A stretch of 58,940 nucleotides of DNA, counting the filler. It is 4 parts of 4 records of this genome, joined end to end, with 100 filler letters (N's around TTAATTAATTAA, not from the genome) between each part and the next. Parts side by side here need not be neighbours in the genome. Positions count along the whole stretch, not along the records: positions 12,153 to 42,747 come from SRR20825019_258; 3 more parts are not named here. One strand, 5' to 3'. A model generated the notes under the pieces. That model had not been told where the DNA came from. It ran no database searches and saw nothing but the letters and a program-made list of their open reading frames with translations. A program made the translations under genes and the position numbers. Below are positions 1 to 58,940 of this stretch, piece after piece; the stretch's first letter is position 1; each line of letters opens with the position of its first letter.

Positions 1-228
1 CTCCCTGCCGCCATTGAAGAAATAGGTGACATGCGGATACTTCTCTGACTCTGCAAGGCGCAGCCGCGTGCGTTCGGCGAGCGCTACTGTCTCGCCCAGT
101 CCATTGGCGATGGTTTGCGGCGCGAACAGGCGTTCTGGCCACGGGTCAAGCTCGTCCCCATAATGCGTCATACTGACGGCTGCTGACAGTTTCGGCGCCT
201 GGCGTTAGAACTCATCGAAATCAGATCC
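1..228 (-). pseudogene. gpmI: Internal fragment of 2,3-bisphosphoglycerate-independent phosphoglycerate mutase, 5'-truncated with an in-frame stop
   Basis: Manual translation of minus strand: SDFDEF*RQAPKLSAAVSMTHYGDELDPWPERLFAPQTIANGLGETVALAERTRLRLAESEKYPHVTYFFNGGRE. AE(T/S)EKYPHVT(F/Y)FFNGG is the iPGM motif. TAA at 207-205; the N-terminal half is absent; runs off the window edge. Confidence 0.8.
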
Positions 229-606
229 AGCCGACTTCTGCTGGCCCTGGACTAGGTCTGGTCGGCCGAGCCGTGGACGTCAATCGTATCGAGAATTTTG
301 TTCGGCACCGTGAGACCTGGCTTCGCCAGGTCGTGTTTGACGTGGGTCAAGGCGCGCGCTCAAGGCCCTGAGCGAGCTGATCCGACGCAAGCATGTCCAC
401 TTTGGCACGAACTTGCCCAAGGCGATCGATGCCTTGGTGAAGAAATGGCGTGAGCTAACTGACGCCGGTGAGACACCTCTCCTTATTGGCCGCACCAACG
501 ATCAACTGCGGCAGATTTCACATGCGGTAAGTCTTGACCGACGCGCCCCCGGTGAATTGGGCGAGCTTGAAATAACCTTCAACGGACGCCTTCCGAATGG
601 CGAGAA
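213..606 (+). pseudogene. Frameshifted relic of a conjugative relaxase (TraA/MobF-type) RecD-like helicase domain
   Basis: One frame reads RNQIQPTSAGPGLGLVGRAVDVNRIENFVRHRETWLRQVVFDVGQG. After a shift near 350 it reads ALKALSELIRRKHVHFGTNLPKAIDALVKKW...PLLIGRTNDQLRQIS...GELG. This resembles TraA motifs (QLQ.I.AG, RQ...W.R, L..TN..V..LN). Confidence 0.6.
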
Positions 607-839
607 CGCTTTGACACGCTTCATGCGCGATCCGTGCCGCCGCTACCCGAACGCTCGAAATCAGGCGGTTTCCGACTCAATCGCCCTCGTATTATCCCTT
701 CAGCGTTCTGCAATCACCGGCCACTGACGCATCGAACAAGCCTCGGACAGTTGGCGCCACCACACCAACGCTGTTGGCGTGACGACAAGGAGCGTGATAG
801 GGAGGCGTCCAACATTCTGCCACGAGGTTTATCGCCCAC

Positions 840-1601
840 ATGAGCAAAATCTGCGTGGTGACGAGCGAAACACCGGCTGCCGAGGCAGCCGCCACCCGAT
901 TGCGCGAGCGCTATGGAGATTATTCCATAGGCGAAGCCGACCTCGTGGTCGCCCTTGGCGGCGACGGCCTGATGCTGCAAACGCTGCACAAGGTCATGGG
1001 CCGCACCATTCCCGTCTACGGAATGAATTTCGGCTCCGTGGGATTTCTGATGAACGCCTTCAGCGAAGAAGACCTGCCAGAACGTCTCGATGCCAGTCAG
1101 CGCACTCAGATTTATCCCCTGGCCATGGACGTGCTGGATGCTTCCGGCGGCCGGCAGACGGCCCTTGCCATCAACGAAGTGTCCCTTTTCCGCTCCACCT
1201 ACCAGGCCGCCAAGCTGCAGATCTCTGTGGACGACGAGGTGCGCCTTGAGGAACTGATCTGTGATGGCGCATTGTTGGCGACACCGGCTGGGTCCACGGC
1301 CTACAATCTGTCCGCTCACGGCCCCATTCTGCCCATCGAGGCGCCCCTGCTGGCCCTGACACCGATTTCGCCTTTTCGCCCCCGCCGCTGGCGCGGTGCA
1401 ATTCTGTCCAATCGCGCCGTGGTCAAGTTTGTCGCGCATGAAGCGAACAAGCGCCCGGTCAGCGCTGTGGCTGACAATGTCGAATTCCACAACGTGCTCG
1501 AAGTCACCGTCCGCGAGGACCGCTCACATGGCGTAACGCTGCTGTTTGATCCGGGCACAAGCCTCGAAGAGCGGGTATTGAGCGAACAGTTCCGCTTCTA
1601 G
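840..1601 (+). CDS. nadK: NAD kinase
   Basis: GGDG motif, NE motif (AINEV), [18 protein letters not shown]. Confidence 0.95.
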
Positions 1602-1679
1602 GCCGCGCTCCCCCCCCAATTTCTAAAACATTTCAATGCATTGAAGCGGTCGGGCGATTCTTTTTCTCAGCACAGAATG

Positions 1680-2885
1680 CTAGGCGGCCGGGAGCTGCAT
1701 GGGTATGGGTCCGGCAGCGGGTGGCAACGACAATTCCGCCTGGCTCGACCGGGCAAATGCTGCCATGACACCGCGCGCGGCCTGACGCGCCAAAGCGATA
1801 TTCTGCTCGTTGAGATAGCAGAACACTTCTTCAAGCTCGGCGGGAATGTCGCCTTCAAACTCGGCAATCAGTTCTTCGGTCAGCACGGTGATGACATAGT
1901 GGCGCGCAGCTGCGTCGTCGGCCAGATCAGTTATGCGGGCATGCATGACCAGGCGAACCAGCAGACCGCTGACCGTGCCAGGCAGCCCACAACGAGCGAA
2001 CAAGGCCCCAAGAGCCGCACGGCTGCCGCTCTCGAGCAGGGTAAAGACCTTATCGGCGCTGGAATTGGCCAGCCCGGCGATACAGGCGGCAAAAAACATC
2101 ACCCGCCCGGTGACCATGGCGTGGAGCAGCAATCTGGCATTGACCTGATCCGCCCCCATAAGGCTATCGACATAAGCTGCCCTGCCCTCGACCACGTCGG
2201 ATTCGCCAATGACGGCAGTGGCTGTATCAGCGCCATCCCGCAAAAGCCGGCTTAGCCGATCAGGGTTCAGCGCGCCCTTGACTATTCGGCAGGCGCGCAG
2301 GCTGGCGGTGACCTGATGAACCAGGACCAGCCGCGAGCTGCCCGGCAATTCCTTGCGGGCGAGCAAAGCACCACGCAGTTCGGCATCGTCTCCCTGGCTT
2401 CGCGCAAGCTGATCGAGCACCGCTGCTTCCAGACGCACATCCTCGCGGCGCAGAAGGCGCAGGGTCAATGCGCGATCCGCCTTGCCGATCAGGGCCGAAG
2501 CCAGCCGTGGGCTGATGCTGGCGCGTTGCGCCACGGCAGTCATCGCCATGATGTCCCCGCGGGCAACAATGGGATGAAGGTCCGCTTCTACCAGCACCGG
2601 AGAGTATTGCAGCACGGCACGCGCAATCACGGCGCTGTCCTGCAACAGCGAAAGGATGACGGAACGAGGCGCTTGATGCGAATGCAGCAGGCCATAGGCC
2701 AAGGCCGCGCGCACCTTGACCGAGCTATCGTCGAGAAAGCCAATCAGCGCGGCGTAGAGTGCAGCATGCTCATCCGCCGGCCCGCTATGATCCAGATAGG
2801 CCAAGGCAGCCAGATGGGCGGCATGCCCTCTTTCATCACTGTCCTTCGACTGTGACAGCTCAGCAAATGCCTCGTAGCCAATCAT
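1680..2885 (-). CDS. DUF2336 domain-containing protein
   Basis: LDD.S.KVRAALA..L.....APR, IARAVLQYSPVL..ADL typical of DUF2336; ATG at 2885 preceded by GGAG. Confidence 0.8.
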   Translation of the reverse strand: MIGYEAFAELSQSKDSDERGHAAHLAALAYLDHSGPADEHAALYAALIGFLDDSSVKVRAALAYGLLHSHQAPRSVILSLLQDSAVIARAVLQYSPVLVEADLHPIVARGDIMAMTAVAQRASISPRLASALIGKADRALTLRLLRREDVRLEAAVLDQLARSQGDDAELRGALLARKELPGSSRLVLVHQVTASLRACRIVKGALNPDRLSRLLRDGADTATAVIGESDVVEGRAAYVDSLMGADQVNARLLLHAMVTGRVMFFAACIAGLANSSADKVFTLLESGSRAALGALFARCGLPGTVSGLLVRLVMHARITDLADDAAARHYVITVLTEELIAEFEGDIPAELEEVFCYLNEQNIALARQAARGVMAAFARSSQAELSLPPAAGPIPMQLPAA

Positions 2886-2927
2886 TCCATACTCCGCACC
2901 AGTGCAGAGGAAGCTAGCGGCCAAACT

Positions 2928-2943
2928 TTAAGGAACGGTTCAC
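2928..2943. promoter_or_regulatory. Putative CtrA box (1 mismatch) upstream of DUF2336 gene
   Basis: TTAA-GGAACGG-TTCAC versus consensus TTAA-N7-TTAAC, about 45 nt upstream of the start. Confidence 0.5.
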
Positions 2944-2989
2944 CATAAGTGGGCGGCGCGCGCACGCTGCATAGCGCCCAATGACGCCG

Positions 2990-3142
2990 TCAGTTCCCGC
3001 CGATGAACGAGAAGGAGATGGACAGTGCCTGCCAAGCCCCGATCAGCACCGCCCAGGACAAGAAGGCCAGGGCAAGGATAACCACGCCGCTGGGCAGATG
3101 GCTTGCTGAACGACCGCGCACAATGTGCACTGGCTCTGCCAT
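2990..3142 (-). CDS. Small (50 aa) single-pass membrane protein, absent from the ORF track
   Basis: MAEPVHIVRGRSASHLPSGVVILALAFLSWAVLIGAWQALSISFSFIGGN*; purine-rich RBS GAGGGAGAAGAATA before ATG; co-oriented with neighbours. Confidence 0.6.
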   Translation of the reverse strand: MAEPVHIVRGRSASHLPSGVVILALAFLSWAVLIGAWQALSISFSFIGGN

Positions 3143-3262
3143 TATTCTTCTCCCTCGGCCCCTTTGGGCCCATTGGACGCTCGTCGGCCAATGATTGAAC
3201 TAAACGCGCATGGATCGACTTCGCCAACCCGACCATTTGGCTTAGATCATCCAACCCCGTCC

Positions 3263-4069
3263 CTATTGCGCGTAGAGCTGGGTAAAAAACGCAGCATTCG
3301 CGTCTCCCGTTTCGTCCGCAGTCTCGGGTTCGGTCTTGAACAGGCCGGTAAAAGACATGTTTTCTTGCGAGAAACGTGAGGGAAGCGGTGGCTCGGATGA
3401 ACGCTCCGGGGCGGTGCTGGTACCAGTCAGTTGCTGGACAGCAAATCCGGCATTCTCATCCTGGCCATGCTTGGCCACCAACACCTGATAGACTTGGCGA
3501 ATGGTACGCGCCTGCCCCTCACGGTCATAAAAGATCGCCCGGTTTGCATCCGCCTGCCGCGGAAACAGGTTTACGGCTACCTGGTCGGGATTTTCCAATC
3601 CCGCTTTGAACATTTTCTCGGCCCCCCGAGCCCCCAGGAAATGGGCTATATAGAGTTCACCTGCGCTGGGCATGCGCCCGAACTCATTGCGCAGATAGTC
3701 TCCATTGGAGCGGGTAATGGCCGCGGCGAGATCGGCGGCAACCTGCGGGTTCTCTCGCAGTTTGAGGATTTGTGCCCGCGTCGAGGCATCAGCAACGACA
3801 TAGTCGCCACTTGCGGTTCGGGAAATCGCATTGGCATAGGTCTCGTAGCCCAGCCGCGGCCCGTCTTCCTTCATCACCTGCAGCCAGGTGCCTTCAAGAA
3901 ACTGGAATAGCCCTACCGCAGAAGAGGTGCTTGCACGGGCCTCGGGGTTAAGGCTGCTTTCGCGCATGGCGGTTTGCAGCAGATAGTCGAAATCCACCCC
4001 GCTGCGGTTGCCCGCTGCGTTCAGAGCATTGGCCAGGCTCTGCGAGATGGAGATGGACTGCACACCCAT
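3263..4069 (-). CDS. Lytic transglycosylase SLT-domain protein
   Basis: GVDFDYLLQTAMRESSLNPEA.ASTSSAVGLFQF..TW and ELYIAHFLG motifs. Confidence 0.9.
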   Translation of the reverse strand: MGVQSISISQSLANALNAAGNRSGVDFDYLLQTAMRESSLNPEARASTSSAVGLFQFLEGTWLQVMKEDGPRLGYETYANAISRTASGDYVVADASTRAQILKLRENPQVAADLAAAITRSNGDYLRNEFGRMPSAGELYIAHFLGARGAEKMFKAGLENPDQVAVNLFPRQADANRAIFYDREGQARTIRQVYQVLVAKHGQDENAGFAVQQLTGTSTAPERSSEPPLPSRFSQENMSFTGLFKTEPETADETGDANAAFFTQLYAQ

Positions 4070-4128
4070 GGACGGTCTTCGCGCCGAAAATCCGAGAATC
4101 AATGGCGTCACCATAGCACGAGAGCCCG

Positions 4129-4144
4129 TTAACACCCTGTTAAC
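4129..4144. promoter_or_regulatory. CtrA box (perfect) upstream of SLT gene
   Basis: TTAA-CACCCTG-TTAAC, exact TTAA-N7-TTAAC, 60 nt upstream of the ATG at 4069. Confidence 0.7.
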
Positions 4145-4322
4145 CACCAGAGTCCGCATTCGGCTCTATGGCGCCACCGGGCCCATCGCTGCTGTAAAAA
4201 TCCCTTGAAGTGCCATGCAGTAGTTTAAAACCGGAACCGATTGTGACACAGCTTTTCCCCAATCGGGGTCTAGGCCAATCTCGGATTCGGCCCTGACAAC
4301 GACGCCGCAAGCTGGAGACCAC

Positions 4323-5294
4323 ATGCGTTCGGCAAGACTATTGGCAATCCTTTTCAGCGTGGCGATGGCACTTTGCCCAATGCCGGCGGTTCAAGTCGCT
4401 TTTGCGCAGGACGCTGCCGAAATTCCCCCTCTGCCTCGCCCGCGTCCGGACAGGACTGCTCTGCCTTCACCCACGGGCGAAAGTGGGACCGAAGAGAACA
4501 CCGCGACGGAGGCGATCGCCGCCGTCTCCAGCGTGCCCCAGCCCGTCACCCTCACTGCCCGCATTACCGCCGAAGGCGCCCCGATTCCCGATGGTCTGAT
4601 CTGGCGCATCTTTGAAGGCACTCCGGACGAGAATGGTGAAATGGCCCTGGTGGCCAAGGCCGACACGGGGAATGTGCAGCTCGAATTGCCACCCGGCGAT
4701 TATGTCGTGCATGTCGCCTATGGGCAGGCGCAAATCAGTGACACCCTGTCGGTAGTGCCTGGCGCCAATATGCATGACGTTGTTCTGGAAGCTGGTGCCC
4801 TCAGGCTGAATTCGGCAGTGACGGGCGATATCCCCATTTCGCCTGCACTGCTGCATTTCGACATCTTCACCACAGGCGGCGAAACCGGCCGCGCCCTGGT
4901 GGCAGAAGACCTGCCGCCCAATGAAATTGTTACGCTCAACGCCGGCACCTACGAGATCGTCTCGCGTTTCGGCGAGATCAATGCCGTTGTGCGCGCCGAC
5001 CTCAGGGTCGAGCCGGGCCAGCTCACCGATGCAACCCTTTACCACCACGCCGCCGAAATCTCCTTCAAGCTGGTCTCGGAAGAAGCCGGCGAAGCGATCG
5101 CCGACGTCGAATGGACGGTCAAGACAGCGGAAGGCGCCACCATATTCAGCGAACGCGGCGCTTTTCCCTCCACGGTGCTGTCGGAGGGCGAGTATCTGGT
5201 GCTCGCCAAGCTCGGCGAGCAGGTCTACAACCGCCAGATTCAGGTCCAACCCGGCGGTCCACGCGAGATCGAAGTGTTGACCTCGGTCTATTGA
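4323..5294 (+). CDS. Exported protein with three repeated beta-sandwich-like modules
   Basis: Signal peptide (..VAFA/QD), P-rich linker, repeats LPPGDYVVHVAYG / LNAGTYEIVSRFG / LSEGEYLVLAKLG. Confidence 0.8.
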   Translation: MRSARLLAILFSVAMALCPMPAVQVAFAQDAAEIPPLPRPRPDRTALPSPTGESGTEENTATEAIAAVSSVPQPVTLTARITAEGAPIPDGLIWRIFEGTPDENGEMALVAKADTGNVQLELPPGDYVVHVAYGQAQISDTLSVVPGANMHDVVLEAGALRLNSAVTGDIPISPALLHFDIFTTGGETGRALVAEDLPPNEIVTLNAGTYEIVSRFGEINAVVRADLRVEPGQLTDATLYHHAAEISFKLVSEEAGEAIADVEWTVKTAEGATIFSERGAFPSTVLSEGEYLVLAKLGEQVYNRQIQVQPGGPREIEVLTSVY

Positions 5295-5417
5295 GCTTCG
5301 CGCCCCTCGCGTCCAAAGCTGTCTCAATTGCGCAACAACTTGCAGGCAGATAGGTCTTCCACTTGAATGGCGCTCGAACCGAGCCCAGATGCTTGTGCAT
5401 CAAATAGGGAGAAGACC

Positions 5418-7208
5418 ATGTCGATGAACGTGACCACTGGCGGTCGGTTGCCCGCCATAGCGGCGGCCTGCATGCTCAGTGTTGCCCTGCCCGCAACCGG
5501 TGGCCTGGCCAAGGATAAGGTCAAGACCACAGATGCCGCTCCGGTCGCGCTGGAGATGGACTATTCGGTCTCCATTCCAACCATTGATGCGGTCGGGTCT
5601 AATCTCGATGACGCCCTGCTGACGGAAATCCTCAGCGGCAAGATCGTCGAGAATGCCGAGGCCCTGTCAAACCTGGACGCGACCAGTATTGCAGTTCCCG
5701 AAATCAGGCTCAGCATTACCTCGCAATCCGATGATGAAACGCATGATGCAACGATCACCTTTTCCGATCTGATGCTCGAAGACGTGGTGGACGGCCAGGC
5801 CGGCAGCATCAGCCTGTCTGGCATCAACCTTCTGGCCGATGACGCGGACTTCTCCTTTGCCGCCATGTCAGCAGCCAATTTCGATATTGCCGGCGTCCTG
5901 GGCATTTATGGACTGGTGGACACGGACGGTCAGACTGAACTGCAGACCATCTACACAGATCTGGTGTCCGAAGGTGGCACGCTGCAATCCGAGGAAGTCA
6001 CCTGCAATATTGGTGGAGTCACCGGCGCCGAGTTCAAGGCCCGGCCGCTCCAGACCTCTTTTGTTGAGATGATGGCCATTGGCCAGGCCATGGAGGACCA
6101 GGGCGATGATGTGGATCCGGCCACCATGGGCCAGTTCCTCAAGATGTACGCCGACATCCTGACCGCGTTCGAGACGTCCGAAGTGAACTTCGACGGTTTT
6201 GACTGCAATGGATTAGACGACGATGGACGGCCGATGACCTTCGCAGTGGCCGGCATGACGATGGGCGGCATGGCCCCCGGCGTTTATCCGTCGATTGCCA
6301 TGGACGGCTTTAACATCGTCGTGGAAGGCGATGGGGCCTTCACCATGGACAGCCTTGTCATCAAGCCGATGGACCTGACTTCGACCATCGCAACGCTCGA
6401 AGCCGCACCAGATGAGGTCAGCGAGGCGTGGCTGGAAGAGAATGCCCGCGCCCTGATCCCTGCCATGGAGGGCCTCTCACTGGCAGGGCTCGACATCGAC
6501 ATCCCCGATCCGGACAATGAAGGCGCCCGTATTCAGGCCAAGGTCGGCGCATTCGACATCTCGCTTGCCAGCTACCTCAACGGCGTTCCCACCGATCTCG
6601 ACGTTTCTGCCTCCCAGATTCAGGCGGCAATCCCGCCAGGCACAGGCGATGAGACCTTCGAGCAACTGCTTGCCTTGGGCATCACCGATATCAATGCCGG
6701 ATTCCGCCTTGCCGCTGTCTGGGATGCAGCGAGCGAAACCATCGCCGTTGAGGAGGCCTCGGTTACGGGCGTCGACCTCGCCACTGTGTTGCTGGCCGGG
6801 ACGATCGCCAATGCAACCGAGGACTTGTTCGCCCTTGACATGGACGCCTCGGTCGCGGCCGGCATGGCGGTGGCCGTGCAGAACCTTGATCTGACCGTCA
6901 CTGACGCAGGCCTCTCCGACATCATTCTGGCGGTCGTCGCCGCCGAACAGGGAGCCGATCCGGCCACCCTCCGGCCGGTCTTTGCCGGGCTCGCCCAAGG
7001 CAGCGTCATCGGCATGATGGGGGGCGCGGCCGAAGCCGCCAAACTGGGCGAGGCCATCAACAGTTTTGTCGCTGGCAATGCCAAGACCCTGATGATCGGC
7101 ATCGAAGCCAAGACCGAGCCTGGACTGGGCATGATGGATTTCATGCAGGCCGAAGACGATCCCACATCGCTGCTCGGCAAGGTCAATATCAGCGCCGAGG
7201 CCAAATAA
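5418..7208 (+). CDS. Large acidic exported hypothetical protein
   Basis: About 600-aa ORF, RBS AGGGAGA before ATG 5418, signal peptide, followed by a terminator. Confidence 0.8.
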   Translation: MSMNVTTGGRLPAIAAACMLSVALPATGGLAKDKVKTTDAAPVALEMDYSVSIPTIDAVGSNLDDALLTEILSGKIVENAEALSNLDATSIAVPEIRLSITSQSDDETHDATITFSDLMLEDVVDGQAGSISLSGINLLADDADFSFAAMSAANFDIAGVLGIYGLVDTDGQTELQTIYTDLVSEGGTLQSEEVTCNIGGVTGAEFKARPLQTSFVEMMAIGQAMEDQGDDVDPATMGQFLKMYADILTAFETSEVNFDGFDCNGLDDDGRPMTFAVAGMTMGGMAPGVYPSIAMDGFNIVVEGDGAFTMDSLVIKPMDLTSTIATLEAAPDEVSEAWLEENARALIPAMEGLSLAGLDIDIPDPDNEGARIQAKVGAFDISLASYLNGVPTDLDVSASQIQAAIPPGTGDETFEQLLALGITDINAGFRLAAVWDAASETIAVEEASVTGVDLATVLLAGTIANATEDLFALDMDASVAAGMAVAVQNLDLTVTDAGLSDIILAVVAAEQGADPATLRPVFAGLAQGSVIGMMGGAAEAAKLGEAINSFVAGNAKTLMIGIEAKTEPGLGMMDFMQAEDDPTSLLGKVNISAEAK

Positions 7209-7211
7209 TCC

Positions 7212-7238
7212 AAAAGGCCACCTACGGGTGGCCTTTTT
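7212..7238. terminator. Bidirectional intrinsic terminator
   Basis: AAAAGGCCACC-TACG-GGTGGCCTTTTT between convergent genes. Confidence 0.85.
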
Positions 7239-7239
7239 C

Positions 7240-8643
7240 TTACCTTGCAGTTTCCTGGGCCGCCATTTGCATGCCCCAATCGAGCAGTTCCCGAGCGACC
7301 TCAGGTGATCCAGCCTCCACGTAGCAGCGCAACTCCGGCGCATTGCCCGATGCACGGAAATGCACCATTTCCCCGGCTTCGGTCCAGAACTGCAGCCCAT
7401 CGATTTCGGCGCGTCGTGAAATCCCCAGCGAACCGAATAACCGTGCCGCTTCGGCTTCGTCCCTCAGGCGCATCAGGAACCGGCCACTGCGTTCGCTGGA
7501 GACGTTCTGCAGCCGATCCGCCAGAGCGTGCTTGAGCGCCAGCCCTGTGACGATCCCGGATAAGGGCAAGTTGTGGCGCACGCATTCGCCCAGGGCACAC
7601 AGGATGGGCAACACAGCATCACGGGTAATTAATGGCTCCAGCGACCGACCATTGGCGACAACGCCCCGCCCCACAAAAGTGCCCCCATTGGCTTCAAAGC
7701 CAATCACGGAACCCGAGGCTCCATTGATAGCCTCGACCACGAAAGGTGAGCCAACCCGCGTGCGCAACACCTGACCAAAAAGTCCAAGTCCTTCGATTGC
7801 CGAATTGGATGTCACCGGCGTCACGACGCTTTGTGCTCCCAAATGGCGCGCCGCGAGCAAGCCCAGAACATCACCGCGAATGAACCGGCCGGTCTCGTCT
7901 ACCAGCAATGGCCGGTCGCCATCGCCATCGGCAGAAATGACCGCGTCGAGACCATATTCGCGTATCCAGCCCGCAATGGGCGCAAATACAACATCGCCAA
8001 AAGCCTCGGTATCAACGGGTACAAAGCCTTCAATCCGCCCCAGGCCGACCGTCTCGGCACCAAAGTGGCCCAACACCTGGCCCAAGATGTCGCGTGCAAC
8101 GCTAGAATGCTCGAATACGCCGATGCGCATGCCACTCAGGGCATTGGGAGGCAGCACAGATATGAACCGCTCGAAATAGCGCTCGCCGGCCTGCTCCGAC
8201 TGGTTGACAGGATCATCATCACGGTCGCCGATGATTTCTTCATTCAGCGCCGCCAAAATTCCGGCTTCGTCGGCCTTGCTGATCTCACCTGCCGGCCCAT
8301 AGAATTTCAGGCCATTGCGGTCGGCCGGAATATGGCTGCCGGTCACCATGATCGCTGCCCCGTCATTAGCCTGGGCATGTAATGCCAATGCCGGCGTCGG
8401 CAAGGCACCACAATCGACGGGGACCAGACCAGCCGCCGCCACGGCAACAGCACAATCCTGGGCGATATCCCGGCTCGACGATCGGAAGTCCCGGCCCAGA
8501 TAAACACGCTGGGTCGGCGCCTCGGTATTCTGACCGAGGTAGCGCAGGAATGCCGCCGTATACTGGCGGGCCGCCTGCCCCTGCAACTCGACCGCCAGGC
8601 CGCGCAAGCCGCTGGTTCCGAACTTGAGACTAGACTGGCTCAT
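7240..8643 (-). CDS. Phosphomannomutase/phosphoglucomutase
   Basis: KFGTSGLRG, TGSHIP (phospho-Ser), DGDGDR metal loop, GFEANGG, RASGNAPE. Confidence 0.93.
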   Translation of the reverse strand: MSQSSLKFGTSGLRGLAVELQGQAARQYTAAFLRYLGQNTEAPTQRVYLGRDFRSSSRDIAQDCAVAVAAAGLVPVDCGALPTPALALHAQANDGAAIMVTGSHIPADRNGLKFYGPAGEISKADEAGILAALNEEIIGDRDDDPVNQSEQAGERYFERFISVLPPNALSGMRIGVFEHSSVARDILGQVLGHFGAETVGLGRIEGFVPVDTEAFGDVVFAPIAGWIREYGLDAVISADGDGDRPLLVDETGRFIRGDVLGLLAARHLGAQSVVTPVTSNSAIEGLGLFGQVLRTRVGSPFVVEAINGASGSVIGFEANGGTFVGRGVVANGRSLEPLITRDAVLPILCALGECVRHNLPLSGIVTGLALKHALADRLQNVSSERSGRFLMRLRDEAEAARLFGSLGISRRAEIDGLQFWTEAGEMVHFRASGNAPELRCYVEAGSPEVARELLDWGMQMAAQETAR

Positions 8644-9657
8644 CTAGCGCGCCGTCTTCAGGGCATGGTCACGGAACCAGCTGACGAAGCGGTCGATCCC
8701 CTCGTCCAATGGGGTATTGGGCAACTGGCCGATCAGCGTCTGTAAAAGCGCCGTGTCCGCTTGGGTAGCAACCACATCGCCCGGCTGCATAGGCAACATA
8801 TTGAGCTTGGCCTTGATGCCCATGGCACGCTCGAGAGCCGCAATGAAATCCATCAACTCGACTGGACGGCCGCCGCCAATATTGAGCAGCCGATATGGGG
8901 CCACCGCCGAAAGGCTGTCTCCAGCCACCGATTGCCCCAAAACAGGCGGCCTGTCCATGATTGCCACCATCGTCGTCACCAGGTCCGAGACATAGGTGAA
9001 ATCGCGCCGCATGCGCCCATGGCCATAAACATCAATGGGATCGCCCGCAGCAAGGGCATGGGCGAACTTCAGAATGGCCATATCCGGCCGGCCATAAGGA
9101 CCATAGACGGTGAAGAACCGCACACAGGTCGAAGGGATCGACCAAAGGTGCGAATAGGAATGCACCAGCGCCTCGCCCGACTTCTTGGTCGCGGCATAGA
9201 GCGAAAGCGGTGAGTCGGCCCGATCAATTTCTGCGTAGGGCATCGTCGGATTGCCACCATAGACCGAACTGGTAGACGCAAAGATCAGGTGCTTCGGCGG
9301 ATGCTTGCGCAGCGCCTCAAGGAGATTGGCCGTACCAACCACATTTGATTGAATGTAGCTCTGCGGATTTTCAATGCTGTAGCGGACGCCGGGTTGCGCT
9401 GCCAGGTGGAACACGACCTCGGCTCCAGCCTCGTCGACAAAGCCCTCAAGCGCCGCCGCATCGGTCAGGTCGACTTGGCCAAAATCAAAGCCTTTCTGTC
9501 GCTGCAACAGATCCAGCCGCGTCCGCTTGAGCGCCGGATCATAATAGCTGGTGAGCGCATCCAGGCCATGGACCGTATGTCCGTCCGCCAACAGGCTCTG
9601 ACTGAGATGATAGCCGATGAAACCGGCCGCACCGGTGACGAGAATCCGCAACCCCAT
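8644..9657 (-). CDS. UDP-glucuronate 4-epimerase-like NAD-dependent epimerase
   Basis: GAAGFIG, HLAAQPGVRYS, YAATKK, RFFTVYGPYGRPDMA, PMQPGDV. Confidence 0.9.
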   Translation of the reverse strand: MGLRILVTGAAGFIGYHLSQSLLADGHTVHGLDALTSYYDPALKRTRLDLLQRQKGFDFGQVDLTDAAALEGFVDEAGAEVVFHLAAQPGVRYSIENPQSYIQSNVVGTANLLEALRKHPPKHLIFASTSSVYGGNPTMPYAEIDRADSPLSLYAATKKSGEALVHSYSHLWSIPSTCVRFFTVYGPYGRPDMAILKFAHALAAGDPIDVYGHGRMRRDFTYVSDLVTTMVAIMDRPPVLGQSVAGDSLSAVAPYRLLNIGGGRPVELMDFIAALERAMGIKAKLNMLPMQPGDVVATQADTALLQTLIGQLPNTPLDEGIDRFVSWFRDHALKTAR

Positions 9658-9671
9658 GCCTTTCTATAGCA

Positions 9672-11018
9672 TCATTCGGCCGCGTCAGTGAGGGCGGAAC
9701 CCTTTAGGTCCTGCTCTGGCCGCCCAATACTGACATAGCTGAAACCATGGCGGCGCAGCTCGTGCGGCCTGTAGACATTGCGCAGATCCACGAACACAGG
9801 CATGCGCATTGCCGATTTGAGGCGAGCTAGGTCCAATGAACGAAACTCGTTCCATTCGGTGATCAGCACCACGGCGTCAGCGCCATCGGCAACATCATAG
9901 GCACTGTCGGCGAACTGGACATCTTCCGTCAGCCCGCGCGCCGCCTCCATGCCATGCGGGTCGAACGCGACGATCCTGGCCCCGCGATCTTGCAGGCCGC
10001 GAATGACATCAAGCGACGGCGCTTCGCGCATGTCGTCGGTATTGGGCTTGAAGGTCAGGCCCAGTATTCCGATGGTCCGCCCACGCACATCGCCGCCACA
10101 GGCCGCAACAATCTTTCGCGCCATGCTCCGCTTGCGCTGATCGTTGATCGAGACCGTGGTTTCCACCAGGCGCATGGCACTGCCAAAATCCTGCCCGATC
10201 TTGACCAGCGCCGCCGTGTCCTTGGGAAAGCAAGACCCTCCATAGCCAGGCCCAGCATGGAGGAACTTCGATCCGATACGATTGTCGAGCCCGATGCCGC
10301 GGGCCACCTCCTGCACATTGGCTCCGGTGGCTTCGCACAGATCCGCGACCTCATTAATGAAGGTGATCTTCATCGCCAGAAACGCATTGGCTGCATATTT
10401 GGTCAGCTCGGCCGTCCGGCGGTCAGTGAACAGCAGCGGCGCCTGATTGAGATAGAGCGGGCGATAGACCTCCGTCATCACCTCGCGCGCGCGCTCGTCG
10501 TCGATGCCGATGACAATCCGGTCCGGCCGCTTGAAATCCTCGATAGCCGCGCCTTCGCGCAGGAATTCAGGATTTGAGACCACTGCAACATCGGCCTGCG
10601 GATTGTCGGTCTTTATGATATGGGCAACCTCATCGCCCGTTCCCACAGGAACCGTGGACTTGGTCACAACCACGGTAAAGCCTGACAGAGCCTGCGCGAT
10701 TTCTCGAGTGGCGGCGTAGACATAGCTCAGATCGGCGTGGCCATCTCCGCGCCGACTGGGCGTGCCGACAGCAATAAAAACGACATCTGCCTGGCTGACG
10801 GCGCCGCCGAGATCGGTTGAGAAGGCGAGCCGCCCCGACACGATATTCGCATTGGCCAGTTCCGAAAGTCCGGGCTCATAGATTGGTATTGCACCCTTTT
10901 CGAGGAACGCGATCTTGGCCTGATCCTTGTCGATACAGACGACTTCATGACCAAAATCGGCTAGGCAAACGCCCGTAACGAGCCCCACATAACCTGATCC
11001 CACGACTGCGATTTTCAC
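9672..11018 (-). CDS. ugd: UDP-glucose 6-dehydrogenase
   Basis: GSGYVG, KSTVPVGT, SNPEFLREG, GYGGSCFPKD, FKPNTDD.RE. Confidence 0.96.
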   Translation of the reverse strand: MKIAVVGSGYVGLVTGVCLADFGHEVVCIDKDQAKIAFLEKGAIPIYEPGLSELANANIVSGRLAFSTDLGGAVSQADVVFIAVGTPSRRGDGHADLSYVYAATREIAQALSGFTVVVTKSTVPVGTGDEVAHIIKTDNPQADVAVVSNPEFLREGAAIEDFKRPDRIVIGIDDERAREVMTEVYRPLYLNQAPLLFTDRRTAELTKYAANAFLAMKITFINEVADLCEATGANVQEVARGIGLDNRIGSKFLHAGPGYGGSCFPKDTAALVKIGQDFGSAMRLVETTVSINDQRKRSMARKIVAACGGDVRGRTIGILGLTFKPNTDDMREAPSLDVIRGLQDRGARIVAFDPHGMEAARGLTEDVQFADSAYDVADGADAVVLITEWNEFRSLDLARLKSAMRMPVFVDLRNVYRPHELRRHGFSYVSIGRPEQDLKGSALTDAAE

Positions 11019-11164
11019 AGGGTCATTCTCCGTTCAAGCCTGTCCGGACGCTCTGACTGAATGCTCACTTCGATTCCAGGCCGCCCGCGGCCAGCAAAGC
11101 ACCACTTTCTAATCAGTTCTATGACGTAATACGCACGATCATAGCGAACCAGCATCCACGGGCA

Positions 11165-11596
11165 CTAGTCTGAGTCACCCGGTCGAGAACGCATGCGCTT
11201 GACGACGCTGCGATTGGTCTTCTTGTCCAGTCGACGTTTCTTTGATGCCAGTGTCGGGCGCGTGGCAATTCGCGGCTTGGGCACAAACACGCCCGCGCGC
11301 AGCAAAGCCACCAGGCGTTCAAGAGCATCAGCCCGGTTAAGGGGCTGGTCGCGATGGCTGTTCGCCGTGATGACGATGACACCATCCTTGGTCAGTCGGC
11401 TCCCTGCCAAGCTGGCCACGCGCCGCTTTACCGGCTCTGGCAGGCTGGTATTGGCCGCAAGATTGAAGCGCAACTGTACCGCGCTCGCGACCTTGTTGAC
11501 GTTTTGCCCGCCGGGCCCCGAGGCGCGCACAAAGCTCTCCTCGATCTCCGACGGATCGATACTGAGGGAGCGGGTGATATGAATTGGCTCAGCCAT
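11165..11596 (-). CDS. arfB: Alternative ribosome rescue peptidyl-tRNA hydrolase ArfB
   Basis: RASGPGGQNVNKV motif and basic C-terminal tail (RR...K...S..K..R). Confidence 0.95.
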   Translation of the reverse strand: MAEPIHITRSLSIDPSEIEESFVRASGPGGQNVNKVASAVQLRFNLAANTSLPEPVKRRVASLAGSRLTKDGVIVITANSHRDQPLNRADALERLVALLRAGVFVPKPRIATRPTLASKKRRLDKKTNRSVVKRMRSRPGDSD

Positions 11597-11620
11597 GCCT
11601 CACCCATTCCTTTTTTGTCT

Positions 11621-11845
11621 TCAGCGCTTCGAGCGGCCCGCGAACCAGACTTCCTCGTCATGGATGACGCGACCCTTTTCGGTGGTTCGGAATTTGCCGG
11701 GCTCCACCTCTTCGACCCATTTTTTCTTCAGCATCACGGCGAAAACCTTTTCGCCGATATCCTTGAAGTCATCTGGGCCAAGCACATTGGCCTCGCCCAG
11801 ATGATAGAGCGCCTTCATCTCACGATTGGACGGACGCTGCGGCAT
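11621..11845 (-). CDS. Small hypothetical protein (74 aa), translationally coupled to thrS
   Basis: TGATG stop/start overlap at 11843-11847; protein-like composition. Confidence 0.7.
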   Translation of the reverse strand: MPQRPSNREMKALYHLGEANVLGPDDFKDIGEKVFAVMLKKKWVEEVEPGKFRTTEKGRVIHDEEVWFAGRSKR

Positions 11846-12052
11846 CAGGCGGCCTTTTCAGCGGCGTCCTTGAGATCAGGCGGGGTCGCCTCGGTCATCA
11901 GGGCCACCAGCGCGTCCATGAAGGGCTCGACCTTCTGACCTTCCGTGCCCAGGCGGCGCACCGAGACTGTCCCTTCTTCGGCCTCACGTCGACCAACGAC
12001 AAACATCAGCGGCACCTTCTGCACCGAGTGCTCGCGCACCTTGTAGTTGATC
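11845..12052 (-). CDS. thrS: Threonine--tRNA ligase, C-terminal anticodon-binding end (partial, contig edge)
   Basis: [35 protein letters not shown]. Confidence 0.92.
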
Positions 12053-12152
12053 NNNNNNNNNNNNNNNNNNNNNNNNNNNNNNNNNNNNNNNNNNNNTTAA
12101 TTAATTAANNNNNNNNNNNNNNNNNNNNNNNNNNNNNNNNNNNNNNNNNNNN
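12053..12152. other. Artificial contig spacer
   Basis: N44-TTAATTAATTAA-N44; stop codons in all six frames. Confidence 0.98.
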
Positions 12153-12705
12153 CAAGATCGATGTCGACGGCAACAAGGTCGGTGACAATCCCTACGGCGT
12201 GAATCCGGCCGGTTTTACCATTCACTCCGCCATCCACCGGGCGCGCCACGATGCGGCCTGGGTGATGCACACGCATTCACGTGCAGGCGTGGCAGTTTCC
12301 TGCATGGAGGAGGGGCTCTTGCCGCTCAACCAGATTGCGCTGCAATTCTATGATCGCGTATCCTATCATGATTTCGAAGGTATCGCGACGAACCTTGAGG
12401 AGCGTGATCGGATCGTGGCGAGCATGGGCGATAATCCGGCGCTGATCTTGCGCAACCACGGGCTTTTGACCACCGGGGCAACGGCGGCGCAGATGTTCAA
12501 CAACATGTTCTACCTGGAGCGGTCCTGTGAAATTCAGGTGGCCGCACTGTCGATGGGCCAGCCACTGCGCCCCGTCGCCGATGATTTGGCCCGTCATGTG
12601 GCCCGGCAATATATCGAAAGCATGGGGGACGATGACGATGTGGCGCTGGAATGGGCCGCGCATCTGCGTCTTCTCGAAGAAGAGCATCCAGACTACAAAG
12701 ACTGA
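12153..12705 (+). CDS. Class II aldolase/adducin family protein (5' partial)
   Basis: GFTIHSAIH, VMHTHS, LILRNHGLLT, LERSC. Confidence 0.9.
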
Positions 12706-12720
12706 AACCAACCTTATCAG

Positions 12721-12749
12721 GAAAGGGCAGCTTTCAGGGCTGCCCTTTC
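12721..12749. terminator. Hairpin between convergent genes
   Basis: GAAAGGGCAGCT-TTCAG-GGCTGCCCTTTC. Confidence 0.75.
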
Positions 12750-12765
12750 CGTTCTTCGATCAGCG

Positions 12766-13596
12766 TCAGCGTCCTGTTGGCATCTGACCTTCAAGCCAGC
12801 GCAGGGATAAAATCAATACACCGCTGAGGCAAAGGTAAACCGCCACGAGAAAAAGCACCGGTTCATAGGTCAACAACGTTGCCTGGCGTACCCGGGTGAT
12901 GACTGCATAAAGATCCGTGACGGTGATGGTGGCCACCAGGGGGGTGGATTTAAGCTGAAGAATGATTTCGCCGGCCAGTGTCGGTAAAGCCCGGTAAAGG
13001 GCACGCGGGAACCAAACCCGGCGAAACACAAGCCAGCGTGACATGCCAAAGGCTCGCGCCGATTCCAGCTCGCCGTAAGGCACGCCTGTGAAGGCGCCGC
13101 GCATCACCTCGCCCTGATAGGCGGCAAAAGACAAGGTCAGCGCCAGAAAGCCGTAGGGCCAGCCCTGGCGCAGATAGGGCCATACCCACATCTCGCGAAT
13201 TTCCGGGAACTGGGCAAAAAGCGAGCCGAGGCCAAAGTAAAGCAGCCACAATTGCAACAACAGCGGTGTGCCACGGATAAGCGTGCAGAAGCCACGGGAA
13301 AGCCAGCGCAACGGGGCAGGGCCCATCACCTGAAACAGCGCCAGTGGCAGGGCCAGAAGAAAGCCGATCACCACGCTGCCGACCAACATGAAAAGCGTGA
13401 CCAGAAGCCCACCCCAAAGCCGGGGCAGATAGGCTGGAAGCCAGCTCCAGTTCATCATCGTGACCACCGCGAAAAGACCGACAAGGGCAATCCCCGCCAT
13501 GATCAGCCGATGCGGCGCCAACAGGGCTTTGAGCATTTTTCCGATTTGCCGCGCTGTCGCGGGTTCGATCGGGGAAACTGTATCAAAATCTGGCAT
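12766..13596 (-). CDS. Polar amino-acid ABC transporter permease (HisM-like)
   Basis: IRGTPLLLQL, AAYQGEVMRGA...VPYGELESARAFGM. Confidence 0.93.
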   Translation of the reverse strand: MPDFDTVSPIEPATARQIGKMLKALLAPHRLIMAGIALVGLFAVVTMMNWSWLPAYLPRLWGGLLVTLFMLVGSVVIGFLLALPLALFQVMGPAPLRWLSRGFCTLIRGTPLLLQLWLLYFGLGSLFAQFPEIREMWVWPYLRQGWPYGFLALTLSFAAYQGEVMRGAFTGVPYGELESARAFGMSRWLVFRRVWFPRALYRALPTLAGEIILQLKSTPLVATITVTDLYAVITRVRQATLLTYEPVLFLVAVYLCLSGVLILSLRWLEGQMPTGR

Positions 13597-13608
13597 GTCC
13601 TGTCCCCC

Positions 13609-14328
13609 TTACCGTGCCTGAACCATGCCGCGCCGGGCACGTTTTTCATACCAGCGCAGGATGACATTCGAAGCGAGTGTAAGGATCAGGTAGAGCGCGC
13701 CCGCGGCGAAAAAGAACAGGAAATATGCGCGTGTTGCTGCCGCCGCCTGCCGCGTTACCAGTGTCAATTCGCTAAATCCGATCACCGCCAGAAGCGCTGT
13801 ATCCTTGGTCGCAATCATCCACAGATTGGCCATGCCGGGGATTGCATGGGGCGTCATTGCCGGGATTGTCACCCGGCGCATGACCTTGAATGGTTTCATA
13901 CCGAAGGCGTGGGCCGCTTCGATCTGGCCATACGGAACGGCTTGAATGGCACCGCGAATGACTTCCGTGGCATAGCCGCCCTGCACCAGACCAATAACCA
14001 GAATACCTGCCAGAAGCCCGTTCACATCAAAACCCGCAAAGCCCATGGCCTGAGCTGCCCGGTTCATCAGATCCGTGCCGGCATAGTAAAACAACAGCAT
14101 CAAGACGAGTTCCGGCACGGCGCGAATGACCATCGTGTAGATTTCCGCAATATCACGCAGAACCCGGCCGCCGTAGAGTTTCGCACTGGCGCCGAAGATG
14201 CCGATCAGAATGCCCATTGCATATCCGCCCGCTGCAAGCTCCACAGAACGCAGGAACCCGCGCAACAGCGCCCCGCCCCAGCCGGGGGAGTTGAACGCCA
14301 AAAGGCTGAAGTCAATTGAATCGAACAT
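13609..14328 (-). CDS. Polar amino-acid ABC transporter permease (HisQ-like)
   Basis: RAVPELV, YATEVIRGAIQAVPYGQIEAA.AFGM, KDTAL. Confidence 0.93.
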   Translation of the reverse strand: MFDSIDFSLLAFNSPGWGGALLRGFLRSVELAAGGYAMGILIGIFGASAKLYGGRVLRDIAEIYTMVIRAVPELVLMLLFYYAGTDLMNRAAQAMGFAGFDVNGLLAGILVIGLVQGGYATEVIRGAIQAVPYGQIEAAHAFGMKPFKVMRRVTIPAMTPHAIPGMANLWMIATKDTALLAVIGFSELTLVTRQAAAATRAYFLFFFAAGALYLILTLASNVILRWYEKRARRGMVQAR

Positions 14329-14354
14329 CGGGAGCGGAATCCTCTTTGTTATTC

Positions 14355-14383
14355 AAAAAAAAGGCCACCCGCATGGGATGGCC
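14355..14383 (-). terminator. Hairpin plus U-tract after the binding-protein gene (attenuator/stabiliser)
   Basis: AAAAAAAA-GGCCACCC-GCAT-GGGATGGCC on the plus strand. Confidence 0.55.
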
Positions 14384-14392
14384 CGAAACGGC

Positions 14393-15166
14393 TTACTCGC
14401 CGTAAATATCCACCGTGAAATAGGGCTTCGAAATCTCTTCATAGGTGCCGTCCGCACGGATTTCGGCAATCGCTGCATTGACCTTTTTCAACAGCTCGGT
14501 ATCGTCCTTGCGCAGTCCCACGCCAACGCCATAACCCAGTACTTCGGGGTCAGAGACGACCGTACCCTTGTATTCGCAGCAGGTCTGTCCCAGTTCGGAA
14601 TTGATGAAGGGTTCCATCGCAAGAGCGTCCCCGACGACCGCATCAAGGCGACCGGCTGCCAGATCCTGCAATTCTTCGTCGAGTGTCTGGTAAATACGGA
14701 TATCGGCGGCAGTGTCTGCATAATATTTATTGGCGTAGGTTTCCTGAATGGCGCCGGATTGTGCCCCGATAATTGCACCTTCAACGCCCTCGGGCGTCGG
14801 GGTGATGTCGGCACCTTTCAGCGTGACCAGACCGGTCGGCGCATCATAATACTTGTCAGAGAATGCGATTTGTTCAGCGCGGGCGGGTGTGATCGACATT
14901 GAGCCCATGATCATGTCGATCTTGCCGGTGTTGAGTGCTGGAATAATGCCCTCCCAGGCGATCGGCGTGACTTCGCATTCGGTTTCAAGCCGGTCGCAGA
15001 GGGCGTTGATGAAATCAACTTCCCATCCGCTCCAGTTGCCGTCGGAATCAGGTGTGTAGAACGGCGGATAAGGTTCGGCGGAAACGCCGACCTTGTAGGT
15101 TTCTGCCAGAACCGGCGTGGCAAGTGTGACAGAGGCGAGCAGGCATAGGCTGAGTGTGCGGATCAT
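14393..15166 (-). CDS. Polar amino-acid ABC substrate-binding protein (family 3, ArgT/HisJ-like)
   Basis: Signal peptide from MIRTLSL, YPPF, WEGIIPALNTGKID, SMSITPAR. Confidence 0.93.
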   Translation of the reverse strand: MIRTLSLCLLASVTLATPVLAETYKVGVSAEPYPPFYTPDSDGNWSGWEVDFINALCDRLETECEVTPIAWEGIIPALNTGKIDMIMGSMSITPARAEQIAFSDKYYDAPTGLVTLKGADITPTPEGVEGAIIGAQSGAIQETYANKYYADTAADIRIYQTLDEELQDLAAGRLDAVVGDALAMEPFINSELGQTCCEYKGTVVSDPEVLGYGVGVGLRKDDTELLKKVNAAIAEIRADGTYEEISKPYFTVDIYGE

Positions 15167-15203
15167 GAGGTGTCCTTTATTGGTTGGGGGGTATTGAACG
15201 GCC

Positions 15204-15974
15204 TTAGACGACCGAACTGATGAACTGTTGCAAATGAGGCGATTGCGGGTTGCCGAAAACCTGTTCGGGCGGGCCCTGTTCCTCGATCTCTCCGTCGCGC
15301 AGGTAGACCACATAGGTCGCGACATCGCGGGCAAAGGCCATTTCGTGGGTGACAAGAACCATGGTGCGTTTTTCCTCGGCCAGATCACGGATCACCGTGA
15401 GCACCTCGCCCACCAGTTCCGGATCGAGCGCCGAAGTCGGTTCGTCAAACAGCATGGCCAGCGGGTCAACCGCCAGCACACGCGCAATCGCGGTACGTTG
15501 CTGTTGTCCGCCCGAGGTGTAGGCGGGATAAACATCCTCTTTTTCGGCCATACCAACGCGGGCCAAAACGTCACGTGCCCTTGCGATTGCCGCGTCGCGC
15601 GGCATACCAAGCACATGGATCGGAACTTCGATGACATTTTCAAGCACCGTGCGATGCGGCCAGAGATTGAAATTCTGAAACACCATGCCAAGCTGGGCGC
15701 GAATGCGCTGAACCTGTGACCGGTCTGCCGGCTCCTGTCCGCCGTTGCGGGCCGGGCGCATTCTGTAGGCCTCGCCCTGAATCGAGATCTCGCCTTGTGT
15801 GGGTGTCTCAAGCATGTTGATACAACGCAACATGGTCGATTTACCCGACCCCGACCCGCCGATCACCGCCACGACATCACCCGGCCGCGCCGTCAGTGAA
15901 ACGCCTTTCAGTACCTCCAGCTCGCCGAAAGTCTTGTGCAGGTCGCGGATTTCGATCGCAGGTTTTACATCCAT
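15204..15974 (-). CDS. Polar amino-acid ABC ATP-binding protein (HisP-like)
   Basis: GGSGSGKST, SGGQQQR, FDEPTSALDPELVGEVL, VTHEM. Confidence 0.95.
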   Translation of the reverse strand: MDVKPAIEIRDLHKTFGELEVLKGVSLTARPGDVVAVIGGSGSGKSTMLRCINMLETPTQGEISIQGEAYRMRPARNGGQEPADRSQVQRIRAQLGMVFQNFNLWPHRTVLENVIEVPIHVLGMPRDAAIARARDVLARVGMAEKEDVYPAYTSGGQQQRTAIARVLAVDPLAMLFDEPTSALDPELVGEVLTVIRDLAEEKRTMVLVTHEMAFARDVATYVVYLRDGEIEEQGPPEQVFGNPQSPHLQQFISSVV

Positions 15975-16256
15975 ATCATCTCCTCTAAACACCACAATCG
16001 AATGAGCGTTTGGTGTTCGGATCTCTTGCAATTTTTTATTTATTGTACGAGTGTAAAACAAATTTAATCCGAAGTGTCAAAGGTCCCCCGTGGATAATTG
16101 TCTTTTGATAGGTCTCTACGCTCATATGTCCGAGCAGAATGCAGATGGTAAAAAATCACCTCAGATCGCTACCCGGCGCGCCCAGGCCGGCTCTGTTTCC
16201 GGCGCTGCATTCATGAGCAAGGTCAACAGACATAACGCGTTCGACAGGAGCGGTTC

Positions 16257-16934
16257 ATGACCCGCAAAGTGTTTCAAAGATTGTCTGAGGACGCCCGACG
16301 CACCAGCCTTATCGAGGCGACGCTGGACTGTGTGGCACGTGAGGGATTGCACGGAGCCAGTGTGCGGCGCATCGCGGAAAAGGCAGGGGTTTCCGCCGGA
16401 TTGATCCGGCACTATTTCCCCTCCAAGGATGCCATGCTGCGTGCTTCCTACGCCTATCTGATCGGGCAGCTTACAGGCGATGCCGCACGGTATGTCGATA
16501 AAGCGGCAGATCGGGCCGGGCCGGATGCGCCTGATGCTGCCCTTGCGCGATTTGTGGCCGCAAATGTTTCGAAGCCCAATCTCTCGGCGCTCAAGGTCTC
16601 GCTCTGGGCTACATTCATCGGGCGGGTGCGTGCCGATCCGGCCTTTGCCGACATTCACCGCGAGAGCTACCGCGAGTTTCTCGACATTCTTGAAGGACTG
16701 ATTCACCCGCTCCTTATGGCGCATGACCGGCCCTCGGACCCGGCAAGCTGTCAACGTCTTGCTGTCGCCGTCAACGGTCTTATCGACGGGCTCTGGCTTG
16801 AGGGATCGCTGGAACATGGTCTCTACAACCCCAACCGACTGCCTGGCATTGCACTGAACGCGGTGGAGGGCATTCTCAACCTGCCACACACGACATTGAC
16901 GCGCCATCTGGCGCCTCAGGATACAAGGATATGA
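16257..16934 (+). CDS. TetR-family (BetI-like) transcriptional regulator
   Basis: N-terminal HTH ASVRRIAEKAGVSAGLIRHYFPSK; C-terminal LIDGLWLE. Confidence 0.92.
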   Translation: MTRKVFQRLSEDARRTSLIEATLDCVAREGLHGASVRRIAEKAGVSAGLIRHYFPSKDAMLRASYAYLIGQLTGDAARYVDKAADRAGPDAPDAALARFVAANVSKPNLSALKVSLWATFIGRVRADPAFADIHRESYREFLDILEGLIHPLLMAHDRPSDPASCQRLAVAVNGLIDGLWLEGSLEHGLYNPNRLPGIALNAVEGILNLPHTTLTRHLAPQDTRI

Positions 16935-18127
16935 CATTGCGCTACGCCACAATCACCGACCGTCTCTATGATCTTGGCGGAGACAAATGGGCCATACACA
17001 ACGCCGCGCGCGAAAAATCAGTTGCGGGCGAAACCGTCATTGAACTGACCATCGGGGAGCCGGACATCACCACCGATCCGGCCCTTGTCGAAGAATGTGT
17101 AAAAGCGCTTCGCGCCGGGCGCACACGCTATTCCAATGGTCGCGGGGAGGCCAACCTTATCGAGGCCCTGATCCAGACCTACGCGCCGCGAATGCCGGGC
17201 ATCACTGTCGAAAATATTCTCTGCTTTCCCGGAACCCAGACTGCCCTTTTTGCGGTGATTCTGGCGCTGGCGGAAAAAGGCAATGGTGTGCTGATCGGCG
17301 ATCCCTATTACGCCACCTATGAAGGGGTGGTCGAGGCGACCGGTGCGCATGTCCAGACGGTGCCGCTCAAGATGGCACATGGATTTGTGATGCAGCCGGA
17401 CGATCTTGAAGCCGCGATTACACCGGAAAGCCGTGTGCTTCTGCTCAACACGCCGCATAATCCGACAGGTGCATTGCTGGATCACGATACGCTTGCCAAG
17501 CTTGGCGAGGTCTGTATCAGGCATGATCTCTGGATCGTCTGTGATGAGGTCTATGAGGAGCTGATTTTCGAAGGGAGCTTTGCCTCACCACTCGAAAATG
17601 CCGATCTGCGGGACCGTACGATTGTGGTTTCCTCAATCTCCAAAAGTCATGCGGCAACAGGGTTTCGCAGCGGCTGGTCGATTGGCCCGGCGGCCTTTTC
17701 GCGCCGCCTTCTGCCAATTTCCGAATCCATGCTTTTCGGCAATCAGCCCTTTATCGCTGACATGACTGAAGCCGCGCTGCTTGGCGAATACGATACCGCC
17801 GCGCGGTTGCGCAGCGCGCTTGGACGCCGTGCGCGCCTGGTTTGCGAGGCTGTAGAGGATATCCCGGCGCTTTCGGCAACTGTTCCGCAGGGTGGCATGT
17901 TTCTGATGATCGATGTGGCAGGCACCGGCATGGATGGCGATCTTTTTGCATCACGGCTTTTGCACGAGCATAACGTCGCGGTTATGCCGGGCAGTTCCTT
18001 CGGTAATACGGCAAAGACCCTGATCCGCGTCGCGCTGACCGTGCCGGATGAGCTTCTGATGGAAGCAATGGCACGCATGGCGAGATTGTGTGAAACAGAA
18101 CAGGAAAAAACGGAGCGTTTTGCATGA
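16931..18127 (+). CDS. PLP-dependent class I aminotransferase (AruH arginine:pyruvate transaminase-like)
   Basis: GEPD, LNTPHNPTG, DEVY, SISKSHAATGFRSGW; N-terminal W.IH..A pattern like AruH. Confidence 0.88.
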   Translation: MTLRYATITDRLYDLGGDKWAIHNAAREKSVAGETVIELTIGEPDITTDPALVEECVKALRAGRTRYSNGRGEANLIEALIQTYAPRMPGITVENILCFPGTQTALFAVILALAEKGNGVLIGDPYYATYEGVVEATGAHVQTVPLKMAHGFVMQPDDLEAAITPESRVLLLNTPHNPTGALLDHDTLAKLGEVCIRHDLWIVCDEVYEELIFEGSFASPLENADLRDRTIVVSSISKSHAATGFRSGWSIGPAAFSRRLLPISESMLFGNQPFIADMTEAALLGEYDTAARLRSALGRRARLVCEAVEDIPALSATVPQGGMFLMIDVAGTGMDGDLFASRLLHEHNVAVMPGSSFGNTAKTLIRVALTVPDELLMEAMARMARLCETEQEKTERFA

Positions 18128-19470
18128 TCCCTTTTCCGATTTCGGAGGCCCAGCCGATGGAATGGCCGGGGCCAATACCAACCCATGCGGATGTGGTGGT
18201 CATTGGCGGCGGTGTCCTTGGCGTTACAGCTTCGATCTTTCTCGCGCGAAAAGGGTTGCGCGTTACGCTTTTGGAAAAGGGGCGGATCGCCGGTGAGCAA
18301 TCCTCACGCAATTGGGGGTGGATCCGCCAGCAGGGTCGCGCTGCGGAAGAGTTGCCGATTTCCGCCGAATCCGGGGCGTTGTGGAGAAAGCTTTCGAATG
18401 AGGTCGGGGAGGATATCGGCCTGTCTGCGGGCGGAGTGACCTATCTTGCCCGCACAAGAAAGGACATGGAAGAATTCGAAGACTGGTTTGCCATTGCACA
18501 GGCGCATGGCGTGGATACGCACCTGATGAGCCGTGCAAAGGCAGAAAGTCTGATTCCCAATATGAAAGCGCCCGTTCTGGGCGCGATGGAAACACCATCG
18601 GATATGCGCGCCGAACCCTGGAAGGCCGTACCGGCGCTGGCGCGTCTTGCCGCCCGCGAAGGTGTTACCATCGTGGAAAACTGCGCCGTGCGCAAACTTG
18701 ATGTTGCGGCTGGCCGGATTGCAGGCGTCGTGAGCGAACAGGGGCGCATCGCCGCCCCGGAGGTGCTTTTGACCGGGGGTGCATGGTCGTCATTGTTGTT
18801 GCGGCAGAGTGGTATCTCAATCCCGCAACTGACGGTGCGCGGCACTGTTGCGGCCACCGAACCGCTGGCTGAAGTCTATGGCGGTGCGGCGATTGATGTC
18901 CGAATCGCCTTTCGCCGCCGCCAGGATGGCGGCTACACACTTGGTCCCGCAGGATTTCACGAATTATTTGTTGGTCCTGATGCGTTTCGGCACTTGCGCA
19001 AGTATCTGCCTGCTCTGCGTGCCGATCCCTTTGGTACCAGTTTCAGACCCGCTGCACCCAAAGGTTTCCCGGATGCATGGTCGACGCCGCGCCGGTTCAG
19101 CGCCGATACGGTGTCGCCGTTCGAGCGGATGCGCGTGCTGAATCCTGAACCCAACATCAAGGCGGTCCGGAAAATGGCAGAGAATTTCTCCGCGCTGTTC
19201 CCGCATCTGGGGGAGGTCAGATTGCGTGCGGCCTGGGCAGGCATGATCGATGCAATGCCGGATGTGGTGCCGATCGTGGACCGTTGCCCTGTGCTTGAAG
19301 GTCTGACCATTGGTACCGGCATGTCAGCGCATGGCTTCGGGATCGGTCCCGGTTTTGGCCGGGTGCTTGCCGCGCTCGTGACATCGGAGCCCCCTGGCCA
19401 CGACCTTGCCCGGTTCCGGTTCTCGCGCTTTGATGACGGCAGCCCGATTATACCCGGTCCCGCCCTTTGA
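18124..19470 (+). CDS. FAD-dependent D-amino-acid oxidase/deaminase family oxidoreductase
   Basis: GGGVLG, EQSSRNWGWIRQQGR, WAGMID.MPD, GMSAHGFGIGPG. Confidence 0.9.
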   Translation: MIPFPISEAQPMEWPGPIPTHADVVVIGGGVLGVTASIFLARKGLRVTLLEKGRIAGEQSSRNWGWIRQQGRAAEELPISAESGALWRKLSNEVGEDIGLSAGGVTYLARTRKDMEEFEDWFAIAQAHGVDTHLMSRAKAESLIPNMKAPVLGAMETPSDMRAEPWKAVPALARLAAREGVTIVENCAVRKLDVAAGRIAGVVSEQGRIAAPEVLLTGGAWSSLLLRQSGISIPQLTVRGTVAATEPLAEVYGGAAIDVRIAFRRRQDGGYTLGPAGFHELFVGPDAFRHLRKYLPALRADPFGTSFRPAAPKGFPDAWSTPRRFSADTVSPFERMRVLNPEPNIKAVRKMAENFSALFPHLGEVRLRAAWAGMIDAMPDVVPIVDRCPVLEGLTIGTGMSAHGFGIGPGFGRVLAALVTSEPPGHDLARFRFSRFDDGSPIIPGPAL

Positions 19471-19573
19471 ACCTATCCCGGACGGCCCCGGTGGCAGAGA
19501 CGACTTGCCCGGTATGTGTCGGGAATTGCACACGGCCATGACCGGGCACAGGCAGGCTGCTTCACGGGCAATG

Positions 19574-20770
19574 TCAGCGATCAAGTGCGGCAATGATGCC
19601 GCGCAGTTCGGCAAGCCCCTTGAGGCGGCCGATCGCCGGATAACCGGGTTGAGCCTGCCGCAACTGGTCATCGAGGATATCGAGACCGTGATCCGGCCGG
19701 AAGGGTATATTCCAGTCAGAACGGCCTGTGCCCTTGCGCCGTTTTTCCTCATTCAAAGCCGCTGCAACAAGTGCGACCATATCGGTATCACCGGCAAGAT
19801 GAGCGGATTCATAAAACGAGCCACGGATATCACCGGTTTCGCGTTTCACATTGCGCAGATGCAGAAAATGCACCCGTTCGCCGAGCCGTTCCATCATGCC
19901 TGGCAGATCATTATCCGGCCGCGCGCCCAAAGATCCCGAGCATAATGTGATCCCGTTTGCCGGGGTATCAACAGCGTCCATGATTGCCCTGTAATCGGCT
20001 TCCGTCGACATGACACGCGGCAGGCCGAGAAGGCCAAACGGTGGATCATCCGGATGGCAGCACAATCTGAGCCCCAACGTTTCCGCCACCGGTGCGACCT
20101 CTTCAAGAAATGCAATGAAGTTCGCCCGCAGGCCATCGGCGGAAATGACCGCATACTCCGACAGGTGATGACGGACATCATCCAGTGTAAAGCTTTCGGC
20201 CGCACCCGGCAGGCCGAAAACAATGTTTTTGGCCAGTTCACTCTGGCGGTTCTCGTCCATTCCGGCATACCGCTTCAGGGCTTCTTCCCGTATGTCTTCA
20301 GGAAAGTCTTCCGCCGCTCCCCGGCGCTTCAGAATGTGAATATCGAAAGCGGCAAAGTCAGCATAATCGAAGCGCATACAGGTGGCTCCGGATGACAGGC
20401 GATACTTAAGATCAGTGCGTGTCCAATCGAGAACCGGCATGAAATTATAGCAGATTACCGAAATTCCGGCTTCAGCAAGGTTTTTCATGCTGATCTTGTA
20501 ATTTTCGATGTGAGCGCGCCAGTCTCCCTTCTGCTTTTTGATGTCCTCGGAAACCGGCAGGCTTTCGACAACCTCCCATTTCAGGTTTGAGGGCGTTCCA
20601 TCGCTTTTTACAGACAGTTCACACACGCGTCTGGCAATTTCGCCGGGCGTCCAGACAGCACCGGTTGGTACATGATGAAGTGCTGTGACCACCCCTTCAA
20701 CATCCGCCTGAAGCATGTCGTCGATTGACACGCGGTCCAAAGGTCCGAACCAACGCCAGGTTTGCCGCAT
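19574..20770 (-). CDS. uxuA: Mannonate dehydratase
   Basis: MRQTWRWFGP, VVESLPV, CYNFMPVLDWTRT, HPDDPP, RPDHG. Confidence 0.96.
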   Translation of the reverse strand: MRQTWRWFGPLDRVSIDDMLQADVEGVVTALHHVPTGAVWTPGEIARRVCELSVKSDGTPSNLKWEVVESLPVSEDIKKQKGDWRAHIENYKISMKNLAEAGISVICYNFMPVLDWTRTDLKYRLSSGATCMRFDYADFAAFDIHILKRRGAAEDFPEDIREEALKRYAGMDENRQSELAKNIVFGLPGAAESFTLDDVRHHLSEYAVISADGLRANFIAFLEEVAPVAETLGLRLCCHPDDPPFGLLGLPRVMSTEADYRAIMDAVDTPANGITLCSGSLGARPDNDLPGMMERLGERVHFLHLRNVKRETGDIRGSFYESAHLAGDTDMVALVAAALNEEKRRKGTGRSDWNIPFRPDHGLDILDDQLRQAQPGYPAIGRLKGLAELRGIIAALDR

Positions 20771-20925
20771 TTTCCTCTCCCTAAAGCTATGCATCTGTTT
20801 TCCGGACAACAATACCGCCGCCTGCACAGCCGACAATCATCCTGAGTTCGAGTAATAGCATTGAAGTTTAGTGTTGACTAGTATGGAAGTATGGTTCATC
20901 GTGTTTTCTATCGGGAGGTCACGTC

Positions 20926-21615
20926 ATGCTGCCAGAAACACTGCAGGCCACTATTCAGCCGGATGCACCGGTAGGGGCACAGCTGCATGCCATTCTGCGA
21001 GATCTGGTTCTCCACAACAGGATGTCGCCGGGTACGCGCCTTTCAGAATCGGAAATCGCTGCGCGGTTTTCGGTCAGCCGCCAGCCGGTGCGCGAGGCTT
21101 TCATCAAGCTTTCCGAAGAAGGACTTCTGGAAATTCGCCCGCAGCGCGGCACCTTTGTTCGCAGGATTTCTCAGGCCGCTGTTATGGATGCCCGGTTTGT
21201 CCGTGAGGCCATCGAAGCCGATATCGTGAAGCTTCTGGCACGCAAGCCCGATCCCGGTCTCATCACCGAGCTGCGGATGCAGCTGGACGAGCAGTTTGAG
21301 GCTGCCCGTATTGATGCCAGTCGCTTTATCAAGCTCGACGAATTGTTTCACAAAACGCTCGCCGATGCCGCGGGCAAAGGCAGAGCCTGGGCTCTCATTG
21401 AGGGCCTGAAACTTCAGATGGACCGTGTCCGCTATCTCAGCCTTCTGCGGTTTCCGATGATCAAGCTCACAGCTCAGCATGAAGCAATCGTCGATGCGAT
21501 TGCGGCAGGAGATCAACAAACAGCCGAGCAGGCTGCCCGCGGGCATCTGCGTGAAATTTTGAGCGATTTGCCCGCAATCTTTGAAGAAAAACCGGAGTTT
21601 TTCGAAAACCCCTGA
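20926..21615 (+). CDS. GntR/FCD-family regulator
   Basis: VSRQPVREA..L..EGLL..RPQRGTFV; FCD domain (LDELFH, QHEAIVDAI). Confidence 0.93.
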   Translation: MLPETLQATIQPDAPVGAQLHAILRDLVLHNRMSPGTRLSESEIAARFSVSRQPVREAFIKLSEEGLLEIRPQRGTFVRRISQAAVMDARFVREAIEADIVKLLARKPDPGLITELRMQLDEQFEAARIDASRFIKLDELFHKTLADAAGKGRAWALIEGLKLQMDRVRYLSLLRFPMIKLTAQHEAIVDAIAAGDQQTAEQAARGHLREILSDLPAIFEEKPEFFENP

Positions 21616-21660
21616 AACTCAAACTTATGATCGTGTTCAAAGTCAAAATGGGAGGACAAA

Positions 21661-22644
21661 ATGAACCACTTTACGAAACTTTCAGCTTTGGTCGCAGCCG
21701 GTGTCGCTGCCAGCCTGATGGCAAGCTCTGCCTTTGCGGCCGATTATACGCTGAACGTCAATACAGCGCTTGCGACCAATGATCCGCTTTACAAAGGGCT
21801 CGAAGCCTTTCGCGACAACGTTGCCGAAGCGTCGGATGGTCAGCTTGAAGTCCGTCTTTTCCCGAATTCACAGCTTGGCCCGGATGAAGATGTGCTGGAA
21901 CAGGCTCGTGCAGGTGCACCGGTTGCCGTCGTTGTAGACGGCGGGCGACTGGCCGTCTTTGTCGATGAATTCGGTGTTCTCGGTGCGCCCTATCTCGCCA
22001 ACGGTTATGAGGGTATCCGCAAGGTGGTAACCTCTGATCTGTTCGATGAATGGGCGGAAAAGCTGCATGACGAAGCCGGACTTGATGTTCTGAGTTTCAA
22101 TTGGTGGCAGGGTGAGCGTCATCTCCTGACCAACAAGGAAATCAATGGACCTGAAGACCTCTCCGGCATTCGGATGCGCACACCGGGCGCGCCGGTCTGG
22201 ACCGGAACGATTGAGGCAATGGGTGCCACACCAACCCCCTTGCCTTGGGGTGAAGTCTACTCAGGCCTTTCCTCAAAGGTGATTGACGGTGCAGAAGCCC
22301 AGCTTCCCGCTGTTGTCGGCGCTAAACTTGATGAGGTGATCACTTACGTCACCAAAACCGGTCATATCAACCTGATCACTGGTTTGATCACCTCGGCCGC
22401 CTGGGTTGATTCCCTGCCGGAAGACCTGCAGACGGTTCTGCATGAAGAGGCTCTGAAAGCCGGCGATATTGCGTCCTACGGCACACGGGATGCGCTGGAA
22501 AGCCTTGAGATTCAGTTGGAAGAAAACGGTGTAATGGTCGAAGAGATCGATATCACACCGTTCAAGGAAGCCACTGCCGTCGTTTATGACGAGCTTGGCT
22601 ACGGTGATCTGCGCGACAAGCTTCAGGCCATTGCCAACGATTAA
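21661..22644 (+). CDS. dctP: TRAP transporter substrate-binding protein (DctP family)
   Basis: Signal peptide, FPNSQLG, G.RH, RMR, MGATPTPLPWGEVY. Confidence 0.93.
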   Translation: MNHFTKLSALVAAGVAASLMASSAFAADYTLNVNTALATNDPLYKGLEAFRDNVAEASDGQLEVRLFPNSQLGPDEDVLEQARAGAPVAVVVDGGRLAVFVDEFGVLGAPYLANGYEGIRKVVTSDLFDEWAEKLHDEAGLDVLSFNWWQGERHLLTNKEINGPEDLSGIRMRTPGAPVWTGTIEAMGATPTPLPWGEVYSGLSSKVIDGAEAQLPAVVGAKLDEVITYVTKTGHINLITGLITSAAWVDSLPEDLQTVLHEEALKAGDIASYGTRDALESLEIQLEENGVMVEEIDITPFKEATAVVYDELGYGDLRDKLQAIAND

Positions 22645-22717
22645 GGCATCACGACCACTGGGCAGGTCGCGTGACAGTCGCGGCCTGCTTGTTTTCAACA
22701 CATTCGGAGGGGCGCCA

Positions 22718-23251
22718 ATGCCCGGTTTCCTCGCCAGGATTGAGTTCGTCGCGGGTGCCATCCTGCTCGCAGTGATCACATGTCTCGTTTTCATCGCGGC
22801 CACGATGCGCTTTTTTGGTTACCCGCTTATATGGTCGGTCGATCTCGCTCAGCTTCTGTTTATCTGGCTTTGCTTCATCGGCGCGTCCCGCGCCATGCGC
22901 GAGCGTGGCCATCTGGGCGTCGATTTTCTGGTGCGCAGTATGCCGCACCGCTATCGCTTGACGCTGGAAACAGCGCTGGCGGCGATCTTCGTTACCTTCC
23001 TGATGCTACTGGCGGTCGAAGGTTATGATCTGACAATGATGAATCGCGAACGTCAGTTCGGCGATTCCGGTTTTTCCTACGCCTATGTGACCATTGCCGT
23101 TCCGGTCGGCTGCATGATGTTGTCGATCGCTATTCTCGGAAATCTTTATCAGTCATGGCGGCATGTGCGCGAGGAGCGTTACCTCGTCTTCGTGCGCAAG
23201 GATCAGCCAGAACTCTCAGCCGGAGAAACCGGCGAGCCGGAGCAGATATAA
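22718..23251 (+). CDS. dctQ: TRAP small permease
   Basis: 4 TM segments, WSVDLAQLLFIWLCFIGAS, HLGVD. Confidence 0.9.
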   Translation: MPGFLARIEFVAGAILLAVITCLVFIAATMRFFGYPLIWSVDLAQLLFIWLCFIGASRAMRERGHLGVDFLVRSMPHRYRLTLETALAAIFVTFLMLLAVEGYDLTMMNRERQFGDSGFSYAYVTIAVPVGCMMLSIAILGNLYQSWRHVREERYLVFVRKDQPELSAGETGEPEQI

Positions 23252-24534
23252 TGGCGCTGATCGGTATCATTTTCTTTGCGCTGATGCTGGTCGGCGCACC
23301 GATTGCGTTTGCAATCGGGATTTCAGGCTTCACCTTTTTCCTCACATCGGATGTCATGCCGGTGTCTATCGGCGTTCAGAAAATCGCGACCGTTTCGCAG
23401 AGTTTTCCGCTGCTGGCGGTGCCCTTTTTCGTGCTCGCCGGCCATCTGATGAATGAAAGCGGCATCACAGACCGCCTTTTCACATTCTCGAAAGTTGCAG
23501 TCGGCTGGATGGCCGGTGGTCTTGCTCAGGTTTCAATCATTCTTTCAACGCTGATGGGCGGTGTATCCGGTTCTGCCGTGGCTGATGCGGCCATGGAAGC
23601 AAGAGTGCTTGGCCCACAGATGATTTCCAATGGCTATTCCAAGGGGTACTCGGCCGCCGTCATCGCACTTTCATCATTGATCACATCGACCATTCCGCCG
23701 TCAATCGGCCTTATCCTTTATGGGTATGTCGGACAGGTTTCCATCGGGCGACTGTTCATGGCCGGTATCATACCCGGTATGCTCATGATGCTTTTTCTGA
23801 TGGTGGCTGCATGGCTGATCGCTCGCAAACGCGGCTACGTCATGACCGATATGCGCAAGCCAACCGCCGCCGAGTTCGGACGTGCTGCCTGGGGGGCGAA
23901 ATGGGCTTTGCTGTTCCCGGTCCTTCTGATCGGCACGATACGCGGTGGTCTGTTTACACCGTCGGAAGTCGGTGCTTTTGCGGTCGTCTATGCCATTGTC
24001 ATCGGCAAGGTTGCACATGGCGACATGACGTTTGAGGCGATCAAACGCGCCTTCGCACATGCACTTTCGGACATTGGCCTGATCATGCTGATCATTTTGA
24101 TGTCAGGCATGATCGGCTTTGCCATCATTTTCCTGCAGGTGCCGCAGGACGTGGCCCACTTTATGCTGGAAAGCCTTTCCAATCCGATCCTGATTGTCGC
24201 AGTGATCCTGGTCAGCCTTTTTATTGCCGGCCTGTTTTTCGAAAGCACCATTCTGGTTCTGCTGCTGACACCTATTCTGGTGCCTGTTGTTACAAAGGCC
24301 GGTGTCGATCCTGTGCATTTCGGTATTCTGATGATGACCATCGTGACCTTCGGCTCGATGACACCACCTGTCGGCGTCGCCATGTTTACGGTCTGCAGTC
24401 TGCTTGATACCAAGGTCGAGGAATATGTGAAAGAAGCCTTGCCATTCATTGGAGCCATCCTCGCCTTGATCGCATTGCTGCTGTTCGTGCCGGAGATTGT
24501 CCTTTTCCTGCCAAACCTGACTTATGGTGGGTAA
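23251..24534 (+). CDS. dctM: TRAP large permease
   Basis: LLAVPFFVLAG.LM, GVSGSAVADA, IPPSI, TPPVG. Confidence 0.94.
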   Translation: MALIGIIFFALMLVGAPIAFAIGISGFTFFLTSDVMPVSIGVQKIATVSQSFPLLAVPFFVLAGHLMNESGITDRLFTFSKVAVGWMAGGLAQVSIILSTLMGGVSGSAVADAAMEARVLGPQMISNGYSKGYSAAVIALSSLITSTIPPSIGLILYGYVGQVSIGRLFMAGIIPGMLMMLFLMVAAWLIARKRGYVMTDMRKPTAAEFGRAAWGAKWALLFPVLLIGTIRGGLFTPSEVGAFAVVYAIVIGKVAHGDMTFEAIKRAFAHALSDIGLIMLIILMSGMIGFAIIFLQVPQDVAHFMLESLSNPILIVAVILVSLFIAGLFFESTILVLLLTPILVPVVTKAGVDPVHFGILMMTIVTFGSMTPPVGVAMFTVCSLLDTKVEEYVKEALPFIGAILALIALLLFVPEIVLFLPNLTYGG

Positions 24535-24590
24535 AACTCTGTCACCGGAGTGACCGCAATCCCGGTCAAAGGTGGCGCCAGAACAATCAG

Positions 24591-24621
24591 AAGCCCGCAC
24601 TGGTTTCCAGCGCGGGCTTTT
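24591..24621 (+). terminator. Intrinsic terminator after dctM
   Basis: AAGCCCGC...GCGGGCTTTT. Confidence 0.65.
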
Positions 24622-24714
24622 CCGTATCGGCTTGTTGTCATTTCGGGCATGAGGTGACCATTTCATCGTGCCGGACCTGCCCTCAAGGGAGTGGAGAAAG
24701 TCACCTGGCAGCGG

Positions 24715-24900
24715 TGAGCGCTCTCCGGTGGCACCAACCAGATCCTCTGTCCCAGCCCGCAGATATGAACCGTGTTGTTCAAGGCTGGCAGAAAGCCGTC
24801 GCCTGGACCTTGTCGTCATCAGCCATGGTGTGCCGCTTCCTGACCGGATTGCAGAACGCATTATCGCCCTCTGACGGTCAACTGATAGTCGCCGGTTGGC
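24715..24900 (+). pseudogene. Decayed C-terminal fragment of an ABC ATPase (possible nikE-type relic)
   Basis: LSGG remnant near 24722; RLAESRRLDLVVISH...DRIAERIIAL, then a frameshift to DGQLIVAG; lies directly upstream of nikR. Confidence 0.5.
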
Positions 24901-25040
24901 GAAGTCGAAGAATGCGGTTATCCAGAACCCATGTTTGATTGCGCAAAGTGCGCTTCCGCCGGAAGCAGGATACCGCCGAACGTCTCCGGAAGGCAAGAAA
25001 TGCTCTGACAGGCCTGAAGCAAAGCAGAAGGAAATGTGCC

Positions 25041-25475
25041 ATGCAGCGGATAACCGTTACCCTTGATGACGACCTCATGGAGATGCTGGACAAGGTCGCC
25101 AGCGAGCGTGGGTATCAAAACCGCTCCGAGGCCGTCCGCGATCTGACGCGAGCAGGCCTGCAGCAGACTCTTGTCAATGCGGGCGAGGTGGAAAACAGTA
25201 TCGGAGTGCTGAGTTACGTCTACGATCACAAGGCGCGTGACCTGGCACGGCGACTGACCAATACATTTCATCATGATCACGGCTTGTCGGTCGTCAGCAC
25301 CCATGTTCATCTCGATCATGAACACTGCCTTGAGGTGAGCATCCTGAGGGGACGGCCCGACGAGGTGAAGCGCCTCGCCGACCACGTGACGACCGAACGT
25401 CACGTGATGCATGGCAGACTGGTCCTTATTCCATGGGATGGATCTGAAGACAAAGAAGCTTATCCGACTGTGTAA
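25041..25475 (+). CDS. nikR: Nickel-responsive regulator NikR
   Basis: [12 protein letters not shown]...[30 protein letters not shown]. Confidence 0.95.
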
Positions 25476-25804
25476 ACGATACCGGAGCGATCCAGTTTGT
25501 GAATGTTCCAAACGCCCCGGCGCAAAGGCGTGCCTGCCTTTCATGATGAACCGGAGGATCGTGCTGGTCTGTCAAGCCGCCACCGGCCCGACATCGGCGG
25601 TGCCGGACGCGCCGGCAACCCTTTCGTGGCGCTGACGCCAGAAGTTTTCAAGGAGGCGTGGTCATGCCGCTCCTCTTTCCCAATAGGTCAACGTTTTCTT
25701 GCGCCGATCTTTGTGTCGGGGTCGAGCCGTGCGGTGCCAAGCGGTTCCGGGAAAAGGTCAAAACAGGATATTTGACTGAAACCAGATATCACCACGCGCT
25801 GCTG

Positions 25805-26040
25805 CTTTGTACTATATAAGCAATCTTTGTATATAATTAAAAAATGACATAAGTAATGTATATATTATGTATTAATTTATTAAAGTAAAAGATACTTTAA
25901 TTTATATTAATGATATAATTAAATATATGTAATAGGTAAAAACTATAGGTGCCTTCATTACGCCCATATTTAAATATTTATCTCGGCATCACAAGCGGTA
26001 TTAGAAAATTAAACTTCATTATGTATTAAATAAGGAGGCG
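25805..26040. promoter_or_regulatory. Extremely AT-rich regulatory region upstream of LysR/T3SS
   Basis: 55/60 A+T in 25861-25920; inverted repeat ATTAAAGTA-N5-TACTTTAAT at 25879-25901; RBS TAAGGAGG at 26031-26038. Confidence 0.6.
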
Positions 26041-26046
26041 CTTGAG

Positions 26047-26979
26047 TTGGTTAATCTCAGTATAAAAAAGCTGAACGTGTTTATAGCTGTAGCCGATTGC
26101 GGAAGCTTCTCGGAAGGCGCGCGAAAGACTTTTATCACGCAGCCTGCAGCAGCCAGCATCATTGATGAGATCGAAGCCATCGTCGGGCAGAATCTCTTTA
26201 ATCGGAATGGCAAAATCCGGCGCGCAATTCTGACGGAAAAGGGGCAGCAGGCCTATGATGCCTTTGCTTGTGCCGTGCGCGCTTATGATGATGCTATTGC
26301 CACCTTGTTTGCTGAAAGTAACCAACGAAAGAAGCAGAGGATCCTGATCCAGTCGTCATATGTTGACATCGTTTCCACCGATTGGCTGACGCATATGCTG
26401 AATAACAGCGAGAAAATGCACGTTGTTATTGAGCAGGGCAGCTGGCGGGAAATTGCCAGTGCGGTGGAAGATGCTCAGGATTGCATCGCTTTTCTCGACG
26501 GTGATGTGAAATTCAAGCGCGGCGAGTTCATCTCGCTTGGACAATCGGATCTTGTGCTGGCTTTGCCATGCAATGAAAGCGATAGTATGTTTGCCGGTCG
26601 CGACACAGTGACCTGGGAAGATATTCCTGAAAACTCATATCTTTTCACTGGCATTTGTCCGCAGTGCCTTCAGCAGGTCTACAGCCAGCTCCGCTCTGCC
26701 CATCGTGAGGTCAGCCGTTTGGTCGAGGTTGGCTGCGCTGCGGTTCTTGGCAGCTATCTGCAGCATGGGGAGGCACCGGCGCTGGTGCCCAGAAGCCTGC
26801 TGCCAGCCCTTGGCCAAGGTGGCGAGCCAGTCCGGTATCTTGCTTTGGCCTATTCGAAAGTTTTTGTTCCTTTCGGGCTTTATATTCCTCATGGCAACCA
26901 CCTTCGTCGCCTTCTCGTTGGAAAAGGCCGTCCAGAATATATAGTTCCCGAATGGATATGTAGTAATAATGAACTTTAG
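26047..26979 (+). CDS. Divergent LysR-family regulator
   Basis: LNVFIAVADCGSFSEGARKTFITQPAAASIIDEIE..VG..LF.R HTH. Confidence 0.88.
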   Translation: MVNLSIKKLNVFIAVADCGSFSEGARKTFITQPAAASIIDEIEAIVGQNLFNRNGKIRRAILTEKGQQAYDAFACAVRAYDDAIATLFAESNQRKKQRILIQSSYVDIVSTDWLTHMLNNSEKMHVVIEQGSWREIASAVEDAQDCIAFLDGDVKFKRGEFISLGQSDLVLALPCNESDSMFAGRDTVTWEDIPENSYLFTGICPQCLQQVYSQLRSAHREVSRLVEVGCAAVLGSYLQHGEAPALVPRSLLPALGQGGEPVRYLALAYSKVFVPFGLYIPHGNHLRRLLVGKGRPEYIVPEWICSNNEL

Positions 26980-27088
26980 AATAATATAAATATCATAAAA
27001 TATTATTTTTATATATGTGTTGTTGTATATATATTTGTGGATTATATCGTTTTAATCTTTTCTGCAGATTTATGGAGTTTTGTTCGCT

Positions 27089-27409
27089 ATGAATTCGAGA
27101 AATTCATTCATGAATATTGATTGCAACTTCGAGGAATTCATATTCTCCGACTCACTGAACGGCCTGAAAATGGTCCGAACCTATATTGATACGCGTGTTC
27201 ATATGCTGACGCGGGAAGTGTCTCGCATGAATGCCTCAATGGAAGACCCTGGTGCTTATATCGAAGCGGTGAACCTTTTCAATCAGGCGGCGGCGCTTCT
27301 GGATAAACTGGTCAATGACAGGATCAATGCCGAGGACGGAGCAACTGATCAGGCCGGGGGTTCTGATGCGTTTGAGGCCGAAAGCCGGAATGCCGGTATG
27401 CAGAAATAG
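27089..27409 (+). CDS. Small helical T3SS-associated protein (possibly YscE/SctE-like co-chaperone)
   Basis: First gene of the sct operon; two amphipathic helices; start uncertain (27080/27089/27110). Confidence 0.55.
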   Translation: MNSRNSFMNIDCNFEEFIFSDSLNGLKMVRTYIDTRVHMLTREVSRMNASMEDPGAYIEAVNLFNQAAALLDKLVNDRINAEDGATDQAGGSDAFEAESRNAGMQK

Positions 27410-27459
27410 CTCGGGCCGCTGTCCCTGCGGCAGCGGTGTTTAACTCGTTAGGAAGTGTC

Positions 27460-28533
27460 ATGATCTGGGCTCAGGTTTTCAGACGCGATGAACAGCAACG
27501 TCTGCTCAAAATAGAAGAAGGGCTTTCAACGCTCGGTTCGGCGCTTGACTGTGCGCTGGTGCTTTCTGATCAGGAAGTCGAATCAAAGCATCTTGAATTT
27601 AACGCAGAAGAAGGCAAGCTTTCTGTGCGCCGCGTTGCCGGTGCGCCGGCTCTTTTGGAGCGTCCGGGAAAACGTTCGGATATTGATCTTCAGGAAGACG
27701 AATGGCTTGAGTGTTGCGAAGGCGATCGTATTGTCATTGGCGATGTAGCGATTGTCATTATGGAAACGCCGGGGCAGACGGAGGGTGTCGCGGGCCGTTC
27801 GCGCCGCGGGATTTTCATGCGATGGACGGTACCGCTTTCTGCGGGCGCGCTGGTTTGCGGTGCGCTGGTCTTTTCGATCATGCCCCCTGAAAACAATGCT
27901 GTCGCCGCACATGCTATCGACTATCAGCAGGAGATGCCGCAACCAGCGGCCAGTTCCGATGTGGTCCGGCCGCCGGAATTCGATCTGGCTGATGTTGAAA
28001 GCGCGCTTGTCCGGGCCGGATACAAACCTGAAAACCTGCAGCTTGTGAATGGGCGGTGGAGCTTCACGCTTCACCTGGCCGATAAACAGGCCAGGGATGA
28101 CGCTCTCGTCGCACTGGCGGCGCTGCCAATGCCGCTCGATCCGCAGATATTCAGTGATAGCGACATTGCCAACGCGGTTCAGATCATTCTGGAGAACCGT
28201 CATGCTTCAGCACAACTGGGCACCGTACATGACGGTGCCGTTTTCCTGACCGGCGCGAACAAAGACACCCGTCAGAGCATCATTGATGACATCAGCAGTG
28301 ATGTTGCCGGTGTAACGGGCGTTCACTTCGATCAAAACGATGACGAACTGGACGAGGTGAAGTCCATGGTCTCAGGGCTTTGGAGCGGGGGCTTTCCCTA
28401 TGTGGTTCTCAAAGACCGGCGCATCGTACGGCCGGGCCAGGATCTGACTGCAGATGCCAGGCTGGAAGACGTGGTGGACAACAGCCTGATTATCAATCTG
28501 TCCGGTGAACGCAAGAAAGTGACCTTCCCATGA
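27460..28533 (+). CDS. sctD: T3SS inner-membrane ring protein SctD (YscD/HrpQ-like)
   Basis: N-terminal FHA-like domain (STLGSALDCALVLSD..V...H), one TM, periplasmic ring domains, C-terminal GGFPYVVLKD..IVRPG. Confidence 0.8.
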   Translation: MIWAQVFRRDEQQRLLKIEEGLSTLGSALDCALVLSDQEVESKHLEFNAEEGKLSVRRVAGAPALLERPGKRSDIDLQEDEWLECCEGDRIVIGDVAIVIMETPGQTEGVAGRSRRGIFMRWTVPLSAGALVCGALVFSIMPPENNAVAAHAIDYQQEMPQPAASSDVVRPPEFDLADVESALVRAGYKPENLQLVNGRWSFTLHLADKQARDDALVALAALPMPLDPQIFSDSDIANAVQIILENRHASAQLGTVHDGAVFLTGANKDTRQSIIDDISSDVAGVTGVHFDQNDDELDEVKSMVSGLWSGGFPYVVLKDRRIVRPGQDLTADARLEDVVDNSLIINLSGERKKVTFP

Positions 28534-28988
28534 TACGGCCACAGGTGGAATACAATGACGATGACATGTTCGTGCTGGGCAATATTGCCGCTTTCGCGAT
28601 CCGAAGCGGCTTGGGTGAACCTGCATTGCCACTGTTGAGGTGTGTACAGGGCGAAAGACCGAAGAATGCCGCCGCCTTTATTATGGAATCGCTCTATCTG
28701 CATTCAATCGGCAAGACGGTTTCGGCGATTGAATTCCTGGAAAACTCGAATGCTTTTTCGTCAGAGAAGAACAGCGATGAAGCGCTCGCCTTTCATCTCA
28801 TGCTTTTGCATGAAGACAGGCAGTTCAAGCGCGTTGCCCATCTGGGTGCGGCATATCTGAGTGAAGGTCTGCTGGAATCCGAAGTTGCCATCAATACAGT
28901 CAATACGCTTCTGGAAAGTTGCCAGAACAATCAGTCCGAACACGAAAACGGGTCGGGTGAAACAGCGACAGCAGGAGAAAAATCATGA
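28530..28988 (+). CDS. TPR-like T3SS protein (HrpB1/YscG-like)
   Basis: ALPLLRCVQGERPKNAAAFIMESLYL...G...AIEFLE resembles the HrpB1 L..LRP pattern; lies before the rod gene. Confidence 0.6.
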   Translation: MIRPQVEYNDDDMFVLGNIAAFAIRSGLGEPALPLLRCVQGERPKNAAAFIMESLYLHSIGKTVSAIEFLENSNAFSSEKNSDEALAFHLMLLHEDRQFKRVAHLGAAYLSEGLLESEVAINTVNTLLESCQNNQSEHENGSGETATAGEKS

Positions 28989-29380
28989 TTACATCGATTA
29001 CGACAAGAGCCATCCCGTCGGTCGGCACTGCCAATGGGCTTCAGGGTATCCAGCAGAAGCTTTCGGAGGCGATTGAAGGCACTGAAAATTATCTGCTTGG
29101 TGATGTAAAGGCGGCGCTGGACCCGAACAACAATGTCATGAACGGCCTTCCGAAGCCGGTGGATGATCTGCTGAGCAGAGCCGAAAGCGGAGCCAGAAGC
29201 CCTGAGACGCGGCAACTTTATGAAACCCTTCGCAGCAATATGAACACGCTCAATGAAAACCGGCATATGATCGTGGAAAAGCGCTACAAAAGTAAAGTCC
29301 GTGCTCAGCAGATCGAGCTCTCGGTCAAGGCAGTCAACAAAACCATGTCCGGCATCCAGCAGCTTCTGTCGTCGCAGTGA
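28985..29380 (+). CDS. sctI: T3SS inner rod SctI (YscI/HrpB2-like)
   Basis: C-terminal ELSVKAVNKTMSGIQQLLSSQ; immediately upstream of sctJ. Confidence 0.75.
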   Translation: MITSITTRAIPSVGTANGLQGIQQKLSEAIEGTENYLLGDVKAALDPNNNVMNGLPKPVDDLLSRAESGARSPETRQLYETLRSNMNTLNENRHMIVEKRYKSKVRAQQIELSVKAVNKTMSGIQQLLSSQ

Positions 29381-29400
29381 GCTGTTGAGGAAGGTGTGAC

Positions 29401-30165
29401 ATGAAAATCTGCCGCAGCGCCTGCCGTATCGTGCTGGTTCTTGTGCTGATGCTTTCGTTGTCAGCCTGCAAGGAGGTGCTTCATTCCGGCCTGTCGGAGA
29501 ATGAGGCCAATCAGATCCTCAGTACACTCATTCAGTATAATGTGCCGGCTGAGAAAAAACGCAGCAAGGACGGAACGTCAGAGGTACTGGTTGATCGTGA
29601 CCAGTTTTCCTACGCTGTGGATTTGCTCAACAGTTTCGGGCTGCCACGTGAGAAATATTCGGACATCACGCAGATTTTTGGCAAGGACGGGCTGGTCTCC
29701 TCGCCCAATAAGGAATGGGCTCAGCTGAACTATGCCCGTTCACAGGAACTTGCGGACATGGTTGCCACCATTCCCGGTGTAACCAGCGCCAAGGTGCAGA
29801 TTGCCAACCCGCGTCAGATGAATCCGTTCGATCCGAAAATACCGCCGAATGTCGCCGTTCTGGCGCTGGTCGATAAAGACAGGATTACGCCGGAGCTTGT
29901 ACCGCAGATCAAGAAGCTGATCGAGAACAGTGTCGATGATGTTACCTACGAGAACGTCGGCGTGGTGATTTCTCCGGTCTCGCCACCTGCTCCGCTGCCC
30001 GCCGGCCAGGTCACGATTGCGGGGTTGTCCGTCAGGGAAGCATCGCTTTGGGAGATCTATCGTGTGGCGGCGATTATTGGCGGCGCGGCTGTTCTCGTCG
30101 GCGGTGCGTTCGGGTTCATGCTGAACTGGTTCCTGAACAGGCGTCGCAGAAAGGCGGCGTCATGA
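29401..30165 (+). CDS. sctJ: T3SS inner-ring lipoprotein SctJ
   Basis: Lipobox LSAC, LHSGLSENEAN, GLPR, GLVSSP, IPGVTSAKV, C-terminal TM plus basic tail. Confidence 0.95.
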   Translation: MKICRSACRIVLVLVLMLSLSACKEVLHSGLSENEANQILSTLIQYNVPAEKKRSKDGTSEVLVDRDQFSYAVDLLNSFGLPREKYSDITQIFGKDGLVSSPNKEWAQLNYARSQELADMVATIPGVTSAKVQIANPRQMNPFDPKIPPNVAVLALVDKDRITPELVPQIKKLIENSVDDVTYENVGVVISPVSPPAPLPAGQVTIAGLSVREASLWEIYRVAAIIGGAAVLVGGAFGFMLNWFLNRRRRKAAS

Positions 30166-30773
30166 TGGTCAGCGAAAAGAACGACAACGGCACCATCGTT
30201 GCGGAAGCCAACCCGGCCGCGTTGATGCAACTGGCCGGTATCAAGACCCCTGAAATCGGCGAGGCCCTGTGCAACAGCCAGTTGCTGCGTGCAACACTTG
30301 AGCGGTGGCTGAGCGAGACCCTTCCGGGATACCCGGATGAGATCGGGCCGGAAGAACGCGATCTGTTCATGGTACTCGAACGGTCCGGCAGTGAAGGGCT
30401 TGAGCAGTTGGCCCGCTGCATTGCGCTTTTCATCAATCATGAGCTCGTTTTCCTTGAGACCAACGGCCAGGTTTTGCGGGTTTTGGCCGGATGGTGCGGT
30501 TCGGAAAAGGTGGTTCGCCATGCCGCAACCAGCAGGCAGGCGGTGCCGGAAGCGATTTCCGCGCTCAGCGTATTCGATCAGGAAGAGTTGGTGGCGCAGA
30601 CCAGGAGAATATTCGCCTGTCTTGTCGGGCTGATGCCCGAGGCCTTTCGTGCCCGCCTTACGCTGCGTTGCGAACCGGGCAGCTTGCCGCAACCTGAAAA
30701 GCTCATAAAGACCGACATGAAAGATCTGACCCGGCTGGCAATCGTTGCCACCGGCCTGATGGTGAATGGATAA
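30162..30773 (+). CDS. Probable SctK/HrpB4-like sorting-platform adaptor
   Basis: About 200-aa helical ORF between sctJ and sctL with ATGA overlap; positional call. Confidence 0.6.
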   Translation: MMVSEKNDNGTIVAEANPAALMQLAGIKTPEIGEALCNSQLLRATLERWLSETLPGYPDEIGPEERDLFMVLERSGSEGLEQLARCIALFINHELVFLETNGQVLRVLAGWCGSEKVVRHAATSRQAVPEAISALSVFDQEELVAQTRRIFACLVGLMPEAFRARLTLRCEPGSLPQPEKLIKTDMKDLTRLAIVATGLMVNG

Positions 30774-30778
30774 ATCCC

Positions 30779-31411
30779 ATGCGACACTTCCGTATCAACA
30801 TGGCGGAGCTTCCGGTCTCGCTGCCGCCGGGTTCGGTCATTCCAGTTGAGGCGCTGAAGGCGGTAACGCTTGCCGATGAAATCGAACGCCGGGCACGGTC
30901 GCTTGCAGCCCGGCAATTGCGAAAAGCGCGTGCACGCGGCCATGAGATCGTTGTCAGAAGCCGGCCTATCGGGCTGGCACAAGGTCTGGACCGCTTTATT
31001 GTTGCCGAAAACAAGCTGAATGCGGAGCGCCAGCGACTGGCAGGTCAGATGAAGCCTCTGCTTGAGCAATGCATCCGGCGGGTGCTTGGCGGAATTTCCG
31101 AGGAGATGCGCATTCCCGCACTCTTGCGCAATGTGCTCAGTGATTTTGATGGCACGGATGAGGTGCGGGTCATGGTGCACCCGCAAAACCGGGTGCGCTT
31201 CGATGCAGCACTGGCGCATTTTACCGGTCCGTGCCCTGCACCGCGTGTCACCGTTGATGAAGGTATGTCAGAGGATGACTGCCTGGTTTATGCCGGTCCG
31301 GAGGTGATTGATATCTCGATACCGGCTATCGCGCGGGAAATGGTTGAAGCGCTTTGCTTTGATCGCACCGACCGGCTGTTCTCCTCGCATGATACGGAGG
31401 CACCCAGATGA
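30779..31411 (+). CDS. sctL: T3SS stator SctL (FliH/YscL family)
   Basis: A.EI...A...A..LR.A..G repeat, V.V.VHP, V.VD..M..DDC. Confidence 0.85.
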
Positions 31412-32739
31412 GCGATCCGTTCTCCGGTCCACCTCCTGACAATGCTGAGGATGATTCCGTTGCATCCATGGCCGCGCCTTTTCGCCGCCGGGGCCGGGTC
31501 GTGCGGGTCACCGGGCCGTTGCTGCGCGCAACCGGCCAGTTCAGCATTGGCGAAATATGCCTGATCTCCCGCGGCAGTGGCAAGCCCGCCCTTGCCGAAG
31601 TTGTTGGCTTTGAAGCCAATGAAGCGATCCTGACACCTTACGGGCGTACAGTCGGTATCTCGCATTTCTCTGTCATCGAGCCGTTGATGCAGGAATTTGA
31701 GGTGCCGGTCGCAGAAACCATGGTCGGTCGGGTTCTGAACGCGCTGGGCGAACCTTACGATGGCGGGCGGCCGGTGTCTGCCACCGAGCGCTATCCGGTC
31801 AACAATTCACCGCCGGATCCAATGTCCCGGCCACCGCTCGATCAACCGCTTTCTCTGGGTATTCGCGCCCTTGACGGGCCGCTGACATGTGGTGTGGGCC
31901 AGCGTATGGGTATTTTTGCTGCCGCTGGCGGGGGTAAATCCACGTTGGTTTCGCAGCTCGTGCGTTATGCCCGGTATGATTGCTGCGTGATCGCCCTCAT
32001 CGGTGAACGCGGCCGTGAGGTCCGCGAGTTTATCGAGCAGCAGCTCGGCCCGGACGGAATGGCGCGTTCGGTCGTCATCGTTTCGACCTCGGATCGCCCG
32101 GCGGTCGAGCAGGTCAAGGCGGCCTATACCGCAACAGCTGTCGCTGAGTATTTTCGCGACCGTGGCGCCAACGTCCTACTGATCATGGACAGTCTGACGC
32201 GCTTTGCCAGAGCGCAGCGCCAGATCGGGCTTGCTGCCGGTGAACCACCGACCCGCCGTGGTTTCCCCCCTTCTGTTTTCGAGCAGCTTCCCGGCCTGGT
32301 CGAGCGGGCCGGACGCACACCGCAAGGCGCGATTACGGCCTTTTATACGGTTCTGGTCGAAGGTGACGATATGAACGAGCCGGTGGCCGATGAGACCCGC
32401 TCGCTTCTGGATGGCCATATCATCCTCTCCCGCAAACTGGCAGGTGCAGGCCACTATCCGGCCATTGACGTCACTCAAAGTGTCAGCCGTATCTTTAACA
32501 ATATCGTTGATGATGAGCATAAAAGCGCGGCATTGAAGCTGCGTGCGCTGCTCTCAAAATTCGAAGAAATCGAGCTCCTTGTGCGCATTGGCGAATACAG
32601 TCAGGGATCTGATCCGCTGGGGGATGAAGCACTGGCCCGCAAGGATGATATCGATGCCTTTCTGCGCCAGAATACGCAAAGCTTCAGCGATTTTGATGAA
32701 ACCGTCGCCTTGATGATGAAGGCGGTCGGTCATGCGTAA
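31408..32739 (+). CDS. sctN: T3SS ATPase SctN
   Basis: [61 protein letters not shown]. Confidence 0.97.
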
Positions 32740-33217
32740 TTTTGGCAGCATCGTTCAGATCCGCCGCCGTCGCAGCGAGCAGGCACTGCAAGCAGAACAG
32801 GCTGCAAAGCGGCGGCTTGAGGAAAGCCGCCGGGAACTGGAAGAGGCGCGCGAGGCAGCAGAAGCCTATCGCAAGGAAACCGCGACGCTGGAAATGGAGT
32901 TGATCGCAAAGCTTTTGAACCGTGCGGTCACGCTGGGAGATCTTCAGGATGTCGAAGTTCAACTGAACAAGGCAAAGCTGAAGGCGCAGGAACTGGCGGA
33001 CTGCATTACGGTTTGCAAGAATGCAGAGGAGGAGAATTTTGAGCGCCTCGGCAAGGCACAGGCTTTGCAGCGCACGGCCACCCGCAGGCTGAACAAGAGT
33101 GAAGAACTGGACTCTCATTTTCTTGCGGAAGTGGCTCAGGCCCGGCAGGCGGCAGAAGATGCCCTTATCGACGAATTCTGCGAGACCGCCTTCATCCGAA
33201 GGAGGAACGCGCCATGA
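32732..33217 (+). CDS. sctO: T3SS stalk SctO
   Basis: 161-aa coiled coil directly after sctN (IRRRRSEQA..., E..IDEF). Confidence 0.8.
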
Positions 33218-34344
33218 AGCCTTTGACGTTTGAAAGCCTGTCCGGTGTTTTGCCTTCAATTCCAGCCGGGGCTGTTGCCGTTCTCAACCGTCTCGCAGCA
33301 ACCCAGTGGGTGTTTTCCGGTCAGCAACCGGATGAGGAAGCAGAACCGGTTGAACCGATCACAATTTCCTTTGTTTCATGGGCAAGGCGGCCTGAAGGTT
33401 TTCTGGTTCGGCTTTTCTTTGATCTGACTGCCGGGCGTTGCAGTGTTGTTGTGGAAACCGCCTTTCTCGACCTATTGTCTGATTATGTGCTGCCGGGCTG
33501 GCGGGATGAAGACCCGGCCAACCTGCCGGTGGAGTGGCGCGCCGTTCTCAGTGTGGAAAAATGGCTTCAGCTTGCAGCGCTTGCCGATGCAGTCAACGCG
33601 CTTGAAGCCGAACTGGCAGAGGCGCTGCCAGGGCGAAATGGTCCGGATACCATGCTGGAGGTGCAGATTGGTTTCGCCGGTCAGTCATTCGCATGTCTTC
33701 TGGAACTGGATGATGTTTCGCGTGCGCTTCCACTGTTCGACAGGACACTTCACCCCGTCCGCCACCTGAATTATTTCCAGCCACCTCTGCCGTTTCAGAT
33801 CACCCTGCCGGCGCTCTCTGTGCCGATCCGTGATTTTACCGGATTAAGGCCCGGCGACCTGATCATCGGTGGCGGATTGAGGTCTGAGGGTTTTGAAACC
33901 GGGATCGCAATCGAAGGCCATGAGGGATTTATGGCGCTGATTAATGCCGACGGCAGCGTGACAGTTTCATCTGATCAAAGGAGACAGATGTCCATGAGTA
34001 ACATTGATTATGAAGAGACCGACCGGAACACGCTTGAAGATGACGACGAGTCGGGGTCGCAGCAAGCTGACGCATTGAGCGCGCCGGACGGCCTCGATGA
34101 CCTGCCTGTCCGTGTTGAAGTGGTTCTTGGGGCAGGGCACATCACGCTTTCGCAATTGCGCTGTCTCGGCCCCGGTGCAGTATTTCCGATTGACCTTGAC
34201 CTTTCGGCGCCGGTCACGATCCGTGCGAATGGCAGGGCCATGGCGAAGGGATATCTTGTCCGCGTGGACGAGCGGATTGCGGTGCAAATCCGGGATTTTC
34301 CCGGCATGCACGGCGGCGAGGAAGAGCAGGTCGATCGTGCCTGA
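33214..34344 (+). CDS. sctQ: T3SS C-ring/sorting-platform protein SctQ
   Basis: Two SPOA domains: L.PGDLI and LDDLPVRVEVVLG...L.QL..L.PG.V, IRANG...AKG.LVRVDERIAVQI. Confidence 0.9.
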   Translation: MKPLTFESLSGVLPSIPAGAVAVLNRLAATQWVFSGQQPDEEAEPVEPITISFVSWARRPEGFLVRLFFDLTAGRCSVVVETAFLDLLSDYVLPGWRDEDPANLPVEWRAVLSVEKWLQLAALADAVNALEAELAEALPGRNGPDTMLEVQIGFAGQSFACLLELDDVSRALPLFDRTLHPVRHLNYFQPPLPFQITLPALSVPIRDFTGLRPGDLIIGGGLRSEGFETGIAIEGHEGFMALINADGSVTVSSDQRRQMSMSNIDYEETDRNTLEDDDESGSQQADALSAPDGLDDLPVRVEVVLGAGHITLSQLRCLGPGAVFPIDLDLSAPVTIRANGRAMAKGYLVRVDERIAVQIRDFPGMHGGEEEQVDRA

Positions 34345-34993
34345 GGATTTCGCCCCACTTCTGCCGACAGCGCTTCTGGTGCTCGGCCTTGGCCTTTTGC
34401 CCTTTCTGATGGTCATGGGCACGTCGTTTACCAAGATTTCGATTGTGCTTGTGCTTCTGCGCAACGCGCTTGGTGTTCAGGGCGCGCCGTCAACACTGGT
34501 TATCAACGGTATCGCGCTGACACTGACGGTCTTTATCATGGTGCCGGTCGTCAACGGGATCGTGACGGATCTTCAGGCCGCAAACGCAAATATGAATGAC
34601 TGGAACGGCATTGTGTCGGCCTATCAGATCGCGGTGAAAGGATACTCCGTCTATCTTCTGAAATTCACCAATCAGGCAGAACTGAGCTTCTTCATGGATG
34701 CGGCGCATAAGATGTGGCCGCCATCACTTTCGGCTTCCATTAATGACCACAATCTTCTGATCCTCCTGCCGTCCTATCTCACAAGCGAATTGACGCGGGC
34801 GTTTCAGATCGCCTTCCTGTTGTTTCTACCGTTTGTGATCGTGGATATGGTCGTTTCGAACGTCCTGCTGGCCATGGGGGCGATGATGGTACCGCCGATG
34901 CTCATTTCGCTTCCGATCAAGCTGCTGCTGTTTCTCTCCGTCAACGGCTGGACGCTGCTGCTGCACAATCTCGTACTGAGTTACATCCGCTGA
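34337..34993 (+). CDS. sctR: T3SS export apparatus SctR
   Basis: GTG start; LLPFL.VMGTSFTKI.IVL.LLRNALG, SELTRAFQI, ISLPIKLLLF. Confidence 0.96.
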   Translation: MPEDFAPLLPTALLVLGLGLLPFLMVMGTSFTKISIVLVLLRNALGVQGAPSTLVINGIALTLTVFIMVPVVNGIVTDLQAANANMNDWNGIVSAYQIAVKGYSVYLLKFTNQAELSFFMDAAHKMWPPSLSASINDHNLLILLPSYLTSELTRAFQIAFLLFLPFVIVDMVVSNVLLAMGAMMVPPMLISLPIKLLLFLSVNGWTLLLHNLVLSYIR

Positions 34994-35025
34994 TGTTGAT
35001 GTGAAGGCCGAAAGGAGATTTTGGC

Positions 35026-35289
35026 ATGAATACAGATAATATCATGGTTATGACGCAGAACGCTCTGGCGCTGGTCTTTTATCTGTCCATGCCAATCATT
35101 CTGGCCGCGACTGTTATCGGACTTTTGATCGCTGTCGTGCAGACGCTGGTGCAGGTGCAGGAACAAACTGTTTCCTTTGCCGCGAAACTGACCGCCGTCA
35201 TTGTTCTGCTACTCGTCATGGGGGCCGGTATGGCCGCTTCGCTGAAAGCCTACGCAGAACTGGCCTTCTCGCACATTGTCGGGATTTAG
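35026..35289 (+). CDS. sctS: T3SS export apparatus SctS
   Basis: GLLIAVVQTLVQVQEQTVSFAAKL. Confidence 0.95.
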   Translation: MNTDNIMVMTQNALALVFYLSMPIILAATVIGLLIAVVQTLVQVQEQTVSFAAKLTAVIVLLLVMGAGMAASLKAYAELAFSHIVGI

Positions 35290-35298
35290 GTAGCGATC

Positions 35299-36102
35299 AT
35301 GGATCTGGCCTTTCCGATATCTGCCAATCTCAATGCGGAAATGACCAGACTTCTGTTTGCGCAAGCGCTGGTGATGATGCGGTTTTATGGTTTTTTCAGC
35401 CTGTCACCGTTTTTCTCCCGCTTTGCCATGACACGGATGGTGCGCGCTGGCGTCATTACTGCAGTCAGCCTTGTGGTAACGCCTGCGATCTACACGAGCC
35501 TCTCTGATCAACTGCCTTCAACCTGGCTTTATCTGACGCTGATGATGAAGGAACTGGCGCTTGGACTTGTGCTGGGTTCGCTGACCTGGCTTCCTGTGCG
35601 TGGCCTGCAGGTTGCAGGTCTCATCGTTGATACCCAGCGCGGGGCGACACAGTCACAGTCGCTGGACCCGATTTTCGCGGAGCAAGGCAGCGAAACCGCG
35701 ATCCTGTTCGCTCAGGTTTTTTCCGGCTACTTCTTTGCCACGGGCGGTTTTCTCGCCGTTCTGGCGACGCTTTATCAAAGCTTCACTTTCTGGCCCGCTG
35801 CCGAACCGATGCCGAGCATGACACAGCATGATTTCACGCTCTTTATCAGCATGGCCGGCTCTATCTTCATGTCTGCTGTCATCATCATCGCCCCGATTTC
35901 CGGCTTTATGTTGCTCGCCGATATCGCAATTGCCTTTCTGGCGCGTTCTGCATCAAGCCTGAATGCGTTGACGCTCGGTATGCCGGTGAAGTCAGGCATC
36001 CTGATTGTGATGCTGATGTTCTACATATCCATTATCTATCCTCAGCTGATGCAACATCTCAACAATGGGCTTGAGGTGATGACGAGGGTGTTTGGCCAGT
36101 GA
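35299..36102 (+). CDS. sctT: T3SS export apparatus SctT
   Basis: KELALG, AG.IVDTQRG (injectisome-type), L.MPVKS. Confidence 0.93.
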   Translation: MDLAFPISANLNAEMTRLLFAQALVMMRFYGFFSLSPFFSRFAMTRMVRAGVITAVSLVVTPAIYTSLSDQLPSTWLYLTLMMKELALGLVLGSLTWLPVRGLQVAGLIVDTQRGATQSQSLDPIFAEQGSETAILFAQVFSGYFFATGGFLAVLATLYQSFTFWPAAEPMPSMTQHDFTLFISMAGSIFMSAVIIIAPISGFMLLADIAIAFLARSASSLNALTLGMPVKSGILIVMLMFYISIIYPQLMQHLNNGLEVMTRVFGQ

Positions 36103-37124
36103 GCGACGACAAAACCGAACAGCCGACATATCAAAAACTGAGAAAGCTCCGCGAGGAAGGGCAGCTTCCTCCGCGCAAAAACGTTGTCGAAGCCGGGCTG
36201 ATTATGTTTGCCGTTGGTGTTTTGTTTTTTCTCATGCCCGCCTTCACCGATGCGTTGCAGAGCCTTTTGAAAGATATTGTGTCTTTCGCCGGTGCACGCG
36301 ATATCAGCGAGGTGACCTCAACCATTGTGCGGGATGTGGTCAAAGTGCTGCTGCTGCTGCTCACCTTCTGCTGGTTGACAGCCGCGTTTACCCTTTTCAC
36401 GACGCTTTTGTTGAACGGTTTCAATATTGCGCCCAAGGCGATGACGCCGAAACCTCAGCATTTCAATCCCGTCAGCCGGGTCAAGTCGATTTTCGCAAAG
36501 AGCAATTTTTACAATTTCCTGCGGATGCTGACGTATTTTATTTTTATCTTTCTGGTTTTTATACTGATGGTTCGAAACAATATCGGCAATTCCGTCAATG
36601 CCAGCTATTGTGGTTTCGGATGTGTTGGCCCGCTTTTCCTAATGCTCATAAAAAACCTGGTCATCACGATCATTTTGTTCCTGCTGGTCTTTGCCGGAGC
36701 CGATTTTCTGATTCAGACCAAGCTGTTTCTTTCCCAGAACAAGATGTCGAAAGACGAGGTGAAGCGGGAGCACAAGAGCCAGGAGGGGAATCCCGAGATC
36801 AAGGCGCAACGCTCCGGCATCGCGCAAGAAGATGCTTTTCAGCCGACGATCGGCGAATCCACACATGTTGTCTTCAGTGAAGATCTTCTGGTGGCCGTGA
36901 TTTACTATCCCGAAGCCAGAAACCGCCCTTATGTGGTGACACGAATGCGTGGCCCCCGGGTGGGCGGTATGATCCGCCAGTTGAAAGCTGCGCGTATTCC
37001 GGTGTTTTACATGCCGGAAGCTTTGCCGGAGTTTTATGGCATGGCGCGCAGCGGCCAGTATATGCCGCCAGCATCTGCCAAGGTTATGGCCAGGGTGATG
37101 GAAGAGGTGGAGCGGCGACAATAG
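36099..37124 (+). CDS. sctU: T3SS switch protein SctU lacking the NPTH motif
   Basis: DKTEQPT.QKLRK.REEGQ, 4 TM, FNPV, KMSKDEVKREHKSQEGNPEIK; NPTH loop position reads VVFSEDLLVAV. Confidence 0.93.
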   Translation: MSDDKTEQPTYQKLRKLREEGQLPPRKNVVEAGLIMFAVGVLFFLMPAFTDALQSLLKDIVSFAGARDISEVTSTIVRDVVKVLLLLLTFCWLTAAFTLFTTLLLNGFNIAPKAMTPKPQHFNPVSRVKSIFAKSNFYNFLRMLTYFIFIFLVFILMVRNNIGNSVNASYCGFGCVGPLFLMLIKNLVITIILFLLVFAGADFLIQTKLFLSQNKMSKDEVKREHKSQEGNPEIKAQRSGIAQEDAFQPTIGESTHVVFSEDLLVAVIYYPEARNRPYVVTRMRGPRVGGMIRQLKAARIPVFYMPEALPEFYGMARSGQYMPPASAKVMARVMEEVERRQ

Positions 37125-37135
37125 TAAGCCGGTCT

Positions 37136-38584
37136 TCAGGGGTTTTGCGAGGGAACTGGTCCTGAAGGTGAACGCCTGCTCTTCGGCTGGATCACCAGTG
37201 TGATTGTTTTAGCGCTTTCGTCGTTGAAGACTTCATAGTCGAAGTCGTCTCGTCCCTGAATGGCAGTAAAGACCTCTGGAGGCCCTGTATAGGTGTCGGT
37301 GTAGGCGAACAAGTCATAGGTGCCCGGTGTGCCGCCCTTCACCTGCAGAACCGTATCGGTGATTGCGAGGCTGCCGCCAACACGTACGGAGTCGTTGTTT
37401 GCCGCTGCCTCTTCGAACAGATCAAATGCGCAAAGCGCGGATTTCTGTGGTGTGCCGGAAAGGCTTAAATTGCCGGAGACAGTCAGCCTGCCATGCTCGT
37501 TCCTGTTGAAATTACCTGGTGCCAGTATCGCTCCGACGATGGAGACAGTGCGCCCTGCGGTGCCTGCGATTCCGGTTCCCGAAAGCATGGCATTGGCAGT
37601 GCTGATCACGATATCACCGCCAAGATTTCCAGTGATACTGAGATTGCAGCCATCAGAAATGCTCGTTCCGGCAAAGGAGGCGCTGTTGCTGGCGAACTCC
37701 AGCAGTTTCGGCTGGTTGCTTTCTGCCGAAGGAGGCTGACAGGTAAGGTTGAGTTCGGCAGTCGTGTCCTCGCTGGAAAGAACATTTGTGAAGACCGTGC
37801 TGTCCGGGATGAACACATCAAGCGCTGCATTGCCGGAATCAAAGGCGATGTTGCTGCGTAGCCGTGCCCCCGTTCCTCTCGCCTCATCTCCCAATACGAG
37901 TTTGGAATTGCTCCGAATACTGGTTTGTCCGTCATAGCTTTTGTTGCCGGTGAAAACGATGGTCCGGCCGAGAACTCGGACTTCGAGCGGTGCCAGCGTA
38001 CCGCTTGTCGCCTCTTTTATGTCTGCTTCGATATATGCCCGGCCCTGTGCAATGCCGAACCCTGCATAAGCTTCGTTCGGGGGAAAGCTTGCCGGGGTCA
38101 GCAAGAGGGGGGAGCCTGTAAGCCTGTAACCATCTGTACTGAAGGTCAGCCAGCTTGCTTCGGGACTATCGCCGATCTGTACAGTTCCGGCTTCTGAACC
38201 GCTGAAAACCGCCACACCTCTTGTGCTCTGCGACCATGTCAGAGCCTCGCTGGCGTCCATATTCGTCCAGTTGTTGTTGCTTGCATTCCATGTGCCGGAC
38301 CCGCCTGTGATCGTGTTCTTGACCGGTTTCTGCGCGCGGCCATCCCAGTAAAGTGCCTCATAGGAAGCCTGCTTGTTGATCTGGCGAAGGGGTTGCTCGA
38401 GTTTTGTCAGTGTTTCACGAACCACATGCCCGTCCTGACTGTTATTATGGTCGAGCAGGTTACCCTGAAGGCACCCCGCTGCCGGGAGAAACAGCGCTAC
38501 AACCATGAACCTCCAGGTAAAGGCCTGCCAGTATACCCGCTTCTGCGGATGCCTGAATCTGATAAGGCGGGAACACGCAGGCAT
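37136..38584 (-). CDS. Putative lipoprotein with autotransporter-passenger-like beta-helix, no beta-barrel
   Basis: Lipobox-like AAG/C at residue 38; YWDG...GGSGTWN..NNNWT; passenger repeat FTGNKSYDGQTSI; LSGTG, ILAPG, LTVSGNLSL; ends without a barrel or terminal aromatic residue. Confidence 0.7.
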   Translation of the reverse strand: MPACSRLIRFRHPQKRVYWQAFTWRFMVVALFLPAAGCLQGNLLDHNNSQDGHVVRETLTKLEQPLRQINKQASYEALYWDGRAQKPVKNTITGGSGTWNASNNNWTNMDASEALTWSQSTRGVAVFSGSEAGTVQIGDSPEASWLTFSTDGYRLTGSPLLLTPASFPPNEAYAGFGIAQGRAYIEADIKEATSGTLAPLEVRVLGRTIVFTGNKSYDGQTSIRSNSKLVLGDEARGTGARLRSNIAFDSGNAALDVFIPDSTVFTNVLSSEDTTAELNLTCQPPSAESNQPKLLEFASNSASFAGTSISDGCNLSITGNLGGDIVISTANAMLSGTGIAGTAGRTVSIVGAILAPGNFNRNEHGRLTVSGNLSLSGTPQKSALCAFDLFEEAAANNDSVRVGGSLAITDTVLQVKGGTPGTYDLFAYTDTYTGPPEVFTAIQGRDDFDYEVFNDESAKTITLVIQPKSRRSPSGPVPSQNP

Positions 38585-38839
38585 GCTTTTCGATGTCTCC
38601 TTGTCCCTCGCCCTGTTATTTCATTTCGAAAAGGGTATGAATTGAAAATGATGTCTTGTAAAAATATTGAAAATTTTTAGGTAATAAAAAATAGAAAGTA
38701 TGTTTACCAATGAACTATTTTTTGAGCTTTGTGTAAATATAACAAGATATGGATATTTGCGATCGCAACACAATGAGGCTCTTTTTAACTTTGAAACAGT
38801 GATATGAAAAAGAAAAGTAATAGCGCGTTGAAGAAGCTG

Positions 38840-39613
38840 TCAGCCAGCGGTTACCGATGCGCCATCGAGCAGAATTTCTGCTTCGAGCTTACGCGCCTCG
38901 GGCGCATGGCCGGTACATTGATCGGGATCATCGGCTGAACCCGGATGAACCATCAGGACACATTCATCGCCAGCTGCCTTGATCAGGCGCGGGAGCCATA
39001 ATGAGACTTCATCCGGCTTGTCCAAACGCAGGAAACCGGAGAAGTCGGCATTCACTGGCCATCCCGCTTTTCCGAAATGTCGACCGGCAACCCACGCCAG
39101 CGCAGCAATTACGCTCACCTTCAGGCCACCGGCTCGTATGTTCAGAAGCAGGGATGCAGCCGATGCTGGCAATGGTACCCGCATCCAGGTCGTTTCACTG
39201 CGCGGCAAACGTGCCGCATCCTGGAACAGTCCGGGCAGGCAATGACAATGCTGGTGGCCGTCATAATAATCCGGCAGGAAGCCAAAAACGGTCTCAAAAG
39301 CCTCCGTCTGCCGAGCGAAGTCCGCGCCCGCATCTTCAGGCAGACGTCTGCTCAGGCTAAGACGCATCAGCGTCTGAAGTGGATGACAGACAGATCCTTC
39401 CGCAAAGGCATGCGTCAGGTTGAGATGTAGCCCGATAACCGCACCTTCATCACGAAGAGCACGCAGTTTTTGCACGGATGCTGCATCCAGCTGCCCGTCT
39501 ATCATAACAGACGTGCCGTTGATCTTCTGCTTTGCGAGCAGATCAAGGATCACGTCATTATGTCCCGCTCCGAGTCCGAAATCATCAGCAATCAGAAGCG
39601 GGCCATTGTTCAT
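38840..39613 (-). CDS. YdjC/ChbG/HpnK-family deacetylase
   Basis: IADDFG, GLHLNL, DGHQH.H, MVHPG. Confidence 0.92.
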   Translation of the reverse strand: MNNGPLLIADDFGLGAGHNDVILDLLAKQKINGTSVMIDGQLDAASVQKLRALRDEGAVIGLHLNLTHAFAEGSVCHPLQTLMRLSLSRRLPEDAGADFARQTEAFETVFGFLPDYYDGHQHCHCLPGLFQDAARLPRSETTWMRVPLPASAASLLLNIRAGGLKVSVIAALAWVAGRHFGKAGWPVNADFSGFLRLDKPDEVSLWLPRLIKAAGDECVLMVHPGSADDPDQCTGHAPEARKLEAEILLDGASVTAG

Positions 39614-41115
39614 TTTGGTGCCACATAAACGACCGAGAAGTCGTAAGGCGGGGCCATGCCTGCCAGAAGCGATTTATGCTGAGCTGTCATGGTTTCAGGA
39701 AACGCCTGCATATCGTTTGTTTCAGCCCAGCGTACGCCGTCGTCCATGCATGCCTGATCAACCTGCCCCTCGGGCGCGAGCGAGCAGAAGATCACGCCGT
39801 TGACGTCCCGCCAGTTTTCAAGCGGCGGATAATAGGACTGTAGCTGGTCTGGAACGTTCGGAAGCGCTTCAATGTCTTCTGGCGCGAAGAAGGCAATATG
39901 TGCGGCATTATTGCCTTTTGACACCCAGCGTAATGGGCCCTCATGGTTATCGTCCCAGTTTTTGACGGCAGCCTGCGCCGCCTCGGGGAAAGGTTCAGCG
40001 GGGAGCCCCATGTCGCCGACAAGTGAATTGGCGACGCGGAAAACAATCGCTCCGGCGATCATCACAGGCCATATGAAGCGAAAGGCATTTACCAGCTTCG
40101 GTCCATTGATGGCGATAAACCCGGGTTCGGCATTGGCGACCAGATAGAGCGTGAAAGAAAAGCCAATGGGAATGGCCCATGGTACGCCGAGTTCGGCAAA
40201 ACCGCTGGCGCCGATCAAAACCGTCAGCAACCATGGGCCAATCGTCATGAATGCGAGCGTTTCGCCCGGCGCATGCCAACTGAATATCCGGCGAACCCGT
40301 GTTGCCACTCCGCCTGTCACCAGCAGGATGGCAGCAAGAACGATCGGAACCGGCCAGTAGGAGAGTGGCACTATCGCGAACTGGACAAGATGGCTGAGCT
40401 TGCTTGCCAGATCGCTGGTTGCGCGCTGGTCTTCCGCGTATTTAATCGCACCGGAGTGCTCGATGAGCCAGAGTGCGTGGGGCGCCAGTGTTATGATGAA
40501 TGCGAGAAGTGCAGTGTAAGGAGCCGATGTAGTCCACAGCCAGCGGTTCTTTCGGGTCAGGCTCAACCCCAGAAGCGGAACCAGCAGCACAATCGTGTAA
40601 TACTTGCTGAGCATGGCGGCTGTGGCAAAAACACCGAAGAGCACAGCATACAAGGTGCGATACTGCACGTCTCGATCTGCCGTTTTCACAAACGCCCAGG
40701 CAAGCCACGGCCATGTCGCCAGGCAGACCGTGTTCATATTAAGCTTGTCGGCGAGTGTGAGATAGGGAAAAGCCAGCGCACAAAGCGCCATGGCGACCAG
40801 AAGTGGCAGCCGGTCAAACTTCAGCGCCCGGCCAAGGGCGACGATGCCAAGCATCCCGACCGCCAGATTAACTGCTGACAGCAGGTAAAATGAAGCAATG
40901 GTTTTCGGTGCAACCATGAACCATAGTTTCGCCATCCATGGCAGAAACTGCGGGTGTTTGTCGGAGCCCATCAACCAGTGCTGCGACCAAGCATAAATCT
41001 CTGCCATATCGCCATGAAACGCAACATCACCTTTGGCGATAACAATCATCGCCCACCAAAAAACACAATGTATAAGTGTGAATTGTACAGGGGGCAGTGT
41101 ATCAAGTTTCTTCAT
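39610..41115 (-). CDS. GT-C membrane glycosyltransferase (ArnT/PMT_2-like)
   Basis: DMAE.YAW, KHPQF..W, N.N, LSKY, PH..WL; multiple TM; start 41115 or 41163. Confidence 0.85.
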   Translation of the reverse strand: MKKLDTLPPVQFTLIHCVFWWAMIVIAKGDVAFHGDMAEIYAWSQHWLMGSDKHPQFLPWMAKLWFMVAPKTIASFYLLSAVNLAVGMLGIVALGRALKFDRLPLLVAMALCALAFPYLTLADKLNMNTVCLATWPWLAWAFVKTADRDVQYRTLYAVLFGVFATAAMLSKYYTIVLLVPLLGLSLTRKNRWLWTTSAPYTALLAFIITLAPHALWLIEHSGAIKYAEDQRATSDLASKLSHLVQFAIVPLSYWPVPIVLAAILLVTGGVATRVRRIFSWHAPGETLAFMTIGPWLLTVLIGASGFAELGVPWAIPIGFSFTLYLVANAEPGFIAINGPKLVNAFRFIWPVMIAGAIVFRVANSLVGDMGLPAEPFPEAAQAAVKNWDDNHEGPLRWVSKGNNAAHIAFFAPEDIEALPNVPDQLQSYYPPLENWRDVNGVIFCSLAPEGQVDQACMDDGVRWAETNDMQAFPETMTAQHKSLLAGMAPPYDFSVVYVAPK

Positions 41116-42112
41116 GAGGTTCAGACTGGCTTTCTTTAGGCGTGTTGTGCGGACTGGCTGCATTGCTTTTCAACACCCTGTCTTCTGCGAGAATATAGCC
41201 GGGACGACGTTTGGCCTCCAGAACAGCTTTGCCGATATATTCTCCGACCAGACCAAGATAAATCATCTGCAGGCCACCGAAAAAGGCAATCAGCGTCAGC
41301 GTTGAAGCAAGGCCCGATTCACTTTGCCCGATGAAAATGCGCTCCAGAATAATATAGATGCCATAAAGCGTGCTGAGGGCCGCCACACTAACACCGAACA
41401 TCGCCATCAAACGAAGCGGTGTGGTGGTGAAACTTGTTATCGCATCAAACGATATCATCAGAAGCTGGGCGAAATTGAAATTTGTACGTCCGTGCTCACG
41501 CGGAGGCGGAGTAAGCGGAATACCGCACTGCTGAAAGCCGATCCAGCCGTAAAGTCCTTTCATGAAACGTTCCGTTTCGGGCAGGCTGATCAGCGCATCG
41601 GCGAAACGCCGGGTAATGAGGCGGTAGTCACCGGCATTTTCTGTAATGCGAAAGCGGGCGCGCCGGTTGATGATCCAGTAGAAGCTCTTTGCAAAGGTTG
41701 ACTTAACAAAACCCTCGACCGCACGGCGGCTTTTCTTGTAGAAGTAGACGCAATCAACCTGCTCTTGCTCCCACTTGTTCAGGAGCTCAAGGATCAGCTC
41801 TGGCGGATGCTGAAGATCGGCATCCATCATGATCATCAGGTCCGCGTCTGTGGCGGCATCGATTCCGGCCGAAAGCGCGGCTTCCTTGCCGAAATTGCGG
41901 GAGAAGGTGAGCAGGCGTGCTGTGTAGCCTGCGAAATCCAGGGCCGTCAGACAGGCTGCACTGTCATCCACACTGCCATCGTCTATGAAGATATAGCTGA
42001 CTTCATACCCTTTTTCGGTACGAATACGATCGGAAACGAGCCTCAGACGCTCCGCCAGTACCGGCAGATTTTGGGCCTCATTGTAAACCGGAATGATAAT
42101 TGCGAGCTTCAT
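41102..42112 (-). CDS. GT2 polyprenyl-phosphate glycosyltransferase (GtrB/ArnC-like)
   Basis: IIPVYNE, IDDGS.D, SRNFGKEAAL.AG, DADLQHPP, GDYRL, two C-terminal TM, GEYIG. Confidence 0.93.
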   Translation of the reverse strand: MKLAIIIPVYNEAQNLPVLAERLRLVSDRIRTEKGYEVSYIFIDDGSVDDSAACLTALDFAGYTARLLTFSRNFGKEAALSAGIDAATDADLMIMMDADLQHPPELILELLNKWEQEQVDCVYFYKKSRRAVEGFVKSTFAKSFYWIINRRARFRITENAGDYRLITRRFADALISLPETERFMKGLYGWIGFQQCGIPLTPPPREHGRTNFNFAQLLMISFDAITSFTTTPLRLMAMFGVSVAALSTLYGIYIILERIFIGQSESGLASTLTLIAFFGGLQMIYLGLVGEYIGKAVLEAKRRPGYILAEDRVLKSNAASPHNTPKESQSEPHEET

Positions 42113-42114
42113 GA

Positions 42115-42606
42115 TCAGTGTATGCGTCTCTTGATGAAAACGAATGTCGATGAGGCGGCAAAATTGATGACAGAGACAGCGGCCAGCGCAATAGCCACAG
42201 CGAATGCCACCGGTAATCCGCAAGCCAGAAGCAAATCAAGCACAACAATGCGTAAGCCAAGTACTACCAATGTCAAGGCCATGAACTTGGCAAAGCGCTT
42301 CGGCCACTGGTTTCCATGCGTCTTGAAGGTGATGTGCTCATGGTACAAAAACACCACAGCGCTGCTGACAGCCATTGCCAGTGTCAGGCCGAGCCACGGT
42401 GCAAGGTCAAGCATGTCGTGGAGCACCAGTGTCAGTACATAATCAATGACAGCGCCGATGGCTGAACCGCCGCCAAAGATGATGAACTGCTTCAGCTTCT
42501 GGAGTATTCTGGATATCTGGTTGATCTTCTCTGTTGGCACGACTGACCTGTCCGTCTGGCATTGCGTGATCGCCGACACGTGTGCACCGCTGTCTGAGCG
42601 GTTCAC
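42115..42606 (-). CDS. GtrA-family flippase
   Basis: QFIIFGG...A.ID, 4 TM segments, ..ITF, NF..S..FVF; start uncertain. Confidence 0.85.
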   Translation of the reverse strand: MNRSDSGAHVSAITQCQTDRSVVPTEKINQISRILQKLKQFIIFGGGSAIGAVIDYVLTLVLHDMLDLAPWLGLTLAMAVSSAVVFLYHEHITFKTHGNQWPKRFAKFMALTLVVLGLRIVVLDLLLACGLPVAFAVAIALAAVSVINFAASSTFVFIKRRIH

Positions 42607-42747
42607 TTTAACCCTTTAAACTCACGGGCAGATAGAATTTTTTAAAAAGAGGAGCAACAGGCCGCCAAAGCGCTTTGCCGACACGCTAAGGAAAGCGACC
42701 TGAGCCGTGATAGTGTATTCTTATTTCCAATAGTCAGAGCCTTGAGG

Positions 42748-42847
42748 NNNNNNNNNNNNNNNNNNNNNNNNNNNNNNNNNNNNNNNNNNNNTTAATTAAT
42801 TAANNNNNNNNNNNNNNNNNNNNNNNNNNNNNNNNNNNNNNNNNNNN
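42748..42847. other. Artificial contig spacer
   Basis: N-run-TTAATTAATTAA-N-run. Confidence 0.98.
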
Positions 42848-43421
42848 GGTTGGCCCGACCCTTCCGGGGATCGAGGCGCGGGTTTGCGACAAGGATGGCA
42901 ATGTTTTGCCGGTCGGTGAAATCGGTGTGCTTGAAGTTCGCGGACCCAACGTTTTCAAGGGTTACTGGCAGATGCCGGAAAAAACCGCATCCGAATTCCG
43001 CACGGACGGGTTCTTTATCACCGGCGATCTCGCGACCATCGGCGCAGACGGTTATGTCACCATCGTCGGGCGCGACAAGGACCTGATCATTTCGGGTGGT
43101 TTCAACGTCTATCCCAAGGAGGTCGAGGAAATCATCGCCGAATATGACGAGGTCGAGGAAGTCGCGATCTTTGGCCTCCCGCATCCCGACTTCGGCGAAG
43201 CGGTTGCCGGGGTGATCGTCCCGGCCAAGGGCACCAAGCCCGATGCAGACGCGATCATCAAACGCACCCAGGACAAGCTTGCAAAATTCAAGGTGCCCAA
43301 ACGCATCTGGATGCTTGACGAATTGCCGCGCAACACGATGGGTAAAATTCAAAAGGCGCAGCTGCGCAAGGATTATGCCGATACCTTTGCCACCCCGTCC
43401 GGCAAATCCGCCAACGGGTAA
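42848..43421 (+). CDS. Acyl-CoA synthetase, malonyl-CoA synthetase MatB-like (5' partial)
   Basis: GPNVFKGYWQMPEKT, FITGDL, GRDKDLIISGGFNVYPKEVE, PHPDFGE, LPRNTMGK. Confidence 0.9.
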
Positions 43422-43482
43422 CTGCGTACTCTGTTTCGTTTTCCCGTGTCTCCCTGCTGTCTTGCAGACAGCCAAACTCTCT

Positions 43483-43514
43483 CACCGGTCGGAAATTCTG
43501 GCCGGTGTTTTTTT
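43483..43514 (+). terminator. Intrinsic terminator after the matB-like gene
   Basis: CACCGGTCGGA-AAT-TCTGGCCGGTG-TTTTTTT. Confidence 0.75.
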
Positions 43515-43530
43515 GAGCAGCCCAAAGAAA

Positions 43531-43563
43531 GTTCTTGATTTGTTCTTTTTGTTGTGGTAGAAA
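43531..43563 (+). promoter_or_regulatory. Alphaproteobacterial LexA (SOS) box overlapping a sigma70-like promoter
   Basis: GTTC-TTGATTT-GTTC (GTTC-N7-GTTC) at 43531-43545; -35 TTGATT at 43535-43540, 17-nt spacer, -10 TAGAAA at 43558-43563. Confidence 0.6.
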
Positions 43564-43595
43564 AGAAAAGTCAACGGGATAAAAGCGCCCGGACC

Positions 43596-43633
43596 AAAAC
43601 CCGCAAAGCGTGATTCGCTTTGCGGGTTTTTTC
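43596..43633 (+). terminator. Strong hairpin/terminator
   Basis: AAAACCCGCAAAGCG-TGATT-CGCTTTGCGGGTTTTTT. Confidence 0.8.
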
Positions 43634-43780
43634 GTTTGGGGCCAGATGAAAGTGATGATGATGCAGCAGCACAAAGACAGACCGATCCGGTGGCAACATC
43701 GCCGGATGATGACCGGCGGGTGGAAAAGCCATTACGGCGGTTTTGCGCCCGTGTCCTAACCCACCCCAAGGTCACCCAAA

Positions 43781-44140
43781 GGTCAAGACGGGAGAAGTGC
43801 GCCTTGTTGGCAAGGCAACCGGTAAAATTGTGATCGGCAGCGGCTGGGCTGCGCCGGGTAGCATCTGGCAAGCGGTGGCTGAGATGAGTCATGACGGGAG
43901 AGGTGCGTCTTGTTAGCAAAGTAATGGCGAGATTGCGATCTGGTAGCGGCTAGGCTGCGTCGGGCAGCATTTGGCAAGCAGCGGCTGGTGATGGGTCCGC
44001 TGGTGATAGGTCAGAACGGGAGAGGTGCGCCTTGTTGGTGAGGCAGTCGGCGAAATTGTGATCGGCAGCGCTTGCCGCGACTGGCAGAATTGGGCAGCAG
44101 GTGGCAAACAGCGGCGGGAGGTGGGTCTGTTGGAGCAAAT
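43781..44140. repeat. Three degenerate ~106-130 bp tandem repeats, non-coding
   Basis: Units start at 43781, 43887 and 44009; shared core GTCA..ACGGGAGA.GTGCG.CTTGTT.G...ATTG.GATC.GG.AGCG...GGG.AGCA..TGGCAA.C.G.GGC. Confidence 0.85.
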
Positions 44141-44626
44141 GGTCCGGTGCGGCTGGTGCGACGGGCCGGAGTCCGTCGGCTGTTTGGATTTCCGTGTTCG
44201 TCAAACGGGGGACATCCGCCGAGGGAGCCAGCGCGGCAAAGTTTGGCGGAACCACGCGTCGGAGGCAGCATGGGAGGATCACGGCAGGTTGAGTTTCATC
44301 GGGTGGCGGGAAGTGGCAGAACGACCAGAGGGGTGAGAAGCAGTTCGGCGAGGAACCTATGGCGAGGAGCCAATCGCACCGTTCGGAGAACCGAAACCCG
44401 CCCAAGGCCCGGAACCGGTTCCGATGGAGCGTATCTTTTGGCGGGTTTACGGATCACCAGACTACCCTGCCGGTTGGGAATTCTGGCAGAGTTTTTTTGG
44501 GAACCGCCGGTTGTAACCGCGTACTTGGAAAATGGTGCTAAAGCCATCATGATGGGACAAGGCTAGCAGGCTGTTTCGTATCAGCCTGTCCGGTGTGCGG
44601 ACAGGGATCGGGATAAAGGCAATCGC

Positions 44627-45346
44627 ATGGTCATGGTAAAACTTGACGACGCAATCGACCGGATCACGGGGGATATTTCCCGAACCGGTGCCCTGACCGC
44701 GGAAGCATCGCGCCGATACGAGGAGATGTTTCCGGGCTTTCGCGCCGAACTGGCCCGTGTGCTTGAACAGGCCCCGACCATCACTGACGCCGCGAAAGCG
44801 GCCATGATACTGGTCGATGCGGCGTCGCGAAGCCTTCGGGATAGTTTTCCGCATCAGCCCCATTGCGACTGCCGGGATGGATGCAGTGCGTGCTGCCACC
44901 TGTTTGTTGCGGTGCCGCCCGGTGTCACCAGCCTGATTGCCGAGCATATCCGCAAGGCGTTTACGCCAGACGAACAGCAGGCATTGCGTGAACGTCTGAC
45001 CCAGGCAGCACGGATCATTGAACAGGCAAAGACCACATCCGAAGTGCGCGCACGCTGCCCGCTTCTAGGCGCAGATGAAAGATGCACGATCTATGACGTT
45101 CGCCCCCTGACCTGCCGGGCCTTTACATCATCGAGTGCGCCGCGTTGCCAAAGCATGGTTTTTGGTGATGAACGGCAACGCATGGATCGGATTGATCAGA
45201 ATTCCGGGCATTACCGCCTGCATCTTGAAGCGACCGAAGCCCTTCAGGATGCCGCCAAAGCCCGCGGGCTTGACGGGCGGCAAATGGGGTTCGTTCATGC
45301 GCTGCTTGATCAACTGGAAACGGCGGAAGACGAGATACAAGGTTAA
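44627..45346 (+). CDS. YkgJ-family (CxxCxxCC) cysteine-cluster protein
   Basis: CRDGCSACCH, CPLL, CTIYDVRPLTCR. Confidence 0.9.
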   Translation: MVMVKLDDAIDRITGDISRTGALTAEASRRYEEMFPGFRAELARVLEQAPTITDAAKAAMILVDAASRSLRDSFPHQPHCDCRDGCSACCHLFVAVPPGVTSLIAEHIRKAFTPDEQQALRERLTQAARIIEQAKTTSEVRARCPLLGADERCTIYDVRPLTCRAFTSSSAPRCQSMVFGDERQRMDRIDQNSGHYRLHLEATEALQDAAKARGLDGRQMGFVHALLDQLETAEDEIQG

Positions 45347-45445
45347 ATTTCGGCTGATGCGTTGCATCGGGCCGGAACAGGTCCATTTTCAATGCGTTGA
45401 TAAAATTCACCAATTCCTTCCATCTTGATACGGGCAAAGCAGCAC

Positions 45446-46228
45446 ATGAACAACTTCCCTGATCCCAAGGTCGCCTTCGTCACCGGTGCTGCGCAGGGTT
45501 TGGGGCTGGGGATTACGCAGCATCTTCTGTCGACGGGATGGAAGGTCATGCTGTTTGATCTGGATGCGGATGCCGGGGATGAAGCCATCACCGCCCTTTC
45601 CGAAGAACAGCGCGAACGCGCCCTGTTTTTCAAGGGCGATGTTTCCGATGAACGCGATGTTGCCATTGCGGTTCAGCAGACCGTCGACCGGTTCGGGCGT
45701 ATTGACGGACTGGTTAACAATGCCGGGATTGCCGACCCGCATTCGGGATCGTTCGAACATCTGGATTGGGAAAGCTGGCAACGGGTGATCAATGTCAATC
45801 TGGGTGGGGCGTTTCTGGCAGCCAAACATGCGACACAGCATTTGCGCAAAACCCGTGGGGCGATTGTCAATATCGCATCGACCCGTGCGTTTCAGTCCGA
45901 ACCCAATACCGAAGCCTATGCCGCGTCAAAGGGCGGCATGGTTGCCTTGACCCATGCCATGGCGGTCAGCCTTTCGGGGGCGGTGCGGGTCAATGGCATT
46001 GCGCCGGGCTGGATCGAAGTTGGTGACTGGCAGAAATCATCCGCCCGTGAAGAACCGCAACACCGTGACATCGACCGCCAGCAACACCCGGCGGGCCGCA
46101 TCGGTACGCCGGATGATATCGCAAAGATGGTCGCCTTCCTGCTTGATCATGAACAATCCGGTTTCATGACCGGCGAAACCACCCGCATTGACGGCGGCAT
46201 GACGCATAAAATGATTTATGCCGATTAA
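45446..46228 (+). CDS. Short-chain dehydrogenase/reductase
   Basis: TGAAQGLG, NNAG, YAASK, PGWI, HPAGRIG, DGG. Confidence 0.95.
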   Translation: MNNFPDPKVAFVTGAAQGLGLGITQHLLSTGWKVMLFDLDADAGDEAITALSEEQRERALFFKGDVSDERDVAIAVQQTVDRFGRIDGLVNNAGIADPHSGSFEHLDWESWQRVINVNLGGAFLAAKHATQHLRKTRGAIVNIASTRAFQSEPNTEAYAASKGGMVALTHAMAVSLSGAVRVNGIAPGWIEVGDWQKSSAREEPQHRDIDRQQHPAGRIGTPDDIAKMVAFLLDHEQSGFMTGETTRIDGGMTHKMIYAD

Positions 46229-46302
46229 GCGGGCCATGCCCGGCTTGCCAAACAGCGCCAATCCACCCCGCGATTGAATAACTGAACAATTACATCGATA
46301 TT

Positions 46303-46340
46303 GATAATAATAATCATTTATATTGAGATTGATTATCAAT
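46303..46340. promoter_or_regulatory. Tandem Fur-type boxes upstream of TonB receptor
   Basis: GATAATAATAATCATTTAT (15/19 match to GATAATGATAATCATTATC) followed by TGAGATTGATTATCA (7-1-7 form). Confidence 0.7.
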
Positions 46341-46405
46341 AGTGATAATCAGCACCCCATATCGATCCCGCCGGGGGGCGGGGAAATTCGACCTTGGGGT
46401 TTTTC

Positions 46406-48646
46406 ATGCCGATCACACCAATTTTCAAACGTCATACATTCAGTACGCTATTGCTGGCGTCTGTCAGTATGTCTGCTGTTGTTGCCCTTCCCGCCCATGC
46501 GCAGGACGCGACGGAGAGCAGCACAAACAGCACACAGACCGAAACCGACGATACCATCAAGCTCGACCCGATCCGGGTCGAGGACAACGCCACATCACAG
46601 GCAGGCGATCCCACCCCGCCGGTCTATGCCGGTGGCCAGGTCGCGACCGGTGGCCGGGCCGGTATATTGGGCAACAAGGACAATCTGGATATCCCGGTCA
46701 GCATCACCAGCTATACCAGCGAAGTGATCAAAAACCAGCAGGCCGATACACTTGCCGATGTGGTTGATAACGATCCGGGCGTTCTGACATCCTACAGCTA
46801 TGGCGGATCGGGTGACCGCTTCATGATCCGCGGCTTCGTTCTTGACGGTGATGATGTGATGCTGGATGGCCTTTATGGCACGGCACCGCGCCAGTTGATC
46901 GACATGTCGATGTATGAGCGGGTCGAAGTTGTCAAAGGCGCATCGGCATTCATCAACGGCATGTCACCGGGCGGCAGCGGCATTGGCGGCGGCATTAACC
47001 TTATCCCCAAACGCGCGACAGATGATCCGATCACCAGTGTCACGACATTCTATGAAATGAACAGCCAGACCGGCGGGCATGTCGATTTCGGACGGCGTTT
47101 TGGCAAAGATAACCAGTTCGGCATTCGTGCCAATCTGAAATATGCCGACGGTGAAACCGCCATCGATGACGAAGACCGCAACAGCCAGATCGGGTCGCTG
47201 TCATTCGATTATCGCGGCGATGATACCCGCATCACGGTCGATGCCGGGCATAATGAAAAGAATATTGATCATGGGCGGACATCGGTAAATCTGCTCGGCA
47301 CGCTTACGAACATCCCCGATGCCCCGGATGCCAGCCACAATTACAATGCGGATGGGACATGGGCCGACCTTGAGGACAGCTTTGTCCAGGGACGGATCGA
47401 GCATGATGTGAACGACTATCTTATGGCCTATGCCGCCGCAGGCACCCGCCACATGGAAGAATCCGGGATTTATTCAACCCCGCGCATTACCGGTACTGAT
47501 GGCACCATGACCTATGGCGGTTCGACCATCATTCGCGAAGATACGACCAATAGTGCGCTGACCGGTGCGCGCGTTAAATTTGAAACCGGCGTGGTAAAGC
47601 ATGAACTGAATGCCGGGGTTTCCTACCTTCAGAACAAAAGCCATCAGGCATGGGCGTTTTCGCCCGGTGCGTCGGCGTTTACCGGCAATATTTACGGGCC
47701 AACCCCCACGGGCTATCCGGCGCTGGCAGCGCCATCAGGCAATCTGAGCGATCCGGGGCTTCGTAATATCAACGAACTGACCAGCTATTTTCTGGCTGAT
47801 ACCGTCAGCTTCCTTGATGACCGCGTCAGCGTCACGGCTGGCATTCGCCGTCAGTCGGTCAATACCAAGCAGTTCGATCTGACCAGCGGTGCACAATCAA
47901 GCAACTATGACGCGGACGAATATACGCCGATGGTCGGCATCGTCGGCAATGTGACCGATCAGGTGTCGGTTTATGCCAACTATATGGAATCCCTGTCGCC
48001 CGGCGAAACAGCCGCCAGTGCGGCAAGTGACGCCACCCTGACCAACCCGAGCGAACAGTTGGCCCCATACACGTCCGAGCAATATGAAATCGGGGCAAAG
48101 GCGGATTTCGGCAGCTTTGGCGGTAGTGTCGCCCTGTTTCAGATTTCCAAGCCGTTTTCTTATAAAAATGCCAGCAACACCTTTGCCGCAGACGGCGAGC
48201 AGCAGAACCGCGGCGTTGAATTCCAGATCTTTGGCGAGCCTGTGACCGGCACCCGCATTCTGGGCGGTATCACGGTTTATGACGCGGAACTAACCGATAC
48301 CCAGAACGGCACCAATGACGGCAACACGCCGATTGGCATTCCCGATTACGTTGCCAAGCTTGGCATCGAATATGACCTGCCGTTCCTTAAAGGTGCGACG
48401 GTCAATGCGCGTGCGGTTCACACGGCATCGCAATATGTCAATGCGACCAATACCCTTTCGATCCCGTCATGGACACGCCTTGACCTTGGTGCGCGGTACA
48501 CGACCGAGGTGCACGAATATCCCGTCACCATCCGTGCCAATATCGAAAACGTCACGGATAGCGATTACTGGGCGTCGGCGAATGGCGGTTACCTGACGAT
48601 GGGGGCACCGTTGACGGCAAAGCTGTCTCTGACCGCGGATTTCTGA
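46406..48646 (+). CDS. TonB-dependent siderophore receptor
   Basis: Signal peptide, TonB-box-like LDPIRV, plug (IRGF, DG.YG, ERVEVVKGA, GG.INL.PKR), IENVTD..YW, terminal F. Confidence 0.95.
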   Translation: MPITPIFKRHTFSTLLLASVSMSAVVALPAHAQDATESSTNSTQTETDDTIKLDPIRVEDNATSQAGDPTPPVYAGGQVATGGRAGILGNKDNLDIPVSITSYTSEVIKNQQADTLADVVDNDPGVLTSYSYGGSGDRFMIRGFVLDGDDVMLDGLYGTAPRQLIDMSMYERVEVVKGASAFINGMSPGGSGIGGGINLIPKRATDDPITSVTTFYEMNSQTGGHVDFGRRFGKDNQFGIRANLKYADGETAIDDEDRNSQIGSLSFDYRGDDTRITVDAGHNEKNIDHGRTSVNLLGTLTNIPDAPDASHNYNADGTWADLEDSFVQGRIEHDVNDYLMAYAAAGTRHMEESGIYSTPRITGTDGTMTYGGSTIIREDTTNSALTGARVKFETGVVKHELNAGVSYLQNKSHQAWAFSPGASAFTGNIYGPTPTGYPALAAPSGNLSDPGLRNINELTSYFLADTVSFLDDRVSVTAGIRRQSVNTKQFDLTSGAQSSNYDADEYTPMVGIVGNVTDQVSVYANYMESLSPGETAASAASDATLTNPSEQLAPYTSEQYEIGAKADFGSFGGSVALFQISKPFSYKNASNTFAADGEQQNRGVEFQIFGEPVTGTRILGGITVYDAELTDTQNGTNDGNTPIGIPDYVAKLGIEYDLPFLKGATVNARAVHTASQYVNATNTLSIPSWTRLDLGARYTTEVHEYPVTIRANIENVTDSDYWASANGGYLTMGAPLTAKLSLTADF

Positions 48647-48670
48647 TCCCGGCAGATGGATGGACCAAAG

Positions 48671-48701
48671 AAAACGCCGCCTTTTTCAGGGCGGCGTTTT
48701 T
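48671..48701. terminator. Bidirectional terminator
   Basis: AAAACGCCGCCT-TTTTCA-GGGCGGCGTTTTT. Confidence 0.85.
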
Positions 48702-48726
48702 ACGTTAACCGGTCTTGCCTGACCTA

Positions 48727-49802
48727 TCAGGCGCGTACTTTGGCCTCGGAAAGACCCAGCGCGCCAAGGGCGGTTTTGACGATGCTTTGCGCATCCAATC
48801 CCGCCTTGGCATATTGAATGTCGGGCTTGTCGTGATCGATCAGGGCGTCGGGCAAGGCCATGGTGCGGACTTTGAGCCCGTGATCGAGCAATCCCTGCCC
48901 TGCCATATGCTGCAACACCATTGCGCCAAAGCCGCCGATGGAGCCTTCTTCAATCGTGATCAGGACTTCGTGGTTGCGGGCCAGATCGGCGATCAGGGCA
49001 TGATCAAGCGGCTTGGCAAAGCGGGCATCGGCAACCGTTGCCGGAAGGCCGCGTGCGGCAAGGTCTTCGGCGGCCAGCATCGCCTCTGCCAAACGGGTGC
49101 CGTAGGACAGGATGGCGATTTTGCCGCCTTCGCGCAGGATGCGGCCCTTACCGATTTCAAGAACCTTGCCCTCGGCCGGCATTTCAACGCCGACACCCTC
49201 GCCCCTCGGATAGCGGAAGGCACTGGGGCGGTCATCAATCGCCCATGCGGTTGTGGTCATATGGACCAGTTCGGCCTCGTCCGCCGCCGCCATCAGAACG
49301 ATATTGGGCAAACAGCCAAGATAGGCAATGTCATAGGCCCCGGCATGGGTTGCGCCATCCGCCCCGACAAGCCCGGCACGATCCATGGCGAAACGGACCG
49401 GCAGGTTCTGGATCACGACATCATGCACCACCTGATCATAGGCGCGTTGCAGGAAGGTCGAATAGAGCGTGCAAAAAGGTTTGTATCCCTCGCACGCCAT
49501 CCCGGCGGCAAAGGTCACGGCATGCTGTTCGGCGATGCCGACGTCAAAGGCACGATCGGGGAACCGTTTGGCAAAGATATTAACCCCGGTGCCCGATGGC
49601 ATGGCGGCCGTGATCGCAGTGATCCTGTCATCGGTTTCGGCAAGCTTGGTCAGCGTTTCGCCGTAAACCTTGGTGTAGGATGGTGCATTGGGTGTGGCCT
49701 TGGCCTGCTTGCCGGTGACGACATCGAATTTGGCGACACCGTGATATTTGTCGGCGGCATTTTCGGCCGGGCCATAGCCCTTGCCCTTCTGGGTCACGAC
49801 AT
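48727..49802 (-). CDS. dxs: 1-deoxy-D-xylulose-5-phosphate synthase (5' partial)
   Basis: [54 protein letters not shown]. Confidence 0.97.
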
Positions 49803-49902
49803 NNNNNNNNNNNNNNNNNNNNNNNNNNNNNNNNNNNNNNNNNNNNTTAATTAATTAANNNNNNNNNNNNNNNNNNNNNNNNNNNNNNNNNNNNNNNNNN
49901 NN
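49803..49902. other. Artificial contig spacer
   Basis: N-run-TTAATTAATTAA-N-run. Confidence 0.98.
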
Positions 49903-50236
49903 GCCAGTCGGCCTTGGCATGAAAGAAGGTCAACGTCAGTTCGCCCGTGTCATCGTGGAGATAAACACGATAGGGCGCATTGGAGCGTTGGGGGGCTGGC
50001 TGATGGCGGTCGACTCGCCCCTCAACGGTGACAACCGCACCTTCGGGTAAATAGGCTATGCCCGGCTTGAGGCGACGATCGATTATCGTATGTGGTGTGT
50101 GAAAAATCAGGTCGATAACGCGGCAGTCGTCCTCGTCCCGCCCCGTCAGGCGGGCAAGCACTTTGGCAAGTTTCGGCCCGATACCGGAAAGTGAGGTCAC
50201 GGGAGCGAACAGGGGATCAAGCAAAGCCGGTCTCAT
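49903..50236 (-). CDS. recG: ATP-dependent DNA helicase RecG (N-terminus, 3' partial)
   Basis: MRPALLDPLFAPVTSLSGIGPK...DL.FH.P...DRR, D.TGEL.L.FF; divergent from sdhE-mfd. Confidence 0.92.
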
Positions 50237-50330
50237 AACCTATGAAATGTACCGATCCCGATGCTTTGGCAAGGCTGACAAGGTGTGTTCGACCCGTTAT
50301 AGAGACAAATCAACAAGGAAGGTTTTTCAG

Positions 50331-50633
50331 ATGACTGGACTGAAACGCTCAAGCGCCGATCTCGACCCGCGCCGCCGCCGCATTCTGTTTCGTTGCTGGC
50401 ACAGGGGAATCCGTGAAATGGATCTTATCCTCGGTCAGTTCGCAGAAAATAACATCGCCCTTCTGGATGAGGCCACGCTCGATACACTGGAAGCAATCAT
50501 GGAGGCGGAAGACAACGATCTGATCAAGTGGATCAATGGCGCCGAACCTGTTCCGGAGCGCTTTCAGGTTCCACTGTTTGAACAGATCGCATCCTATCGT
50601 CCGGATTTTGATCCGGTTGAAAATAATATTTGA
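50331..50633 (+). CDS. sdhE: FAD assembly factor SdhE
   Basis: RRRILFRCWHRGIREMDLILG. Confidence 0.93.
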   Translation: MTGLKRSSADLDPRRRRILFRCWHRGIREMDLILGQFAENNIALLDEATLDTLEAIMEAEDNDLIKWINGAEPVPERFQVPLFEQIASYRPDFDPVENNI

Positions 50634-50649
50634 GGCGACTTTAAAGCTG

Positions 50650-53600
50650 ATGATTGCCGGATTTAACCCGAAAAAGCTCGATGGCCTCAGTGGGGCTGTA
50701 ACAATCTCCAACGCTATAGCCGGCACTGAACCACTGGTTCTGGCCGAAATGGCCCGCGGCGGTCAGGCGGTGGCCTACATTCTTTCAGATGGCCAGCGCA
50801 TTGCCGATGTTGAACAAATGCTGGGGTTTGTCGCACCCGATATTCCGGTTTTAACGCTGCCGGCCTGGGACTGTCTTCCCTATGACCGCGTTTCCCCGGC
50901 AGCAGATACGGCCGCACGGCGTTTGTCCGCTCTGTCTGGTCTCGTGCAGCACGGCAAAAAACCGCATCCGGCGATCCTGCTGGTAACGGTCAACGCCATG
51001 TTGCAGAAACTGCCTGAGCGGCAGGTTATTGAGACATTGGGCTTTTCCGCGCGTGCCGGACAGATCATCGATATGAACGATATTGTTCACCGGTTGATGC
51101 AGGCCGGTTTCGAGCGTGTTCCGACCGTGCGCGAGGTCGGTGAGTATGCTGTGCGCGGGGGTATTCTTGATGTTCTTGTGCCTGGAAATGAAAGCGGCGT
51201 CAGGTTAGATTTTTTCGGTGATACACTCGAAAGTATTCGTGCTTTCGATCCGGCCAATCAGCGCACAACCGGCACCGTTACGGCGCTTGATCTGAACGCC
51301 ATGAGTGAAGTGGCTCTGACGCAGGAGACGATTGCCCGTTTTCGAAAAAACTATCTGTCACTCTTCGGTGCGGCAACGCGCGACGATGCACTTTATCAGG
51401 CGATTTCCGAAGGCCGGCGCTATGCAGGAATGGAGCACTGGCTTCCACTCTTTTATGACCGGCTCGATACGATGTTCGAGTATCTTAAGGATTTTCGGAT
51501 TGTCGTTGACCACAGTGCCCGCGAAGCGGCGACCGAACGTGCAGAGCTGATCCGCGACTATTATGAATCGCGGCTCGCCAACATGAAAGAAGGGCATGGC
51601 GGCCATGGAGCGCCATACAAGCCTGTTCCTCCGGATATGCTTTATCTGAATTCTGACCAGTTCAATGAAGGGTTGAAATCCAGCCGATCGGTGAGGCTTT
51701 CTCCGTTCAATGAGCCCTCTGTGGTTGGAAAGCCCGTCATCGCGCTTGATGCCCATGCCGGGCCGCGATGGGCCAAACAGGCTCAGGCGGCTAATTCAGA
51801 GGAACGTGTCAATGTTTTTGAACAGGCCGTCGCCCATATCGCAGATAAGCGCGCCAGCGGTGGCAGGGTTCTCATAACAGGCTGGTCGGAGGGTTCTCTG
51901 GACCGGCTTTTGCAGGTCTTGAAAGAACACGAACTTCAGAAGATCAAGCCGGTTAAAGCTCTTTCTGATTTGAGCAAACTCAAGAAGGGTGAAGCGGCGA
52001 GTGCTGTGCTGAACCTTGAATCCGGATTTGAAACCGGCGATCTGTTCGTGATTGGTGAACAGGATATTCTTGGCGATCGCCTGATCCGGAAAACCAGAAA
52101 ACGCAAAAAAGCCAGTGACTTCATATCGGAGGTTTCAGGGCTGGATGAAGGTTCGTTTGTCGTTCACGCAGAGCACGGAATTGGTAAATTTACAGGTTTG
52201 AGGACGATTGAGGCCGCCGGAGCGCCACGCGATTGCCTCGAGCTTCTTTACGCCGAAGGTGCCAAGCTGTTCCTTCCCGTGGAGAACATCGAGCTTTTGT
52301 CTCGCTACGGTTCGGAAGCAGCCGATGTGCCGCTTGACCGGCTCGGTGGCGGCGCATGGCAGGCCAAAAAAGCCAAGCTCAAGAAACGCCTGCTGGATAT
52401 GGCTGACGAATTGATTGCCATAGCTGCCAAACGCGCGACCCGCACGGCGCCGTCACTGACAGCGACGGAGGGGCTTTACGATGAATTTTCCGCTCGCTTC
52501 CCTTATGAAGAAACAGAAGATCAGGAAAGCGCCATTGTCGCCGTTCGTGATGATCTCGGTGCTGGCAAGCCGATGGACCGATTGATATGCGGGGATGTTG
52601 GCTTTGGCAAAACGGAAATAGCGCTCAGAGCGGCTTTCCTTGCTGCGATGAATGGTGTGCAGGTGGCCGTCGTTGTCCCGACGACATTGCTGGCCCGTCA
52701 GCATTTCAAGACCTTTGCCGAGCGTTTCCGTGGTCTGCCGATCAAGGTAGCTCAGGCGTCGCGCCTGGTTAGCGCGAAAGAGCTGTCGCAGACGAAAAGG
52801 GGCCTGGCCGACGGCAAAGTCGATATCGTCGTCGGCACACATGCGCTTTTGGGGTCGACCATTAAATTCGCCAATCTCGGCCTTTTGATCATCGACGAAG
52901 AACAGCATTTCGGCGTGAAGCACAAGGAGCGGCTCAAGGAACTGAAAAGCGACGTGCATGTGCTGACACTTTCGGCAACGCCGATTCCACGCACGCTTCA
53001 ACTGGCGATGACCGGTGTGCGTGAACTGTCGCTGATCACCACGGCGCCGGTTGACCGAATGGCAGTCAGAACCTTTATTTCGCCTTTTGATCCGCTGGTC
53101 ATCCGTGAAAACCTGATGCGTGAACACTATCGCGGTGGTCAAAGCTTTTATGTTTGTCCGCGTGTTTCCGACCTTGAAGATGTCCATGCTTTTCTCCAAG
53201 CCGAAGTGCCGGAGCTAAAGGTGGCCGTCGCTCATGGTCAGATGGCGGCCAGCGAGTTGGAAGACATCATGAATGCCTTTTATGACGGCAAGTATGATAT
53301 TCTGCTTTCCACGACGATTGTCGAATCCGGCCTTGATGTCCCCACCGCAAATACGCTGATCGTCCATCGTGCCGATATGTTTGGCCTCGCTCAGCTTTAT
53401 CAGTTGCGTGGCCGCGTGGGACGCTCAAAAATCCGGGCATTTGCGCTCTTCACCCTGCCGGTAAACAAGCGGCTTACCGATATGGCCGACCGACGGCTGA
53501 AAGTGCTACAATCTCTGGATACTCTGGGAGCAGGTTTTCAGCTCGCCAGTCACGATCTTGATATTCGCGGTGCGGGAAATCTGCTTGGAGAGGAGCAATC

Positions 53601-54147
53601 CGGCCATATCAAGGAGGTTGGCTTCGAACTCTACCAGCAAATGCTGGAAGAGGCGGTTGCCGAGGCCAAGGGCGAGGAAGATGCCGGTGGCAATGACTGG
53701 TCGCCACAGATCGCTCTCGGTGCATCGGTGATGATTCCGGAAAGCTATGTGCCTGATCTTAACCTCAGAATGGGGCTCTATCGCAGACTTGGTGACCTCA
53801 ACGATCCTGGTGATATTGATGCCTTCGGCGCGGAACTGATTGATCGCTTCGGGCCTATGCCGGAAGAGGTTCAGTCGTTGCTGAAGGTTGTTTTCATCAA
53901 ATCACTTTGCCGGACTGCCAATGTCGAGAAGCTTGATGCAGGGCCAAAAGGTATTGTTGTACAATTCCGAAACCAAGAATTTCCAAATCCCGCCGGCCTG
54001 GTGCAGTTCATCTCGGAAAACAGTGTCTCGGCGAAAATTCGCGCAGATCAGAGCATTTACTTTAATCGCGACCTGCCAACCCCGGAGAAACGTCTCGGGC
54101 AGGCAGCCATCACCATGAACAAGCTGGCAAAAATCGCGGTTGGTTAA
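50650..54147 (+). CDS. mfd: Transcription-repair coupling factor
   Basis: WDCLPYDRVSP, VRGGILD, CGDVGFGKTE, DEEQHFGV, SATPIPRT, QLRGRVGR, TRCF domain. Confidence 0.98.
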   Translation: MIAGFNPKKLDGLSGAVTISNAIAGTEPLVLAEMARGGQAVAYILSDGQRIADVEQMLGFVAPDIPVLTLPAWDCLPYDRVSPAADTAARRLSALSGLVQHGKKPHPAILLVTVNAMLQKLPERQVIETLGFSARAGQIIDMNDIVHRLMQAGFERVPTVREVGEYAVRGGILDVLVPGNESGVRLDFFGDTLESIRAFDPANQRTTGTVTALDLNAMSEVALTQETIARFRKNYLSLFGAATRDDALYQAISEGRRYAGMEHWLPLFYDRLDTMFEYLKDFRIVVDHSAREAATERAELIRDYYESRLANMKEGHGGHGAPYKPVPPDMLYLNSDQFNEGLKSSRSVRLSPFNEPSVVGKPVIALDAHAGPRWAKQAQAANSEERVNVFEQAVAHIADKRASGGRVLITGWSEGSLDRLLQVLKEHELQKIKPVKALSDLSKLKKGEAASAVLNLESGFETGDLFVIGEQDILGDRLIRKTRKRKKASDFISEVSGLDEGSFVVHAEHGIGKFTGLRTIEAAGAPRDCLELLYAEGAKLFLPVENIELLSRYGSEAADVPLDRLGGGAWQAKKAKLKKRLLDMADELIAIAAKRATRTAPSLTATEGLYDEFSARFPYEETEDQESAIVAVRDDLGAGKPMDRLICGDVGFGKTEIALRAAFLAAMNGVQVAVVVPTTLLARQHFKTFAERFRGLPIKVAQASRLVSAKELSQTKRGLADGKVDIVVGTHALLGSTIKFANLGLLIIDEEQHFGVKHKERLKELKSDVHVLTLSATPIPRTLQLAMTGVRELSLITTAPVDRMAVRTFISPFDPLVIRENLMREHYRGGQSFYVCPRVSDLEDVHAFLQAEVPELKVAVAHGQMAASELEDIMNAFYDGKYDILLSTTIVESGLDVPTANTLIVHRADMFGLAQLYQLRGRVGRSKIRAFALFTLPVNKRLTDMADRRLKVLQSLDTLGAGFQLASHDLDIRGAGNLLGEEQSGHIKEVGFELYQQMLEEAVAEAKGEEDAGGNDWSPQIALGASVMIPESYVPDLNLRMGLYRRLGDLNDPGDIDAFGAELIDRFGPMPEEVQSLLKVVFIKSLCRTANVEKLDAGPKGIVVQFRNQEFPNPAGLVQFISENSVSAKIRADQSIYFNRDLPTPEKRLGQAAITMNKLAKIAVG

Positions 54148-54169
54148 GTCAGTCGAACAAAAAGGACGA

Positions 54170-54195
54170 AAACCCCGGAATGATATCCGGGGTTT
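54170..54195. terminator. Hairpin between convergent genes
   Basis: AAACCCCGGA-ATGATA-TCCGGGGTTT. Confidence 0.8.
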
Positions 54196-54227
54196 AAAAT
54201 ATGGTTTTGTGGCTGTTCGACCTGAAC

Positions 54228-54875
54228 TCAGGAAACCGCCGACAGCTGGGTGAGGGCGTTTTGCAGCACTTCGGCAGACTGCGCACCACTGACGGCGTAT
54301 TGACCGTTGAACACAAAGAACGGCACACCGGTCACACCCATCTGGTGAGCGTTGTCGATTTCGCTGCGCACCATTTCCGTGTCGGAATCGCTTTCTAAAA
54401 GCCTGAGCACAACATCGCGGTTCATGCCGGATTCTGCTGCGATATCCGCGAGAACAGCGTGCTCTCCGATATTACGACCTTCTTCGAAATTAGCTTTAAA
54501 CAGTTTGTCGATCACCACATTCTGAAGCGTTACGCTTTCCGTGTGTGCCCAGAGCAAAAGCCGGTGGGCATCGAAAGTGTTAGGACGGACCAGAACACGA
54601 TCAAAATGAAAATCGATCCCTACTTCGCGCCCAAGCTCTGTGATCTGCGTGTGCATTTCATCGACACGTATGGCGCTGCCAATCTTCTCGACAAGCATGG
54701 CGTGGTTGTCGACGCCCTCTTCAGGCGTATCGGAATCCAGCTCATACGGACGCCACTGAACAACAACGGCTATTTCGTCTTCCAGTGCCTGGATCGCACG
54801 GTCCAGACGTGCCTTTCCGAGATAGCACCAAGGGCAGACGACATCGACAATAGCATCGACGGTGATGGTTTTCAT
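54228..54875 (-). CDS. DsbA-family (FrnE-like) oxidoreductase
   Basis: DVVCPWCYLG, PNTFDAHRL, GVTGVPFF, SGAQ. Confidence 0.93.
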   Translation of the reverse strand: MKTITVDAIVDVVCPWCYLGKARLDRAIQALEDEIAVVVQWRPYELDSDTPEEGVDNHAMLVEKIGSAIRVDEMHTQITELGREVGIDFHFDRVLVRPNTFDAHRLLLWAHTESVTLQNVVIDKLFKANFEEGRNIGEHAVLADIAAESGMNRDVVLRLLESDSDTEMVRSEIDNAHQMGVTGVPFFVFNGQYAVSGAQSAEVLQNALTQLSAVS

Positions 54876-54905
54876 GGGGTCTGTCCTTCGGTGTTCTAGA
54901 GCCTT

Positions 54906-56729
54906 CTACTGCACACTTGCGTCCCACCAGGTCGGAAACTCATAACCGTAGATCGGTGTCTCTTCAGGATGGGAGATATGCTTCCAGCGTGCGATCCATT
55001 CGCCTTCGCGGTGATAAAGCGGGAGCACGTAATGACCGCTCACGAGAAGCCGGTCAAGAGCTCGCACGGAATCTGTAAATTTTTCCGTTGAACGGGCGGT
55101 AACCATCGCATTGATCATCCGGTCGATATCTTCATCATTCACACCGGCAAAATTGAATGTGCCGTCAATATCGCGTGAACGTGAATCCCAGCGCCAGATC
55201 TGCTCGGCCCCCGGGGAAAGAGACGAAGAGTAGTAGAAACCCGGCTGAATCAGGATCATCGTATCATAGTCGAATGTATTCAGACGTTTTTGATACTGGG
55301 CGTCGTCCACCGTGCGGATTGCCATATCAATCCCGATCAGAGCCAGCGAATGCTGATAGGCCAGAGCCAGTTTTTCCTGGTTCTCATTTGTCGTCATCAC
55401 TTCAAAGGCCAATGGCTGCCCATTTGAACCGATCATCTTGCCATTGCTGATTTTATAACCGGCTTCTGCCATCTGGCGGACCGCCTTGCCCAAAACCTCT
55501 CGGTCTGCGCCTGAGCCATTGGTAACCGGCATTTGATAGGTTCCGTCGAGGATGGATTGTGGCAGGTCATCGGCAGCCTTGCCCAGGAGTTCAAGCTCGT
55601 TCTCGCTTGCCGGGTTTCCGAACGCGCCGAGTACTGAGTTTTGCCAGTAGCTTTCAGTGCGCTTATAGGTATTGTCGAAAAGGGTACGGTTCACCCACTG
55701 AAAATCAAAAATATCCGAAAGCGCTTCACGAACACGGACATCGGCAAATTTCGGGCGACGTGTATTGAAGACGAAACCGGTCATGCCTGTCGGGGTTTGA
55801 GGATAAAAAACATCCTTTATTACGTCACCACTTTCGGCTGCGGGAAAGTTGTAGGCGCGGGCCCAGTGGCTTGGGCTGTTGTCGATGTAAACATCCACAG
55901 CGCCTTTCTTGAACGCCTCAAACAACGAGGATTCCTGGAGATAGTAATCGATTGTTATTGTATCATAATTGTCGAATCCCACCTTCGAAGGCAGATCTCT
56001 GGCCCAGTAATCCGGGTTGCGTTTGTAAACGATCCGCTGACCGGGTTCGACCTTTTCGATCAGATAAGGACCTGATCCCACTGGCGTGTTCATGGTATCA
56101 GTATCAAAGGTTTCCGTGTTGATCGCATGTTCCGGGAAAACTGGCATAAGCGCGAAAATCAGCGGTGTCTCGCGATTGGCTTTTTCATTAAAGGTAAAAC
56201 GGACGCTGTGTTCGCCAACCTTTTTCATGTTTTCAACCAGATCAAGACGGCGATTATAGGGAGGGCGCCCCTTGTCATTCAGCAGATTGAAGGTGAAAAT
56301 CACATCTTCCGGAGTAACAGCCTCACCATCCGACCATTCAGCATCCGGGTTGAGGTTGAACTGTATATAGCTGCGGTCATCATCCCACTCGACAGTTTCA
56401 GCAATAAGGCCGTAGAGCGTAAATGGTTCATCGCGAGAGCGCTGCATCAAAGGCTCATAGATCAGGTGGCCGATTTCTTCTTCCCAGGTGCCTCGCGCCG
56501 ATGAGCGCATACCTTTCAGTACGAATGGATTGAGGCTGTCGAAGGAGCCAACGACGCCGTATGTGATTTCACCGCCCTTGGTGACACCGGGGTTCACGTA
56601 GGAAAAGTGTTTGTAGTTCGGTGGCAGGGCAGGGTTGCCATGCATGGCAATGCCGTATTGCGGTTCGGCCAGGGCTGTACTGGACAGACCGACAAAAAGA
56701 AAAAAAGAGAAAAAAAGACCAAAGCGCAT
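54906..56729 (-). CDS. Family 5 extracellular solute-binding protein (YejA-like)
   Basis: IAMHG.P.LP...HF.YVNP, FDSLNPF, DEPFTLYGL.AE, GSGPY, FNTRR; start 56729 or 56771. Confidence 0.92.
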   Translation of the reverse strand: MRFGLFFSFFLFVGLSSTALAEPQYGIAMHGNPALPPNYKHFSYVNPGVTKGGEITYGVVGSFDSLNPFVLKGMRSSARGTWEEEIGHLIYEPLMQRSRDEPFTLYGLIAETVEWDDDRSYIQFNLNPDAEWSDGEAVTPEDVIFTFNLLNDKGRPPYNRRLDLVENMKKVGEHSVRFTFNEKANRETPLIFALMPVFPEHAINTETFDTDTMNTPVGSGPYLIEKVEPGQRIVYKRNPDYWARDLPSKVGFDNYDTITIDYYLQESSLFEAFKKGAVDVYIDNSPSHWARAYNFPAAESGDVIKDVFYPQTPTGMTGFVFNTRRPKFADVRVREALSDIFDFQWVNRTLFDNTYKRTESYWQNSVLGAFGNPASENELELLGKAADDLPQSILDGTYQMPVTNGSGADREVLGKAVRQMAEAGYKISNGKMIGSNGQPLAFEVMTTNENQEKLALAYQHSLALIGIDMAIRTVDDAQYQKRLNTFDYDTMILIQPGFYYSSSLSPGAEQIWRWDSRSRDIDGTFNFAGVNDEDIDRMINAMVTARSTEKFTDSVRALDRLLVSGHYVLPLYHREGEWIARWKHISHPEETPIYGYEFPTWWDASVQ

Positions 56730-56971
56730 CGACTCGTCCCGCGTTAACCACCACTTTTCGAATCGTAACATGACGCTCCTGAGAAGCGAAATTCGAGAAA
56801 GAAATTATGACCGTTTGTATTTTTTACCAAAATCAGGGGTAGATAAGAGCTGTCTTGAGCGGTATCAGAGAATCCAGTGAACAAGAACGGCAAGGCTGCC
56901 GCATTTCGGCAACAATGCCGATGCAGGGTCGGTCAAACGGTTTTTTTGTACTTAACCAGGAGAGATTACTT

Positions 56972-57613
56972 ATGCTTTCACGAGCCAAAGAAATGAAGCA
57001 GGCCGCGATTTGCGCTTTGGCAGTTGTCGGTTTTTCGGCGGCGGGCGCTTCGGCTCAACAACAGCAGCAACAACAGGAAACAGCGATTCCGCAACAGGGA
57101 TGGTACAAGACCTGCAACGAGGGCCAGCAAGGTCCGCAAATGTGCATCGTTCAAAATTATGCGCGCGCAGAGAACGGTCAGCTTCTCACGGCTGTTGGTC
57201 TGATAACGCCTCAAGGCGACAGCGGACAGCCAATGATACAGGTTACAGTTCCGACCTTTCGTCTTGTGCCGGCAGGTGTTCGCATGCAAATCGACACATC
57301 CGCTCCACAGCAGATTGATTACGCTATCTGCACCAACGAGCAGTGCGTTGCCCAGGCACCACTGACAGACGCGATGGTCAACGCCATGAAACGTGGCGGC
57401 GAAGTGACTTTCACCTCGGTCAACGTTCGTCAGACGCCGAACCCTGTCAAGATGACGTTAAGCGGATTTACCGCGGCCTTTGACGGTGATCCCATCAGCC
57501 AGTCAGATCTGGTTGAAAGTCAGCGTAATCTAGATGAATCAATCCAGAAGATGGCCACAGATCGCCGTAAGAAGATTGAAGAAGCCCAGCAGAGCACAAC
57601 TGACGGCAATTGA
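56972..57613 (+). CDS. ialB: Invasion-associated locus B family protein
   Basis: Signal peptide, GWYK.C...C.VQ, Y..C....C.A, L.GFTAA.DG; RBS AGGAG. Confidence 0.85.
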   Translation: MLSRAKEMKQAAICALAVVGFSAAGASAQQQQQQQETAIPQQGWYKTCNEGQQGPQMCIVQNYARAENGQLLTAVGLITPQGDSGQPMIQVTVPTFRLVPAGVRMQIDTSAPQQIDYAICTNEQCVAQAPLTDAMVNAMKRGGEVTFTSVNVRQTPNPVKMTLSGFTAAFDGDPISQSDLVESQRNLDESIQKMATDRRKKIEEAQQSTTDGN

Positions 57614-57634
57614 TTTGGTTCTTGCCTAAACACT

Positions 57635-57668
57635 AAAAAACCCGGTGGCCAATGCCACCGGGTTTTTT
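57635..57668. terminator. Bidirectional terminator
   Basis: AAAAAACCCGGTGGC-CAAT-GCCACCGGGTTTTTT. Confidence 0.88.
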
Positions 57669-57810
57669 ATTTGTATATACAAAGTTTGCCTTCACTGAAA
57701 AAGCATTGAGAATGCTTAAAGTCGATATTCTCCGGCTTGCTGTTCAGGGTAAAAGGCGATCAGCTGTCACTGTGTTGAATTAAGCACGAACCGCTTTGTA
57801 ATTGGACACA

Positions 57811-58140
57811 TCAGTGAGCGATGCAATAGCGCGGTGATAACTGACCGCTCTCCGAGATTGTGAAGAACTCACCAATTTGGGGATTGCGCAGCGGTTCTCC
57901 GCTTTCATCAGGTTCCAGGCTCGCTTCCGAAACATATGCGACGTAGCCCGAATCATCATTCTCAGCGACAATATGGTAAAATGGCTGATCTTTGCCCGGA
58001 CGCATTTCAAGCGGCAATGACTGATACCATTCCTCCGAACGTGCAAATTCCGGATCGACATCGAAAATGACACCCCGGATCGGGAGGCTGCGATGGCGAA
58101 CAACATCACCAATATTAAATTTCGCTTCGCGTATTTTCAT
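57811..58140 (-). CDS. hspQ: Heat-shock protein HspQ (YccV)
   Basis: AKFNIGDVVRHR...RGVIFDVDPEF, KDQPFYH, YVAYVSE. Confidence 0.94.
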   Translation of the reverse strand: MKIREAKFNIGDVVRHRSLPIRGVIFDVDPEFARSEEWYQSLPLEMRPGKDQPFYHIVAENDDSGYVAYVSEASLEPDESGEPLRNPQIGEFFTISESGQLSPRYCIAH

Positions 58141-58343
58141 GGTCACTTCCTTTCGTAAACTTATATGGAAATGTCATATGGCGAGCTCAAGGGGGCAGGA
58201 AGAAAACTTAAAAATTAAAAAGGTTTATCGCACTCGCTTCAGACAAAGAGCACGGCAAAAAGCCGACCGCGTTGAGCGATCGGCTTATGGTTTTATACGA
58301 CTTCTATGATCGGCATCTCAAAACAGAAATGCTCAAAACAAAG

Positions 58344-58940
58344 TTAAACCGAGTAGTACATATCGTATTCAACTGGATGCGGTGTCATTTCAAAACGCAT
58401 GACTTCTTCCATCTTCAGAGCGATGTAGGCATCAATCTGATCGTCGTCGAATACACCGCCTGCGGTGAGGAACTCACGGTCCTTATCGAGTGTTTCCAGT
58501 GCTTCGCGCAGCGAAGTGGAAACAGTTGGAATATCTTTGAGTTCTTCCGGCGGCAAGTCGTAGAGATCCTTGTCCATGGCTTCGCCTGGGTGGATCTTGT
58601 TCTTGATGCCGTCAAGGCCAGCCATCATCAGCGCTGCGAAAGCGAGGTAGGGGTTCGCTGTCGGGTCAGGAAAGCGAACCTCAACGCGCTTTGCCTTGGG
58701 GCTTGAGCCGAACGGAATACGGCATGAAGCCGAACGGTTACGACCGGAATAGGCCAGCAGAACAGGAGCTTCATAGCCAGGCACAAGACGCTTATAGGAG
58801 TTGGTCGAGGCGTTTGTGAAAGCGTTGATGGCCTTGGCATGCTTGATAATGCCACCGATATAGAAAAGGCATGTTTCAGACAGACCAGAATACTCGTCAC
58901 CGGCAAACGTCGGCTTGCCGTCTTTCCAGATCGACTGGTG
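58344..58940 (-). CDS. glnA: Glutamine synthetase type I (C-terminal part, 5' partial)
   Basis: [48 protein letters not shown]. Confidence 0.97.

Follow-up and report, generated by a model that had tools for sequence, protein, structure and literature searches.

The 58.9-kb stretch of DNA analysed here (the window) carries a compact injectisome-type T3SS operon, and the question it raised was whether this operon encodes a needle-less, non-switching machine, as a reading of the sequence alone had proposed, or one part of a larger system. The explanation considered probable makes the region the central operon of an injectisome lineage that is functional, rare and fast-evolving and has its kin in the rhizobial Rhc ('Rhizo') family.

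Architecture and gene content of the operon

Fourteen co-oriented ORFs were read on the + strand at positions 27080-37124, with no frameshifts and no internal stops, in the order orf109-sctD-orf152 (a TPR gene)-orf131 (a SctI-like gene)-sctJ-K-L-N-O-Q-R-S-T-U. Stop/start overlaps between operon genes were 4-8 nt long: 4 nt at sctD/orf152 (28530-28533), orf152/orf131 (28985-28988), sctJ/sctK, sctL/sctN, sctO/sctQ (33214-33217) and sctT/sctU, and 8 nt at sctN/sctO. The names SctJ, SctL, SctN, SctO, SctQ, SctR, SctS, SctT and SctU were assigned by Pfam and NCBIfam models, and both Walker motifs of SctN were legible (A, GGGKST; B, LLIMDS). These results confirmed the sequence-only reading in its count of 14 intact genes with overlapping stop and start codons, in the sctD/TPR and sctO/sctQ overlaps it had given, and in its report of intact ATPase motifs.

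The first gene, orf109 (27080..27409, +), is conserved, and its homologs occupy the equivalent slot in L001, Leisingera, L095 and L097; no match was found for it in Pfam, NCBIfam or PDB. Its earlier label as SctE-like, that is, as a YscE-like chaperone, was not supported (hhalign against an SctE family, prob 1.8%). The short inner-membrane ring protein SctD (365 aa; 27436..28533, +) matched Yop-YscD_cpl below the cut-off (E 1.7e-5) and was 28% identical to the SctD of L001. The SctD homologs of L001 and Leisingera also touched Y4YQ_C, which is not diagnostic of Rhc because non-Rhc SctD proteins match it too.

The TPR label of orf152 (28530..28988, +) held, and HMM links together with an AF2 model (pLDDT 82, 7 helices) point to a TPR-fold protein of the YscG/HrpB1-like kind. 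The model aligned to YscG (2p58_C) with Z 12.8 over 112/112 residues, a score equal to that of generic TPRs. A local iterative HMM gave 34 matches in T3SS loci, some of them other TPR genes, with four in the lineage's own loci and 30 further ORFs; most of the strongest sit just 5' of the SctI/SctJ slot, and family members in L006, L028 and L020 matched Type_III_YscG or HrpB1_HrpK below cut-off. For orf131 (28985..29380, +), directly upstream of sctJ, the earlier sctI label was weakly supported. Its invariant C-terminus, ELS.KA..K...G.QQLLSSQ, could be aligned end-to-end to the C-termini of SctI proteins (hhalign prob 40%, P 3e-4) and its atlas neighbours were HrpB2/needle_F clusters (0.90-0.92) and NolB (0.86), but it matched no Pfam model, NolB included. 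These likenesses weakly suggest an inner-rod protein of the SctI/HrpB2/NolB-like family, which would be the only needle-superfamily candidate within the operon.

The remaining genes, all on the + strand, were assigned as follows. The ring lipoprotein gene sctJ lies at 29401..30165 (TIGR02544, 182 bits vs a cut-off of 162). The sorting-platform gene sctK (30162..30773) had no Pfam match and was recognised by position and by hhalign of its family to a YscK-seeded family (prob 90%, P 1.6e-6). It is followed by the stator gene sctL (30779..31411; Pfam HrpE 4.2e-6, TIGR02499 below cut-off), the ATPase gene sctN (31408..32739; ATP-synt_ab 1.3e-86 and T3SS_ATPase_C; 71% identical to L001 SctN), the stalk gene sctO (32732..33217; Pfam YscO 5.6e-11) and the cytoplasmic ring gene sctQ (33214..34344; FliMN_C 6.2e-20). 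The longest sctR ORF runs from 34097, and its FliP match begins at residue 97; the start is likely near 34337 (34337..34993; FliP 1.1e-57, TIGR01102 over cut-off). The export genes sctS (35026..35289; Bac_export_3 4.1e-18), sctT (35299..36102; TIGR01401, 169.5 bits vs a cut-off of 163) and sctU (36099..37124; Bac_export_2 1.2e-55) complete the operon.

No recognisable needle or ruler gene in the operon, and no export gate or secretin gene in the window

No operon ORF matched the SctF or SctP models, in agreement with the earlier observation that the Ysc slots hold no recognisable needle or ruler gene, and there is no room for sctP between sctO and sctQ because the start of sctQ lies inside the stop of sctO. 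FHIPEP (SctV) and secretin (SctC) were absent among the 60 window ORFs scanned, and neither was found in the window by tblastn with the proteins of a relative. Homologs of sctV, sctC, TPR249, o101 and o208 were found neither in the 27 kb upstream nor in the 21 kb downstream of the operon. With sctC and sctV also lacking, the operon is not a whole system. The absence of these two genes from the 58.9-kb window had been overlooked earlier.

The HMM search that the sequence-only reading had suggested was carried out on a relative's 4.3-Mb genome with a complete cluster (G001), and nothing rose above cut-off: the SctF, Flg_hook (SctP), HrpJ (SctW) and SseC models gave no hits at that level, either genome-wide or on the Leisingera plasmid. 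When 18 ORFs of T3SS loci were used to build a local SctF HMM, it found nothing in any family locus, the best match being orf131 at E 1.7. The S. fredii symbiotic plasmid, whose T3SS does form pili, served as a control: there too the SctF and SctP models PF09392 and PF02120 had no match over cut-off.

Relatives carry a second module

An identical 14-gene order was found in L001, L095 and L097, and L096 begins inside sctL. In all four the cluster continues with TPR249-o101-o208-[T2SS-T3SS_pil_N + Secretin]-[Secretin_N]-sctV, and the conserved cluster amounts to 20 genes in the relatives. On the complete plasmid of Leisingera sp. S132 the two parts are separated: the 14-gene operon lies at 83.9-93.8 kb and an o103-o206-secretin-Secretin_N-sctV module at 156.4-161.4 kb, approximately 65 kb away and adjoining an M85 (NleC-like) peptidase.

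A block of four genes encoding small Gly-rich, Q-rich and ~95-aa proteins follows sctV in L097, and such a block was also found on another G001 contig and beside the Leisingera module. The ~95-aa protein, conserved in three relatives, is one candidate needle or pilin; profile similarity of its family to SctF, SctI or SctE was not found, and neither this protein nor the second module has a homolog in the window. By analogy with NopA in Rhc-I, the extracellular filament is probably a small, fast-evolving protein unseen by SctF models.

From the second module seen in relatives, a second locus is expected in the window's genome. The operon encodes SctD and SctJ for the inner-membrane rings, SctK, L, N, O and Q for the sorting platform and ATPase complex, SctR, S, T and U out of the five proteins of the export apparatus, and a SctI-like rod protein with its TPR partner. 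It could not function alone, and the rest would be encoded outside the window, as on the Leisingera plasmid: the SctV export gate, a two-piece secretin (a Tad-type secretin and a remnant of the N domain), two additional TPR proteins, a ~205-aa protein and the block of small secreted-type proteins. The T3SS is presumably active in the window's organism.

SctU lacks the NPTH motif throughout the lineage

Different alignments gave SEDL or FSED at the motif columns of SctU, and NPTH was absent in all 23 family-level SctU sequences, among them the window, L001, Leisingera, 7/7 family-level metagenome loci and 12/12 family-level database clusters. The loss reported earlier is real and fixed across the lineage. 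NPTH was likewise absent from S. fredii RhcU, two Bradyrhizobium RhcU proteins and Aestuariispira. Among the remaining 73 metagenome SctU/FlhB rows, 61 had NPTH and 10 had NPVH, NPEH or NPTR. Identity of SctU to any SctU outside the lineage was at most 28%. Compared with L094, sctU gave a dN/dS of 0.07-0.09, with dS saturated, and by this measure is under purifying selection. Absence of a ruler gene and a SctU that is not cleavable characterise the lineage and are common to Rhc-I, and substrate switching would therefore have to differ from the Ysc SctP/SctU-NPTH model.

Comparison with known systems and phylogenetic placement

The gene order had been said to differ from that of Rhc. This was wrong for the part from the SctI slot to sctU, which the S. 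fredii central operon nolB-rhcJ-nolU-nolV-sctN-rhcO-sctQRSTU matches gene for gene. Rhc-I also resembles the lineage in lacking sctP between sctO and sctQ, in a RhcU without NPTH, in an sctV that forms its own unit together with a TPR gene, in the failure of SctF and SctP models to match, and in a two-gene secretin (Tad-like plus Secretin_N/N0, the domains of NolW) as found in the window's relatives. A split Tad-derived secretin, with Tad-like RhcC2 and N-domain RhcC1, is described as the hallmark of the Rhc family (PMC3459982, PMC3574062), and an hrpP/yscP-like gene is described as missing in all Rhc subgroups (PMC3574062). In contrast to Rhc-I, the window has sctD and the YscG/HrpB1-like TPR gene inside the main operon with orf109 leading, its neighbouring regulators are LysR-type and TtsI was not seen, and its relatives have adjacent secretin genes next to sctV. 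Identity to Rhc-I was low (SctU approximately 25%, SctN 52-53%), and homologs of NolB, NopA, NopX and NopC were not found by HMM or tblastn.

Rhc-II and Rhc-III (pNGR234b, P. syringae T3SS-2, R. etli) are described as having small TPR ORFs upstream of sctV and as being without nopA, nopB and nopC, and needle-less secretion has been proposed for them (PMC3973906, PMC3574062). In the S. fredii Rhc-II locus (L092) some marker genes were absent within reach and RhcC2 grouped loosely with the lineage; the HrpK-like translocators that Rhc-II/III possess were not observed here.

The Hrp2 hrpB operon of Xanthomonas and Ralstonia has the order hrpB1-hrpB2-hrcJ-hrpB4-hrcL-hrcN-hrpB7. It resembles the window in that TPR-like HrpB1 and SctI-like HrpB2 precede J-K-L-N-O, the genes for the pilin and the T3S4 protein belong to other operons, HrpB1_HrpK is touched by relatives of orf152, and HrpB2 clusters are among the neighbours of orf131. 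It differs in a SctU that retains NPTH (L055), a single NF-T3SS-type secretin gene and a different arrangement of Q-R-S-T-U. Yersinia enterocolitica pYV shares N-O-[P]-Q-R-S-T-U and D-E-F-G-H-I-J-K-L modules and the YscG fold, whereas its yscF, yscP, NPTH in YscU, one-piece secretin YscC, gatekeeper YopN/TyeA and tip and translocon genes have no recognisable counterparts in the window.

The tree of SctN/R/S/T/U, an analysis proposed earlier, joined the lineage with Rhc-I and Aestuariispira (support 93/96), but the grouping was lost without SctU, when the N+R+S+T tree placed the lineage beside a Yersinia-chromosomal/Paludibacterium clade (SH-aLRT 89) and not Rhc-I. In the SctN tree it fell in a polytomy, and in the secretin tree it joined RhcC2 proteins, separate from nine Tad CpaC (support 84). 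Because both stems of the five-protein tree are very long (lineage 1.26, Rhc-I 1.2), long-branch attraction or SctU convergence could explain that grouping. Placement by trees is unstable. The lineage was classed as rare, deep-branching and Rhc-related, with a split layout.

Alternative explanations

A T3SS subtype truly without needle, length control and substrate switch, secreting to the medium or periplasm or via a short rod, is unlikely. The empty model searches in G001 and on the Leisingera plasmid, the empty local SctF HMM, the loss of NPTH in every family member and a conserved 20-gene cluster with orf131 as its single needle-superfamily candidate are all consistent with it. However, Rhc-I gives the same negative searches and NPTH loss and yet is described as making NopA/NopB pili and translocating effectors (PMC3973906, PMC3574062), and the pilins of plant pathogens and rhizobia are described as having no detectable mutual similarity (PMC3973906). 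The relatives' secretin, three TPR chaperone-like proteins, NleC-like M85 peptidase and small secreted-type block also fit host-cell delivery. The proposal of a needle-less or non-switching machine was therefore left unsupported, as the operon is partial and pilus-making Rhc-I has the identical three absences; that no needle, ruler or cleavage motif can be recognised is characteristic of the lineage and common to working rhizobial systems. The idea of a needle-less T3SS has already been published for atypical clusters of the Rhc type (PMC3973906).

It is quite unlikely that the operon is an orphaned remnant, inactive or decaying in a genome that lost sctC and sctV. All 14 ORFs are intact and tightly coupled, the dN/dS of sctU is low, a second genome (L094) retains an intact sctU with its orf482 junction, and on the Leisingera plasmid the layout is split and the second module looks functional. 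One Sinorhizobium cluster is likewise described with approximately 30 kb between its main operon and genes V, D and C (PMC3973906). In favour of a remnant, the operon's flanks within the window are free of sctV, sctC, TPR249, o101 and o208 homologs. A similarly small chance was given to an independent non-Rhc lineage that converged on a Tad-type secretin, sctP loss and NPTH loss. The disappearance of the Rhc grouping without SctU, the SctN polytomy and a secretin support of only 84% with nine Tad references speak for such convergence; against it, three rare characters coincide with Rhc-I (a two-piece secretin of equal domain types, no sctP at sctO/sctQ and NPTH loss) and gene order is shared all the way from the SctI slot through sctU.

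Genes flanking the operon

The end of the operon is marked by the convergent neighbour orf482 (37136..38584, -), encoding a putative lipoprotein that matched nothing in family searches. The sctU-to-orf482 junction is shared with metagenome contig L094, the closest relative (SctU 74-75% and orf482 57% identity). Directly upstream of the operon, a LysR-family regulator gene (26047..26979, +; Pfam HTH_1 and LysR_substrate) is a candidate operon regulator, and LysR genes flank the Leisingera cluster too.

The operon is intact, and no sctC or sctV was found in the window

The operon at 27080-37124 was found to consist of 14 ORFs, all on the + strand and without frameshifts, in the order orf109, sctD, orf152, orf131 and sctJ-K-L-N-O-Q-R-S-T-U. 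SctJ, SctL, SctN, SctO, SctQ, SctR, SctS, SctT and SctU were identified by Pfam and NCBIfam, and SctD weakly; the first nine belong to the injectisome core and were uninterrupted. No Pfam or NCBIfam family was matched by orf109, orf152, orf131 or the gene in the SctK slot. Stop and start codons overlapped by 4-8 nt at seven junctions, among them the two (sctD/TPR gene and sctO/sctQ) that had been named in the sequence-only reading, and both Walker A and Walker B were readable in the SctN translation. The ORFs, the Pfam/NCBIfam assignments and the Walker motifs confirm the description of a compact, intact operon with overlapping stop and start codons and preserved ATPase motifs.

Genes for FHIPEP (SctV) and the secretin (SctC) were not found in the window, either among the 60 ORFs scanned or by tblastn with the proteins of a Rhizobiales isolate locus (L001); both are present in the loci of relatives. 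Compared with the closest metagenome locus (L094), sctU had a dN/dS of 0.07-0.09, with dS saturated. This ratio, together with the integrity of all ORFs, indicates that the operon is most likely in use, along with a second locus that would lie outside the window.

The gene order defines a rare alphaproteobacterial lineage

When species genomes were scanned with SctN, one close relative was found, L001 (71%), all others being at 61% or below. Its gene order is the same as that of the window operon, with a 249-aa TPR gene (TPR249) between sctJ and sctK. After sctU it carries o101 (small, TPR-like), o208 (208 aa), a secretin with T2SS-T3SS_pil_N, a Secretin_N-only protein and sctV, and its genome holds one FHIPEP gene. 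The best plasmid match was Leisingera sp. S132 (SctN 64.7%), where the same 14-gene operon lies between LysR genes; a LysR gene (Pfam) is also found upstream of the operon in the window. No sctC or sctV was found within 16 kb of the Leisingera operon, and an o103-o206-secretin-Secretin_N-sctV module is located approximately 65 kb from it on the 178.6-kb plasmid. This module adjoins four small ORFs and a Peptidase_M85 (NleC-like) gene (L087 7454-8212, - strand, E 4e-45). Peptidase_M85 is the family of NleC-type zinc proteases that degrade NF-kB p65, and the Leisingera gene is likely to encode an effector of this T3SS lineage.

A metagenome scan with the SctU alignment returned seven family-level loci with 33-75% identity. 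Three of them (L095, L096 and L097) have a single cluster in the order orf109-D-orf152-orf131-J-K-L-N-O-Q-R-S-T-U-TPR249-o101-o208-secretin-Secretin_N-V. In L094 (75%), sctU is followed by an opposite-strand homolog of orf482 (57% identity), the same junction as in the window. The synteny comparison proposed in the sequence-only reading thus showed that the 14-gene order recurs in L001, Leisingera, L095 and L097. Among 5.8 billion proteins there were 12 SctU clusters at E <= 1e-40, with source names that include Martelella, Kaustia, Ochrobactrum and Epibacterium, and of the 401 alphaproteobacterial species genomes sampled, one contained the lineage. These findings define a rare injectisome lineage with a conserved 20-gene cluster in marine and plant-associated Alphaproteobacteria, cultured strains included. 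A description of it was not found in the literature; published surveys may already include it in their T3SS category tables.

No needle, ruler or SctU cleavage motif is recognised, as in a pilus-forming system

It had been claimed from the sequence that the needle and ruler genes and the SctU cleavage motif are missing, and the searches agreed with this on all three. The overlap of sctO with sctQ at 33214-33217 (stop with start) leaves no space for sctP. A local SctF HMM built from 18 ORFs of the compared T3SS loci gave zero matches in the window or in any family locus, the best being orf131 at E 1.7. The needle_F family (PF09392) was not detected at E<=0.01 in the 22 ORFs in or beside the operon, nor at E<=1 in the four unassigned ORFs. 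The search for needle, ruler, SctW and translocon was carried out on relatives: T3SS_needle_F, Flg_hook, HrpJ and SseC gave nothing above cut-off in the Leisingera plasmid or in the whole genome of a relative with the complete cluster (G001). In alignments, NPTH was absent from SctU of the window, L001, Leisingera, 7/7 family-level metagenome loci and 12/12 database clusters. The other 73 metagenome SctU rows had NPTH in 61, NPVH in eight and NPEH, NPTR and HLTD in one each, with one row truncated.

The same reading proposed a needle-less or non-switching T3SS, and this was not supported, since the same absences are found in the pilus-forming Rhc-I of Sinorhizobium fredii. According to the account of this system in PMC3973906, the S. 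fredii T3SS makes NopA/NopB pili, the pilin having 63-71 aa and no homology to other pilins. NPTH is lacking in RhcU of S. fredii (L090 13989-15026) and of two Bradyrhizobium loci (L034 and L039), with RGTA, TGQA and VGQA in its place, and searches of the S. fredii symbiotic plasmid for SctF and Flg_hook gave nothing above cut-off. Because a pilus-forming Rhc-I is likewise without NPTH, an SctF match or a Flg_hook match, the operon gives no grounds for postulating a needle-less machine. In Aestuariispira insulae (L009/G002), the T3SS was the third with an SctU that lacks NPTH (FGGG). A published statement that NPTH is lost in classical Rhc-I RhcU was not found in the literature. The loss shared with Rhc-I raises the question of how substrates are switched in Rhc-type systems, this one included, that have neither the SctP ruler nor SctU cleavage. 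For annotation, these results mean that missing SctF or SctP HMM matches, or missing adjacent sctC/sctV, should not be taken as signs of a needle-less or defective system.

A broader reading, which we consider improbable, would unite the lineage, Rhc-I and Aestuariispira in a T3SS super-lineage without the SctP ruler and the SctU-NPTH switch. The lineage itself would have no separate SctF; orf131, handled by orf152, would be its sole needle-superfamily subunit, and the short conduit would be extended by an unrelated protein of approximately 95 aa or not at all. If true, this would mean an injectisome that lacks a needle of measured length.

In two loci of a marine alphaproteobacterial T3SS clade (Cognatiyoonia, Gemmobacter), where TPR-SctI-SctJ are arranged as in the lineage, an sctE-sctF pair was observed away from the TPR-SctI-SctJ block (L014 2609-3201, - strand; L017 15579-16152, + strand).

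Relation to the Rhc family

The sequence-only reading held that the gene order differs from Rhc; from the SctI slot to sctU, however, it is identical to that of the S. fredii central operon (L090), in agreement with the Rhc order nopB-rhcJ-nolU-nolV-rhcN-rhcO-rhcQRSTU, with sctD, orf152 and orf109 being extra in the window. According to PMC3574062, Rhc clusters lack an hrpP/yscP-like gene in the position that separates sctO from sctQ, and the window likewise has none there. As described for Rhizo secretins by Abby and Rocha (PMC3459982), these are encoded by two genes, RhcC2 with the Tad/CpaC architecture and RhcC1 as an N-domain remnant. The same two pieces are found in L001, Leisingera, L095, L096 and L097; NolW has Secretin_N plus N0, and S. 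fredii RhcC2 carries T2SS-T3SS_pil_N. In contrast, the Rhc appendage protein NopB/NolB (PF17398) was not matched by orf131, and no ORF resembling NopA was found.

Trees gave a divided answer. In an IQ-TREE analysis of SctN+R+S+T+U (27 rows, 1356 columns), the window, L001 and Leisingera grouped with 100/100 support on a stem of 1.26, and the lineage joined Rhc-I (stem 1.2) and Aestuariispira with 93/96. In a quick tree without SctU, the Rhc grouping was gone and the lineage stood beside a Yersinia-chromosomal/Paludibacterium clade (SH-aLRT 89). Hence the Sct-protein tree, suggested earlier as a check, supports the Rhc grouping with SctU and loses it without. SctU identity to any SctU outside the lineage is at most 28%. 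In the secretin tree (20 rows), a branch with support 84 separated the lineage, Aestuariispira and the RhcC2 proteins from nine Tad CpaC proteins. Kept out of the trees were L091 (a locus on a Rhizobium etli IE4803 plasmid), which is not the classical Rhc-III cluster, and L092 (Rhc-II) and L041, where one or more marker genes (SctN, R, T or U) were missing within reach. On the basis of the shared rare characters, the lineage is called Rhc-related here, a rare one with a split layout and a placement that differs between trees.

A Tad-type secretin on contig C21 of A. insulae (G002) was observed to be the nearest outgroup to the lineage secretins.

The four unnamed genes

The predicted fold of orf152 is TPR (pLDDT 82). 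An iterative local HMM of orf152 had 34 matches in T3SS loci, four in its own lineage and 30 beyond it; the strongest lay mostly just 5' of the slot for SctI and SctJ, and among the weaker ones were other TPR genes. One of the matched loci (L006) reads sctD-?-SctF-[orf152-like]-SctI-sctJ-sctK. Three orf152 relatives match Type_III_YscG or HrpB1_HrpK below cut-off, orf152 itself having no Pfam match. Its model aligned with YscG over 112/112 residues (Z 12.8, rmsd 2.5), a score that class II chaperones and generic TPRs also reached, and Foldseek returned generic TPR matches only (E >= 1.6e-3).

The SctI slot upstream of sctJ is occupied by orf131. Across its last 24 residues, the invariant C-terminus of orf131 aligned end-to-end with collected SctI C-termini (hhalign prob 40%, P 3e-4); it also resembles the NolB C-terminus. 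The nearest Atlas clusters were HrpB2 (0.90) and needle_F, in the range 0.90-0.92, with NolB at 0.86. For orf131 there was no Pfam match, PF17398 (NopB/NolB) was not matched at E<=1, and nothing scored in a protein homolog search. Assignment of the SctK-slot gene as SctK is supported by hhalign (prob 90%). The SctE-like label earlier given to orf109 was not supported: hhalign against the YscE family gave prob 1.8%, and neither PF08988 nor any other Pfam family was matched. Profile searches against PDB sequences with orf131, orf152, orf109 and the ~95-aa family did not find a T3SS protein.

Small genes downstream of sctV

L097 carries five ORFs downstream of sctV: two are Gly-rich, one is Q-rich, one has 113 aa and one is large. 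Contig C17 of G001 opens with the same four small genes (38-58% identity to those of L097), the last of which matches, at 36%, the 93-aa ORF that adjoins the Leisingera module. HMMER with this ~95-aa family over 1.84 billion representatives found 10 proteins at E <= 0.001. Nine have 74-120 aa; their N-termini vary, whereas the C-termini, which end in LG or MG, are strongly conserved. The remaining match, a WD40 protein, was rejected as false. Against SctF, SctI, SctE and orf131 alignments, hhalign gave the family a prob below 1.2% each, and Pfam returned nothing meaningful for the nine members or for the Gly-rich and Q-rich neighbours. Because profile similarity to SctF, SctI and SctE is absent, the ~95-aa family qualifies as a filament candidate solely through its size, context and conservation. 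None of these small post-sctV genes (Gly-rich, Q-rich, ~95-aa) was found in the window.

The o208 family had no usable match in the Atlas. Its AF2 model (pLDDT 50.5), with helices, disordered linkers and no strands, was too poor for a test of a T3S4/SctP-like fold.

Surroundings of the operon

A tblastn match to o208 at 43973-44356 (E 8e-4) was dropped as spurious, since it falls in a repeat-rich, probably non-coding stretch of 1 kb without a convincing gene. At 43782-43987 this stretch holds 1.9 copies of a 106-bp tandem repeat (80% match). An Rfam scan of the window gave no family. The three masked stretches of the 58,940-bp window, at 12053-12152, 42748-42847 and 49803-49902, each consist of 44 N, 12 bases and 44 N, and ORFs crossing them are unreliable.

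G+C was 0.50-0.53 at 24001-30000, in the region of the LysR gene and the first operon genes, versus 0.55-0.61 on the flanks; horizontal acquisition would fit this dip. Convergent to the operon and 11 nt 3' of it lies orf482 (37136-38584, - strand, 482 aa), which has an N-terminal lipobox-like signal, G-x-W / N-W repeats and no family match; we take the repeats to be reminiscent of those of autotransporter passengers. The genes that follow at 38840-42606 (- strand), YdjC-like, PMT_2 (ArnT-like glycosyltransferase) and GT2-like and GtrA-like ORFs labelled from their translations, resemble a gene set for lipid-linked sugar modification.
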